The notes under the pieces: generated by a model
What the model saw: the letters and a program-made list of their open reading frames with translations, nothing else
The model's database searches: none
What the model was told of the DNA's origin: nothing
From: Octopus sinensis
Taxonomy: Eukaryota
Assembly: GCF_006345805.1 (NCBI RefSeq)
Contig: NC_043000.1
Span: 12,400,001-12,464,000 of the forward strand
Direction: 5' to 3'
DNA length: 64,000 nt
Translations under genes and position numbers: made by a program
Shown here: piece by piece, positions 1-64,000 of the stretch
Layout of the letters: every line of letters starts with the position of its first letter
Position numbering within the stretch: position 1 is the stretch's first letter

Positions 1-79
1 GATGTGTCTTCCGCTATAGCCTCAGGCCGACCAAAGCCTTGTGAGTGGATTTGGTAGATGGAAACTAAAAGAAGCCTGT

Positions 80-132
<53 letters not shown>

Positions 133-360
133 TTAAGTGTATATGTTTGTGTGTGTGTGTTTGTCCCCCACATCATGTGACAACCAATGCTGGTGTTTAT
201 GGCCCCGTAACTTAGTGGTTCGGCAAAAGAGACCGATAGAATAAGTACTGAGCTTACAAAGAAGAAGCCTTGGGGTCGATTTGCTTGACTAAAGGTCGAG
301 CTCCAGCATGGCCACAGTCAAATAAATGACTGAGACAAGTAAAAGCACGAAAGATAAAAG
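1..360 (+). mobile_element. SINE family A (5' part outside window)
   Basis: Same sequence as the copies at 14895, 29660 and 49448 (gaccaaagccttgtgagtggatttggtag...gactgaaacaagtaaaag). Confidence 0.8.
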
Positions 361-369
361 AATATATAT

Positions 370-830
370 ATAAACAATAAATTAGATAGAAAGATTCAAT
401 TGACAATCCAATAATTTATTAATGTTATAATATAGCATAATATACTATGAATATAATATAACACAAACAATCATTTAAACAACCAAAAAATCCAACAATT
501 TGTTTCGACTTATATACATGGGAATTGAATTGTTTGTATGTAAAAAAAAATGTATATAAGTCAAAACAAATTGTTGGCTTTTTTAGTTGTTTAAATAATT
601 GTTTATGTTATACAGGGTGATTCAAAAGTCACTATACTTAGGAAAAATTATTTTTTTATAAGTAACAGTTAAATATAAAAAAATTGTTTCATATAAAAAA
701 TAAATTGTTCTTATGCATGGCGACTTTTGAATCACCCTGTATTATATTATATTCATAGTATATTAATGTTATAATATAGATAAATTATTGGATTGCTAAT
801 TACATCTCTCTATTTAATTTATTATTTGTA
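370..830. mobile_element. AT-rich foldback element interrupted by the mariner MITE
   Basis: 370-461 is inverted to 742-830, and 462-517 is inverted to 551-608. Confidence 0.65.
613..739. mobile_element. Tc1/mariner-type MITE
   Basis: TIR CAGGGTGATTCAAAAGTC(A/G)C, 19/20 match; TA target duplication at 611-612 and 740-741. Confidence 0.85.
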
Positions 831-1939
831 ATTAGCATTATACCCATATTTATGTGGTATTCAACTGACGTAGCAATGAATTGGATGTTTTACATGCTCC
901 TTTGAAGGAATTCTTTTCCTTTGTTTGTTACCTTATATATATATGCGCATTTATGCATATATATATATATATAGTGCACACATGATTGCTAGATTGTGGG
1001 TTTGATTCTCTGACTGGACAGCACATTGTGTTCTTGAGCAAAACACTTCATTTCACGTTGCTTCAGTCTGCCTTTCGATCAGCAGGGAATTTTGGCCTGC
1101 TCGCATGGTGGTGTCGCTTGAAGGCTAAAACAATGCAATAACGCATTGTGACCAGTGATGTGTAACAATATCTGATAGCTTGGTCAGTAACATGATCACG
1201 TGATATATATATCTATGTATATATAAGTAATTATTTGTAAGATTATTTGAATTAAGGTATTTTAAAATTAAGGACACCAAGTTAGGGTCACAACGCTTTC
1301 CACATCTTGGTATTTTTTCATAACCAAATTTCAAGTTTCTAATTTGAAACAAGGTTTTTCCATGATGTAATAAGAATTATTTATCAACAACAAAAAAAAA
1401 GTGTCAGAAACAGCTGTAGTGAACCTTAACTCATTTGTGTTTTGTCTTTATATATAAATAAATGCATTTGCATGTATGTAAAAGTCCACATGGGAAATGA
1501 TGTTCTCACATAAAACATGTGATGTTAATAGTCCCTGGCCAGCTTGCCTATTTTTGCTTGTTGATAGCTTAACAACTTCCAATATTTATAGGTATGTATG
1601 TATATATGGCTGTGTATGTTTGTATATTATACATACGCCATGATAGATTGTTAGCAACTACACACACATTTTTTTTCTCTCCTTGTTTTTTCTGTGTACC
1701 TTTCTGTAGAAGAGCGTAGGCTCGAAACGTAAAAGACTTTTTCTATTCCTGAGCATTATACTAATACATCTGTTTGTTTTGTACACCACCTGCCTTCATC
1801 TTTTGTTTATTTTCATAAACTTTCCCTTTATATTATATATAGTCATTTACACATTACATCTATATACACGTGTGTATAATAATTATAGGTAACAGGGTGT
1901 ACACCATGTGATAAGCTAGATGTAAAAGAGTATAGATGA

Positions 1940-1971
<32 letters not shown>

Positions 1972-2059
1972 GTAATATAACTAAAATTAACCTACTGTAC
2001 TCTACAGGGGACAGGCTAAAAGTTGCAAAAGAGAAAATATTTACACACATGCACATTTA

Positions 2060-2110
<51 letters not shown>

Positions 2111-2179
2111 TTATGCATATATATATACATATATGTGCACAACAGTCTATTTATATAGAGATACACACACACACAAATA

Positions 2180-2222
<43 letters not shown>

Positions 2223-2989
2223 ATATACATACATGCATGTATGTATATATATATCAGTTTTCAATATAAATGGAATGTGTGTGTGTTGTCGGAATCAATG
2301 ATGTAACTTTGTATTAATGTATTTTTTGTACTTATTTTAAAATCAACCAAATGTCACAAAATATATATATATATATATATACATATACACAAAAGATAAC
2401 TTGTCTCTAAAATGATATGGTACAGTTACTTGTTCATTAAGTGTAGCCAAGATACATGTTCTACCATTAAGTTGACAACATGTATCACTGAAATTACTTT
2501 TAGGCACATAGCTATGCTGTCTCAGATAAACATGTTTCCTTTTACGCCGTACCAACACAGCGTTCATTTTGACTACAATTAGTTTAATAAAAATCTGACA
2601 AATGTCTATCACATGTTGGCTTCATGTTTCATAGCAAAGCCTCTGACACATGGGTATTAAGGTATTAACCTCATGGCCCACTGTAAACCAACAGGAAGGA
2701 CAAGTGAGGATGCATGCTGCATGAAGTCACATGTATTCACAACAACAAATGAATGCATCATATTTTTGCTGCATGTATCCAGTGCAAACATGTATTAAAA
2801 AGCAGGTCCTCTACAAGACATGATTAATAATTGTTGATTAAAAGGGTAATTAATACAAAGAAAAGGAAAAAAAAACCATTTCAAAGTGTCTAAAATTTTT
2901 GGCTTGATATGGTTGAAGATTAAAGAAATATTCAGAAAATTCCAGAGGATTTCTCACAAATATTTTTGTTTTCCTATTTAGAAGTATGA

Positions 2990-3890
2990 ATATATGTATA
3001 TATACAAACACACACCCACACATATACACATAAATATCATATATGTACATATATATACATATATACACATATATACATACATATATATACATATATACAC
3101 ATACATACACACACACCACACACATATATATGTATACATATACATGTATATATATACACACATGTATATACATATATACATGTATATGTATATATATATT
3201 ACATACATATACGTGTATATATATACATACATATATACTAACATATATATGCATATGTATATATATATACATACATATATACTAACATATATTTGCATAT
3301 GTATATATATACATACATATATATATGTGTATATATATATACATATATAAATACATATATACACATATATATATACACACACATATATATATAATACACA
3401 CACACATATATATACATATATATATACATATATATATATACACATATACATACATATATATATATATATACACACATACATACATACACATATATATGTA
3501 CATGCTTACATATATATATACATACATACATTCATACATATATATATACATACATACATACATTCATACATATATATATACATACATACATTCATACATA
3601 TATTCATACATTCATACATACATTCATACATGCATACATATATTCATACATTCATACATGCATACATATATTCATACATTCATACATGCATACATATATT
3701 CATACATTCATACATGCACACATATATTCATACATTCATACATGCATACATATATTCATACATTCATACATGCATACATATATTCATACATTCATACATG
3801 CATACATATATTCATACATTCATACATGCATACATATATTCATACATTCATACATATATCTATATATATATATATATATATATATATGTA
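2990..3890. repeat. Compound (TA)/(CA) microsatellite with ~8 copies of a 28-bp unit (atacatatattcatacattcatacatgc)
   Basis: Directly visible; source of the YIYI/HTYI pseudo-ORFs. Confidence 0.95.
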
Positions 3891-3956
3891 GGTCCCGGGT
3901 TGAGTCGGGATTAACCACAGTAAATAAGGTACTCAATACATAGCAGAGTAAATTAA

Positions 3957-4086
3957 TTTATTATATAGAAGGAGCTTCTACAGGACTAGAACTGTTTCAT
4001 TCAAAAGAAATCATCAGGAAGCTTCCTGATGATTTCTTTTGAATGAAACAGTTCTAGTCCTGTAGAAGCTCCTTCTATATAATAAA
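3957..4086. repeat. Perfect 130-bp palindrome (65-bp arms, no spacer, centre AAGCTT); probable inverted Penelope-like pLTR fragment
   Basis: Checked base by base: position i pairs with 8043-i from 3957/4086 inward with no mismatch. Confidence 0.95.
4017..4073 (+). ncRNA. Minimal type-I hammerhead motif within a perfect palindrome (mirror copy on minus strand, 4026-3970)
   Basis: agcttc-CTGATGA-t ttc tttt gaa t-GAAA-cag ttctagtc ctg-TA-gaagct. Stem I agcttc/gaagct, stem III cag/ctg, GUA cleavage triplet; stem II weak (U-U plus 3 bp). Confidence 0.55.
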
Positions 4087-4124
4087 ATATATATATATAT
4101 ATACATAATAATTACTACATATAT

Positions 4125-4165
<41 letters not shown>

Positions 4166-4672
4166 CACACACACACACACATATATATATATGTATGGAT
4201 GTGTGTATTTGTGTGGTCATATGTGGTTGTATATTGACTATTTCTGTCAGAAAATTTTTACTCCAACACCTTCCCCTTTACTCCATTTGAAAAAAAAAAA
4301 AAAACCCAACTAATTTTTATCTTCCTGTCAGTGAAGAAGCAGTGTGTCAGTACCAACTGAAATATTATATATATATATACACAAAGAGATCATGAAAAGT
4401 TGCCAAATGTGGTAACAGAGCATTCAACATTGAAAAAAAAAAAAAAAAAACCAAAACTGCCTGATGATGAATCTGCCCTAAGATTATAGCGCCAGCTACT
4501 GAGTTGATTAGAGTTATCTGCTGAGTCCTTTTTTTTTCTAATCCAAAAATAGATGGCTGTAACTAAGAAAAGGCCGGTTGTAGATTGTGACTTTATATCT
4601 GGCCAGTTCTGGGCTTGTTCTTTCACAGCAGTGGAAGCCAGCTTACAGTGTATCTGTCTGGGAACGGATGGG

Positions 4673-4747
4673 TCAGTTAGGTAGCATGGTGACAAAACTG
4701 ACTGGGAACAAACCTCGTCTCTCAGGTTGTCCATCAATTTCACCTTC
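4673..4747 (-). CDS. ASAP1: ASAP terminal coding exon, SH3 C-terminal half: EGEIDGQPERRGLFPVSFVTMLPN*
   Basis: Acceptor ttttgtcatttcag|; TGA at 4675-4673. Matches ASAP1 IEGQPERKGVFPVSFV (from memory). Absent from the ORF track in this frame. Confidence 0.95.
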   Translation of the reverse strand, partial: EGEIDGQPERRGLFPVSFVTMLPN

Positions 4748-4789
4748 CTGAAATGACAAAATAAATATATATTTTTTTTATTATTATTA

Positions 4790-4912
4790 TTATTTTTATT
4801 ATGATGATGATGAGGAGGAGGCAGAGGAGGAGGAGGAGGAGGACGACGACGACGACGACGACAAGAAGAAGAAGAAGAAGAAGAAGAAGAAGAAGAAGAA
4901 GAAGAAGAAGAA
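4790..4912. repeat. Compound triplet repeat (TTA/GAT/GAG/GAC/GAA) at the 3' end of the last intron
   Basis: Directly visible. Confidence 0.95.
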
Positions 4913-5375
4913 GATGGGCTACAGCAAATATTCTGCTCAATACCATAGATTTGCCTGTAAGTTGTTTGGCCTTAACCAGTTGAGCATGTCCCTTTCTGGC
5001 TGACGATATGTGCACCTCTGATCACGAACAGAAGTAGTGGAGGAGCATCACAGACATGTGTTGAGAGAAATCTTTTGGTGTCTGAATAATTCCCCTTTGG
5101 AAACATGCCTGTTTCAATCAACATCCTTAAACAACTCTTATTTAAAGACCATTTGAGCGAGATGGGCTACTCGAGCCAAAGAAAATTCTAACTGGGCCCC
5201 ACCTGAAAGGTCATGTGCTGTTTATCTTGATATGAAATTACCATGTCGTGCACATATGGCTATGATGCATGTGCCTGGTGTACTCTTATCAGATGGGTAG
5301 TCATGATGGGTATAATGGGCTTCATATATTTTACCCCAGTGTCACTTTGATGGCATGCACTGCTCTCTCACTCAA
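4912..5375 (-). mobile_element. Family E retroposon, second copy (truncated)
   Basis: Aligns by eye with 17760-18215. Confidence 0.7.
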
Positions 5376-7071
5376 TAATAATAATAATTATAAAGATTAG
5401 TGTAAGCATGAAGGTAGAACACCTACAAAAATCAGCATTGCTTGGAACTGCAAGAATTCTTCACAGGGTGCTTGAAGCAGGACCAGTAAACAAGTGTCAC
5501 CTTTGTCTGCTGGCTGTGGACAGCTGACACGTTCCATCATACTCAGCAAAATAAGCTGTGAGTTTTCATCACATAATAATAATAATAATAATAATCCTTT
5601 CTACTAAAGATAGTAGGCCTGAAATTTGGTGGGAGCAGACTAGTTGATTACATCAACCCTAGTATTTCACTTGTACTTAATTTATTGACCCCACGATGAT
5701 GAAACACAAAGTCTACTTCAGCGGAACTTGAACTCAGAATGTAGCAATGAGCGAAATACTGCTAAGCATTTTGTCCAGCATGCGAAACGATTCTGCCAGC
5801 TCGCTGCCTTCAATAATAATAATAATAATAATAATAATTTATTTCTTTATTGCCCACAGGGGGCTAAACATAGAGAGGACAAACAAAGACAGACAAAGGG
5901 ATTAAGTCGATTACATCAATCCCATTGCATAACAGGTACTTATTTAATCGACCCCGAAAAGATGAAAGGCAAAGCTGACCATGGCAGAATTTGAACTCAG
6001 GACGTTATGGCAGACGAAGTACCGCTAGGCATTTCACCCGGCATGCTAATGATTCTGCCAAATAATAACAACGATTTCATTTATTTGCCACCAGGGCGAA
6101 GGATGAAGGGGACAATACAAAACAAACATAAAGTGTAGAGGTTTACATATAATGAAATGATAAAATAAATAAATAGATAACAAAAAGAGAGTAAGTATAT
6201 ATGAGATACAATGACTGGCACTCCATTGGTTACGACAACGAGGGTTCCAGTTGATCCAAGCAACGGAACTGTTTGCTCATGAAAATAACGTGCAAGTGGC
6301 TGAGCACTCCAGACACGTGTACCCATAACATAGTTCACTGGGAACTTCAGTGTGACATGGAATGTGACACGGTTGGCCCTTTGAAATACAGGTACTACTC
6401 CTTTTTGCCAGCTGAGTGGACTGGAGCAATGTGAAATAAAGTGTCTTGCTTAAGGACACAATGTCTCACCGGGAACTGAACTCATGGCCTTATGATCGTG
6501 AGCCAAATGTCTTAACCACTAAGCCAGGGAAATATACATAGTATACAAAAATTACCAAAAAGTGTGTTGGGCGTGTGATAGAGGTGTAGCCCTTGTGATA
6601 CAGGATGACCTCTAGGGATAATCGAGAAACCCCACAATCCAAGATCTCCCAAAACATGAAGGGGCAAGTGCCCTCCGCAATTCCCATTCTCCGACTAACA
6701 AGCATACACTTAGAGAGGTACCATCCACTCTTGCCATTTTTGTAACTTTCATCCCCTTTCAATAAACTCACAGGTGTAGCTGTGCGGTAAGAAGCTTGCT
6801 CTTCCACCACATGGTTCCAGGTTCAATCTTATTGCATGACACCTTGGGCAAGTGTGTTCTACTATATCCTTGCAACTTAGTGGTTCGGCAAAAAAAAATG
6901 ATAGAGTGAGTACCAGGCATAACAAAAAAGGAGAATAAATAGTGTGGTTAATTCATTCGACTAAAATTGTTGCCAAGCCAATGCCCCAGCATGGCCGTTG
7001 CAGTCTAATGAGTGAAACAAGTAAAAGACAAACGAAGAAGCTCTGATCGAGTCAAGCGTCAATGTACTCAC

Positions 7072-7197
7072 CCACCACTCTTCCTCCTCTTCATGGAGGA
7101 CGATAATAATTTCTCCACCTTTAAATGTCAGCTCATCTTCATTATCAGCATCACAGTCATATTTAGCTCGACAGCGTCTCTTACCATTAGATTTTTT
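7072..7197 (-). CDS. ASAP1: ASAP SH3 domain, N-terminal exon (126 nt, phase 0 to 0): KKSNGKRRCRAKYDCDADNEDELTFKGGEIIIVLHEEEEEWW
   Basis: Acceptor gtttacttccag| and donor TGG|gtgagt. Canonical SH3 A.YD......ELTF..G..I......WW; the YDC.ADN.DELTF form is typical of ASAP SH3. Confidence 0.95.
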
Positions 7198-7724
7198 CTG
7201 GAAGTAAACATACACAACAATAAACATCATTCTACCCTACAAAATTACACATATACACTCTTACAGACAATACATGTATATGCAGACATTACATGTATAT
7301 AAGAAGGGTAAACCCCAAGCTGTATCCTCTTGAAGCACGTCTGCCTGTTCCAGTATGTAGTTGTGTTGGATGTAAGATATATATTAAAGTTGAAAATTAT
7401 GGAAATATTGTTTGCAGAATTATTATATTGGGTTGTCTGGAAAGTTCACATTATCTAATATTACATGTTCAACAAATAAAACTGCCTTCATTTCTCCCTA
7501 TTTCCACATTCAACACTGTGGTTAAATCATTATGTTGCACCACACAGCTTTGATATAGTTCCTCCAAGTTATCTTTTAACTGCAGTTAGATGTTCTGAGG
7601 GTTTGAAACAGAGTCTGTTTTCATTTCATTTTCTTTTTCCATGTCAGAACGTCAAAGAGAAAATAAATTGCAAGAGAGCTGTGTCAACCATCTCAACTGA
7701 AAGAAATGGCACTGAGGAACATAC

Positions 7725-7843
7725 CTTAATTCGTGGAACAGGAACAGGTGGTGCTACAAAGTCTTTGCCCTGAGTCTCTTCAACTCTCCCCCCAGGATCA
7801 ATTCTGTCACGAGAACGACTTCGATCATTACGTAGGGTCAAAT
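7725..7843 (-). CDS. ASAP1: ASAP exon (119 nt, phase 1 to 0): (D)LTLRNDRSRSRDRIDPGGRVEETQGKDFVAPPVPVPRIK
   Basis: Acceptor ttttctgtttcag| and donor AAG|gtatgt. PVPVPR matches the ASAP1 PVPLPRK segment that precedes the SH3 domain. Confidence 0.88.
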
Positions 7844-8108
7844 CTGAAACAGAAAACAAACAATTTGCTAAAATCAATTTAAACGTTTCAGACGAGAATT
7901 AACCAATGAATATAATAAACAAATCAACAGTTAAGATTACTAAAAATATCTCAAAAAAAAAAAATCACCCTGGGTCCTACATGTGATTTTGGACCTATAT
8001 TACATGCTTTAATGCACTAAAACCTCTTGTTCTTGAATATGTGCAGCTGAAATTGGGGTGCATCAAATATGTCTGTTTGTTTTTTATGGCTTCAAATATG
8101 TAGTTTAA

Positions 8109-8330
8109 CCCTTTTGATACCAACCCGGCTGAAACCACCTCTGGATCTCTAGCACAAATGTTTTGTTTTCATAAGTTTTGAATTAAAATCTTCCACCAAA
8201 CCTTAGTTACAATTTATGTTCCTATCACTAGCTTAATGATAACTAAGTTATTTTACTAAATTCTTTGTTATATTTAAAATTAATTTAAAGAAACACAGAG
8301 CATCTCAAAATAAATACAGTAATGAAAGGG
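8109..8330. mobile_element. piggyBac-type MITE
   Basis: TTAA|CCCTTT...AAAGGG|TTAA; same family at 20132, 27536 and 25660. Confidence 0.8.
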
Positions 8331-8608
8331 TTAACAGATCATTAATGAGAAAACACTGAATATTAACATCTAGAGGAAATGTTGAACTGAGCATGTGTCC
8401 ACTTCATGTTATTAAGAATTATGAACAGTAAGTAAAATCCATGTTGATGATGATGATGATGATAACATGCCTAGGAATATGTGCAGGCAATTATAAGTCT
8501 AAATGTTGATACAAGAACTATGATGAGTATTTTGAGCATTTCCTTTTGTTTGGTGGTAAATCATTTGATTGTGTTTGTAGAAGTTGTGTCAGAAATGGTT
8601 TAACTTAC

Positions 8609-8670
8609 CAGCGCTATTCAAAGAGGAAGCTCTTGTACTGCGAGGATGCGGGAGAGGTGGAGGGAGGACA
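8609..8670 (-). CDS. ASAP1: ASAP exon (62 nt, phase 2 to 1): (S)VLPPPLPHPRSTRASSLNSA
   Basis: Acceptor gtcttttctctctgcag| and donor GCTG|gtaagt. Pro-rich; bridges phase 2 to phase 1. Absent from the ORF track in this frame. Confidence 0.85.
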
Positions 8671-11600
8671 CTGCAGAGAGAAAAGACATTATTGTGACAG
8701 CAGCAGTTTAGAGATATCAAACAAACAAGATTTAGAACTGAATCTAGAATATAAAGTTATAATAATGTCTTAAATCCTGGCAGCCTGCATTTATTTAAGG
8801 AATAGCTGCCATTCTATTGAGCCTTGCCTAGTCACATATTATGTGTGTGTGTGTGTGCATGGAATAATTTTTGAAATGCACAACCATTGTTATTTCTTTA
8901 TTGCCCACAAGGGGATAAACATAGAGAGGACAAACAAGGACAGACAAAGGATTAAGTCGATTACATCCAACCCCAAAAGGATGAAAGGCAAAGTCGACCT
9001 TGGCGGAATTTTAACTCAGAACGTAGCGGCAGACGAAATACTGCTAAACATTTCGCCCAGAGTTCTAACATTTCTGCCAGCTCACCGCCTTATCATACAA
9101 TGCACAACCATTGTATGACGACCAGATAATCAATATTGCTGTGTCTGAGACTGCTGAAGTGAGCTATCATTGTAAGGAGACTCAATGGTCCTATCTAGCT
9201 GTGGACATGGGTTGTAGGTTATATAACTTTAGGTCAGCAGATGGTAGATATGAAAAACTGAAAAAAAAATGTATCTGTTTACATAGTGTTATGTATAGTG
9301 CTATATATTGAGCCTTTGGGTAGCTGAAGTAAGTTAGTTGTGACAAAAAACAAGTTAAGAAATTAAAAAGTTTTCTTAATCGAAAATTCTACTTCCAGTT
9401 TGGTAGCGCCTTAACTTCTGCATTTTGATGGAAAATAATACTGTCATCAGTCTTGTCCTCACAAATGGTTTGAAGAAAGTTACACTTTGAGTGAGCAACA
9501 TTTTAGATATATATCTCCCACTTTTGATCACAAGTATTTCATTTCAGTCTTCTATTTTCAATAAAATGGAAGTTTAAGACTACTCAGAAATAAGTTCCAG
9601 AAACAATGGTAAAATTACACACAGAGTGATTTCAGATGGAAAATGACTGCAATAATATTTTATAAGTACCAGCATCTTTATAATCTGATATCAATATTAG
9701 TTTCTGTTTTTATACCTATTAAACGCTATATTTACATCAAAAATAAATAGTTGCAGGTATGGTTGTGTGGTAAGAAGTTCACGTTGCAGCCAAATGACTT
9801 CAGGTTCAGTCCCACTATGTGGCATCTTGGGCAAGTGTCTTCTACTATAGCCCCAGGCCAACCAATGCTTTGTGAGCAGAATCGGTAGACAGAAATTGTG
9901 TGGAGGTCCATCATGAGTGTGTGTGTGTGTGTGGTGTGTGTGTGTGTATTGCTGTCTTGTCTTGACTTCACTTGATAATTGCAAACAAATGCCACTGCCA
10001 TGCAAGTGGTGTCCTGTTACCAATCTTTGATGAAACCCTGTCTGGTCATAGTGAAATATTACCTTACTTGGAAACAAGAGAAAGTTAGTGACAGGAAGAA
10101 CATCCAGCCATAGAAAGTTTGCCTCAATAAATTCCATCCAACCCATGCAAATTTTGGAAACATGGATGCTAAAGCAATGATGAATACAAATTATTATCTT
10201 GGAGTGCTACACTCTTGGAGTGGTTGGCGTTAGGAAGGGCATCCAGCTGTAGAAACTCTGCCAGATCAAGATTGGAACCTGGTGCAGCCATCTGGTTCAC
10301 CAGCCTTCAGTCAAATCATCCAGCCCATGCTAGCATGGAAAGCAGACGTTAAACAATGATGATGATGATTAAGTAAAAATCCTTATTACACTCTGATATC
10401 ATTACAGTTAAATGTATGAAATCATTTCTAACACAGACACAAAGCCAGAAACTTGGAGAAAGGAAAGTCAATTATATAAACTCTAGCAGTGGTATTTCAT
10501 TTTATTGCCTCCTGAAAGGATAAAAGACAAAGCTGACCTCAGTGAGATTTGATCTCATAACATAAAGAGTTAGAAAATCTACTGCAAAGCATTTTGTCCA
10601 AGACTAAAGATTTTTCCAATCCACTACCTGGAATCATAGTAATGTAAGACCGTCTTTGTAGCATAGAAGCTGAATCTTTTTTGCACGGTGGCACGTAAAA
10701 AGCACCATCCGAATGTGACTGATGCCAGCGCCACCTTGACTGGCTTTTGTGCCGGTGGCATGTAAAAAGCACCAACTGATCGTGGCCGTTGCCAGCCTCC
10801 CCTGGCACCTGTGCTGGTGGCACATACAAAGCACCCACTACACTCATGGAGTGGTTGGCATTAGGAAGGGCATCCAGCTGTAAAAACACTGCCAGATCAG
10901 ACTGGAGCCTGGTTCAGCCTCCTGGCTTCCCAGACCCCGGTCGAACCGTCCAACCCGTGCTAGCACAGAAAACGGATGTTAAATGATGATGATGATGATG
11001 AAAATAATTTACAGCTGACTGAACAACTTTGAACATTTCCACTTGCATCAGATAATGAATTCAAACATAGATTTTAGAAGCCAAAATGTATTTTGCATGA
11101 TCCAGATACAAACATACGTTAAGGAAAAGGGAAAACTGATGACATCATTTTGTCTAAAAAAGAACACAGGATATTCCCAGTCATATTTTGAATTTCTGTA
11201 TTTCTGTGTCTGTTCTTTTTTCCTTTTCCCAAGACAGACACTATAAAAAAATTGGTCAATTCAATAAACAGACTCAATCCCTATTTATGATAAATCACAT
11301 CACACTCTTCTTATTGCTTATTATTGTTGTCATGGGGTTCCTTGATTATCCCTTGATTATCCCTTTTTTTAACCTTTATATACTATGTATATCTCCCTTC
11401 CTTTTCATTCTATAGTATGTATACTTACTCTTATTTATTTATTTTACCATTTCATTATATGTACACCCCTACACTTTATGTCTGCCTTGTACTGTCCCTT
11501 CATCCTTTGCCCTGATGGCAAATAAATGAAATCATTATTATTATTATGTAATCTTATTTTTTTTGCTTGCTTTCACAGAACAGTAACACAGTTCGCTGGG

Positions 11601-12830
11601 CTTTAAGTATGTGCTGTGGTTTGCTTTTGGTGTTGTTATTTTTACTATATTTATTTCTTTATTGCCCACAGGGGGCTAAACATAGAGGGAACAAACAAGG
11701 ACAGACAAAGGGATTAAGTCGATTATGTCGATCCCAGTGTGTAACTGGTACTTAATTTATCGACACCAAAAGGATGAAAGGCAAAGTCGACCTTGGCGGA
11801 ATTTGAACTCAGAACATAGTGGCAAACGAAGTACTGCTAAGTATTTCGCCTGGTGTGCTAACGTTTCTGCCAGCTCGCCACCCTTTTTTTTACTGTATTA
11901 AGAGTGCACTGCATAGGACATGTGGAGTGTCTAGTAATGCTACTTTGTCTATGTTATATATACTTGTTAGTCCTGGGGTTTAGGTCACATATTTGTTTGT
12001 ATGCTTTTTGACTAAACCTTTGACTAAAACACCTATTATCATGGGGATTGTTTCTGCCTTCAGGTTCCATGCTGTTACATAAGCTCTATTATGGTGTGTG
12101 TGAATATGCTTGCAAACACCTCTGTGAACAGGTGGGGGACAATAGCTTCAGACAGCCCACTTATCTCTCTCCTTCTTTAAGCATAAGCTTAGGAGCAGGG
12201 GATGCAGGGGTGCAAGTGCACTCCCTAAATAAATATTTTTTTTTTGGTAGGGGTTGATGAAAATGTTTTGAATATTCTCCAAAAAATTGGGTTTGCATCC
12301 CACTAAGCAAATTTCATTCACACACTTATGTCTTAAATATGTATATATGTGTATGTGTTTGGTATGTATGTTTTGTATGTAAGTGTATATGAAAGTGTAT
12401 GTGTGTCTGTCTATTTGTCCAACTGTATGTATATATGTACCATGTGCATATATATGTATTAAAAAGTAAACAAGAAACTGAGATGCAACAGAGATTCAAT
12501 GACATCCACTAAAACTATTTCCTGAAATTCTACCTTCTCTAAGATCCCAGTTCAGATTATACTAGACACATATTCATTTCAGTTATACACCCACCCATGT
12601 GTATATACTAAAGCCACAGCTGCCTGCATGTGAAGCATGATGATCAATCAACCAAACAGTCACTACCACAACCAACACCACTGGTGATGTGATGTGTCTC
12701 TGAAAACACACGTCTCACACTGAGATATGAAATACTACTGAAATTGGCAGGAGTATTCAAATGTTGAATTCAAATTTTGGCACAAGGGATATTTTATTCC
12801 TTAGTTGGTTACTACAACTGCTAACTCTCT

Positions 12831-12918
<88 letters not shown>

Positions 12919-13247
12919 GTTTTTGGATTTGGTTTGCAAGATTCTTTATATGAGTTTGTGTGTTGAAGCATATTCTGTGTTTCTGTCCCTCTTTCATAGA
13001 TTTACCACTCATCACCTGGCACAAAGCCACCTCCTTCAATACTACACCCCTCAGTTGAAGGGTCCTGTTTTTGCAAGTTACTAGGTGACCTCACTATTGG
13101 CGGTGCCATGTAAAAAGCACCTCAGACGCACTTGCCATGGAAACCATGCCAAAGCAGATGGTAGAGTTTGGCATATTGTTCTGACTTGCCAGCTCTTGTC
13201 AAATCATCTAAGGCATGTTAGCATGGAAGAAGGTCATTAAATGATGA

Positions 13248-13285
<38 letters not shown>

Positions 13286-14894
13286 TTATCATCATCATCG
13301 TTTAACGTACGCTTTCCATGCTAGTATGGGTTCGATGATTTGACTGAGGACTGGCAAACCAGATGTCTGCACCAGGGTCCAATCTGATCTGGCGGAGTAT
13401 CTACAGCTGGATGCTCTTCCTAACGTCAACCACTCCGACAGTGTAGTGGGTGTTTTTATGTGCCACCAGCATGATGGCCAGTCAGGTGGTACTGGCAACA
13501 ACCACACTCAAATGGTGCTTTTTATGTGCCACCTGCACAGGAGCCAGTCCTGCAGCACTGGCAATGACCTCGCTCAAAAGTTTTTTCATGTGCCACCAGT
13601 ACAAGTGCCAGTAAAGCGACACTGGCACACTAGCTGTTTGTTAATGTTACCAGATAAACATTTACATGAAGATCGTTATAAAACAAGAAAGTACTAGTAA
13701 TACCGCAATACATAATACTGTAAAATTATAAAAATACAAAAATAAAATGTGAAAACCAGGCTATACTGGAGTTTGATTCACTAACATATTTATCTATATG
13801 TATAATTTGTTTATTAGTTTTTACAAATCCTAAACTTTATATATATTCAGTACTAAAATACCAACAGCAAACAGTCATGTTATATATATGCCAAAAGGTC
13901 AAGAATTATGATGAATGGATTTATGAGATATATTTCATGTTACTTGCAGATATTAAAAAACAAAAACAAAACAAAAAAAAAACACGAAATAAATAAGTAT
14001 TCCATCAAAGCCATTTTACATCCCCAAAACAAGATTCAAATAAGACCACAATCATAGGAAGATTCTTTCACATAGCAAAACCAAAAATGAGAGTTTGAAA
14101 TTGAGGATTTCAAAATATGAATATATATATATAGCAAATAAGAAAAATGGTAAAATATCTATTTGCTATATAAATTAATGGTGAAATATCTCTTTACCTT
14201 CACCCATTTAGTACACTCGGTAATGTAATTGCAATGCAATAAAAAACACTTGTGTATTAATAACTGGGTACTCTACCAGCAGTATATTGGATAGATATTA
14301 TCCTTAGTGGGTTGGATTCACAACCTCTAACTTTCTTGGAGTTATATATAAATATATATATATAAAGAAGGGAGAGGGCAAAAAAATATTTGGATTTGTT
14401 AATGATGTTATATTAGTTCATTGTTGAAGCTCCTTCATGTAAATGCAACAGAGTTCACACACACACACACAAAGAAGTTCATGCATTTTTAAAAAATGAT
14501 GTTATATAGCAGACTATCATTGCTACAGCAGTACTTTCTGAACCGACTTAATATGTCCTTAGAGAGACAGAAACATCAGGGCACATTAACAATTCAAAAT
14601 CTTAGTACACACACAAACACTATATTCAACATGGAAAATTAAATTGCTGCTAATGATGATGACAGAACTTAGAACTACAACTAAATGATATGCCTGATGA
14701 TAAGCCTGAGCTATAATCTGAAAATAATATTAGAGAAACAACATGAAAAGACATTGTGTAAACATGTAGTAGATGAAATTCTAATATAGATATATGGCCA
14801 CAAATATTAGAGAAGAATCTGGTTGGCTAAATCAACATAAATATTTGTTAGGCACTTCCTTTAACAACCTCAGAAAGGTTAATGGTAAACTCAA

Positions 14895-15289
14895 TGGCTG
14901 TGTGGTAAGTAGCTTGGTTACGAACCACATGGCTCCAGGTTCAGTCCCACTGTGTGACACCTTGGGCAAGTGTCTTCTACTATAGCCTCGGGCTGACCAA
15001 AGCCTTGTGAGTGGATTTGGTAGACGGAAACTGAAAGAAGCCTGTCGTATACATGTATATATATATGTGTGTGTGTGTATATGTATGTGTATCTGTGTTT
15101 GTCTCCCCCAACATCACTTGACAACTGATGGTGGTGTGTTTATGTCCCTGTAACTTAGCAGTTCGGCAAAAGAGACCGATAGGATACGTACTAGGCTTAC
15201 AAAGAATAAGTCCTGGGGTCGATTTGCTTGACTAAAGGCGGTGCTCCAGCATGGCCACAGTCAAATGACTGAAACAAGTAAAAGAGTAA
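14895..15289 (+). mobile_element. SINE family A, near full length
   Basis: tRNA-like head (tggctgtgtggtaag...ggttcagtccc), central microsatellite, conserved 3' half. Confidence 0.85.
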
Positions 15290-15989
15290 CTAAATATCAC
15301 AAACTATTTTGTGAGATACTCAACTGATTCTACAAACCCACCGTTGTCAGTTTGTGTGAGTAAATGTTTTGAAAAAAGCAGGCATAGCAAACACTTTGCA
15401 AAAATGTGGTTTCGTGTTCTGTTCCACTGTGCGACACCTTGGGTAGGTGTCTTCTACTATAGTCCCAAACTGACAAATGCCTTGTGAGTGAATTTGGTGG
15501 TCAGAAACTGTGTGGAAGCCCAGCGTAAAAACGTGTGTGTGTGTACTTACGAAATTAGAACAATTATTATTTCAAATTCAACTCATCTTTTTTTTTTCTC
15601 TCTAGTTTCAGCTCAGAGCTGCGGCCATGCTGATGCACAGCCTTTTTGCTACACTGTTATTACTAAGAGCCTCGTCTACTATGTGGCACTTGGTGAAGAA
15701 TGGAGTTTGATATAGCTACCCTCATTTGCACCCCTTGCCGTGAGGTAGGTTTATCTGGGACTCTCGACAGGAAGAGGTCCGTCTCCTTATTTGCCATTTG
15801 ATTAGATTTATTTTTCACCTTTTGTACTGGTGATTTTTTTAATATACTCACCAGTCAGTGGGACATGCAGTAACCAAAGCAAACTGTGGCAAGCATAGCT
15901 ACATATCAAGTAAGTGGTACTGTGTATGCGGGTAAGAGTAGTAACACAGCAGAGATATTGTAGTCGCAAGGTTGTCATTATTAACTTAC

Positions 15990-16620
15990 CATCGTAACCT
16001 CACGCATCGTGTTTCAAATATCACACACATTCACAACTGGATGTGTGTGTGTACATACAAAATTGAAAGTTTATTTAATTCTATTGCACAACACCCTCCC
16101 TTCATTTGGGAAACATCAAACGTTATACGAACTCGCAACGTATCAACCTTTAAGTTCATCATATTTATTTTCCGAATGTCAAAGAACCACGTAAGAAAAA
16201 TATATAAGAAGGGAAGTAACTGTTAGGTTGTCATCGGGAACATCAGATAGTTTTATTGCAGAGTAGCCTCCCTTGTACATAAAAAAACTCGGAAGAAAAA
16301 GAATCATTGATTATTTTTGTATGTTTGCGTGCGTCTATGTGTAAGTGCCTTCGCGTGTATATTTTACGTGCATGTGCTGCAATATGTCAACAGAATTAGT
16401 AATACTTATCAACCAAAAAGCATAGCGTCTTGAAATCTGTGGTGCAAACAAATAAAAGAAAACAAAAAAAAAAAAAAAACCCGGAAAAATACAAAAGAAA
16501 CAAGCGGTAAAAAAATTGACTCCCGAAACGCGCCACCTGTAAAGTAACAAGCTTAAGATGCATTTTAAATAATTTGTTCTTATGAAGTTCGATGCGGAAA
16601 AACAAACAAACAAATAAACA
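15990..16620 (-). promoter_or_regulatory. CpG-rich intronic island ending in a strong 5' splice site; candidate internal promoter / alternative first exon
   Basis: 26 CpG in 15901-16620 versus about 3 in 13681-14400 (hand counts); GATG|gtaagt donor at 15989. Confidence 0.4.
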
Positions 16621-16673
16621 AAATAAAAACAAACAAGATTGCATGCTGGGATACTTCAATGAGTGGAACACAT

Positions 16674-17095
16674 GGATCTTTTCGGCTTGAACGGCAGTTT
16701 TTTAAAATAATTTCCGCGTAACTAAACACTTTTAAACATCGTATACTGGTAGAATGTGTTTATAAAACATCTTTTTCTCTTGGCTTTATTGAGAAAATTC
16801 TATAGTTTGTAAGATATTTGTTGTTTTTTTTCTTCTTCAATTTCTGCAATTTCAACCAATCATTGACGTCTATTGAGGTGAAAATATTCTGAATATGTCC
16901 CTCGTTTAAGAAACAGATTGGGTTTATTTACATTTGTGAAGAAAAAAAAGATACCCTTCCCCCCACCCCTAATCCTAACCCTAACTAACCCTAAAACAGA
17001 TTGAAATGCAATAGATCGATACTAGGGTCATAATTATGGGTGACAATTTCATATGACACCGCTAGAAAAAACTACCGTTCAAACCGAAAAGATCC
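16674..17095. mobile_element. Unclassified MITE with ~28-bp TIRs, 5-bp TSD (CACAT) and internal telomere-like repeats
   Basis: Left GGATCTTTTCGGCTTGAACGGCAGTTTTT; right end reverse-complements to GGATCTTTTCGGTTTGAACGGTAGTTTTT; CACAT at 16669-16673 and 17096-17100. Confidence 0.8.
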
Positions 17096-17665
17096 CACAT
17101 TATATTCAGCTATGCCCGTGATGCTATAAAGCAGACATTCAATATTAATCCAAGAAGTGTAATGTCTTATTTGCCGTTCAACCTAAGTGTGGTTGGTACC
17201 TTGACACATGCAGCAGTACTTAAGAAGAGTACAACGGTGTATGCTCAGAGTGCACAAATGGCATGTACTTGTACTCACTTGAGTAAGCAAAACGGTTTTG
17301 TACCTGGGTTTTGTACTCAACTCTACTCAAAGGATATGGCACTGAAGTACACGCTGTGGGGCACAATGCATGCGTATTTTTTAAGAAACACTGCAGCACA
17401 CGCCAATATTTGAAGAAGAATGCAATCTTTACATGCAAGGAAATGCAACAAAATTGTGTGTGTGCATGCATATGTGAGCACATACACTTCTGTGTGTTTG
17501 TATATTAAGGAATATTACATAATACTATACCCACATACACACACACATGTATACATATTGTCCTTAAACAAGATTATTATTGTAGCTGGCCAAAACTTCA
17601 AAATCACTGTCAATAATATTCGTGTTTAATAATAATAATAATAATAATATAATAATAATAATAAT

Positions 17666-18215
17666 AAATGCCCTGATGCAGTACCAGGCAGTGGCTCTCA
17701 TAGCTTCTGATCTTAACTGATTGGAAGTGTTACCATGTACATTGTTTTGTCTTGGTATAAAAGATGGGCTACAGCAAATATTCTGCTCAATACCACAGAT
17801 TTGTTTGTAAGTTGTTTGACCGTAACCTGTTGACCGAGTCGCTTAGTGGCTGACGACATGTGCATCCCTGATCATGAGCAGAAGCAGTAGGGGAGCATCA
17901 TAGCTGTGTGTTGAAAGGAATTCTTGGACGTTTAGATAATTCACCTTTGGAAACATGGGTGGTTCATTCAACATCCTTAGACAATCCTTATTCAGGGACC
18001 TTTTGAGCGGGATGGGCTACTCGACCAGAAGAAAATTCTAAGTGGGCCCCACCTGCAAGGTCATGCGCTGTTTATCTTGATATGAGATCACCATGTTGCG
18101 CATATGATTGTGATGCATGTGCCTGATGTACCCTTATCAGACAGGTGATGGGTATACTGGGCTTCGTATATTTTACCCCAGTGTCACTTTGATGGCATGC
18201 ACTGTTCTCTCAATA
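17666..18215 (-). mobile_element. ~550-bp dispersed retroposon bounded by (TAA)n (family E)
   Basis: Near-identical to 4912-5375; no ORF. Confidence 0.7.
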
Positions 18216-19741
18216 ATAATAATAATATTAATAATAAACTTGTACTCTACAAAAGTATAGAGTAACCCATCAGATGTATGTGTGTACATATATATACTGT
18301 GTGTAGAAATTGCAAAACAGTGTATGTACTAGGCGTAGTAGTAGCGAGATAGAGTATATACAAGGAGTATTCTACATACAGTGGTGTTGTAGTGTATACA
18401 TTGTGAAAATAGCAGAGATATGACACTATAACTATGTGTATGTATACACACATACACTCACACACAAATATATAAATATACACATACATATATACATACA
18501 TACACACACACACACACACAGATATAGCATTGATGTGACAGCATAGATGAGAGGTTTAATTGATGTTCCAGAAAACTTTGAGAACAACATAAACCTCTGA
18601 AATTTGCATTATTTTTTATCTGACCCATCATATCAAGATTGTTGTTGCTGATGATGATGATGATGATGCTGATGGTGCTGTTGAGGATGAGGATATCCAT
18701 CAAAATCTAAGCAAGGCCAACTATTACACTTCAGGTGGGGGGGATAACAAAATGTGAGAGAAAACTAGCAATGATCTACATTGGCACAAAAACCAGTTGA
18801 AATTCATAAAATACGTTAAGGTCATGTGCTATTCGAATGCATTACATGGCCATACCAGTGCAGTCTTCTCTCTTGCACACTACATCTGATGCTATCTATA
18901 CCCAGTTTTTCTCACTTCTCTTGCCTGGGTTTCAGCAACAAAGACTGCTGCTTCTTTTGGATTTTGGTTTAAAGTATAATGGTTACAAACTTTGGCACAA
19001 GGCTGCTCATTTTATGGGGGAAGGGATATGCCAATTACATAAATCCCAGTGCTCTACTGGTACTTATTTTTATTGATTCTGAAAAGATGAAAGGCAAAGT
19101 CAACTGTGATAGAATTTGAACTCAGAATAGAAGGAACTGGAAGAAATGCTGCCAGCTCACCACCTCGTTTCCTCTAAATTCATTTGCTGTCTCTGTCAAT
19201 CTCCAAAACGTATCCACCCACTAGCAACTGTTCAACTATCTCTCTTCTTGTATTGAGCACATCTATCTTACACCACCCTTTTCTGAAGTCACTTTCATAA
19301 ATGTTCACAACTCTTGTAGGCTCTCATACTCCTATGACATCAAAACTGCAGAAACAGAATCCAAATTTTTATTTTATGCCATTTTAAACTTTCCGCAACA
19401 TTTAGAATTTTCACTCCTTCATATCATTGACTGATTCATTGACATTTCAAACCATCTTCACTTATTCCTTACAACTAAACCTAACCCTTATCCACTCATT
19501 ATGAGTTCTTTACTCATTAAATCGTTTGATCATTGACCAATCAAATGAAACACACCTCACACTTTACCAGACAGCACTCCAGCCTTAAACCCTCGGGTAC
19601 CAAATCAGCTAACTTGGTTGGAGTTTTGTCAGTTTTAGCTGACTACTTTGGGCAGCAAATAGGATCCACCTATAAATTACTGCATGTGTTTTATACGAAC
19701 TTTTGACAAGTTGTGGTGCACCTGAGCACTGTATACAATAA

Positions 19742-19780
<39 letters not shown>

Positions 19781-20131
19781 CATCATTAATATTTAAAATC
19801 CAACAGAGAGCTAAGTTAGACCATTTTTGTTGCTTCAGGAAAATTTCGTCATGCTAGAAGAGTTGAAAAGGAATGATGAAATCTGGCTGAAGAGGTAACA
19901 CATGGGTGTGAAACAGGTGCCTGGTTGCCCTTGTGGAAAGTCAGACCTGCATGATTCCACAATTTGAATGGGGCTGATAATTCTGAAATGAACCCAAGAC
20001 TGAATAAATCATTTGGTCCAGTAGTCAGGGCCTCATATCACTGAGGGCAGTGTGGGGGCTGGTGTGCTGTAAAGCTTCGAAACAGTACATTCTTTCCTGA
20101 TGATCCCTAAAACCCACTGGTCTCTGTTTAA

Positions 20132-20343
20132 CCCTTTCGATACCAACCCAGCTCTGGCTCTGTAGTACAAGTGTCTTGTTTTCATAAGTTTTGAATTAGA
20201 ATCTTCCACCAAACTTTAGTCACAATTTATGTTGCTAACACTAGCTTAATGATAACGAAGTTATTTTACTAAATTCTTTGTTATATTTAAAATTAACTGA
20301 AAGAAACACAGAACATCTCAAAATAAATATGGTAACGAAAGGG
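20132..20343. mobile_element. piggyBac-type MITE (same family)
   Basis: TTAA TSDs, CCCTTT/AAAGGG termini, shared internal sequence. Confidence 0.8.
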
Positions 20344-20777
20344 TTAAGTAAGCTGTTTCCAAGTCTCTTATACACACACACACACACATATATACACTCA
20401 GGGGTCAGCAATGAACAGGGTGGCTCCAGATATGGGTTAAAGAAATAAATAATTATACAAATAAACAAAACAAATATAGATATAATTAATAAAAAAAATC
20501 AAATGAATATGTCAAAAACCAAATAAAAATGTAACAAAACAAACAAGAAAAATTTAAATCATTGCAAAAAAAAAAAAAGAAAACCTTCAACAACAAATTA
20601 TGCATAAAGCAAAGAATAAAAAGCGGCTTATTGCTGTTGTAGTTGTTGTTGTTGGTGGTGATGATGATTATGATGATGCAGTGGTTGTTATTGATGCTGT
20701 TGTTGCTATGAGGGTGAGAGGATGATTGGTGAAACATACAGTGTGGTGGTAAGATGGCACAGGGGGGAAAAACTTAC

Positions 20778-20798
20778 CTCCCGTATGAATATCTTTGT
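20778..20798 (-). CDS. ASAP1: ASAP microexon 2 (21 nt, phase 2 to 2): (R)QRYSYG
   Basis: cattttctgccctcag|ACAAAGATATTCATACGGGAG|gtaagt; frame-preserving, 14/21 nt identical to microexon 1. Confidence 0.75.
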
Positions 20799-21239
20799 CT
20801 GAGGGCAGAAAATGAAAAGAGTACAGGGTAAGATACAAAGTAAGTTATCAAAGAAATGCTACAAGAAGAAGAAGAAGAAAAAGGCAAAAAAATTATATAA
20901 AAAAAACAAAGAAAAAACAACAACAAAAATAATTCAACCTGTAAAAATGGATGATGAATTTCATCAGTTTAACATTAGACGAAATAACAGAATGCAAATT
21001 TCAGAAGACAGACATATTTGAAATGAAACTGAAAGAGTTTTATATACGTGGAAGTCAGCCTGAACTATGGAGAGAGAGAGAGACAGCCTTTTACAGACAA
21101 GACTTAACGAAAGAAAAGCTATGATGAAGAAATTTTCATTGTCATTGCATGCAAATCTTCTATGTGATAATTTGAAGAATTAGCCAAGACCAAAATATTA
21201 ATACTATCCACTCAAACTAAATGACATTTTAAAAATATT

Positions 21240-21700
21240 GCTATTTATCTGTCTATCTCTCAATCCATCTATCCATCCATCCTTTTATCTATCTATCTCT
21301 CTCTCTCTCTATCCATCCATCCTTTTATCTATCTATCTATCTATCTGTATCTATCTTTCTATCCATCCATCCTTTTATCTATCTATCTTTCCATCCATCC
21401 TTTTATCTATCTATCTATCTATCTATCTATCCATCCATCCTTTTATCTATCTATCTATCTATCTATCCATCCATCCTTTTATCTATCTATCTATCTATCT
21501 ATCCATCCATCCTTTTATCTATCTATCTATCTATCTATCTATCCATCCATCCTTTTATCTATCTATCTATCTATCTATCCATCCATCCTTTTATCTATCT
21601 ATCTATCTATCTATCTATCCATCCATCCATCCTTTTATCTATCTATCTATCTATCTATCCATTCATTCATCTATCCATCCTTTTATCTATCTATCTAACA
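21240..21700. repeat. (ATCT)n/(ATCC)n compound array with ~30-bp higher-order period
   Basis: Directly visible, punctuated by ccatcctttt. Confidence 0.95.
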
Positions 21701-22300
21701 ACTGTATGTGTATGTGTGTGTGTGTGTGTGGGGGGGGCTGATGTCACATAAAAAGCAGCGCATCAGTGCCACATACACAGAATCTGTGCTGACACCACAT
21801 AAAAAAAATGTACCTGTGCAGGTGTCACGTAAAAGCACCAAGTACACGTAAAGAGGTTGGTGTTAGGAAGGGCATCCAGCTGGAAGAACCACACAAAAGC
21901 AGACAACTGGAGCTTGGTGTAGCTCCATGGCTAGACATATTTTCTCAGAAGATTGGGAACAAAATGACAATGATGCCCCTTTACAACTATCATAAGATGT
22001 CAAGACAAGGAATCACTAATACACACACACACACTTGCACTCACACAACACATATATATTCACATTAATGTGCTGCTAGTGCAGATGTCATGGGTTCATG
22101 CCCCACACTGGCCATATACTGTCATAGGTGTGTGGCTGTGTGGTAAGAAGTTTGCTTCCCAGCCATCACTGTTTCAGGTTCAGTCCCACTGCATGGCACC
22201 TTGGACAAGTGCTAAGTGCCTTCCACTATAGACCTGAGCCAACCAATACCCTGTGAGTAAATTTGGTAGGTAGAAACCGTGTGGATGCCCATTGTATGTA

Positions 22301-22331
<31 letters not shown>

Positions 22332-22345
22332 GTGTGTATATATAT

Positions 22346-23133
22346 CAGGGATGTGCCGTCTGGGTAGGCAAGGTAGGCAGTGCCTACCCTGAATAAAATA
22401 GGTTGATAGCAACATTTTCCTTTTATGGCAAAATATGCACCTAATTCAATAAAATTATGGAGGTTACTCTGATTACTATGCATAAAATACAAAATATTTT
22501 GTCTTGTAGATTAGGTAGGCATTATTCGCCCCTGCCTTTCAATATCAGTATTAAAGCTACACAGTATGGCTGTGTGGAGGCACAATGGCCCAGTGGTTAG
22601 GGCAGCAAACTTGTGGTCAAGGGATTGCGGTTTCGATTCCCAGACCGGGTGTTGTGAGTGTTTATTGAGCAAAAACATCTAAAGCTCCACGAGGCTCCAG
22701 CAGGGGGTGGTGGAAAACCCTACTGTATTCTTTCACTAGAACTTTCACTCTTTCTTCCTGTTTCTGTTGTACCTGTATTTCAAAGGGCCAGCCTTGTCAC
22801 ACTCAGTGTCTCGATGAATCTCCCCAAGAACTCTGTTATGGGTACACGTGTCTGTGGAGTGCTCAGCCACTTGCACGTTAATTTCACAAGCCAGCTGTTC
22901 CATTGATTTGATCAACTAGAACCCTCAATGGAGTGCCATGAGTATTGTTGTAGTACACATGCTGCATACATTCCTACAACAATGTTTTCTTTATGTACTA
23001 CAAAGGCAGAAGTAAATCTGCCTCCAAATCTCAGTCACGCACCTGTGTTCTCTTTTTTTTTTTATTTTATGTGTTTTACTACATAAACGTCACCAACTGC
23101 CTACCTTGAGTAATTACTGATGGCACATGCCTG
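22346..23133. mobile_element. hAT-like MITE with a tRNA-SINE inserted at ~22575-22935
   Basis: TIR CAGGGATGTGCCGTC / CAGGCATGTGCCATC (13/15); subterminal gcctacc repeats; sits in (TA)n. Confidence 0.55.
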
Positions 23134-23185
<52 letters not shown>

Positions 23186-23428
23186 GGATATATGTATGCG
23201 TGTGCACATCTTTGAGATTGTCTCATCACCACCACTTGACAACTGGTGTTGTTTTTTATATGTACCTGTAACTTAGCCGTTGGGCAAACGAGACTGATAG
23301 AATAAGCACCAGATTTTAAAATATAAGTACTAGGGTTGATTTGCTCAAGTAAACCCTTCAAGGCAATGCCCCAGAGTACTGCAGTCATCTGGGTCACTGA
23401 TTAGATGAATATATGTACACATACATAC

Positions 23429-23475
<47 letters not shown>

Positions 23476-25659
23476 TATATAAACATAAAATGTCAAATAT
23501 GAATATGAGTGCTCAACACTGCATTGATGGATATCATTTCCAGACCGGGTATTGCATTGTGTTCTTGAGTAAAGCACTTCATTTCACGTTGCTCTGTGAT
23601 CGTTTCGTCATCTGACATGTGGCGGCCCATTGCACCTGTACAGGTAATGTTGATTTGATGGAGGGAATGAGAGAGCTTATGTGTACACAAACATTTGATC
23701 ACTATAAACAAACCATCTCTGTGGTTGTTCGGCAATAAATTGCCAAACCCTCATACGGTGTCTAACGACAGGAGAGTCCATCATATATATATATATACAC
23801 ACCTAAAAGCTCCACGAGGCTCCGGCAGGGGATGGTGGTGATCCCTGCTGTACTCTTTCACCACAACTTTCTCTCACTCTTACTTCCTGTTTCTGTTGTA
23901 CCTGTATTTCAAAGGGCCGGCCTTGTCACTCTCTGTGTCACGCTGAATATCCCCGAGAACTACGTTAAGGGTACACGTGTCTGTGGAGTGCTCAGCCACT
24001 TACACGTTAATTTCACGAGCAGGCTGTTCCGTTGATCGGATCAACCGCAACCCTCGTCGTCGTAACCGACGGAGTGCTTCCACACATATATATATACACA
24101 CATAGTGTAAGCGTGTACAAATCTATGTTCTTCAATGTAACGGAATCTGTGATAATCTATTATTATAGCTCCTTGGTATATACAAATGTCTAATTTTGTC
24201 TGTAGTTTAAACTCTTGTTCTGTGAATTCACTAGCATAAGTTTAACATAGCTGTATTCCATTACAGGTAGAGAGACTTGGACTGAATAGGATTGGAACCA
24301 TTTCTTCCACATTGTAACTTTAATAAATCTCAGTTGCTGGAGTGTACAAAAATGTTTTATATTTCTACAGTATCAAGTGTGGTATGAGATCTGTTCAGTT
24401 TGGCAAGTATGTGAATCAATATTTGAACAGCAAAAACAGAAAAAAAAAAATCATAAACATATATATTCACAGCAAAAGGAACACACATCTAGATATACCT
24501 AGCGACTTAATAATATATATATATATAACCTTTGAAAGGTACGAATTATCTAATTATGTAGCATAAATAAATTCACAAACAGAATGAAGTTGGTACAAAA
24601 GTCTTGGCATTTCTTTCACTTCTTTGTAGTGTAGACATTTGTTTTATTTGTATAGCACCCATTTCAAATACATCACGATATTGTTACCTTCAAAATCACC
24701 AGTGATGGAGAAAAGATTCACATACCAATACAAATGAGGTGGAAATCAAATTTAGCATTCTAAATTCATACAAGACCAAACAAAGTAAACGAAAGGCCAT
24801 GATGACTGAGATAGTTATTTCAAAATCATACAATATTTATCTCTAGCGTAGACGGAAAGCTTTCATTTTGTTGTTGTTGGTGGTGGTGGTGGTGGAGAGA
24901 GATGAAGATGTAAAATTGATTAAATTAATTCCAGTATGAACTGGTCCTTATTTGCGTTGATTGAATGTGTATTTTCTTTATATATTATGCAATGACCCAA
25001 AAAAAAAGAATTAAACAACACCAGAGGGACAAATATTAACATATTTTATATCAGTATATCACTTAAAAGGGAAGGAAAGCGTTTTGATGTTTTGAACGCT
25101 AGTCCTTCATCAGGAAAGATAAAAGAATGAGTAAAATATAAAGAAGAAAAGGTGGTAGGAAAGAAAAAGTATAGGAGGCAGGTGGGAATGTGGTTCTATG
25201 GGATGGTAATTAGGAATAGAGTGCATTTTTTTTCATGGATAAGGTATGTTCTAAAGAATACTCATATTCTTACACTTCACTTTGTATCTAAATCCTTAGA
25301 AACTTTTCCTTCTGACTATTTGAGGCTTCAGTATATTAAATACTCTATTTGTGAAGGACAGAAATCAGATTCAGCAGTGTGTATGCTAAGAACTGAGTAA
25401 TAAGTTGCTACAATGAGGAGAACAAGAACTAACAAGACTTTTGCAACAACCCACATACATGCATATATATACAACCTGAAAAGTTTAAGGTCTGAGTAAA
25501 TGAACAATGAAAGGTATTAGAAAAAAAAATTACTTCAGTTATAGTAAAACATCTGAGTTGTTTCCTTAAGAAGAGAGAAATGGGGACAAAACAAAAAAAA
25601 AAAAATAAATAAATTTCTAACTAAATAACATCTACGGCTAATTCATACAAACATATTAA

Positions 25660-25905
25660 CCCTTTTGAAAGCCACTGTCCCAAGACTGCCTTTGGATCTA
25701 CAATACAAAATCCCCTTGTTTTAATATTTAATATAAATCCTCTGACCATCATTTTACATATGAAGCTTTTTGTTATGTTTCAAACGCCAGATTAATAATA
25801 ACAAAGTTATTTTACTAAATCCCTTCAAATTCTTGTAATTTAAAGAAAAAAAAATTCTCAAGCACATAGGCAGTGTATTTCAATCAAAATATGGCTACAA
25901 AAGGG
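25660..25905. mobile_element. piggyBac-type MITE (diverged copy)
   Basis: TTAA|CCCTTTT...AAAAGGG|TTAA; internal aagttattttactaaat block shared with the family. Confidence 0.7.
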
Positions 25906-26254
25906 TTAAATATTACAATATCAACTGTGACAGACAAGCCAACAAAAGAGAACATCTAAATTCTACAAAAACCCTTGGCCAGCTCAATAAAGCTGGCTTC
26001 CAAACGTCCATTGATAAAATGATTAACAGCCAATAAACATTCCCAGATAATTTGGTGCCTATTCTCACCTGATGGTTCATGAGACTGAAGTTATATGGAA
26101 TAGAGTCTTCTGCCCCAGAAACACAATGAAACAACTACAGCAAATTTAAACTTATGAAATCTACTCTGTCATAATGGCAGAAATATGAAAACTCATCTAG
26201 TAATACCAGCCTAAGATGGACTAGTGACTACCATACCTTTAGTGAAATATCTTG

Positions 26255-26565
26255 TGGAGGTACATGGCCTAGTGATTAGAGCAGCAGACTCGCGGTCGAG
26301 GGATCACGGGTTCGAATCTCAGACCGGGCGATGTGTGTGTGTTTATGAGCGAAAACACCTAAGCTCCACACGGCTCCGGCAGAAGGTAATGGCGAACTTC
26401 TGCTGACTCTTTCGCCACAACTTTCTCTCATACTTTCCTCCTGCATCTTGCAGCTCATCTGCGACGGACCGGCGTCCCGTCCAGGTGGGGAACCTATACG
26501 CCAAGAAACCGGTAAACCGGCCCTTATGAGCCAGGCATGGCTCGAGAAGGAACAAAGAAACAACA
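26255..26565 (+). mobile_element. tRNA-derived SINE family D with 14-bp TSD
   Basis: A-box-like tggcctagtgattag and B-box ggttcgaatctc; AGTGAAATATCTTG duplicated at 26241-26254 and 26566-26579. Confidence 0.85.
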
Positions 26566-27535
26566 AGTGAAATATCTTGGTAATTTCTAAAAGGATAGGC
26601 AAGTTGTTGTATCCATAAATGTAACACAGAAAGCAGTAGTTTAACGTAAAAAGGAAAATGTGTCAACATACACAGTCAATACACACAGTTCTATATCAAC
26701 TGTATTTGGCAACAGATAGTCTTCTTTGTGACAGCCAATACAAACAGCCAATGAGGGAACCACAATGTGGTAGCTAGAAATAACAACCAAATATCCATCA
26801 AATCACAACCTAAAGAAGAAAACATTGGACTATATAATATCTGATATATAAAATGATGGATTGGTCACAGCTCAAGCATTTTTGACCATAAATCTGTTTG
26901 ATCAAGAGATGGTCCAGAACTAAACAACAAGAATCTAAAGTACAGACAGGCATTATTCCTATAAACAATTAACTTTTGTATCTGTGTTGTGCTTATATGT
27001 TCAACCAACTTGTTATGTATTTGTTGTATTTACAACAATTACCATAAGTTCACAACAGTAGATGAGAAAGGTTAAAACTTCAGACATCTCTTGTATCTGA
27101 ATATCATATTTTCCTGGGAGCTCACTATAAAATTGTCCTTGATATTGAATTGGTAGTCACCTCAAATAGTCCTGACCAAGTGCTACCATGCAAAATGCAT
27201 GCGATTTGATAACAACATAAACATAGCAATAAAATCACAGACTGGGCAGATAAATACCATGTGCAGATGCTGACCAGATACATTTACATATCAATGATAA
27301 GATACAGAAAAAAAATATAACATTATTCCAACTACAAAAGACACATCGCATTATTCAGTATATATTTGTGGCATCCAAATTCTCTTTGCAATTCTTCAGC
27401 TCCTAAATGGAGGTAATACTTCACATTTCTTGAGGATCAGCATGATTTAGTAGTATTGGTAATATGGGAGGAGATTGAAATTAATACACATGTCAAAGGG
27501 TCTAACAAATTCTTCAGTTTCTCTAACAAGATTAA

Positions 27536-27756
27536 CCCTTTCGTTATCAGCCCAGCTGAAACCGACTCTGGCTCTGAAGTACAAATGTCTTGTTTACATA
27601 ATTTTTGAATTAAAAACTTCCACCAAACCTTAGTCACAATTTATGTTCCTAACACTAACTGAATGATAACTAAGTTATTTTACTAAATTCTTTGCAATAT
27701 TTAAAGTAATTGAAAGAAACACAGAACATTTCAAAATAAATACAGTAACAAAAGGG
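27536..27756. mobile_element. piggyBac-type MITE (same family)
   Basis: TTAA TSDs, CCCTTT/AAAGGG termini. Confidence 0.8.
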
Positions 27757-28999
27757 TTAAGTCACCAAACACAAGCCCTTACTTTTTTCACTGTTGGTAG
27801 TGCAACCAGTTATGTCACGAGTTGTGGAAAGAACTTTTGTATGATAAACTTAAGGGATAAATAGCATATTTTTTATTAAAGATAAAACCATTCTCTGCTA
27901 TCATTTCAGATGAATGTCTGGCAAATAGTCATTCTTGAAAAGTTTGTTGAAGTTAATTTTGTTTCTCAGTAATGGAATTCTTTAAGTGAACATAAATGGT
28001 CCATGGATTTAAATAATCTCCACTGTTTTAATTGTTTAAGCCTTATCAATAATTAATTAATTAATCATGTCAGAATGTAATAATAAATTATAAAGAACAT
28101 TGTCTCAAACTGATCCACATCATATTTGAGTTTAGTAAAAGCATCAACATGAGGGATGGTTTTCACCTGGAATGTGAATGATCTTGAAATCATACAGTAA
28201 TAATATGGGCATCCACCAGGTAATCTGTTGAAAAACTCACTTGGAAATATCAAGACCCTTTGAAAAAAAAATCAATTACAAATTTCACTTAGAAACATGA
28301 AGATCATTTGAAAAATTTTAATTGTAAATGTTAATGAACAATATTCAATACCAAAGATTTCTTTAAAAGAAAATGCTTCAGTCTTTCTACACAACCTACC
28401 ACTATACAGGCTTTGTGTTGGTTATTGCTCCAGCATTATCAGTTGTATAACTAACACAGGCTATAGACTTTCCATTTCAAGACATTATTCCTACTTTTGC
28501 AAATTCAGAAGAATCAACAGTGAGAGTTGTTTCTTACTTGGCAGACAAATGTTGCCAAAACAGGGTATTGCACAAGAAGTTCTTTTGTTTTGTTAAAGAC
28601 CTGTTTCTAATGCATATGTCCCAAATAGAGATAGTCCTTTTTTGCTACAAGATAAGCCTCAACTATGTCTGCAAATTTTAGTATAAACTAGTAATAATAA
28701 TCAATCAACTCCAAACATTTTTCAATTCATTCTTTTGATTTAGTTATACTAATTCATTGAATCATAATTATTAGATTAAATCATGGTTCAATTCCAACCT
28801 TTGAAATATTCATTTATAAGAAATCTATGTAAGATACACAAATAATGCATCTATTTAGGTTAATCAATACAGTGGCTCCTTTCTGTCTTGCAATGACTGC
28901 ATTTTATTGATTCTTCAGTTTATTCTGGGCTACTACAAGAATGAGTCTGTCATTCTGATGTAAAATCATGCCAATAATTTCCTCCAATATCGACTCCAT

Positions 29000-29370
29000 A
29001 CAATGTTGGAAAAGAAAGCTGATGTTTTTGAAACCCAGGAGAAGCTGATATATATATATTAATTGCTGGAAAGGACACACTCTTTCATTTTGCAACCATA
29101 GTATATTACTGGTTCACAAGTCATTATCGTGTCTTATCTTGTGTTAGCAATGCAATATTTTCCCGTTTAAGTTTATCTCAATAGATTTTCTATAGAATTT
29201 AGAGCACTTACAGTGTCGGCTCCGAATTCTATAAACTTACTAGTGGAAGGTTATTTATTAAGGAAAGACAATTACATAATATATATTCCCACACCCTATT
29301 TCTTAGCCTTCATCTCAAACCAATTTGCCAGTACGCATTATTTAAATCATTTGAGAGGTAAAACTTTGCT
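29000..29370 (-). mobile_element. Highly decayed LTR/DIRS-type reverse transcriptase relic
   Basis: FYLSNDLNNAYWQI (29364-29321) resembles the DL..AYWQI RT motif, with weaker downstream similarity; many stops. Confidence 0.35.
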
Positions 29371-29492
29371 TCTTAATTATCAGTGAACATTGTTTCAAGA
29401 TGTGGATTAAAATGGGAAAAAATTTGCATCTTGTCATTTAAATGAATTTTGTAATCATCTCACTTTTTTAATTTACCAGCTTTCTTCAACAC

Positions 29493-30140
29493 CAGTGGTT
29501 CTCAACCATTTTTTTAACCTATGGACCACTTTGATTCCTATTTTACTTGGATAGACCTTTATAGCCTTTCAATGTTTAAAAAATCCTGTTGAATTTTGAT
29601 AATTAGATTTTAGTAGAATTGTATTTAAAAAATTGTTAAAATATTTTGTGTATTGTATAGGCATAGGAGTGGCTGTGTGGTAAGTAGCTTGCTTACCAAC
29701 CACATGGTTCCGGGTTCAGTCCCACTGCATGGCATCTTGGGCAAGTGTCTTCTACTATAGCCTCGGGCTAACCAAAGCCTTGTGAGTGGATTTGATAGAT
29801 GGAAACTGAAAGAAGCCCGTCGTATATATGTATATATATATATATAAGTGTGTGTGTATATGTTTATGTGTCTGTGTTTGTCCCCTTAGCATTGCTTGAC
29901 AGCCGATGCTGGTGTGTTTACACCCCCATAACTTAGCGGTTCGGCAAAAGAAACCAATAGAATAAGTACTAGGCTTACAAAGAGTAAGTCCTGGGGTCGA
30001 TGTGCTCGACTAAAGGTGGTGCTCTAGCATGGCGACAGTCAAATGACTGAAACAAGTAAAAGAGTAAAAGAGATAAATTTTAACAACAAAACTTTATATG
30101 GATCCCCAAGGGCCAAATGAACCCCAGTTGAGAACCACTA
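29493..30140. mobile_element. hAT (Charlie-like) MITE with a full SINE nested inside
   Basis: CAGTGGTTCTCAAC...GTTGAGAACCACTA termini; 8-bp TSD ttcaacac/ttctacac (7/8). Confidence 0.8.
29660..30072 (+). mobile_element. SINE family A, full length, nested in a hAT MITE
   Basis: Complete family consensus visible. Confidence 0.85.
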
Positions 30141-32869
30141 TTCTACACCAAAACAATTGGTGGTGAATTATTGATACCTTCATTTAGAACATGAAGACAT
30201 AATTCCCATTCCTAGAAGATTTTAAAGCTCATTTCCAACATCATGTTTTGTGTGTCCTGGGACTGGGGATGCTGAACATAATTTTAACTATTTACAGGAC
30301 AGGACCCAGAAAGCTGTGGCGATTCTCAATTGCTATAATTTTAAACCTGATCTCACTCAGTTACTTGTTGCTTAATCAACTTTTTTTGACAAAAATCTTT
30401 ACTAGTAGCATAAAATATTTCTGTATTAGAACCCAGCTGTACTACTGTTCCAAGATCAAATCTTCATTCTGACAACACCATTGCAACAAAGCTAAGCATG
30501 TCTGAGATGGACATTTTAGGTAAAATTCTTAAACAATTTAAGATTCTTTATTTTCATCTGAGTACAACCAATTTCATAAATATAAATCCATATTATAAAC
30601 TCTGATTCTGGGTCATTTTTGATTGTAAGAATTACAGCAACAAGAATATTAAATGTTAGCTGGAAATCATCACTTGATTCTCCTGGTTTTTGTTTTAGGA
30701 TCAGTTTTTAATCTGTTTAAAACTATAATTCTTTGATTAAGTTTTGTAATTTTACATTTTCTATTGCATGTTTTAAATTGAATAATCTAAATTATCATAT
30801 GGTTGCATTTAAACCAATTAATGCAAGGGATTTTGAATTAGTTGGGGCTTAGTATTATCTTTAGGTAGTTGTAAGCTACAGATAATTAACCATATATATC
30901 ACCTTTGGCATAATCAAGACCCAGATGTTTGTTTAGATTCCATCTTATTGTTGTTAGCTGATAATTAGAGCTGTCATGTTTCCGCTAATTATGCTAATTA
31001 CGTAAGTCTACAGCAGTAAATTCAAAACATCAAACAGTTGTCATAATTCACTAACATTATCCTCCTTGTTGTACAATATTAAAACTGTTTTTGATATCAA
31101 ACTACTAGTCACCTTAAACAGTTTTGGCCATGTGCAAGCATGCAAAACACATACAACACCACAACAAAAATTAGCAGAACAATGATATAACAGACCTGTA
31201 GATATACATAGTGTGCAGATACCAAATGGATATGTTTACGTATGAATAACTGAATGCTAAAAATGTAACAATATAGACTGCTCAAGCAGGGTTAAATGGG
31301 AGCTGCATATAATCCTGTTTTGTTATAGGATTAACTATTACCATAAATGGTATGAAACAAAACCCCCAAAACACCAAAACTTAGGCAACACCAATAGTTC
31401 CTTCCACTGGCTTAAAATGTAAACCTCGATGTATGGGTCACTGCCACAGATGGCTGCGATACTGTGTAATTGTTGAGTGTTTCATTGGCAAGCAATGCTA
31501 AACCTAAAGAGATTTTATAATAGAAACCTGAAGAGACAGAACTGAGCTTCAGAAAGCTCAAATGTGCTACGAATGCCTACAGTTTTTTTTTAATCTGTAC
31601 CAACTAAGATGACTGCCATTCAACATGAAATGCATATTGTGGACAGTTCCACGTCTTCAGGAGTCCAAGGTGTCAAATAATAACAGTAATAATGACTCAC
31701 CATTGTCGTCATGTATCATATGCCTTTTGCAGTGCATATCTGACACTACATTGAAAGTTTAAATGATTAAGTGCAAGTCCTCTCATCAGATGAAGCCATA
31801 GCAATACTTTTGTTGAGACTTTCACATAGTGTTTTCTTGGCAGAGATGTTGGGCTAGTTTGCCATTGCCTTCCCCAACTGAATAGCCATTGGCACACTAG
31901 GAGCTCATCTGCCCTTCAGCAGGTTTTGTTTTTAGTCCAGTTGGTTATCCATAAGAGTGGCAGGCTATTCAACTGGTGGAGTTGGTTTAGTTACTGACCA
32001 CTCAACCATGGAAGAGGAAATACAGGTTTACATGGTACCAGTTGCAGGTCTCATCAGCTTGTGATGAGATCCCTGGCCTGACATAAACCTTGTCTACTTC
32101 TACATAAAAAACCTCTTTACACAGTCAACTAATATGCTAAAAATAGCAGCTGTTTCTTCCTCGAATCACACTCTAATATATAAAAAAATGGAACGACACA
32201 TTGGAGAATGTAGTCATAAATATACAAAAATTCTATCAATGACAGTACAATTAATTAAAATGATAGTCATGGATGGAATGCTAACCTGAGGCTAAACCAC
32301 AACTAACAACTATGACAACTTCTACATACAACCCTCAAGTAGAGGCAGGCATCCAATATTCCCATGTTGGATATCTAGAAAATTTTCCCAGATATATCAC
32401 ATAAGTGGAGGTGCGTGGCTTAGTGGTTAGGGTGTCAGCATTATGATCGTAAGATTGTGGTTTCCATTCCTGGACCGGGCGACGCGTTGTGTTCTTGAGC
32501 AAAACACTTGATTTCACGTTGCTCCAGTCCACTCAGCTGGCAAAAATGAGTAATGCTGTGATGGACTGGCGTCCCGTCCAGCTGGGGAACACATACGCCA
32601 TATAAACCGGGAAACCGGGCCCATGAGCCTGGCTAGGCTTTAAAAAGGGTGCAGTTATTTATTTTATATCACATAAAAGATATCTAAGAAAATCCTCAGA
32701 TCTCAATGATGTCACTGACAGTTCCTTATAGAGTTTCTGACCAATCACAAAGACCAGCATGTTGTAGGTTTTAGCCAATGAGGATGAAGGAGAAACACAC
32801 AGGACTGTATACAGAAGTCAATACATCCCTGGCAACTATTGGTGGTGGGTAGCACTTAGATAATGGTGT

Positions 32870-33220
32870 GGAAAGTAATGGTAATGATGTAACGGTGGTG
32901 CTGTTGCTGATGCTGGTGGTGCTTCTGACTGTGAACACAACAGTGCAATTGATTACGATGATGATGATGATAATGATAGTGGTGTTGAAAATGGTAACAA
33001 TAATGATGATGATAGAAGAATTAATAATGATGATAATGGTGATGATGATGATGATGGTAACGCTAGTGATAGTGGTAGCCATGCAGGTGTCAATGGCAGT
33101 ACTACTAATTAAGGTGATAGTAGAAATATTGGTTACAACGTCGACAGCGATGGCGATGATGATGATGATGACAATGATGACGACGATGATGATGATAATG
33201 GTGATGACGATGATGATGAC
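32870..33220. repeat. Degenerate (GAT)n tract; (UCA)n in the ASAP pre-mRNA directly downstream of microexon 1
   Basis: Directly visible. Confidence 0.9.
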
Positions 33221-33228
33221 AAACTTAC

Positions 33229-33249
33229 CTTTCACATGAATACCGTTCT
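33229..33249 (-). CDS. ASAP1: ASAP microexon 1 (21 nt, phase 2 to 2): (R)ERYSCE
   Basis: ttttcttgccctcag|AGAACGGTATTCATGTGAAAG|gtaagt; frame-preserving, no stop in the gene frame. Confidence 0.75.
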
Positions 33250-34619
33250 CTGAGGGCAAGAAAACAAAATCAAGAAAAAAAAAACCAAACAAATGAAGGA
33301 AAAAAAAAACCCCAAAATATTCCTAGAATGATAACGAAGCTGAGTTTGCCTTTTTCTTTTTTTTTGAGATGTGGGTGGGGAATATCTCTGATGTTTGAAC
33401 TGGCAAATCACTATGACAACCATGACAACGACAACAACAGGAACAAAAACAAAATAAATAAATAAAAAAAAAGACTGAACCATACAAAACAGCAAACCGC
33501 TACCTAAACATGAACCAGCAAGAAAGGGTCAGTCAAATCTTCAACACGCTTCCTAGTGATCTTTAAAATAGGGGCCACATAAGGTTAGCAGGAGAGAATC
33601 GATATATTCAGTTTGTTCCAATCTGTGTAGCAACCAGATATTCTTTCAGCAAACTCCTTGGTGACATTAATATAAAGATTATCAGTTGTCTTTTTGTCTT
33701 TTACTTGTTTCAGTCATTGGACTTGAAGGGTTTAGTTGAACATTTCAACCCCCGTACATGTTTTAAAGTTTCATACTTATTCTATTGGTCTCTTTTGTTG
33801 AGTTGCAAAGTTATGGGGATGCAAACAAACCAACACACACACACACACATACATGATGGGTTTCCACAGTTTCCATCTATCAAATTTAATTAGAAGGAAT
33901 TGATTGACAAGAGGCAATAGCAGAAGACATTTGCTTAAAGTGCCACACAGCAGTATTGAACCTGAAACCACATGGTTGCGCATGCACACACACACACACA
34001 CACACATCATCACCATAACATATATGACATACACATATATTGCACTTATACACACACACAAATATACATAAATATAACCCCACCACCCATGTACATACAC
34101 ATTCCAACACACACACACCACACACACACACACACATTTGTGTGATAATGTCCCAGAAAAAGACACTTTAAAAAACCCCCTTTTTGGGGCACAAACTCAC
34201 CCAAGACGAATCCTGGTTCTGTGATACAAACTCCCCAGTTTAAAGTGATGTAAATTATAACTTTACTTCAAAATTTTATGTCAATTTATGTTACAAACAA
34301 GAGCTTAATAATGACTAAGTTATTTTAATAAAGTCCTCATTATTTCAAAAATTAATTGGACATTGGCATTTTATTTCCCTGCTCTTTTGTCTTGCAAGTT
34401 ACACTGCAACTTCACTAGAGCTTATGCCATGTAAAAAGCACCTAGTACACTCTGTAAAGTGGTTGGCATTAGAAAGGGCATCCAGCTGTAGAAACCATAC
34501 CAGAGCTGACATTGGAGCTTGATGTGGGCTTACAGCTTGTGGGATGTGAAACCATCCCACTTACGCCAGAATGAAAAGTGGACTTTGAATTATGATGATG
34601 ATGATGATGATGATGATGA

Positions 34620-34900
34620 TAACGACAACAAGGAATATGGTTACAAAAGGATTGAGGACATGTTCCAAGACCAACGTTTCTGCACAAATGGCATCTCATC
34701 AGGTTGGGCCAGACTGAAAGATTCTACTCCCAACCAACCAGACCATGTGAAGTTAGCCCTGCAGTAGAACCAGAAATCAAAAAAACGATGCTTGAAGAGA
34801 AACTGGAACCAGATGGTAATTAAGAACCTCTAAGCACTGAGGATGATTGCTGACCATGTGTGCTGGAGAACTTTGCCAATGACCTCATGTGTGAAACACT
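34620..34900 (+). mobile_element. Decayed RTE-like LINE ORF C-terminal remnant
   Basis: With frameshifts reads ...KRCLKRNWNQMVIKNL*ALRMIADHVCWRTL, resembling the RW...W...DL..L....DR..WR end of RTE ORFs. Confidence 0.4.
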
Positions 34901-35122
34901 TTCATGTGTTGGAAGATAGATTCTAAACCAAATAGTGACAAGTTGCCTTCACCTCCAACAATAGACAAAAATGAAAGGATACTATATGTTAAGAAGTGTA
35001 CACACTTGGAAGAAAGTCTGGTCAGAAAAGAGGATACACAGACAGAGCAATAAACATACATATATGCACACAGACACACATTCATCAGACACAAACAATC
35101 ACTTACAAAGGAGCCTCTATAT

Positions 35123-35303
35123 CAGTGCTCCACAACTGGTATGCCATGGCACACTGGCATGCAACATGACGATGCTAGGTGTGCCACAGGGTAACCTGAA
35201 TATAACTTTTTTCCCTATACTTTTAGCTACCTTTTTAGTTCAGGTGTGTCGCCAAATTTTGAAATATAAATGTACCAAAAGTGAAAAAAGGTTGCAGAGT
35301 ATT
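35123..35303. mobile_element. Decayed hAT (Charlie-like) MITE
   Basis: CAGTGCTCCACAAC...GTTGCAGAGTATTG degenerate termini. Confidence 0.4.
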
Positions 35304-35709
35304 GCTCTGTATCTCTATTCAACCTGTTTAGAAATAGAAGTCAACTCTCCCTCAAATTACAGTCCTGTAAACATTATGTTTTTAAAAAAAACAGACAGGA
35401 TGGTCATAACTGGAATGTCTTTGACTATTGATCTGCTTGATCAGGATTAACTGGAGAGTTGAACAAAGACTACAACAACAGGCTGTCTACAAATAAATGG
35501 GGAAACTAAATAGACAAGATAAGTATAAGAATGTTAAAGAATGACCTTTGGGTCAGGTAACAATGATCCCAACTAGTAGGTCTAATCGGCACTCTGTTGG
35601 TTTTGATGACAAGGATTCCGGCTGATTCGATTAACAGAACAGCCTGCTCATAAAATTAATATGCAAGTGGATGAGTATAGTACAGACATGTGTACCCTTA
35701 ATGTAATTC

Positions 35710-36126
35710 TCATTTCTTTATTGCTCACAAGGGGCTAAACATAGAGGGGACAAACAAGGACAGACAAAGGGATTAAGTCGATTATATCGACCCCAGTGTG
35801 TAACTGATACTTAATTTATTGACCCCAAATGGATGAAAGGCAAAGTCAACCTCGACGGAATTTGAGCTCAGAATGTAACGGCAGACGAAATACCTATTAC
35901 TTTACTACCCATAAGGGGCTAAACACAGAGAGGACAAACAAGGACAGACAAACAGATTAAGTCGATTATATCGACCCCAGTGGGTAAGTGGTACTTCTTT
36001 AATCGATCCCGAAAGGATGAAAGGCAATGTCGATCTCACCGGAATTTGAACTCAGAACGTAATGGCAGACAAAATACCGCTAAGCATTTCACCCAGCGTG
36101 CTAACGTTTCTGCCAGCTCACCGCCT
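35710..36126 (+). mobile_element. Retroposon family B, tandem partial copies
   Basis: ggggctaaacatagaggggacaaacaagg...ggatgaaaggcaaagtcgacctc...ctgccagctc block. Also near 5600-6060, 8890-9090, 11650-11880, 19030-19170 and 40040-40780. Confidence 0.75.
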
Positions 36127-36389
36127 TCAGCACAGACATGTGTACCCTTAATGTAATTCTCAGGGAGATTCAGTGTGACACAGAATGTGACAATACTGGC
36201 CCTTTGAATAACAGACATAACTCATTTTTGCCAGCTGAGTGGACTGGATCAACATGAAATAGAAAGTTTTGCTCAAGGTCACAACATGTCGACAGGAATC
36301 AAAATCGGGGCTGCAAGACAAATATGCTAACCACTAAGCCACACATCTTCACAACTACTAGGTGGACTTATCCTAGCATACAGGAATGA

Positions 36390-36610
36390 AAAGCCTAGCG
36401 AAAATGCCGGCGAAAAGTCTAGCAGTATTTTGTCTGCCGTTATGTTCTGAGTTCAAATTCCGCCAAGGTCGACTTTGCCTTTCATCCTATTGGGGTTGAT
36501 AAATGAAGTACCAGTTACACACTGGAGTCGATGTAATTGACTTAATCCCTTTGTCTGTCCTTGTTTGTCCCCTCTATGATAAGGTCCTTGTGGGCAATAA
36601 AGAAATAAGT
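36390..36610 (-). mobile_element. Retroposon family B, minus orientation
   Basis: Reverse complement of family B; another minus copy at 51780-52010. Confidence 0.75.
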
Positions 36611-36639
36611 GACAGAGGTGGAAGATGTGTCAAAGACAT

Positions 36640-36960
36640 TGAAAATGATGACAGCAGTGGTCACTTGTAAAACTCAAATGTCATTGGTGAGCATTGAATA
36701 CAGATAGGGAAATTCAGGATTCGATGGTATGGTTCTTATAGTAAAACTGTTCATTGACATCAACCAATGGAATGAAAAATTAACTGGGAAAGAATCAAAA
36801 GACATTATGTGCGGGAGAGATGACTGTGCTGGTTTCGAGGACTAATATGACTGAATGATGCATGCTGGGTAAAACAGCTTTCAGAGCTGAGAGTGGAAAG
36901 ACTGGTGTTGACCAGAGAAGAATTTGAGTTTTAGATCGGAGAAGGTTGGGCCTCACAGAT
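36640..36960 (+). mobile_element. Decayed LINE remnant
   Basis: ttc agg att cga tgg tat ggt = FRIRWYG, resembling the conserved RLRWYGH motif. Confidence 0.35.
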
Positions 36961-37220
36961 AATATAACATGCATGACAAATAACACATACAACCCTTTCG
37001 CACATGGAGTGAAAGATAATGATGATATTGGTAATAATGTTGAATATATATTTGAGTTCACACAAACACACACACAAAGTAAAAAATACATGCAAACAGT
37101 TTCTAGTTGTTTGATCAGAAATGGTATGCACCTTTCACAACACAGTGGTGAATAAGAAACCATGAAGCATTTTGGCTAAACAAGTACCAGAATCTTGTTC
37201 TCTGCCTTAACAGTACGATG

Positions 37221-37256
<36 letters not shown>

Positions 37257-37486
37257 AGAGAGAAAGAAAAAGAGAGGGAGAGGTTTCTGACACAAACTTA
37301 ACCTTTAGCACGCTGCAGATGCATCATGTCACAATATGAGTCTTCTCCCCTCTGAATGCAACACAATGTGCCTGTAGCTACAGGGAAGAAAACTCACTAT
37401 GATGCACCAAGCATATATATTCAGCAAAAGAAAAAAAAGATAGAACAAAATGAAAGAAACAAGCAGGCTATCTATATCTATATCTG

Positions 37487-37524
<38 letters not shown>

Positions 37525-39402
37525 TATATGAGAGAAACAGAGGGGGGGAGATATGGTACAGTTGACATTGGTCTTTCACAACTGTTAAAAGTCACTTGAG
37601 ATCAGTGATAGGCTGTGTAACAAAAACAACCACAAATTTAACCAATAATAGACAGACATTACAAGTTCTTCAGTTGAAATACAAAACATAAATTGAAGCT
37701 GAAATGTGTTTCCCCCCCCCCCTTTTTACTACCAGAATTGTTGAAACAAAAACAAAAAAGAAAAATGTGTTGATGAGTTTAAAGAACTAAAAATGGTTAT
37801 ATCTCCTCATGGAACACTGTCCCTCACTTGGTGAAGAAGAATTTCAAAAACTAACCATCTGCAAAATATTGGAAGTATCTTTAAAGAAAAAAAAAGCATG
37901 AGTATAAAAAAAAAAGAGTCATGAAAATAAATGAAGGTGGCAGAAAAATATTTTGGAGAAGAATATGAGGAATGATGACACCAAGCAAATGGCTAACAGA
38001 CAAATAAAATGTGTTACAGTGCAGAGACAGGGAGACATTATGTTGTGCAAAGATAAAACGGTGGATATTCTGAGATATAAGATTATAAATAAACATGAAG
38101 GATATTCTTTTAAAACAGCTCCATAATATATGGGGTATGGCATATAGTTTAACATTAATGTGTGTTGAAGATTTCTGTTTCATTAAACTAAAACGTGTTG
38201 TCTATTCTACTGGATACGACATGTAATGTTATGGAGATAAAATACACACGTGAGATAATACATTCTACATTTAAACATGTTAAAATAATATGCTATAGAA
38301 TGTGGGATACAACACAGCATGTGATATCTTCTATTATACAGCTCTACAACATGTGAGATATTCTGTTACACAACACTACATTACATGGAGTGTTCTACTC
38401 AGACACCGTTTACAATATATATATATATATAGAACATTCCAGGAAAACTACATGGGTTATTGTTATGCAATATCCTACATAGTATATGTATTGTTGTACA
38501 ACATTAAACATGTAGGACAATCTTTATTACAGTACTTACAATATAGGGGATATATATTGTTATTCAAAACTACAGCATGTGCATGTAGGCCATTATTTTA
38601 TATACAACACAATAAGATGAAATACTGTTTCACAGGGTGAAAATATGTATGATTTGATACTTTGGAAGAAAGGAGTATAAGAGAGAGGGATATCAGAGGA
38701 AGCAGTGTTATACATAATGATAACTCACTCATAATATTTGAACTTATGACCAGCAGCTTAACTATATATATATATTATATATTATACATATATATTATAT
38801 ATTTGGATGTATACATGGGAGAAATTACTCAATGCATGTAGTAGAGTTTATCTCTTCATTCACAGCTGATGAATCAGAAACATGAATTCTTTATCAGTTT
38901 ATTCATCATCATGTCACCTAAATGATCAAATGCAGAATGAAAGAAACTTGGGGTTGTGACTGAGTGAATCATTAATTTGAATGAAAAAGGGGTTTAAATG
39001 ATCCTGACAGTAGCACTCCAGTGTGTATTTGATTAACAGGGTACTCAGATCAATTTTACCTATTAACTATTTAAAATGCCTGATGAAACGGTCTGGTTAC
39101 ATGATCATGTAATCAAGTACAATAATGAGCAAATAACCATGCTATGGAAATGTACTGTGTGTAATTTGAACAACATCTTTATTTATGTTTTTTTATTATA
39201 TATATATATATATATATTTAAAACCAAGTTACTGCTGTACATAGTATTTATCCAGTAAAGCTGGGGCTGGAACTTTTCGCTATAATGCAGTGGCATGCTG
39301 TTTAGAGATTTGTACAGGTTTCAAAGTCAACTAATTATATCAGGTAATTTCATTTCAGAGATCAAAAAGAATCATTTTGCTGCTTGAAACAGAAAAGAAG
39401 AC

Positions 39403-39434
<32 letters not shown>

Positions 39435-39481
39435 GAGGAGGAGGAAAAAGGAGGAAGACACAAAAGAAAGGAAATTCTTAC

Positions 39482-39521
39482 CTCTCCGATTCTGCAGGCT
39501 TTTGTAATACCACCTTGGAAC
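39482..39521 (-). CDS. ASAP1: ASAP exon (40 nt, phase 1 to 2): GSKVVLQKPAESE
   Basis: Acceptor ttcttgtccctgacag| and donor GAGAG|gtaaga. Needed to convert phase 1 to the phase 2 of the downstream exons. KVVLQK resembles ASAP1 KVALRK. Confidence 0.8.
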
Positions 39522-40289
39522 CTGTCAGGGACAAGAATGGTGAAAAAAAAACTTCAGTATTTGATTGACAGCCATATAAACACAAAGACCAAACCCCCCC
39601 GGTGTTGATCCCCACCCCTATAACCCATCTCCCCTGACCTCTCCACTCCCACTCTGTTCCATAACTCTGTTTGTTCCTCATTAAGTCGATGGTTGCAGAA
39701 ATTCCAAACTTTGGAACAGGACCATGAACTAGTAGAAGAGCGGCACAAATCAATTTACTAGATCTCAGTAACAGACAAGAAACCATTACATCAATTCTAG
39801 AAGGATCCGAGGCTAAGACTGAGGCAACCTCAGCAGGATTTGGGATGAGACCATGAAATATGACATAACTAAATACTCCAAGATTGTCAGACAAGCACTC
39901 TCAAACTTCTGCCTCTTGACATCATCATCATCATCATGGTGATGGCGATGGTGGTCAAGATGATGATGATTGTATCTAACTTAGGAACAAAGGCATGTTT
40001 GATTTAAGAACAAAGGCATGTTTGATTTAATTAACCCAAGTATTTGTTTGGTACTTATTTCATCACATCGGAAAGGATGAAAGGCTAAGTCAACCTTGAC
40101 AGGATTTGAACACTGAAGTATCTCCAATGTTCAACTGGTACTATATTTTGTTGGTCCCCCAAAAGGATGAAAGGCAAGGTTCATTTTGGTGGGATTTGAA
40201 CTCAGAACATTAAGCGCTAGATGAAATGCCACTCAGTATTTTATTCAATGCTCTAACAATTCTGTCAAACTTGCTGCCTTAATCTATCC

Positions 40290-40345
<56 letters not shown>

Positions 40346-41041
40346 TTTAAGGCACAAGGCCTGAAATTTGGCATGAGGACACTGGTTGATTACATCAACC
40401 CCAGTGTTTCACTGGTACTTAATGTATTGATCCTGAAAGGATGAAAGGTGAAGTCGACCTCAGCGATATTTGAACTCAGAATGTAGTGGCAGATGAAATA
40501 CCACTAAGCATTTCATTCAGCCTTAATAATAATTCTTTCTATCAAAGGCACAAGGCCTGAAATTTTTAGAGGAGGGTACTAGTTGATTACATCCACCCCA
40601 GTGTCTCGCTGATACTTAATTTATCGATCCCAAAAGGATGAAAAGCAAAGTTGACCTCAGCGGAATAATAATAATAATAATAATAATAATGCATAGGGTC
40701 AGCAATTTTTGGACCCCAGTACTCAACCTGTACTTATTTTATCAATCCCAAAAAGATGGAAGACTAAGTCAACTTCAGCAGAACTTGAACTTAAAATGTA
40801 AAGAGCTGGAAAAATGTTGCAAGGTATTTTTTCTGATGCTCAAACAATTCTGCCAGCTCACTGCCTTAATAATAATGATGGTAGTAGTAATAGTAATAGT
40901 AGTAGTAGCTGAATTAGTAGCAATAAGGATAGGAACAACGTTAACAATAACAGATGAAAGACAAAAGAACAGAGAACAACTAAAAAGAAAGTCTTGTAGG
41001 TTAGGCTGAAGGAAAGAGGTGTTTAGTAATTTGAGAGAGAG

Positions 41042-41075
<34 letters not shown>

Positions 41076-41898
41076 AGTAGTAAGTCATGAGTGTCTTGGC
41101 TCAGCGGTTGAGCTATATTCCTGGAAATGTGAGTGAGTGTCTGTGAAGAAAAAAGCAAAAAAAAAAAAAAAAACAAGTCCAAGAAGAAGCAGGGGGTCCT
41201 GTAAAAATGAAAGCAGAAAGTGGATATTGTTCAGTGATGCAGCATTGCACAAAAGTAAAAAGCAAGATAGACCAGCTGTAAAGAGATGCAACGGTATGTA
41301 AGGAAGCCGTACAGTTAAGAGAGGGATCCAAATGGGTAATGAAGGCATGCAAAGGAAACAGATGCAGTTGTGTATGGAATAGACATGTGATATCCTGAGA
41401 TTTGAAATACATCTGTAGTCACTAAGTGCAGATAATGTTTCTGTTATTTTATGGCTGCATGTTGTGCAAGTAGATGTGAGGATCTTATATCCAGAAATAA
41501 CAGTTAAGGTTGCAACTATGAAGCAGTAGTGATAGTAAAACTTCATGTGTGCATGTGTGTGTGTTTGTGCATGTTGTTCCCTAGAAGACAGTTAATACAA
41601 GGGGGATAATCATTTCTTCAGAATATTTGGTGGGATTAGAAGTTTGAATTTGGAATAAGAAAATACACAAATATTTATGTCTGTCTGTATGTATACATAC
41701 TAATATCTTACTAAATATATGAAATTCACTCTTCCCACTGCCAACGAACAGCTTATCAAAATCAACAACATTCTCGCCTCATAAGAAATTCTTTGAACAA
41801 CTGCACAAACAGAACCCAATAATCCAGATTAAGAATTAAAGAATCAACCAGCTTCTATTACTGAATAAAACCCAATCCTTGGATATATATATATGTAT

Positions 41899-42030
41899 GA
41901 TTTATACACACATGCATATATATAGTATTAATTTATACACACATACATATATATAGTATTAATTTATACACACATACATATATATAGTATTAATTTATAC
42001 ACACATACATATATATATATATAGTATTAA
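41899..42030. repeat. 29-bp minisatellite, ~3.5 copies
   Basis: atatatagtattaatttatacacacatac repeated. Confidence 0.85.
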
Positions 42031-43297
42031 TAAAATACAGAAAACATATATGGCATTTTAAATTTTATACCAAATATGTTTTCTGATTAATAATTATTAG
42101 TGGCAGAAGCAGCAATAATACCAAAAGGTAATATTTATCCCCACTATGAATCATACTTAGTGTATATACACTGTTGATAGGCCAGTTACTGTGGCATTTG
42201 TCCTGAGATAAGTACATTAATTAAAGCAGACCAGCCTTCACTTGTTTTGTCAGAAATGAAAAGATGCCCCAGCAGGGGCCAGCAAGAGTACCAGATGCAG
42301 TTTGGCTTTTGTGCAGATTGTGCAGAGCAGAAATACCTTTACCTATGAAAGCCAAACTGAGAATCAAGTGCTTAAATACTAGATAGTACAGATGTAAAGC
42401 TCTGTTATCTTTCTTTTATTTAACTCCTGTCATTTTTACTCTTAAGAAAGTCTGTCCAAAATGTTTGATACTCCACACACAATGACAATTTCACTATACA
42501 TTTTCCAATACTTAATCAAACTACAGTGGAAAAGGCTAGCCACTGGATTTGGTTAAAAAAAGACGATGAGTGATGGCTAGAAGAATATTGAGCTTTATTT
42601 AATAACCAGTTGATCTAGCAAGTGGGGCCTCATATCAGTGAGGGGGACCGGTGCACATTGATGCCATCAAGAGGTAGACCCTGAAACGGCGCGCATTCTC
42701 TCCTGATGACCCCATACACTTGCTGGCTTCCGGTATGTGGAGGTTTTCACTGGTAGCACTTGCATGTGCAAGTTATTTGCAAAACATCACACAATAACAA
42801 TTTCACTATATATTTTCTGCTACTTAATCAAATGCAGGCCTTGCCAAAGCAGACCACCACTCGTTGCCTTGGATAATGTTTTATCTGATATATTTCAGCT
42901 AATGTTGTAACTTTTTTCTGACAAAACAAGTGAAGGCTAGTCTGCTTTAATAAATGTACTTATATAGCTACCAGTATAAGTAGTAGTGGCTTTTCAGGAC
43001 CAAATTGCAACTCTTTCACACTTTTAGGCTCATCCAAGATATTGAAATCTGGAAATTTAGTCTTAATACCTTCAACATACCTAGCTACCAGGTTGTTAAT
43101 AAGTCATGATTGATCGAGATTAAAGAATACATATCACCATCCTCATTCCAGCACTTAACACATTATACTAACTTACTCCTCTAAGACTGAAATGTCTGGT
43201 ATTCACTCTCTACTCCTGCTTTCATTAAATGTCTGATAACATAAGCTCAATTCTGACTTCACAATTCAGTGATTTATAGAAAATGTGTCAATCAGTT

Positions 43298-43590
43298 GTG
43301 GAGGCGCAATGGCCCAGTGGTTAGAGCAGTGGACTCGCAGTCGGAGGATCATGGTTTCGATTCTCAGACTGGGCGTTGTGTGTGTTTTTTGATTGAAAAC
43401 ACCTAAAAGCTTCACAAGGCTCCAGTTGTACTCTTTCGCCACAACTTTCTCTCACTCTCTCTTCCTGTTTCTTGAGTAACGCAGCGATGGACTGGCATCC
43501 CATCCAGCTGGGGAGACTCATACGCCACAGAAACCAGGAAACCAGGCCCATGAGCCTGGCTAGGCTTGAAAAGGGCGAAAGAGAGAGAAG
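43298..43590 (+). mobile_element. tRNA-derived SINE family D
   Basis: tggcccagtggttagagc...ggtttcgattctc head; tcaatcagt duplicated at the flanks. Related copies near 22575, 23795, 32405, 55790 and 56140. Confidence 0.8.
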
Positions 43591-45037
43591 AGTATCAATC
43601 AGTGAAATCAACTAATTTAAGTAACATGCGAATTTCCAAATTTGCAGAAGCTCTCTAACTCATCCATGCTGGCATGGAATAAAAAGGAATGTGAAACATC
43701 AAAAAAGATATATTTTTCAAAATATACAAAAACCTTCAAAGATATATATTAAAGAATGTTGTATTAACTGTAATTGGAATGGAGAAAGAATATTCTGATT
43801 ATAAGATTGGTGAGATTTAGGTGAATATTTTGAGAGCAAAGTTCATAATGTGAAACCTTCATTAGCAAATTTCTTCATAAAAACAGGCAATATATAACAA
43901 GTAATACATGAGAAAGATATAAGTCATGTACATGCAATATTGCAAGCAACAAGAAAGAAAGATATGGGAAACATACAGGCAATATTGCAAGCAACATGCA
44001 GGCAATATAACAGGCAATAGAGCAAGTCACAAGTAAAATTAAATAGTGGAAAAAATATCAAGGCAGAAATTTAAATACAAAGTAAACATAGAACAAGGTT
44101 TTTCTATTCAATTAGTTTTGTCTCTATCTCTAGGTACAAAAGAGTTTAAAACAGAATATGTACCTCCAGGTACACAAGAGTTTCACATTACACGACCTAC
44201 CAGAATTACAATCTGTTTTATACTTCCTGGAACAGAAGAGTTACAATATTGTTTCTGTGAATACAAAAGTTGCTGTATAGTCTTGTACTACATAATTACC
44301 AAGAGTTACACAGAATCTGTTTGTAACTCTTTGAAGACAATAGTTAATGGTAAGAAAAATGCTCAAGTTCTTTCCTTGCTGTTGATACAGTGATCAAAGG
44401 ATGTGATTTGATACAAAGACTTATTGTAATCAATACTATAGGCCACCAAGAACTGATGTTCAACAATTGAACTATGATCAGGTGTAAGAGAGTAAAATGC
44501 CAACTACAAGAGAAAGGGCAGACAAAAATAAAAAGAAAGTACAAATTTTAACACCAAAAGCGAAAAGGTGAACTGACAACTTAAATAATTTTCCTTCACC
44601 TGATTATTGGTGGTGATGTTGTTAGTGGTGGTGAGAATGGAGAAAGAATAACCCACACACTCTATCTCTATTAAAGAATTTGATACCCAAAACTTACATA
44701 AACAGTGAAGAACATTTAGTGAGAGAGAAATTGCTTAACCAATTCTGAAGACAAATACAGTCTATGACAGAAAGAGAGTTTAATTCACTGGAAAACATCT
44801 TTGATTAATCCTCACTGCATAGGAACCAAGTATTCTCTTGGTTTTTATGCATGTGTACATAAATCATGGGAACTGAGTCAACTTATCTTTGATAGTGGGG
44901 AACTTTCTGAAATTCTCCATATTTCATATGACAGACTACACATTTTATTTTATAAATAATAAAAAGAAGTTTCAAGAACCGATTTGCATATATTACCACA
45001 TTACATCACCAGCAAAAATTTAATCAGCACAGTGAGG

Positions 45038-45341
45038 TGTAGCAAGTAGCCATTTTCAAATAGTAGCGCCAATTTGTGGTAGCTGGCAATATGACATAAT
45101 GTCGTATTGCCGAAGAAATATGATTGTCGTTTTCCCATTAGTTGAAATAACTGCTCATATAGGAATTCTGAAAATTAGTTAAAGAATATTTTTATGTGAT
45201 TTCGATTCTTTAAAGTCAAGTTGAGTAGTTATATCAACCAATGGGAAAACAACAATCATATTTCTTTGGCAATATGACATTACGTCATATTGCCAGCTAC
45301 CACAAATTGGCGCTACCATTTGAAAATGGCTACACGCTACA
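45038..45341. mobile_element. Long-TIR MITE with TGT...ACA termini and 4-bp TSD (Ginger-like)
   Basis: 119-bp inverted arms (45038-45156 / 45223-45341); GAGG at 45034-45037 and 45342-45345. Confidence 0.75.
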
Positions 45342-46520
45342 GAGGATTGAGCAGGATTTCATTAAAACTCCATGGGAATGCATATTCAAAGAAGCTTACG
45401 AAACTAAAGCTTTGACAAGGAGAAACTGTATATTATCAAAGGGTTGACAACAAATATAATTTTGACAAAGGAAAATGATTAAAAATACTGAAAGACAAGC
45501 TACAAATACTGCAGATATTTATACAGCTTATGAGGTTACCCAAGGAAAATAATTTGGTTGGGGGTTTTTGAGAAAATATTCAAGACTACCATCATAACTT
45601 CTTTAAAATGAAACCATATTTTAGAAGATACCTATATTATAAACCATTGAAGATGATGATTGTAGTATGATAAAAATAAGCCTGTTGTATGCAGTGCTCA
45701 GGTGCATTGTAATGTATTAGTTTTAAGTAGAAAGTGAATGTGATTTATACAATGATTGAACAATTTTCATAACTGAATGTACTTCCTGGTGCTAACCACA
45801 TATCCATTGACTGTAAAGAGGATGATTTATCAGTAATATTGAGGTAAATGAAGCCACGTATTTTGACTAGAGGCCTGACAAAAACGATGTGAAAAAAACA
45901 ATCGTGGCCTTTGCAGGATCTCTCTGATTGTTGAGTCTGATGTAGTCGATGAAAGGAAGCAGGGAGGGAATTTCAAAGTGCTGCACTCTGAGAAGAAAGG
46001 GCCAGGTGAAGTGTGACTATAATAAAGTTAGAATACTTGATGAATGTAATCAATAGTCTAGCAGTGAAACCTCACAACCACAGCGTCCCCTTCCTAAAAA
46101 TAAATTAGAACAGTTGCTGCTTAGTGTATTGTGGCTACAGCTAAATAAAGACATGAAGTTATTTAAATCACATGTTACCTAATACTGAGTGGTATCAGTT
46201 CAGTTAATCACAGGTGTTAACTTACAGTAGCCAAGATACAACGAAGGTAGTCATTTAGTGTTGAACTGTGGTATGTGGGACTAGTTTCTTGCATTATTAA
46301 CCTTGACTACAAAATTACAGGCCTAGCATATATAAACCGGGCCTGAAACTTGAGATCAAAAATGAAATAACTTCTAGCACTTGGCTTTTTTATGTTGGTG
46401 CCGTGCAGAAAAGCACCCATGCTGGTTACAAGTAGAAAAGCATCCGTGCTTGTGCGATGTAAATTATTTAACAATTTTCAAAATATAATTCCTAATGATA
46501 TTTAATTATCTAAATATAAT

Positions 46521-46860
46521 AGGATATAAACAATACCGAACATGCATACGCAAGATATGCATTTTGCCAGTTTGTGGGCAGGCTGCGATTTATAGGCGTA
46601 AGAGAATATATTCTCATCAATTCACCTGGTGTTAAAACACTTAGAAGTCATAGACAAGTGAAATAACTTGCATCAGGTCTCGTTACATGAGCAGCAGACA
46701 TAATTATTTTGTCATTCTTGTGCTTTTCTATGGCTTCCAGATGTGTTAACATCAGGCAAATTGATGAGAATATATTCTTTTATGCCTATAAATCGCAGCC
46801 TGCCCATGAAATGGCAAAACACATAACTTACATAAGTGTGTTTGATATTGTTTATATCCT
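46521..46860. mobile_element. Foldback MITE with ~138-bp inverted arms
   Basis: 46521-46658 is inverted to 46723-46860; no clear TSD. Confidence 0.7.
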
Positions 46861-47525
46861 TCAGGCTGCTTCTCATTCATATCTGAATAATAGAATGTAT
46901 TAAAACATCAAATAGCTATGAAGATCAATCTGATTGAAACAGAAATCAAAAGGGGATCCTTAGGTAAAAAGGGGCTGAGAACCACCCCTATAGAGTAGCT
47001 CAATGGTATGTTACTGTTAGATATACTATCCTGGGGTTCAGTTCTGAAATATAGTGTTACAGCTATCTTACCTATGTTCAGGACCTTTCTTATACAATGT
47101 AATCCTATTTGCTATAAACATGATAAATCAAAGCAATACAGAAGTAGAAGTAGTAGTAGTCATAGTAACAATAACCCACCAAGTGAAACAAACAAAATGA
47201 TTTTAGTAGTAGCTTTATTAATGATAGCGTTGTTGATATAAAATAAAGAGAAATTATTTGAATTCATGCTGTATAAAACTGAAGAGAGAGTATTTCAAGA
47301 TAGAAGTTAATGTACCAGTAATTGTAGAGGAAACAGAAGAAGTAATAATATGTTCATAATAAACAGGAACCATACATTCATCTATCTATCTATCTGTCTA
47401 TCTATCTATATCTATATCTATGTATATATATATATATTTGATATATAAATATAAATATATAGATATATATAGATACACATCTGTACATATACACATACAC
47501 ACATGCTCTTTAGATCTTGTTGGAG

Positions 47526-47563
<38 letters not shown>

Positions 47564-47738
47564 GGAAAAGATTGACACTAACTTTGAAGTCACTGTCAAC
47601 TCTTTCCTAAATTTGAAAATCCACTTAAAATGTATTGCGTCATCATTTAGTTAATGTTTGACACTCTTGATATATAACTATCTAAAAAATGGTACCTACA
47701 CACACACACATTTATACAGGCGTATTTATATATAATAT

Positions 47739-47802
<64 letters not shown>

Positions 47803-48191
47803 CATACGTACATACACACATATACGTATAATCATATATATTCATATATTCTGCAAGAGTGCTGGATGTAGTCAGATGGTTACTGGGGCTAGGGTTTTTC
47901 TATGAATAAGGCACACATTACTAACGATGCAGCAAATGTAAAGCCAGTCTTGGTATAGAGTGACGGAATGTGAACAAGAGAATGATGACGACGACGAGGA
48001 AGAGATGTTGAAGAAGAACATGAGCAAGAAGAGATGAAGAGGAAGGAGAAAAAAAACACAGGAAAGAAGGAAGAATGTTTTTAAATAAAAATAATAAAAA
48101 AATAACAATCAACACAAACAAAAAAAAACTTCACAAAATCAAAATGCAGGTAGCCAGAGCAATGGTTGTCTAGACGGACTGCAATCCTTAC

Positions 48192-48485
48192 CTACAGGAA
48201 CATGCATGGTATTGCGATTCTCAGGACTGGGTGGTTTGAACCGTGGAGGTGGCGGGTCTGAAGGCGTACGATAGTGACCCAAGAAAGAGGCATTGGGCTC
48301 GGACCAGTTCCTTGTATGGCCAGATGTTGGCGGTGGAACAGGGGCTGGTGGCTTCTTTTTGGGCGGCAGTGGAGGCAGACTTGGTCCGCCTGCACCGCTG
48401 TGATTATAGTTGTAGGAAGTGGTGTGCAGCAAGGTTCCGTTGGTCTGTGAAGGTGCCGCTCCACTGATGCTATAGTGATTCAAAC
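48192..48485 (-). CDS. ASAP1: ASAP-family ArfGAP, Pro-rich exon (294 nt, phase 1 to 1): (G)LNHYSISGAAP...PSLPPLPPKKKPPAPVPPPTSGHTRNWSEP...GHYRTPSDPPPP...TMHVPV
   Basis: Acceptor tttgcatcag| at 48488-48486 and donor GTAG|gtaagg at 48191; open frame. KKKPP..PPP..GH.R..S[ED]PP recalls vertebrate ASAP1 KKRPPPPPPGHKRTLSDPP (from memory). Most upstream exon I can find. Confidence 0.9.
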
Positions 48486-49447
48486 CTGATGCAAATAATG
48501 CTGATGAGGCAAAATAAACAACATGTCAATACAAAGAAACTTGCTTTGAGAGAGCAAATTGAGGAGATAGATAGAGGGAAGCGAGAGAGAGAGAGAGAGA
48601 GAAAAAGGGATAAGGCAGGGAGGGAGGGGGGAGATGGAGAGTGAAGGAGGGAGGGAGAAAGAAAGGGAGACGGGTAGGGACAGAGAAGGAACAATGAAAT
48701 AAAAAGAGGAGGAGGAGGAGGAGAAAAGAAAGATTGTATAATGAAAGAAAGGGAAGAGAAAAATACATGGGGAAACACACACACACACACATACACACAG
48801 ATTCACCTGAATATTTGCATATATACCTTAATTTTGCACTGCTGCAATCATCAGGCAATTTTATTACTTGATGGCAGTTGCAATGTGAGATGCAGAAAAG
48901 CAATCCGTGAAGACACAACTTTAAATATGTATTATTTTCACTTTACCAAGCTGTACAGAGTACTACCCGTGTTCAGGTGTAAAATAATTGTAAACACCAA
49001 AACAGGATTTTATCAGGGATTGATGATGGCAGTAAGTGACGAAACTTGTTTTTATTAGTGACTGAGCTGACTGAGCTTAATTCATTAAATTCCAAGTTGT
49101 AAACAACCTAAACTTTTACGAATAAACAACATATTGAAATGTCATTAACAATTTTGTCTTTGGTGCCTTTTCATTGACAGATCACTGCTAATATAGGTAG
49201 TTTTATCTGGTAACTAGTGAGTGGTCTGGAGTAATTCTATTACTTAAATGTATACACTAATATATAAGCACTTACATGTATGTTCCTTTTTTAAAAATTG
49301 GTTACATATACAAAACAGACCATTTGAATTATCCATACAGCTGAAACCTATGCAATAATAGATGAAGAGTTGACATTATATTGTGTAATAAACACTGTCT
49401 ATTCTACAACACTACTGAGTTCTCTGTGTATTTTTTTTTTCATGTTA

Positions 49448-50195
49448 GGCATAGGAGTGGCTGTGTGGTAAGTAGCTTGCTTATGAACCACATGGTTCAG
49501 TCCCACTTGGACAAGTATCTTTTACTATAGCCTCGGGTCGTCCAAAGCCTTGTGAGTGGATTTGGTAGACGGAGACTGAAAGAAGCCCGTCAGATATATG
49601 TATATATGTGTGTGTCTGTGTTTGTCTCTCCAACATCGCTTGACAACCGATGCTGGTGTGTTTACATCCCCGTAACTTAGCGGTTCGGCAAAAGAGAACG
49701 ATAGAATAAGTACTAGGCTTCCAAAGAATAAGTCCTGGGGTCGATTTGCTTGACTAAAGGCAGTGCTCCAGCATGGCCACAGTCAAATGACTGAAACACT
49801 GATAAATATTATAGTGTGTATGTGTGTGTGTGTGTATACAAGCATAGCTGTGTGGTTAAGAAGCTTGCTTTGCAACCAAATGGTTTCAAGTCCAGCCCCA
49901 TTGAGTGGCACCTTGGGTGAGTGTCCTCTACTATAGCCTGGACCAACCAATGCTTTGTGAGCAAATTTGGTGGACACAAACTGTGTGGAACCGTTTGTGT
50001 GTATGTGTGTCTTTGTGTTTTTCCCTCACCATTGCTTTACAACCAGCATTGGGTTTTTTTATATCCCTGTAACTTAGCAGTTTGGCATAGAAACTGATGG
50101 AATCAGTACCAGACCTAAAAAGTAAGTACTGGGGTTGATTTGTCTAATTAAAACCCTTCAAGACAGTGCCCCAACATGGCCACAGTATAATGAGA
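49448..50195 (+). mobile_element. Two tandem SINE family A copies (49448-49797 and diverged 49841-50195)
   Basis: Family head and 3' motifs each occur twice. Further partial or diverged copies at about 6771-7032, 9757-9910, 15380-15530, 22125-22300, 33700-33990 (minus), 51365-51635, 58440-58560 and 61760-61910. Confidence 0.75.
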
Positions 50196-50619
50196 GAAAT
50201 AAAAGATCTATCTATCTTTTTTATTTTTTAAATTTTTTCTTTCTTTTTTACGATCCCTTTCGATCGAAAACCTACCCCACTTTTTTTTTTCTCCCCGCCA
50301 AAAAAAGCTCTTTGTAATTTGTCCCATATGTGTTCAGCCCTGTGTGGCTAATAAAGAAACATATCTATCTATCTATCTATCTATCTATCTACACACACAC
50401 ACACACACATATATATATATCATCATCACCATTTTAGCATCCACTTTTCTATGTTTACATGGATCAGATGCAATTTGTTGAAACAGATTTTCTACACCTG
50501 GATGCCCTTCCCGTTGCTAACCCTCATTTGGTCCCAAACAAAATAATATTTCCTCATGGAATACGTTTAACTTAATAGCACCACCCGGAACAGTCTTTTA
50601 AGGCAGGTGTTAGGACATC

Positions 50620-50780
50620 ACTGCCCACTCAAATAAGGAGGTGTTTGCCAAGATGTATACAGGTTTTGGTGGTTTATCTGCTATTTCTAGGAGGAATTTG
50701 TCCAGGTAACATTCAAATGTTATAGGATCGTGTGTACTCATGCATGATGAAGCACGCAAAGAAAGAGAAGAAAAATATTT
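50620..50780 (-). mobile_element. CR1/L2-group LINE ORF2 C-terminal remnant
   Basis: THDPITFECYLDKFLLEIADKPPKPVYILANTSLFEW resembles the F...LDKFL..IPD.P...Y....NSL..W end motif. Confidence 0.55.
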
Positions 50781-50989
50781 GAAATGATAAGGTGGTTTTT
50801 GAGAGGATATGATAAAAGATATGAGAAAAGAGCTTGAAGTGGATAAGAGAGTGAGAGGGAGGGAGGGAGAGATAGGAGAGAGAGAAAGAGGGAGGGAGAG
50901 AGAGAGGGAGAAAGGGATGGTAAAAGAAGTGAGTGAAAGAAGAGGTATATGCAGCAAGTAAGACCTGAAGTTGTGATGAGTATTTTAAG

Positions 50990-51350
50990 ATATTCATTGA
51001 TGATTAACTCATTTGTAACGCAGCATTTGAGTAACATATCTGTAACCCATATGAGGCATGTGATATACATAAGTTGTGTGGCACATCTGTAACACAAGAG
51101 TCAAGTGGCAGGTCTTTATTACGACAGCAGTTAAGAGACTGGTTTGTAACATAAGAGTTTTAGTGACGTGCCTGTAACAGAGAGGTTGAATGACATGCTC
51201 TGTCACACAGGATTTGAGTGACATGTCTCTAAAACATGAAACATGTCAGTAACATGTGTGTTGAGTTAGGTAATGGAGTTTGTAATGCAGGAATTGAGAG
51301 GCATGTCTGTAACATGGTTTAAGTAACATGTTTATAACATCTGGTTATCT
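50990..51350. repeat. Degenerate minisatellite (gagt[ag]acatgtctgtaaca-like units)
   Basis: Repeated acatgtctgtaac-type words. Confidence 0.6.
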
Positions 51351-52128
51351 GACATTTACAGGTGCAGGCATGGCTATGTGGTTAAAAAGTTAGCGTTGTA
51401 ACCACATGGTTTTAGGTTCAATCCCACTGTGTGGTACTTGGGAAAATGTTGTCTGTTTACACTTTGTGAGTGAATTTGGTAGATAGAAATAATGAGAAAG
51501 TTTATTGCATATATATATGTGAGTGTGTGTGTTCACTCCACTGATTGACAATAGGGGTCAGTTTGTTTGCATAAAACCTCTTCAAGGCAATGCCCCAGCA
51601 TGGCAGCAGTCCAATGACTAAGACAAGTAAAAGGTAACACACCTGTGCTAAGTGACCTGTCTCAGTTACAGTGGAATCACTATATAGCTAAATAACAGGT
51701 AAACTTCAATTCATAGAGAATGTGCATGTCATTCAGTACATCAGCATCATATCCCTGATCTCTATACAGATGTAGCAATCTTAAGGTGGCGAGCTGGCAG
51801 AAACGTTAGCACACCAGGCAAAATGCGTAGCTGTATTTCATCTGCCGTTACGTTCTGAGTTCAAATTCTGCTGAAGTCGACTTTGCCTTTCATCCTTCCG
51901 GGATTGATAAATTATGTACCATTAACGCACTGGGGTCGATGTAATCGACTTAATCCCTTTGTCTGTCCTTGTTTGTCCCCTCTGTGTTTAGCCCCTTGCA
52001 GGTAGTAAAGAAATGTATACAGGTGTAGCAATCTAGTTTGTCCCTGAATTTTGCTATGGAAGCTAGGTGAGTCTGTTTCTATTGGATAGATATGACTGGT
52101 TGATTTAGTAATACCAGTTATATATTAA

Positions 52129-52345
52129 CCCTTTGGCATAGAGGTTACTCTGTCAAATATAATGCTTATTTAGTCACATTATTTTGAATTAATCATGCTT
52201 TATCTCTTTAGTTCCACAATTTCAATGATGTGATTGCTTATTTTTAGAATGATAATGTAGGGCAGGTGTGAGAGGCTAAACCTAACCAGTTCTAACAAAA
52301 ACAGGTAAAATATTTGAGTCAGGTTTGGCTGATTTAAATACTAAA
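52129..52345. mobile_element. piggyBac-like MITE of a second family, right end decayed
   Basis: TTAA|CCCTTT left end, different interior; no intact right TIR. Confidence 0.35.
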
Positions 52346-53639
52346 CAATAAAAGAAAATGTACCATATTTGCTGGCATAAAAGACACAGGAGCATACTAG
52401 ATGCATCCCAATTCCAGTAGCGCATCATCATCATCATTTAACATCCATTGTCCATGCTGGCATGGGTTGGACAGTTTGACCAAACCTGGCAAGCTGGAGA
52501 GCTACACCAGGTTCCAGTCTGATTTGGCTTGATCTCTAAGGCTGGATGCCCTTCCTAATGCCAACCAAAGTTGGGTTTTTTTATGTAGTATTGTATAGCA
52601 CTTTTACATGGCACCAGTACAAGTGCTTTTTATGTGGTACTGGCACAAGACTCTTGTAGGCCGGTCCTCTTTACCAGGGGAAGTAGCCTTAACACTTTTG
52701 TTATGGAGTACAGGTTTTCTTGAGTACAGAAGGCATCTCAATACTTTTCCCCCTCATCTGAAAGGTTCAATATCCTAATGTCATCCTAGCATCAGGGACA
52801 AAATGAGCTTATGAAAGGCCCAACTTTGCATAGAGGACCTGGTGGGAGGATCCTATTCTGTAATAACATTCCACAATACCATGATGTGTGCTTCCTGTCC
52901 TTTCTATGTGCCCACCTCTTGCCACTCTCTTTGTTAACTTGCCTCTTCCTGCCCTCTCTGTCAACTGCCTTCCTCTTTTCTATTTATATTCTCCTCCCCC
53001 TCCCATTCTCTGTGTATTTGCCGCTTCACCTCTCTGCATTTACTTTCACTTTCTCGAAATAACAGTCTCTGCATTTAACAGGGTTTCTATATCACTTATA
53101 AAGAAGCAGCAAGAGAGGAATGGGAGAGGGGTGGGGTGGTGATGGGGAAGAGAAACAGAAAAAGAAAAACTGAAAAATAAGGATTACTTAGAAAAACCAA
53201 AAAAAAAAATTTTTAATAATGATAATGATAAATAAAAATATATATACAAAAATGAAAAAAATAAAGAAAATTTCTAAAAAATTCTGTGCTCACTACTAAA
53301 ACTGCATTATTACATTAGTCATATTGTCCAGGTAAATAATGCAGAAATGCACCTGTAAATAATGTGATGATGCACAAAGAAATAACACAGAATCTGTGAA
53401 TATTTGCAGAAAATCATTTCTAATGACATTTAGTAATGCACGAGGACTACAATAACTACAAGAATTCACCTGAAATCTACAGTAATGTATGTGGTGTACA
53501 TATTAAAATTGCATAGATACATATGTGAAACTTTGTGTTCCTGTAAAACAAAAATACTAAGCTATGTACTTGTAAAGTTACATAGATACACATTTATAGC
53601 AGACAGTGGAGAATTTGATGATATATATGATGATATATA

Positions 53640-53950
53640 TATGTATGTATGTGCATATATACATGCGTGCGTGTATATACATATATATATAAAACATATA
53701 GCAGCGTACGAACACTTTGGTTTCTTGATATATATATATATATATATATAATGTATATATATATTTCTTTGTGTGTATGTGCATATATACATGTGTATGT
53801 GTATATACATACATATATATATATATATATAAAACATATAGCGGCGTACGGACACTTTGGTCTCTTATATATATATATATATATATAATGTGTGTGTCTA
53901 TATACATACATATGTGTGTGTGTATATACAGACACACACACATGTGTATG
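53640..53950. repeat. ~140-bp tandem duplication within microsatellite
   Basis: aaaacatatagc(a/g)gcgtacg(a/g)acactttggt at 53691 and 53831. Confidence 0.85.
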
Positions 53951-54451
53951 TCTGTAGGTATATATATCATCATCATCAACGTTTAACGTCTGATGCATGT
54001 GTGTATATATATATATATATATATCTGTGGTGTGTATATATATATATACCTGTATGCAGCACAGCATTGGTAACACCTGCAAAGATTGCACATACATAAT
54101 TGACACTTGCACATTGCACTGCACCAATAAACCTTATAAAACATTGTGGGCCTGAAAAATCAGTTAAATATATCTGCAGCTTATAAGCAATGCACCTGCA
54201 GTGTATTTTCGGGGTGGGTGAGGGCAAGGTAAATGTTCAGGGGTGTCAGGATGGAATCAACAATTAAATAGCTACATGCTTACACAGAACATTAAGACCT
54301 TAAACAAGTCACACATGCAAATGTATGCAGATTTTCAAACAATACAGATCTATATTTATGCTTGATTTTAAATTGGTGCCGACTGATATTATTGATACAT
54401 CTTGAACTTAGTGTTACACAAAATGTGCTGCATTGATGTAGTCAAAATATG

Positions 54452-54498
<47 letters not shown>

Positions 54499-54613
54499 AT
54501 TTAAATTGGTCGTGTTGCCTACGTGTATATATATATGTATGTATACATTTGTATATGTAAGTATTCGTATGTTGTATATATATATATGTGCATTTATGTT
54601 ACTTTCTGCGTGT

Positions 54614-54672
54614 ATTCCACTGATGAGGCAAAGCATTTCTAAATGCAAAGTCAGAAATCCGGGATCTGGAAT
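54614..54672 (+). ncRNA. Type-I hammerhead ribozyme motif, copy 1 (predicted cleavage after 54666, AUC)
   Basis: attcca-CTGATGA-ggc aaa gcatt tcta aatgc aaa gtc a-GAAA-tccggga-TC-tggaat. Stem I attcca/tggaat, branched stem II, short near-palindromic stem III. One extra A precedes GAAA. Confidence 0.65.
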
Positions 54673-55106
54673 TATCCAGTAATTTTTTACTAGTTTTATT
54701 TTGTCTTTTTGTCTTCTCTCTTTGTGCTGTATGAGCATTTAATGTGGTTTTAGAGTCAGATCCTGGCTGCTATTTTCAGCATGGCGGTATCTCGTAGATA
54801 CCCTAAATTATAATTTTAATAATAATTATTACCTTTGAAGGTCTCTATTTCCATGCTGGTCACTTGATAAGATCGTTATTTAATTTAAATTTACGATCTT
54901 ATCCTTATTTATATAAATTTAGATTTATTTCATCACTGTATTTACTGTGGTGATGTTTAAACCATATCACACAATGGAGTTACGAAGCGGGCAATTTAAA
55001 CTGGTTGTGTTGCATACGTGCATATATATATATGTATACATTCGTATATGTAAGTATTTGTATGTTGTATGTATATATATGTGCATTTATGTTACTTTCT
55101 GCGTAT

Positions 55107-55165
55107 ATTCCACTGATGAGGCAAAGCATTTCTAAATGCAAAGCCAGAAATCTGGGATCTGGAAT
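55107..55165 (+). ncRNA. Type-I hammerhead ribozyme motif, copy 2 (predicted cleavage after 55159, AUC)
   Basis: attcca-CTGATGA-ggc aaa gcatt tcta aatgc aaa gcc a-GAAA-tctggga-TC-tggaat; same fold as copy 1. Confidence 0.65.
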
Positions 55166-55411
55166 TATCCAGTAATTTTTTACTAGTTATATTTTGTCTT
55201 TTTGTCTTCTCTCCTTGTGCTGTATGAGCATTTAATGTGGTTTTAGAGTCAGATCTTGGCTGCTATTTTCAGCATGGTGGTATCTTGTAGATACCCTAAG
55301 TAATAATTTTAATATGTGTGTGTGTGTGTGTGTGTGTGTGAGTGCAATATATCTAAATGTAAGTGTTTGAGTTTATATATGCGTGAGAGCTGTAACAGTA
55401 TTGTTAACAGC

Positions 55412-55600
55412 TTAGGTTTCAAAGGCCCACAACTCTTCAACATCTCTGTCCAACAACCTCGGAGATCTGTGAGGTGTAGATGCGGATGTGTTTAAAGAAT
55501 ATTTGGGAAAACCTTCATCTGAAGTGCCAGAAGAATTAACTTCATGACAAGAAACACAAAGACGATCAGCTCTTTCCAATGCTCTCTCCTTCACTAGAAA
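55412..55600 (+). mobile_element. CR1/L2-group LINE ORF2 C-terminal remnant
   Basis: With one frameshift reads LGFKGPQLFNI/LSNNLGDL*GVDADVFKEYLGKPSSEVPEELTS*QETQRRSALSNAL. Confidence 0.55.
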
Positions 55601-56788
55601 GAGTTCTGAAGAATGGGCCAGGAAAGGAGTGTGAAATAAAATGCAATCGCACTAAAGGTAGTGCCCCAGCATGACCACAGCCTGTGGCTGAAATCAGTAA
55701 AAGTAACATGAAAGAGTGTAAGTGGTGTGTGTACTTGCATATGCATGTGTGTATTTATGCATTTTTACTTAGCATGCATTTATATATGTGTAGTGGGTGA
55801 CTCCGTGGTTAGAGCATTGGACTTACAATCATGAGGTAGTGGGTTCAATTCCTGGATCAGGCTGTGTGTGGTGTTCTTGAGCAAGACACTTTATTTCATG
55901 CTGCTCCAGTTCACTCAGCTGTAGAAATGAGTTGCAATGTCATTGGTGCCTTTGTATTGGCCTTTGTTTTCCCTTTGAATAACATTAGTGGTATGGAGAG
56001 GAGAGGCTGATATGCATGGGTGACTACTGGTCATCCATAAACGACCTTGCCCAGACTTGTGCCTTGGAGGGGAACCTTTTAGGAGCAATCCCATGGTAAT
56101 TCACGACCAAAGAGGGTCTTCAGTGGGTGGTCAGTGGAAGTGTGTGGCTTAGTTGTTAGGGTGTTGCACTCATGGTTGTAAGATGGAGGTTTCATTTCCA
56201 GGACTGAGTGACGCAGTGTGTTCTTGAGCAAAACGCTTCACTTGATGTTGCTCCATACCACTCAGTTGGCAAAAATGAATAATCCTGTGATGCATCATAT
56301 CCTGTCCATGGATAAATAATACATATGCTACCAAATCTGGGCAACCGGCCCTGTGAGTCAATGAATTGAGAAGAACCTTTGATCCTTTGAGTGGGTGGTC
56401 AGAGAAAGAGGAGGCTTGTCTTTGACCCGAAAGTGAACAATGTATGAGCAATACAAAGAAGTACAATATGAATGGTCCAGAAAATGGATTGCATGTGGCC
56501 CTGGAAGGGAAATGCATTTAGCTAAGAAAGGGAAACCCTGTCTGGTGTGTGTATAATTTCAAACATGGTGCCTATGGCAAACAGGATTATTATTGTTGTT
56601 GTTGTTATCATTGCAACATCACTAAAATCTTGGAATTTTGGATTAAGTTGTATTACATTTCTGGCAATAATGTGTGTTAATTCATATTTCCAAGTCTTCT
56701 TTTAACTGTAAGTAGGATCCCGTGGAAGTATAAATAGTTTCTTTTTGCTTTATCTCAAATTTAAAATATCAAAATATGTATGTATGTA

Positions 56789-56857
<69 letters not shown>

Positions 56858-56949
56858 ATATATATATGTATGTATATATATATATGTATGTATGTATGTA
56901 TATATATGCATGTATGTATATATATGCATGTATGTATGTATGTATGTAT

Positions 56950-57641
56950 CATCATCATCATCATCGTTTAACGTCCGCTTTCCATGCTAGCATGGGTTGG
57001 ACGGTTCAACTGGGGTCTGGCAAGCCCGAAGGCTGCACCAGGCCAGTCAGATCTGGCAGTGTTTCTACAGCTGGATGCCCTTCCTAACGCCAACCACTCC
57101 GAGAGTGTAGAGGTTGATTTTATGTGCCACCGGCACAGGTGCCAGACGAGGCTGGCAGACGGCCACGCTCGGATGGTGTTTTTTATGTGCCACCGACACA
57201 GGTGCCAGACGAGGCTGGCAGACGGCCACGCTCGGATGGTGTTTTCTTATGTGTCACCGGCACAGGTGCCAGAGGAGGCTGGCGAACGGCCACGCTCGAA
57301 TGGTGTTTGTTACGTGCCCTCAGCATGGAGGCCAGTCGATGCGGTACTGGCTACGGTCACGTTCAGATGGTTTTCTTATGTGCCACCGACACTGGTACCA
57401 TAAAGGATACAAATTTCATTGATGTACATCTATTTTGATTTGGTTTTGATTTTGATTTTGATTTTCACTTGCCTCAACAGGTCTTCTCAAGTGTCACAAT
57501 AAGAAAGGTATGCACAGGTGGACTGACTACGTCCCAGGTAGGGGCCACGGGTTATGGCTTCACTAGTCTTGCCGGGTCTTCTCACGTACAGCATACTTCC
57601 ATAGGTCTCGGTCTCTAGTCATTTCCATGGTGAGACCTCAA
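56950..57641 (-). mobile_element. 5'-truncated RTE-type LINE: ORF end, long 3' UTR, (GAT)n tail
   Basis: Minus strand encodes GLTMEMTRDRDLWKYAVREKTRQD* (RTE C-terminus-like); the UTR contains three ~63-bp tandem units (57124-57310). Confidence 0.7.
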
Positions 57642-57676
57642 ACAAATGTTTGTATGTATGTATGTATGTATGTATG

Positions 57677-57709
<33 letters not shown>

Positions 57710-57797
57710 GTGTATATGTATATATTTTTAGGTGCAATCCCATGGTAATTCATGACCAAAGAGGGTCTTCAGTGGGTGGTCAGTGGAAGTAAATATA

Positions 57798-57835
<38 letters not shown>

Positions 57836-58831
57836 TGAGCCTTAGGACTCACAAGGGTGCAGCTTAAACCAATCTCCATGGTGTATAAGTGACAAATGAC
57901 TGAAATTAGAGCACTCCTTCCTGAATGAGATGTCAGTCCATTGTAGGGTTAACTTCCCAACTATTGTTAGAACTCATTTACAGCTGAGTTGCCTGGAGCA
58001 AAGTGAAATGGAGCATTTTGCCCAAGAACACAATGCATTGGCCAGCTCAAGAATCAAAACCACAGCCTTACGATTGTGAGTGCAACACCTGAACCACGAG
58101 GCCATATGTCTTCACATGTATATATATATATATATATATATATAAAGGAAATGAAGAAAATGCTAAATATATATATATATATATATACATATACAATGCA
58201 AGCATGTAACACTCATATCCAGTACTTGGAGTTTCCCAGCAACAGCAGATAAGATTTTAGCCAATTTCGAGCTACTGTTTCATCAGTTGTCATGTGCATC
58301 TGTTATATGCAAGTGTTCCATCCTTGTATTGTATATTCAATTTAGTCCTCTATTTCAATATTGGGGTGTACTTGTATCATTTTTACACATATGGTTTGTC
58401 AATATATCTATCATATTTAAAAAAAATTCTGTAATAAAATACAGGTTCAGTCCCACTCCACAGCACCTTGGGCAAGTGCCTTCTTCTATAGCCTGGGCTG
58501 ACCAAAACCTTGTCAATACATTTGGTAGACAGAAACTGAAAGAAGCTTATATATATATATTGAAGACACCTACTCCTCTCCTTCTGTAACAGTTTCTTTA
58601 CCCAGTTTATACCCCACTCAGTTGAGGGGTCTTATCTTGTGGAAACTTGGCAACCTCACCAGTGCTGGTGCCACATATAAAGCACCCAGCACACACTGTA
58701 AAATGGCATTAGGAAGGACATCCAGCAGTAGAAACTTTGCCAAATGAAACATAGAACCTGGCAGAGCCCTCTTGCTTGTCTGTTCTTGTCAAACTGCCCA
58801 ATCCATGCCAGCGTAGAAAAAGGAACACAGA

Positions 58832-58870
<39 letters not shown>

Positions 58871-59385
58871 GCAATGACAGTGATGATAATGATGATGATG
58901 ACAATAATGATGTCCTGTGGTGTTCAGTTCTTAAAAAGCCACAGCTGACACTAGTGACCATTTGAATCCAAGAAATGACCCACTCCAAAAGGAGTTTAGC
59001 ATGTCCTGTATAGTATCAATGAATATTTTAGCAGAAAAATGTCAATAAATTGGATGTAAAGAAGAAACAAAAAAAAAAACTTTAAAGAAAGTTTTAAAGA
59101 ATTTGCTGCTTTTGAAGAGATTAGCAATAAAAGAAAGTTGAATAAATGAGAAGTTTAGTAATATGAATGGGCTGGAATGGGAGAGAGATAAAGTTATAGG
59201 TTAAGATATCATACAAGAATGAGACCTCATATAAAGATAAGTTGCTGAGATAAAGATACATCATAAAAGATAAGATAGAATTCAGTATTACAAGATACCA
59301 TATCATTTTATTATAAAAAAAACTTGATGATATGTTAGAGTTAAATTTAGAATAAGATTTACTAAGTATTAGACAGAATGATATA

Positions 59386-59472
<87 letters not shown>

Positions 59473-60002
59473 CACACATGCACATATATATGTATATATA
59501 CATGTGCATATATAAGCATATATATATATATATATAAAGAGAGGGAGAAGGAGAATGAAAGTTGAAATAGTTATTCTCAAAAAGATGTCAAGATAATGGA
59601 AGAAGATGTGAAGAAATCATTCTTGTTTAATTAAAAAGTAGCATATAGATATGAAATGTCTCCAAATCCCAAGGGCACTTTTAAGAGCTTGTGTTTAGCT
59701 CTGAGGTCATGGCATAAAATGATGAGAGATAGATCTCCCAATTCATCAATTCATAAGACAACAAAGTGTCACAGAAAACATTTTCAGATGATTCGGTAAC
59801 TATTATCAACAACCAAAGAAACTGAGATGATGTTGAATATAGTGTTTGCTGCTCCAGAAAGGCCTAGTTTGAGGCTCAACTTTCCAAATTCTTTTACAAG
59901 GCTTAGAAAAGCTGAAGGACAACTGCAATAAGTGTGTGAATCAGAGAGGAATATATTGAATAAAATCATAATTAATTGATCCTCCTGTATTTTCTTTTAC
60001 CC

Positions 60003-60033
60003 AAAGCCAGGAACTTTTCAGCACCCCCTCGTA
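60003..60033 (-). mobile_element. Isolated mariner TIR fragment
   Basis: Reverse complement reads TACGAGGGGGTGCTGAAAAGTTCCTGGCTT, a TA + CGAGGG mariner-type end; no partner TIR seen. Confidence 0.45.
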
Positions 60034-61903
60034 TGTATGTATATATATATACACACACACACACACGTGTGTCCTGGATATGATTTTAATCTATGTTCAG
60101 TAGTGGGAGCCTGGTTCAGGAGTCCCAGTGTTTTGAGTCATGTGGAAACACCACTTAACCACTGTTTTTCCTAGCTCTGCTCTGACTTGGACTGGTAGCC
60201 CCTTTCAGGGCCCCAACAGTGGGTTAGTTATTATGTTACAGAATTGCCTCCAGAAGAAAGTCGTTCATAGACACCTCAGTCTCATCTAAGAGAAGATAAC
60301 TCCACACCAATCCTACATGTACTGGGTTCAGGGCATTTGTTGCACCAAACAAATACAAGTTTGAAGGACAAGAGAGTAGGACTAGCTCTGCACAAGCCAT
60401 GCCTACTAAAATAAATCTCTACTGTTTTGCAGGGTAATTTATTGAGCATTTAAAAAAGCGAGTCTCCTGCAGAAAATTTAGAAGGAGGGACACTAAAAGA
60501 GATATTGTACATAATCAATATGTGGCATACCCTGTGGTGCTGTGGTTGCTACAAATGTATTGACTTGTCTTTCCTTTGTGATGTATCTATGAGTGGAAAT
60601 GTGGCAAGTATACTTGGGGAAAGGTGCATGACTCTGGAAACAGCCAAAGTACAGCAGAGGTGAATTAAGCTACTGTCTCTGCAATACCATTAACCAACAA
60701 CATAAAAGACTGCCCATGTACATTTGCTCATGCTTGAGTGAACACAAAATATTACCCAATGCAGCATTCCAGCAATTTTATTTAAAATACTATGAGTAAG
60801 TGAATAAGTGAATTATTAAGTAAAAGAATTTTAACGAACTGTCATGTATATCCAGTTTGGTTTTTGTCACATTTGCATTTTCTTAGTTTCAATATTTTTT
60901 CTATTTAGAAATGTCTAACCTTCACTATGTATTATTTGCAAACAAGGGAAAAATTCTCAATGTTGCTTCTAGTGACACAAGTTCAACAGATGGAAATATG
61001 CAGAGATTTTGTTGAAGAAAATGTTAAAAGTATTTTTAAGGAATTGAGGTAGGTCAGGTCTAGATAAAGATTTCTTGTGTTAAGTCAATCTGTGATTATC
61101 TCTGTTAAAATATGGAACAGGTAATTATTATGTAGGAGAAAAGAGATTTCTTTGATTGTGTTATTAATATCAATATAAGTTAATCTATCAGTTTATCTGT
61201 CTGCTTCTCTCTCTCTCTCTCTCTCTCACACACATACTGTGATGAGAAAAAATTTCTTGACAAGAGCATCAGTTTTTATCAGTGACATTCCTTATCACTT
61301 GTACCTATTTTTGCAGATTTATAATTAAATGAACTGAAGTATATAGATTAAAGCATTCTACTGAAGGCGTACTAAATACAATTACAAATAAATCGCTTAG
61401 CTAGGAAACCAATCTGTTACAAGTTACTTTTCCAGATGATCTGGTACCTATTTTCTGCAATTATAATTAAATGAACAGAAGCTTGTAGAATAAAGTTTTC
61501 TCCTAAAGGTACACTATGATTAAAAGTAAATCTCCTCTGGGATAGGACAGCAAGCTATTGCAAGTAACTTTCCCTTATGATTTGGGACCAATTCCTCTCA
61601 TTAAAGCTAGATAAAATGAAGCATGTTGACCAGAATAGACATAGTGTGACAAAGAATACATCTTTGTCTGGATAAGTTGCTGGTCCACCACATGTAATGA
61701 ACTGCTTATACCTATTACAGACAGCTTGGTAACTAGAGGAAATTTAGCATACAATGTTTTGTATGGGTGAGAAGCATGCTTCCCAACCATGTGATTTTGG
61801 GTTCAGTCCCACTGCACAGCACCTTGGGTATGTGTTTTCTACTTTAGACCGAAATCGACCAAGGGCTTGTGAGTGTAGTTAGTAGGTTGAAACTGAAAGA
61901 AGC

Positions 61904-61967
<64 letters not shown>

Positions 61968-63384
61968 CTATTTGTGTTTATGTGTGCCCTTGTCTAGACA
62001 TCATGTGATGGTCGTAACTGAGCATCATCATCATCATCAATGTAAAACATGCTTGGTCATGTTTGGAAACAGGTGAAAGTTGGTCCCAGGAGGGGCATCT
62101 GGCCATAGAAAAGTCTGCTTCAACAAATTCTGTCTGACCCATGCAAACAACAAAAAGCAGACGTTAAATGATGATGATGTATCTCCATACCACCTCAACC
62201 TCTACCCTTTGGGATTCTTCATTAAGCGTGGCAGGTCAAAGGATAGAAACCTAACTAATGTGGATGACCTCTTCCTGGAGGTAAAAAAAAATGGGTTTGT
62301 GTAGGGCCAACGTCCCTACCTAGGAAAAAGTAAAGTTACAGAAACTTCGATGACCTGAGAGAGGAAGGCTTTCCCTTACGGGGAGTGAGAGCTGAAGAAA
62401 AGCAGGGATTCATCTGGGGAGAAGCAGAAAAGATAGCCTGGAATTGGGAACAGTAGAGAGAAGTTGCCAATGGCTTATATTCTATAAGGAGCATAAGGAG
62501 AGCCCTATACTTGGTAACATGGCCTGCTTGAAATAGCAGCCAAATCCCACTGAAACCACACCCTCATATCTTAAAAAACAGAAGGACAAAATATAGGATC
62601 TGTCCAATGAACTGTCTCTTTTCTCCATATTTGGGGTATTTCTGCTAATGTTAGAAATTGCTATTGCTGCCTCCAGCATCAGCACCAACATCATTGTGAT
62701 TAAATTTAGCACTGAGTCACATTTCAGGCAATAACTCCAGTTTGTCACTGATTCTTATTTCACTGTGGTTAGAACCTCTCCTTATGTGCATATACACACA
62801 CGTGCACACACTCATGTGAGTATGTATTCATAAACACACACACACTAAAATGCTTATATTATACAGGTCTGTTTTACTAGATTTTAATTTTGCTTGATCA
62901 AAGGAGAGCCATTTCTAAATAACAATAACAACTTCAAAGATTTAATTATTATAAATTAATCCTAATTAAAACTGTTCTTCTACACCTCTTAGTAAAGATC
63001 CCCTTTGGTAATGAATGACCATAGGATTGCACCTAAAAAGTTCCCTTCCTAGGCACAAAACCAAGCATGGTTGTTTATGGAAGATCAGCAGTCGCCCATG
63101 CATATCGGTTTCTCCTCTCTATGCCACCAATGTTATCTAAGGAAAGGGAAAAGGCTGATACAACTGGCATGAGTGACGCTGCAGCTCATTTCTACAGCTG
63201 AGTGAACTGGAGCAATGTGAAAATAAAGTGTCTTGCTTAAGGATACAACTCATGGCCTGGTCCGGGAATCAAACTACCTCATGAATTTGAACCTGATACT
63301 CTAACCACTGAGCCATATGCTTATACCACTTATGGCTTTAAAATGTATGTAGGGACAATCACAAATGCAATAAATTAAATATAT

Positions 63385-64000
63385 CATCATCATCATCGTT
63401 TAACGTCCGCTTTCCATGCTAGCAAGGGTTGGACGGTTTGACTGAGGACTGCCAAGCCAAATGGCTGCACCAGACTCTACTCTGATCTGGCAGAGTTTCT
63501 ACAGCTGGATGCCCTTCCTAATACCAACCAATCCAAGAGTGTAGTGGGTGCTTTTATGTGCCACTGGCACAAGAGCCAGTTTGGTGGTACTGGCAATGGG
63601 CACGCCCAAATGGTGCTTTTTACGTGCCACCTGCACAGGAGCCAGTCCAGCGGCACTGGCAACGACCTCGCTCAAATGTTTTTTCACATGCCACCAGCAC
63701 AAGTGCCAGTAAGGCAATGCAAGTAACGATTATGCTCGAATGGTGCTTTTTACGTACCACTGGCACGGAGGCCAGTTTGTTGCTCTGGCAACGATCATGC
63801 TCATATGGTACTGTTAGCATTCCACTAGCATGGATGCCAGTCATCGAATTTGATTTCGATTTCATTTACCTTAACAAGTCTTCACAAGCAGTGTTTAGTG
63901 TCCAATGAAGGGAAGATATGCATAAATGGGTTGGTTACACCCCTGGCATAGGTCACGAGGTTATGGTCTCACTTGGGCTTGTCAAGTCTTCTCAAGCACA
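63385..64000 (-). mobile_element. Same RTE-type 3' end, running out of the window
   Basis: catcatcgtttaacgtccgctttccatgctagc tail and ggatgcccttccta motif. Shorter copies near 10216-10370, 10640-11000, 13280-13640, 21810-21930, 34420-34600, 50420-50530, 52420-52640 and 58590-58870. Confidence 0.7.

What the first reader, a model, noticed from the sequence alone, without database searches (positions are those of the whole stretch)
3957..4086. Perfect 130-bp palindrome just 3' of the ASAP stop codon, with a hammerhead on each strand and a sequestered poly(A) signal
Seen: a zero-mismatch, spacer-less palindrome about 590 nt downstream of the stop. Each strand reads agcttc-CUGAUGA-(weak stem II)-GAAA-cag-uucuaguc-cug-UA-gaagcu. 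In the ASAP sense direction the predicted cut is after 3979, and the first AAUAAA after the stop (3962-3957) is the end of the 3' arm, so it is base-paired in the hairpin. Known: inverted pLTR duplications are typical of Penelope-like insertions; long perfect dsRNA is an ADAR and Dicer substrate, and coleoids edit heavily. Inference: the UTR could toggle between a 65-bp hairpin (ribozyme off, AAUAAA hidden) and the ribozyme fold, possibly influenced by editing. The perfect identity implies a recent origin, ongoing conversion or an assembly artefact.
Basis: partly seen in the sequence, partly recalled or inferred. Interest (0 to 1): 0.75.

Follow-up and report, generated by a model that had tools for sequence, protein, structure and literature searches.

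The report
Perfect palindrome of hammerhead-bearing retroelement ends
A real, perfect 130-bp palindrome downstream of an ASAP gene is most likely two back-to-back stubs of a ribozyme-carrying jumping gene inserted into a TA microsatellite; it is a fairly ordinary transposon scar, and folding calculations argue against an RNA switch.

Summary
Window 3957-4086 is a zero-mismatch, spacer-less 130-bp palindrome. It lies 587 nt past the stop codon of an ASAP1-type SH3 exon on the minus strand. Each strand carries a full hammerhead core with a 6-bp helix I, a 4-bp helix III and a weak helix II. The only canonical AAUAAA after the stop is the last six bases of the 3' arm.

The hammerhead resemblance is unlikely to be chance: a matching descriptor found 0-2 hits in 52 Mb of random sequence. 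It still reaches no Rfam hammerhead threshold, lacks G10.1-C11.1, and folds no better than shuffled sequence.

The palindrome and a 69-nt unique tail form a roughly 200-bp island inside a 1.2-kb (AT)n/(ATAC)n microsatellite. Head-to-head 5'-truncated copies, a ribozyme motif near the 3' end and a TA-microsatellite target match published Penelope-like element insertions.

The proposed ribozyme/hairpin toggle is not supported. The hairpin beats any ribozyme-containing fold by about 76 kcal/mol.

No other copies or orthologous loci could be retrieved, so the element family, the age and the reality of the assembly remain untested. Verdict: probably a new member of a known kind, of modest interest.

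The parts
3957..4086 (.). Perfect spacer-less 130-bp palindrome with centre 4021|4022 inside AAGCTT
   Evidence: The RNA hairpin is -106.5 kcal/mol, z = -23.8.
4022..4086 (+). Right arm. It reads in hammerhead sense on the + strand, with the 3' end pointing outward and ending in AATAAA next to (AT)n
3957..4021 (-). Left arm. It reads in hammerhead sense on the - strand (the ASAP sense), with the 3' end pointing outward and ending in AATAAA (3962-3957)
4020..4070 (+). Type-I hammerhead-like motif. Helix I pairs 4020-4025 with 4065-4070 (6 bp; 4020-4021 belong to the other arm). CUGAUGA is 4026-4032. Helix II is three pairs (4034:4043, 4035:4042, 4036:4041) plus U4033/U4044 unpaired. GAAA is 4045-4048. 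Helix III pairs 4048-4051 with 4060-4063 and has loop UUCUAGUC. The predicted cut is after A4064.
   Evidence: Chance rate. No Rfam hammerhead threshold is reached.
3973..4023 (-). Mirror-image hammerhead-like motif on the minus strand, with the predicted cut after 3979
   Evidence: plus symmetry of the palindrome
3957..3962 (-). The only canonical AAUAAA downstream of the ASAP stop. It forms the base of the hairpin.
3888..3956 (-). 69-nt non-repetitive stretch between the left arm and the (AT)n tract. It may be an element tail on one side only. It contains a small CCCG/CGGG hairpin and a GU-rich stretch downstream of the AAUAAA.
Evidence: (unique in the window).
3022..3887 (.). Compound (AT)n/(ATAC)n microsatellite on the left side of the island
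4087..4189 (.). (TA)n/(ATATAC)n microsatellite on the right side of the island
4673..4747 (-). Coding part of the last ASAP exon (EGEIDGQPERRGLFPVSFVTMLPN*), with stop at 4675-4673
7072..7197 (-). Preceding ASAP SH3 exon ([42 protein letters not shown]). Boundaries are approximate and read from splice-like AG/GT.

Best explanation
What it is. The palindrome is a young scar of a hammerhead-carrying retroelement of the Penelope-like / animal retrozyme class. It consists of two extremely 5'-truncated copies of the last ~65 nt of the element RNA, containing the ribozyme motif, 22 further nt and AAUAAA. The copies are joined head to head with their 3' ends pointing outward. One side carries an extra 69-nt tail. 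The whole unit sits inside a (TA)n-rich microsatellite about 0.6 kb past the ASAP stop codon.

How it arose (inferred). The element's endonuclease nicked both target strands and both 3'-OH ends primed reverse transcription of the same RNA. A single cDNA jumping back on itself would give the same result. The two cDNAs were joined at the self-complementary AGCT that forms the start of helix I. That junction explains three features: the palindrome has no spacer, the arms are identical, and helix I is restored across the centre.

What it does now. It is probably not a device. In any transcript crossing it, in either direction, the antisense arm is made first. The sense arm then zips onto it into a 65-bp perfect hairpin, which locks the weak hammerhead off and buries the AAUAAA. 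Any effect on ASAP would be that of a long perfect dsRNA in the 3' UTR or 3' flank: an editing, dicing or dsRNA-binding-protein substrate, and a masked poly(A) signal.

Shown versus inferred. Shown: the sequence anatomy, the microsatellite context, the non-chance hammerhead resemblance and the folding energies. Inferred: the retroelement identity, the double-priming origin, the youth, and all RNA-level consequences.
For: 1. The palindrome is perfect and spacer-less.
2. The complete hammerhead core plus helices I and III occurs only in the two arms of the window. It is very rare in random sequence: 0, 1 and 2 hits per 52 Mb for helix I of 6, at least 5 and at least 4 bp. That gives roughly 1e-6 per 65-nt arm.
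3. Orientation: the hammerhead-sense 3' ends point outward and the truncated 5' ends meet at the centre.
4. The palindrome plus the 69-nt tail form a ~200-bp island inside a 1.17-kb (AT)n/(ATAC)n array, with (AT)n abutting both sides.
5. Literature:
   - PLE insertions are heavily 5'-truncated, often carry an inverted truncated copy alongside, carry a hammerhead in the pLTR near the 3' end, show a one-sided tail and prefer (TA)n microsatellites (PMC8557442).
   - Paired hammerheads on opposite strands 100-700 bp apart have been reported (PMC4209133).
   - A purified PLE protein cleaves and extends both target strands in vitro (PMC11167929).
   - Animal retrozymes are proposed to be non-autonomous PLE derivatives (bioRxiv 10.64898/2026.07.22.740005).
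6. A U-U mismatch at the base of helix II exists in an abundant natural retrozyme hammerhead that still cleaves (HHR_Amex2; PMC7229834).
7. A second, unrelated hammerhead-like motif lies in each of two ~300-nt direct repeats bounded by microsatellites at 54.5-55.3 kb. Such elements therefore seem to exist in this genome.
8. Energetics: hairpin -109 kcal/mol against -33 with the hammerhead enforced.
Against: - No other copy of the arm or tail exists in the window. None could be retrieved from any collection, so repeat-family status is unproven.
- There is no RT/GIY-YIG coding remnant next to it.
- The motif does not look like the published metazoan PLE min-hammerhead. That type has a long helix II with G10.1-C11.1, a bulge after A9, and little or no helix III (PMC4209133).
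- It reaches no Rfam hammerhead threshold. The best result is a partial Hammerhead_3 match of 14.5 bits against a gathering score of 48.5.
- It folds no better than shuffles, z = 0.04.
- Two independent cDNAs ending at exactly the same base is not the usual outcome. PLE inverted copies are normally unequal in length.
- The 69-nt tail is longer than the published 30-40 bp.
Confidence: 0.5

Rival explanations
1. In situ inverted duplication. A single arm was already present, itself possibly an old retroelement fragment together with the 69-nt flank. A replication template switch or fold-back repair event copied it in reverse. The switch points were the palindromic AAGCTT at one end and the palindromic TATATA/(TA)n at the other.
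For: Both boundaries carry short self-complementary sequence: AGCT at the centre and TATATA next to (TA)n at the outer edge. The arms are exactly equal in length and identical, which a copy-back event gives automatically. The flanks are asymmetric, with 69 unique nt on one side only. Template-switch events that create perfect hairpins are established knowledge, recalled from memory and not checked here.
Against: It does not explain why the copied segment carries a hammerhead motif ending in AAUAAA with the microsatellite context typical of PLE insertions, unless the first arm was itself such an insertion. Typical template-switch tracts are shorter than 65 nt (from memory).
Confidence: 0.25
2. 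Assembly or polishing artefact. Only one arm, or neither, exists in the animal, and the inverted copy was created during assembly of a difficult microsatellite region.
For: Perfect identity. The centre is a HindIII site. The region is flanked by more than 1 kb of microsatellite. PLE-type structures are said to cause assembly problems (PMC8557442).
Against: Fold-back read chimeras give long arms that run to a contig end (from memory). Here the arms are only 65 bp and are bounded by different sequence on each side. The window has no N and runs through about 0.9 kb of microsatellite, which suggests long reads. The extra 2 bp of helix I across the centre fit a biological junction at AGCT.
Confidence: 0.08
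3. Functional 3'-UTR device. The RNA toggles between the hairpin (ribozyme off, AAUAAA hidden) and the hammerhead fold, perhaps tuned by A-to-I editing, to set ASAP 3'-end choice or stability.
For: The core is complete and the motif is unlikely to be chance. The AAUAAA is the only canonical signal and is buried. A natural hammerhead with a U-U pair at the base of helix II still cleaves. Hammerheads in rodent Clec2 3' UTRs are known (from memory).
Against: The difference in free energy is about 76 kcal/mol in favour of the hairpin. Helix II is worth -0.1 kcal/mol, and a competing hairpin sequesters helix I even in the isolated arm. The motif has z = 0.04 against shuffles. Promiscuous editing of a perfect duplex would also alter essential core adenosines; 44 of the 130 bases are A (then inference). 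A perfect, mutation-free palindrome points to youth, not to conserved function.
Confidence: 0.03
4. A small foldback or MITE-type DNA transposon, or a hairpin small-RNA gene, whose hammerhead resemblance is coincidental.
For: Another long hairpin element lies in the same window at 45038-45341, with 120-nt arms at 92% identity. Sub-threshold Rfam matches to miRNA hairpin models were found; the best is mir-1781 at 54 bits against a gathering score of 68.
Against: No target-site duplication can be read: TTAA on the left against ATAT on the right. Full-length perfect self-complementarity without an internal loop is unusual for MITEs. The miRNA matches are driven by the generic long stem. A chance hammerhead in a 65-nt arm is expected at about 1e-6.
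Confidence: 0.07

Closest known systems
Penelope-like element (PLE) insertions with pseudo-LTR hammerheads (Cervera & de la Pena 2014, PMC4209133; Craig et al. 2021, PMC8557442; PMC11167929)
   Same: Extreme 5' truncation. Inverted copies joined at their 5' ends. Hammerhead motif near the 3' end. One-sided tail. (TA)n microsatellite target. Both target strands can prime reverse transcription.
   Different: No RT/EN remnant is present. The arms are only 65 nt and exactly equal in length. The hammerhead has a short helix II without G10.1-C11.1 and a 4-bp helix III with an 8-nt loop, unlike the metazoan PLE min-hammerhead. The tail is 69 nt, against the published 30-40. Sequence relationship to any PLE is untested.
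Animal non-LTR retrozymes with type-I hammerheads, including axolotl HHR_Amex2 (Cervera & de la Pena 2020, PMC7229834; bioRxiv 10.64898/2026.07.22.740005)
   Same: Type-I topology, a 6-bp helix I, low GC content, and a U-U mismatch at the base of helix II, as in HHR_Amex2, which still self-cleaves.
   Different: Retrozymes are head-to-tail tandem repeats of about 170-400 bp. This is a head-to-head pair of 65-nt stubs. Helix III here is longer. No circular-RNA unit can be defined.
Hammerheads in mammalian 3' UTRs (rodent Clec2 discontinuous hammerhead; recalled from memory, not checked here)
   Same: A hammerhead-type motif lies downstream of a stop codon, where cleavage would remove the poly(A) tail.
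   Different: The Clec2 ribozyme is conserved, active and not buried in a perfect hairpin. Here the motif is weak and thermodynamically locked off.
Inverted-repeat dsRNA in 3' UTRs (for example inverted Alu pairs) and hairpins created by template switching (recalled from memory)
   Same: A long intramolecular duplex in a 3' UTR or flank is a potential ADAR, Dicer or dsRNA-binding-protein substrate. The perfect hairpin was created in one mutational step.
   Different: The duplex is shorter (65 bp), perfect and has a 4-nt apex. Expression and editing are unknown.

Membership tests
Hammerhead ribozyme (type I) | Conserved core: C3 U4 G5 A6 N7 G8 A9, G12 A13 A14, A15.1-U16.1, H17 | tested here: met
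   CUGAUGA at 4026-4032, GAAA at 4045-4048, U4063 and A4064
Hammerhead ribozyme (type I) | Helices I and III flank the core in type-I order | tested here: met
   Helix I has 6 bp (4020-4025 with 4065-4070). Helix III has 4 bp including A15.1-U16.1, with an 8-nt loop.
Hammerhead ribozyme (type I) | Stable helix II closed by G10.1-C11.1 | tested here: not met
   U4033 and U4044 form a mismatch, followed by only U-A, U-A and C-G with a UUUU loop. The stem alone is worth -0.1 kcal/mol. There is a precedent for U-U at this position in the active HHR_Amex2.
Hammerhead ribozyme (type I) | Scores above the curated threshold of an Rfam hammerhead model | tested here: not met
   No gathering-level hit in the window. 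No hammerhead hit at E<=10 on the whole palindrome. On a single arm, only a partial Hammerhead_3 match of 14.5 bits against 48.5, E = 0.71.
Hammerhead ribozyme (type I) | The catalytic fold is the favoured fold of the isolated motif | tested here: inconclusive
   The hammerhead fold is -7.3 kcal/mol against an MFE of -7.6, with z = 0.04 against shuffles. With the 3' tail attached, a competing hairpin wins (-9.2) and P(helix I) is about 0.11.
Hammerhead ribozyme (type I) | Self-cleavage at H17, and covariation among family members | not testable with these tools
   No wet assay is possible, and no other copies could be retrieved.
Penelope-like element insertion | RT plus GIY-YIG ORF, or sequence similarity to a PLE or pLTR consensus | not testable with these tools
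   No long non-repetitive ORF lies next to the palindrome. That is expected for 65-nt stubs. No eukaryotic repeat library or source genome was available, and the supplement with consensus sequences is not held.
Penelope-like element insertion | 5'-truncated copies in inverted (head-to-head) arrangement with 3' ends outward | tested here: met
   The orientation of the hammerhead-sense strands is outward.
Penelope-like element insertion | Insertion into a microsatellite, typically (TA)n | tested here: met
   The island 3888-4086 lies inside the (AT)n/(ATAC)n array 3022-4189.
Penelope-like element insertion | Metazoan PLE min-hammerhead architecture: helix II of 6-8 bp with G10.1-C11.1, an extra base after A9, helix III absent or short and palindromic | tested here: not met
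   Helix II has 3 bp plus a U-U mismatch. Helix III has 4 bp with an 8-nt loop. Only the partial palindromy ACAG..CUAG..CUGU fits.
Penelope-like element insertion | Multi-copy family in the host genome | not testable with these tools
   The arm is unique within the 64-kb window. No genome of the source organism was accessible.
MITE / foldback DNA transposon | Terminal inverted repeats flanked by a target-site duplication | tested here: not met
   The flanks TTAA|...|ATAT are not a direct repeat.
C/D box snoRNA | C box RUGAUGA and D box CUGA next to a terminal stem | tested here: not met
   UGAUGA and a terminal stem are present, but the 3' box reads CUGU. SNORD102 scores 19.3 bits against 47.
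microRNA precursor | Match to a curated miRNA family at gathering score | tested here: not met
   The best match is mir-1781 at 54.1 bits against 68. The matches are driven by the generic long stem.

The most novel reading that the evidence does not exclude
The perfect hairpin at the end of the ASAP 3' UTR is used by the animal. Heavy A-to-I editing or helicase action would open the 65-bp stem. That would expose the only canonical AAUAAA and, in a fraction of molecules, allow the weak hammerhead to cut 17 nt upstream of it (cut after 3979, AAUAAA at 3962-3957). A retroelement scar would then act as an editing-dependent 3'-end switch.
Probability: 0.03. Interest if true: 0.8.

Novelty: new member of a known kind. 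Interest (0 to 1): 0.3.

Why it matters
If the retroelement reading is right, this is a very clean natural example of the inverted, double-primed insertion products of Penelope-like or retrozyme elements. It has equal arms, no spacer and a junction at a 4-nt self-complementary microhomology, and so could inform how these poorly understood elements integrate.

It also places a 65-bp perfect dsRNA, with the only canonical poly(A) signal inside it, at the end of a conserved signalling gene. In an animal with heavy RNA editing, that would be a convenient natural reporter for editing, dicing and poly(A)-site masking.

A perfect 130-bp palindrome is expected to be unstable (established knowledge). 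The site is therefore likely to be polymorphic and would be useful as a marker of recent element activity. None of this requires the ribozyme to work.

Tried and rejected
1. Orthologous or allelic loci through the protein databases. The 66-aa SH3 query found one unrelated 61%-identical ENA fragment, so no comparative locus could be fetched.
2. Degenerate hammerhead-arm pattern in viral and metagenome collections. This gave 1 and 6 hits. All looked like chance matches, with GA-rich, apparently coding sequence around them and no 6-nt complement for helix I.
3. PLE consensus sequences in the supplement of PMC8557442. They are not held.
4. Literature on hammerheads in cephalopods. Nothing specific was found.
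5. Rfam at gathering and at E<=10. No hammerhead family passes. The miRNA, snoRNA and plastid 3'-UTR hits are generic hairpin or C-box look-alikes and were rejected.
6. tRNA-like reading of the 69-nt left flank (GGTTGAGTCGGGA resembles a B box). ARAGORN finds nothing in the window. A 13-nt match to 54.9 kb is chance.
7. Target-site duplication. None is readable.
8. Six-frame Pfam scan of the whole window for RT/EN remnants. The fragments were prepared but not submitted.
9. Relationship between the palindrome arm and the second hammerhead-like element at 54.6 kb. There is no similarity beyond the core.

Full report
OBSERVATION

Window 3957-4086 is identical to its own reverse complement: 130 bp, no mismatch, no spacer. 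The centre lies between 4021 and 4022 inside AAGCTT. Allowing one mismatch, it runs from 3954 to 4089. All other perfect palindromes in the 64 kb have half-lengths of 28 or less; they are presumably simple-repeat tracts, but I did not read them.

Transcribed from either strand, the region folds into a 65-bp hairpin with a 4-nt apex, at -106.5 kcal/mol and z = -23.8.

The minus strand encodes the C-terminal SH3 domain of an ASAP-type protein in two exons. The joined peptide matches PDB ASAP1 SH3 chains at E about 1e-23. The stop codon is at 4675-4673, 587 nt from the palindrome edge. The only canonical AATAAA on that strand between position 2000 and the stop is 3962-3957, the last six bases of the 3' arm.

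THE HAMMERHEAD MOTIF

Each strand reads AGCUUC / CUGAUGA / UUUC-UUUU-GAAU / GAAA / CAG-UUCUAGUC-CUG / U-A / GAAGCU, which is + strand 4020-4070.
- The catalytic core is complete.
- Helix I has 6 bp.
- Helix III has 4 bp (counting A15.1-U16.1) and an 8-nt loop with a central CUAG.
- Helix II is only U-A, U-A, C-G, closed by a U-U mismatch where G10.1-C11.1 normally sits.

I wrote a descriptor just loose enough to accept this sequence. In the real window it hits only the two arms, even with helix I relaxed to 4 bp. In 52 Mb of first-order Markov sequence with the window's composition, it hit 0, 1 and 2 times for helix I of 6, at least 5 and at least 4 bp. That is roughly 1e-6 per 65-nt arm.

The evidence for a working, canonical ribozyme is poor:
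- No Rfam family reaches its threshold in the window.
- No hammerhead model appears at E<=10 on the whole palindrome.
- A single arm gives only a partial Hammerhead_3 match of 14.5 bits against a gathering score of 48.5.
- The 51-nt motif folds no better than shuffles, z = 0.04.
- The hammerhead fold (-7.3 kcal/mol) is not the MFE (-7.6), and helix II alone is worth -0.1.
- With its natural 3' tail, the arm prefers a hairpin (UAGAAG-CUC-CUUCUA) that captures the 3' strand of helix I. P(helix I) is then about 0.11.

One point softens this. An abundant axolotl retrozyme hammerhead, HHR_Amex2, also has a U-U mismatch at the base of helix II and still cleaves: 22% in one hour as a monomer, and more as a dimer (PMC7229834).

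THE TOGGLE

In a 170-nt transcript the hairpin state is -109 kcal/mol. The best structure with the hammerhead helices enforced is -33.

The 5' strand of helix I lies at the apex of the hairpin, with two of its bases in the other arm. The antisense arm is always transcribed first. Each base of the sense arm therefore finds its partner as it emerges, and I see no kinetic window for the ribozyme fold (inference).

The AAUAAA is buried in silico. Forcing it single-stranded costs 6.4 kcal/mol, and P(all six bases unpaired) is about 3e-5.

Promiscuous editing of a perfect duplex would deaminate core adenosines as readily as any other A; 44 of the 130 bases are A. Editing is therefore not an obvious way to switch the ribozyme on (inference). 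I rate the switch hypothesis at about 3%.

CONTEXT AND ORIGIN

Tandem Repeats Finder shows one compound (AT)n/(ATAC)n array from 3022 to 4189. It is interrupted only by 3888-4086, which is 69 unique nt plus the palindrome. (AT)n abuts both sides.

In each arm the hammerhead-sense strand runs outward and ends in UAUAUAAUAAA. The truncated 5' ends meet at the centre. The junction is the self-complementary AGCT. The two bases contributed by the opposite arm complete helix I, which suggests the parental RNA already read AGCUUC there.

This anatomy matches published descriptions of Penelope-like element insertions:
- High 5' truncation, an inverted 5'-truncated copy immediately adjacent, hammerheads in the pseudo-LTR near the 3' end, a tail on one side only, and a strong bias for (TA)n and other microsatellites (PMC8557442).
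- Paired hammerheads on opposite strands in Schistosoma (PMC4209133).
- A purified PLE protein that cleaves and extends both target strands, unlike R2 or L1 (PMC11167929).
- Animal retrozymes proposed to be non-autonomous PLE derivatives (bioRxiv 10.64898/2026.07.22.740005).

I therefore read the palindrome as two reverse transcripts of the last ~65 nt of one hammerhead-bearing RNA, primed from both target strands (or one cDNA copied back on itself) and joined at AGCT.

Zero differences in 65 nt, compared with 5% divergence between the two direct repeats of the element at 54.5 kb, argues that the event is recent or that the arms are homogenised.

WEAK POINTS
- I could not show that the arm is repetitive. 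It is unique in the window.
- The protein collections do not contain this animal.
- Pattern scans of viral and metagenomic DNA gave only what looked like chance matches.
- The motif's architecture differs from the published metazoan PLE min-hammerhead.
- Exact equality of the two arms is more naturally produced by a copy-back event than by two independent cDNAs.
- The tail is 69 nt, against the published 30-40.

The main rival, at 0.25, is an in situ template-switch or fold-back duplication of a pre-existing single arm. Its switch points would be the palindromic AAGCTT and TATATA.

An assembly artefact (0.08) is not excluded. However, the arms are short, they are bounded by different sequence on each side, and the assembly reads through about 0.9 kb of microsatellite without gaps.

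MITE, snoRNA and miRNA readings each failed a defining feature.

A SECOND HAMMERHEAD-LIKE ELEMENT

A looser descriptor found a second motif on the + strand at 54614-54672 and 55107-55165. It has a 6-bp helix I, a long helix II beginning with G10.1 and a near-palindromic short helix III. It also has one extra A before G12.

One copy lies in each of two ~300-nt direct repeats that are 95% identical and about 190 nt apart. The unit is bounded by (TA)n and (TG)n tracts. The chance rate for this descriptor is about 0.02 per window. No Rfam hammerhead hit appears at E<=5.

The architecture looks like a small pLTR-internal-pLTR or retrozyme-type element. It makes the presence of hammerhead-bearing, microsatellite-seeking retroelements in this genome more credible. 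It is not sequence-related to the palindrome arm.

VERDICT

The regulatory toggle is not supported. This is most likely a new member of a known kind, of modest interest (0.3). The decisive tests are genome-wide copy searches, spanning long reads, orthologous empty sites, 3'-end and editing data, and a simple in vitro cleavage assay.

Noticed in passing
window 54521-55316 (+), motifs at 54614-54672 and 55107-55165: A second, unrelated hammerhead-like motif: AUUCCA-CUGAUGA-long helix II-A-GAAA-UC(C/U)GGGA-UC|UGGAAU. One copy lies in each of two ~300-nt direct repeats (95% identical, about 190 nt apart). The unit is bounded by (TA)n and (TG)n microsatellites and looks like a small pLTR or retrozyme-type element. 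Chance rate is about 0.02 per window. There is no Rfam hit, and an extra A before G12 makes it non-canonical.
   Followed up: partly
window 45038-45341: A ~304-bp near-palindromic element with 120-nt arms (92% complementary) and a 64-nt spacer. It resembles a foldback or MITE element and has no other copy in the window.
   Followed up: partly
window 46521-46860 and 35709-36610: Further long imperfect inverted repeats: 138-nt arms at 83% with a 64-nt spacer, and 185-202-nt arms at 82-88% with a 315-531-nt spacer. They were not characterised.
   Followed up: no
window 4062-4078 (+) and mirror 3965-3981: Each arm contains its own small hairpin, UAGAAG-CUC-CUUCUA. It competes with hammerhead helix I for the GAAGCU strand.
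   Followed up: yes
window 4803-4912: A long (GAT)n/(GAG)n/(GAA)n trinucleotide repeat lies in the intron just upstream of the last ASAP coding exon.
   Followed up: no
window 10539-10889 (-), 56984-57403 (+), 63558-63908 (+), tandem at 57120-57342: Dispersed repeat copies share pseudo-peptides such as LQLDALPNANHS and GAFYVPPAQ. One copy contains an internal 63-64-nt tandem triplication. They are probably an abundant SINE-like family.
   Followed up: no
window 48139-48483 (-): A proline-rich ORF (PPLPPKKKPPAPVPPP...) on the ASAP strand, probably the proline-rich exon of the same gene.
   Followed up: no
window 3888-3956 (-): Downstream of the AAUAAA in ASAP sense lies a GU-rich stretch (UGUGGUU, about 45 nt away), followed by a small CCCG/CGGG hairpin. 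This is a plausible poly(A)-site context that may belong to the inserted element and not to ASAP.
   Followed up: no

What the first reader, a model, noticed from the sequence alone, without database searches (positions are those of the whole stretch)
20778..33249. Duplicated 21-nt microexons 12.5 kb apart in the ASAP Pro-rich region
Seen: both exons are 21 nt, have the acceptor TGCCCTCAG and donor AG|GTAAGTTT, and share 14/21 nt. In the phase forced by the flanking exons they read RERYSCE and RQRYSYG. Either, both or neither can be included without breaking frame (skipping both gives ...AESE-SVLPPP). Known: frame-preserving microexons of 27 nt or less are the hallmark of bilaterian neural microexon programmes, and tandem exon duplication often gives mutually exclusive splicing. 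Inference: a lineage-specific duplicated cassette giving up to four isoforms, with a Cys/Tyr swap after RYS.
Basis: partly seen in the sequence, partly recalled or inferred. Interest (0 to 1): 0.7.

Follow-up and report, generated by a model that had tools for sequence, protein, structure and literature searches.

The report
Paired 21-base microexons in ASAP gene
Two related 21-base mini-exons sit 12.5 kb apart in one intron of an ASAP-type signalling gene. A related species splices the downstream one into its mRNA, so that one is a real alternative microexon; the upstream twin is a well-supported prediction.

Summary
On the minus strand, A (33249..33229) and B (20798..20778) are each 21 nt. 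Both have the acceptor TGCCCTCAG and the donor AG|GTAAGTTT, and they share 14/21 bases. All four splice combinations stay in frame to the stop codon.

The 38-nt blocks match 31/38. The next best match anywhere in the window is 22-23/38. No similarity extends into the flanks, so this is not a transposon copy and not an assembly artefact.

Assembled RNA contigs from a related species show three forms at this exact junction:
- a skipped form;
- a form with a 21-nt insert that is 20/21 identical to B (RQRYSCG);
- a form with an unrelated 18-nt insert.

B is therefore a conserved, alternatively spliced microexon and is not species-specific. I found no transcript for A. The case for A rests on its fully preserved splice signals, all 7 mismatches lying in the exon body, and a synonymous CGG/AGA arginine codon.

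Nothing found would enforce mutual exclusion. Neural specificity could not be tested. The host gene is ASAP-like, judged from its Pro-rich and SH3 C-terminus only. The insert lies five residues upstream of a conserved PxxxPR motif.

This is a solid annotation-level finding of moderate interest.

The parts
39482..39521 (-). Upstream 40-nt coding exon (GSKVVLQKPAESE + AG), donor GAG|gtaaga
   Evidence: Read. Its orthologue is the exon immediately before the variable junction in the relative's RNA contigs. blastn of L004 171-200 hits 39526..39497.
33250..33322 (-). 3' splice region of microexon A: a 73-nt AG-free zone, a U-rich tract (16/18 pyrimidines at -20..-3), TGC at -9..-7, candidate branch A at -21, acceptor tgccctcag
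   Evidence: The nine bases before the exon are identical to those before B.
33229..33249 (-). Candidate microexon A, 21 nt, agaacggtattcatgtgaaag, reads (R)ERYSCE in the forced phase
   Evidence: No transcript evidence was found. It is predicted from paralogy to B and from intact splice signals.
33221..33228 (-). 5' splice site of A, AAG|gtaagttt (8/9 match to CAG|GTAAGT)
33029..33220 (-). (CAT/CAC)n-like tract just downstream of A. The 200 nt after the exon hold 30 YCAY tetramers, the maximum of the window
   Evidence: window mean 3.9, sd 3.0 per 200 nt.
20799..20858 (-). 3' splice region of microexon B: a 60-nt AG-free zone, 16/18 pyrimidines, TGC at -9..-7, candidate branch A at -31 or -15, acceptor tgccctcag
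20778..20798 (-). Microexon B, 21 nt, acaaagatattcatacgggag, reads (R)QRYSYG
   Evidence: A relative's spliced RNA contig L004 carries acaaagatattcatgcgggag (20/21) at the same junction. blastn places L004 214-236 at 20800..20778.
20770..20777 (-). 5' splice site of B, GAG|gtaagttt (8/9 match to CAG|GTAAGT)
20578..20769 (-). CAC/CAT-rich tract downstream of B. The 200 nt after the exon hold 14 YCAY tetramers (98.6th percentile of the window)
8609..8670 (-). Downstream 62-nt coding exon (S)VLPPPLPHPRSTRASSLNSA
   Evidence: The peptide is 100% identical in the relative and the DNA is 85% identical.
8640..8657 (-). PLPHPR, a PxxxPR-type proline-arginine motif that starts five residues after the microexon insertion point
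   Evidence: Read. PxxxPR is the ligand of the CIN85 SH3 domains and occurs in ASAP1/AMAP1 (PMC3805583). A function here is inferred.
48192..48485 (-). Pro-rich coding exon (…PPLPPKKKPPAPVPPPTSGHTRNWSEP…RNTMHVPV)
   Evidence: 67% identical to P0002. It aligns to the Tegillarca ANK-Pro-SH3 protein P0081.
4673..7843 (-). The last three coding exons (7843..7725, 7197..7072, 4747..4673 including the stop), which encode the linker and the C-terminal SH3 domain
   Evidence: Pfam SH3 hits are recorded on the orthologous P0001.

Best explanation
The 30.8-kb intron lies between the 40-nt exon 39521..39482 and the exon 8670..8609 of an ASAP-type gene (Arf-GAP with SH3, ankyrin and PH domains) on the minus strand. 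It holds two paralogous 21-nt cassette microexons that came from an old tandem exon duplication.

Each microexon inserts a heptapeptide, R-x-R-Y-S-x-x, into the linker between the Pro-rich region and the C-terminal SH3 domain. The insertion point is five residues upstream of a conserved PLPHPR (PxxxPR-type) motif.

Shown:
- The sequence features and frame compatibility.
- That the A/B resemblance is far above background and confined to the exon plus its splice signals.
- That a related species makes mRNAs that skip the position, and mRNAs that include a B-type exon.

Inferred:
- A is also used as an exon.
- The two are independent cassettes rather than a mutually exclusive pair.
- Inclusion is regulated through the shared Py-tract-UGC-AG acceptor, the near-perfect donor and the downstream YCAY-rich tracts. 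The candidate regulators are Srrm234/eMIC-type and/or Nova/Pasilla-type factors.
- The insert changes how the neighbouring proline-arginine motif is bound or phosphorylated.
For: Anatomy and frame.

Pair similarity is 31/38, against a window-wide next best of 22-23/38. A and B are the only two strict cassette candidates on the whole minus strand.

All 7 A/B mismatches fall in the 21 exon positions and none in the 17 splice-signal positions (P = 0.009). The flanks are unalignable. One conserved Arg is encoded by CGG in A and AGA in B, two synonymous changes.

Cross-species transcripts at this exact junction:
- P0001, the skipped form, on contigs L001 and L002 from two samples.
- P0003 on L004, with a 21-nt insert 20/21 identical to B.
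- P0004 on L005, with an 18-nt insert.
An independent blastn places the L004 insert at 20800..20778. Neighbouring exons are 77-85% identical.

Splice signals: donors match U1 at 8/9, a score reached by only one other exon of the gene in this window (E3); the other four donors score 6-7. The Py tracts (16/18) are the best in the window. TGC lies at -9..-7, and the AG-free zones are long. These match the published microexon architecture (bioRxiv 10.1101/2024.09.17.613571).

The YCAY density downstream of A is the window maximum, and downstream of B it is at the 98.6th percentile. Nova and Pasilla bind YCAY clusters downstream of the exons they enhance (PMC3165201).

Gene identity: the C-terminus aligns at 46% identity over 180 residues (E = 6e-27) to a bivalve ANK-Pro-SH3 protein. 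The SH3 domain is 73-77% identical to proteins with BAR-PH-ArfGAP-ANK-SH3 architecture, one of which NCBI names ASAP2.
Against: - No transcript of the window's own species was reachable.
- No transcript with an A-type insert was found in any species.
- Only one RNA contig supports B-type inclusion.
- The tissue of origin of every sample is unknown, so neural regulation is untested.
- TGC within 15 nt of a pyrimidine-rich YAG occurs at 30% of background sites in this window.
- ATC-type microsatellites are common in the window, so the YCAY observation is post hoc.
- Only the Pro-rich and SH3 end of the gene lies in the window. No ArfGAP or ANK exon was found in 48.5-64 kb.
- The PxxxPR link rests on a motif match alone.
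Confidence: 0.72

Rival explanations
1. Only B is a functional microexon. A is a relic of the duplication, or a cryptic pseudo-exon, that is never or only negligibly spliced in.
For: All transcript evidence concerns B-type inclusion or skipping. No A-type insert turned up in any search. Strict splice-like sites of some allowed length arise by chance about 1.6 times per intron of this size.
Against: A keeps 17/17 splice-signal bases identical to B, while the exon body differs at 7/21 and the flanks are randomised. A keeps the frame and the R-x-R-Y-S core, including a two-step synonymous Arg codon change. The relative's exon is 1 change from B and 6 from A. That suggests A has persisted since before a split deep enough for about 20% coding divergence, which is a long time for an unselected site to stay intact.
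Confidence: 0.22
2. A and B form a strictly mutually exclusive pair: one or the other is included, never both and never neither.
For: They are same-length, same-phase tandem paralogues, which is the usual origin of mutually exclusive exons (established knowledge).
Against: The skipped form exists in a relative, in two samples. Double inclusion and double skipping both keep the frame, so nonsense-mediated decay cannot police them. The exons are 12.4 kb apart, so there is no steric block. Both have ordinary GT-AG sites. No sequence near either flanking exon is complementary to both A and B flanks beyond low-complexity matches at control level.
Confidence: 0.05
3. The resemblance is coincidental or repeat-derived: two unrelated splice-like sites, or two copies of a dispersed element, with neither being an exon.
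For: Splice consensus sequences inflate similarity. The window holds dispersed repeats that mimic exons: six SINE-like copies on the plus strand pass the same filter.
Against: The match is 31/38 against a background maximum of 23/38. The relative's mRNA contains the B sequence. The SINE-like copies align over more than 100 nt and lie on the other strand, whereas A/B similarity stops at the splice signals.
Confidence: 0.02

Closest known systems
Vertebrate ASAP1/ASAP2 neural microexon (human HsaEX0006155; zebrafish asap1a DreEX0015055, asap1b DreEX0015073, asap2a DreEX0015082)
   Same: It is in the same gene family. It is a very short, frame-preserving, alternatively spliced exon. In vertebrates it is neural-enriched and depends on Srrm3/4 (PMC12626424 supplement: 9 nt; PSI above 90 in zebrafish neurons and brain, about 87 in pancreatic beta cells, 0-13 in the other tissues listed).
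   Different: It is 9 nt, not 21 nt, and single, not duplicated. It sits elsewhere in the protein. The published RT-PCR primers translate to EKKQLTA and QGGYSMH. By comparison with the Pfam map of the Elysia ASAP protein P0119, these lie between the BAR and PH domains (my inference). The exons here lie between the Pro-rich region and the SH3 domain. They would therefore be an independent microexon in the same gene, not an orthologue. Neural regulation here is untested.
Tandem exon duplication giving alternative or mutually exclusive exons (general phenomenon, for example the arthropod Dscam clusters)
   Same: These are paralogous exons of equal length and phase within one intron. The similarity is confined to the exon and its splice signals.
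   Different: The exons are only 21 nt long and 12.4 kb apart. They are frame-neutral in every combination. No enforcing mechanism was detected, and a fully skipped isoform exists in a relative.
Srrm234/SRRM4 (eMIC)-dependent bilaterian microexon programme
   Same: The length is 27 nt or less. The donor is near-perfect, the pyrimidine tract is strong, a UGC lies between the tract and the AG, and the AG-free zone is long (architecture as described in 10.1101/2024.09.17.613571).
   Different: Dependence on the factor and neural enrichment were not testable. The UGC feature is present at 30% of background sites here.
Nova/Pasilla-enhanced cassette exons
   Same: There are dense YCAY clusters on the transcribed strand within 200 nt downstream of both exons. 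These factors bind there at the exons they enhance (PMC3165201).
   Different: This is motif density only. The tracts are microsatellite-like and could instead be a remnant of the duplicated unit. No binding or regulation data exist.

Membership tests
Alternatively spliced cassette microexon (27 nt or less, frame-preserving) | Length of 27 nt or less and a multiple of three, open in the phase set by the flanking exons | tested here: met
   Both are 21 nt. All four isoforms read through to the stop codon.
Alternatively spliced cassette microexon (27 nt or less, frame-preserving) | Competent 3' and 5' splice sites | tested here: met
   YAG acceptor with 16/18 pyrimidines. Donor matches the U1 consensus at 8/9, a score reached by only one other exon of the gene in this window (E3). 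This is sequence-level evidence only.
Alternatively spliced cassette microexon (27 nt or less, frame-preserving) | Seen included in mature mRNA | tested here: inconclusive
   B-type: yes in a related species (L004, 20/21 nt). A-type: never seen. No transcript of the window's species was reachable.
Alternatively spliced cassette microexon (27 nt or less, frame-preserving) | Seen skipped in mature mRNA | tested here: met
   The PPDTE|SVLPPP junction occurs in L001 and L002 of the related species. This was not tested in the window's own species.
Srrm234/SRRM4 (eMIC)-dependent neural microexon | Higher inclusion in neural tissue; loss on removal of the factor | not testable with these tools
   The sample accessions carry no tissue information here.
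Srrm234/SRRM4 (eMIC)-dependent neural microexon | UGC between the pyrimidine tract or branch point and the AG; strong 5' splice site | tested here: met
   TGC at -9..-7 in both exons, and donors at 8/9. Specificity is weak: 30% of background Py-rich YAG sites have a TGC within 15 nt.
Mutually exclusive tandem exons | Paralogous exons of the same length and phase in one intron | tested here: met
Mutually exclusive tandem exons | A mechanism that forbids joint inclusion or joint skipping (frame shift with NMD, steric block, incompatible splice sites, or competing RNA pairing) | tested here: not met
   The frame is kept in all combinations. Spacing is 12.4 kb and both have GT-AG sites. No shared complementarity exceeds the control. 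The skip isoform exists in a relative.
ASAP family (BAR-PH-ArfGAP-ANK-Pro-rich-SH3) | C-terminal Pro-rich region followed by an SH3 domain homologous to ASAP proteins | tested here: met
   46% identity over 180 residues to Tegillarca P0081 (ANK + SH3). SH3 is 73-77% identical to Elysia P0119 and Lingula P0086. Both have PH-ArfGAP-ANK-SH3, P0119 also has the BAR domain, and the partial P0086 is named ASAP2-like by NCBI.
ASAP family (BAR-PH-ArfGAP-ANK-Pro-rich-SH3) | BAR, PH, ArfGAP and ankyrin domains in the same gene | not testable with these tools
   No such exons lie in the window. They must lie upstream of position 64000 if they are present.
Nova/Pasilla-enhanced exon | YCAY cluster in the downstream intron near the 5' splice site | tested here: met
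   30 and 14 YCAY per 200 nt, against a window mean of 3.9. Binding and regulation were not testable.

The most novel reading that the evidence does not exclude
An old tandem-duplicated pair of microexons is used combinatorially, possibly in neurons. It would place zero, one or two R-x-R-Y-S modules next to a PxxxPR adaptor-binding motif of ASAP. If so, it arose independently of the vertebrate ASAP1/2 neural microexon. That would make ASAP a case of recurrent microexon evolution in one gene across phyla, with exon duplication as the way of adding isoform states.
Probability: 0.25. Interest if true: 0.55.

Novelty: new member of a known kind. Interest (0 to 1): 0.4.

Why it matters
Microexons are among the most conserved and most tightly regulated alternative exons in animals, and automatic annotation often misses them. 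This case is well defined. One 21-nt exon is backed by a cross-species transcript, and it has a paralogous twin in the same intron. Both lie in a gene family that already carries an unrelated neural microexon in vertebrates.

If both copies are used, the pair shows exon duplication acting at microexon scale. It would also give a simple system (0, 7 or 14 extra residues beside a proline-arginine SH3 ligand) for testing how microexons tune adaptor binding.

If only B is used, the practical gain is a corrected gene model and a documented alternative junction.

Tried and rejected
- Direct transcript evidence from the window's species. Two word-indexed protein searches with spliced queries found only a related species' RNA contigs, one close relative's genomic contig and a snail SH3 fragment.
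- The close relative's A and B loci. A concatenation of all stop-free translations spanning A and B found nothing, even at E <= 10. A degenerate DNA pattern covering A-type and B-type exons with their splice sites found nothing in JGI metagenome contigs.
- The exhaustive HMMER search with P0001 was swamped by multi-SH3 proteins. It still yielded mollusc and brachiopod ASAP orthologues. None of these shows an R-x-R-Y-S insert, and the region around the junction is poorly conserved outside the close relatives.
- A window homologue of the relative's 18-nt insert. The only near match (38927..38943) is on the wrong strand and has no splice sites. No 18-nt candidate resembles it. Rejected as chance.
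- Further copies of the cassette: none. The third TGCCCTCAG at 20049..20041 is not exon-like.
- Docking or selector RNA pairing: only low-complexity matches, at control level.
- Transposon origin: rejected, because the similarity stops at the splice signals.
- Taxon identification. The run accessions were not traceable in the literature, ERR3431203 is merely adjacent to a Mytilus coruscus run, and there were no Rfam or tRNA hits. The cephalopod assignment remains unverified.


Full report
**Observation**

The gene runs on the minus strand. I read both ends of the finding.
- A = 33249..33229, agaacggtattcatgtgaaag.
- B = 20798..20778, acaaagatattcatacgggag.

Each is 21 nt. Each is preceded by tgccctcag and followed by gtaagttt, and the two share 14/21 bases.

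Exon 39521..39482 ends ...GCA GAA TCG GAG AG. Exon 8670..8609 starts T GTC CTC CCT.... In that phase the inserts read RERYSCE and RQRYSYG.

I rebuilt the C-terminal coding sequence from eight exon segments:
- 48485..48192
- 39521..39482
- A
- B
- 8670..8609
- 7843..7725
- 7197..7072
- 4747..4673

The skip, +A, +B and +A+B versions all read through to the same stop codon.

**Is it more than chance?**

- The two 38-nt blocks (9 acceptor + 21 exon + 8 donor bases) match at 31/38. The next best match to either block on either strand of the 64-kb window is 22-23/38.
- I applied a strict cassette filter: a YAG acceptor with at least 8/12 pyrimidines upstream, a length that is a multiple of 3 from 3 to 60 nt, an open phase, and a GTRAGT donor. 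It picks exactly A and B in the 30.8-kb intron, and on the whole minus strand.
- First-order Markov simulations of the intron give 0.077 such 21-nt sites on average, with P(>=2) = 0.003. Over all allowed lengths the mean is 1.6, so one such site alone would not be remarkable.
- A MAFFT alignment of +/-200 nt shows no similarity beyond the block apart from T-richness.
- All seven mismatches lie in the 21 exon positions and none in the 17 splice-signal positions (P = 0.009).
- Two of the seven mismatches turn CGG into AGA, and both codons encode Arg.

As a contrast, six plus-strand copies of a SINE-like repeat also pass the filter. They align with each other over more than 100 nt. A and B are therefore not repeat copies, and because their flanks differ they are not an assembly duplication.

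**Evidence from elsewhere**

A word-indexed protein search with a spliced query found one 90%-identity cluster of three proteins. The proteins were called on Logan assemblies of runs SRR29271463, -65, -76 and -83. All three cover this junction:
- P0001 reads ...LPKPPDTE|SVLPPPLPHPRST..., the skipped form, on two contigs from two samples.
- P0003 reads ...PPDTE-RQRYSCG-SVLPPP....
- P0004 reads ...PPDTE-RYMQNE-SVLPPP....

The contigs are spliced from this point through the SH3 exons to the stop, so they are RNA.

In L004 the insert is acaaagatattcatgcgggag. That is 20/21 identical to B and 15/21 identical to A. An unguided blastn of L004 against the window places the insert at 20800..20778.

The neighbouring coding exons of the two species are 77-85% identical in DNA. 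B is therefore at least as conserved as its neighbours, and it is clearly an orthologous, expressed, alternatively spliced microexon.

The 18-nt insert in L005 (gtacatgcagaatgaaag) begins with GT. It may be an alternative donor of the upstream exon in that species. It has no counterpart on the transcribed strand of the window.

No transcript carrying an A-type insert was found, and no transcript of the window's own species.

A genomic contig from a much closer relative (L006, SRR11869391) covers exon 7843..7725. The exon is 119/120 identical and the introns are about 85% identical. The same comparison at A would be decisive. I could not fetch that locus.

**Age of the duplication (inference)**

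The relative's exon differs from B at one base and from A at six. The simplest reading is that A and B separated before the two species did. Then the B-type exon is not species-specific, and the Tyr in this species' B is a derived change from Cys, because the relative and A both encode Cys at that codon.

On this reading A has kept a perfect acceptor, a perfect donor, the frame and the R-x-R-Y-S core while its flanks diverged beyond alignment. That is the main argument that A is functional. The argument is indirect, and I put the chance that A is really spliced in at about two in three.

**How it probably works**

The isoform arithmetic allows 0, 7 or 14 extra residues.

Nothing found would enforce mutual exclusion:
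- every combination keeps the frame;
- the exons are 12.4 kb apart;
- both use GT-AG sites;
- a search for a site near either flanking exon that is complementary to both the A and B neighbourhoods found only poly-A/T, (AC)n and (ATG)n matches, at the level of random controls;
- the fully skipped form exists in the relative.

I therefore treat them as independent cassettes.

Both exons share a distinctive splicing architecture:
- donor matches to the U1 consensus of 8/9, a score reached by only one other exon of the gene in this window (E3); the other four donors score 6-7;
- the richest pyrimidine tracts in the window (16/18);
- a UGC at -9..-7, between the tract and the AG;
- AG-free zones of 73 nt (A) and 60 nt (B).

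This is the architecture described for SRRM3/4-responsive microexons (10.1101/2024.09.17.613571). The UGC alone is weak evidence, because 30% of pyrimidine-rich YAG sites in this window have one within 15 nt.

I also found that the 200 nt downstream of A hold 30 YCAY tetramers on the transcribed strand. That is the maximum of the whole window (mean 3.9, sd 3.0). The 200 nt downstream of B hold 14, at the 98.6th percentile. Nova and its fly orthologue Pasilla bind YCAY clusters and enhance exons when bound downstream (PMC3165201). The tracts are microsatellite-like and may simply be what remains of a larger duplicated unit.

**Protein context**

The window holds only the C-terminal part of the gene.
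- This part aligns at 46% identity over 180 residues (E = 6e-27) to a Tegillarca protein with ankyrin repeats, a Pro-rich region and an SH3 domain.
- Its SH3 domain is 73-77% identical to Elysia and Lingula proteins. The Elysia protein has the full BAR-PH-ArfGAP-ANK-SH3 architecture. The Lingula protein is a partial sequence with PH-ArfGAP-ANK-SH3, and NCBI names it ASAP2-like.
- No ArfGAP or ANK exon lies in the window.

The ASAP assignment is therefore by homology of the C-terminus.

The insert falls in a low-complexity linker, five residues before PLPHPR. This motif is identical in the related species. It fits PxxxPR, the ligand of the CIN85 SH3 domains, which is reported for ASAP1/AMAP1 (PMC3805583). 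The insert adds two Arg, a Tyr-Ser pair and, in A and in the relative's exon, a Cys. I infer that it alters the binding or phosphorylation of this segment. This step is untested.

**Comparison with what is known**

Vertebrate ASAP1 and ASAP2 carry a 9-nt neural, Srrm3/4-dependent microexon (PMC12626424 supplement). The published RT-PCR primers translate to EKKQLTA and QGGYSMH. By comparison with the Pfam map of the Elysia ASAP protein, that places the vertebrate microexon between the BAR and PH domains. It is a different position and a different exon.

The present pair would therefore be another instance of microexons arising repeatedly in the same gene. A recent preprint that includes an octopus species makes this recurrence a theme (10.64898/2026.09.05.749416).

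Tandem exon duplication is a well-known source of alternative exons. A duplicated microexon pair with frame-neutral combinatorics is a less common variant, but not a new kind of thing.

**Limits**

- The organism is not identified. The best named relatives of the protein are molluscan and brachiopod. A plus-strand SINE-like repeat reminds me of an abundant octopus element, but that is memory, not a test.
- The tissue of the four informative runs is unknown.
- Support for B-type inclusion rests on one assembled contig, although its sequence match to the window is specific.

**Verdict**

B is a real, conserved, alternatively spliced microexon. A is its paralogue and is probably functional, but this is unproven. 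Mutual exclusion is unlikely, and neural regulation is open. This is a new member of a known kind, of moderate interest.

Noticed in passing
window 33029..33228 and 20578..20777 (minus strand): The 200 nt downstream of A have the highest YCAY density of the whole window (30, against a mean of 3.9). Downstream of B the density is at the 98.6th percentile (14). Both tracts are (CAT/CAC)n-like. They could be a Nova/Pasilla-type enhancer or a remnant of the duplicated unit.
   Followed up: partly
window plus strand at 14986, 15463, 22232, 29761, 49531, 61848: Six copies of a dispersed SINE-like repeat lie antisense to the gene (...cttgggcaagtgtcttctactatag + 21 nt + gtgagtggatttggtagacggaaactgaaagaagccc...). 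Each mimics a 21-nt exon with splice sites. From memory it resembles an abundant octopus SINE, which is a possible clue to the taxon.
   Followed up: partly
L005 427..444 (SRR29271463), related species: A third isoform at the same junction carries an 18-nt insert, gtacatgcagaatgaaag (RYMQNE). Because it starts with GT it may be an alternative 5' splice site of the upstream exon. It has no counterpart on the transcribed strand of the window.
   Followed up: partly
L004 1..176 (SRR29271483), related species: The contig that includes the B-type microexon has a different 5' part from the retained intron seen in L001, L002 and L005. That part abuts the 40-nt exon at ...aagacag|gtaccaag and is closed in frame. 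It could be an alternative upstream or first exon, or an assembly chimera. It has no match in the window.
   Followed up: partly
window 38927..38943 (plus strand): CAAATGCAGAATGAAAG matches 15/17 bases (a 14-base exact run) of the relative's 18-nt insert, but it is on the non-transcribed strand and has no splice sites. I treated it as chance.
   Followed up: yes
window 10539..10889, 13295..13697, 56984..57438, 63499..63908: Several long ORF-like stretches share peptide motifs such as ...AQVPGEAG...HRHRCQ.... This suggests another dispersed repeat family in the introns and flank of the gene.
   Followed up: no
L006 (SRR11869391) versus window 8012..7446: A genomic contig of a close relative is 88% identical overall. 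The exon is 119/120 identical and the introns about 85%. Assemblies of that species would allow a sharp conservation test of microexon A.
   Followed up: partly
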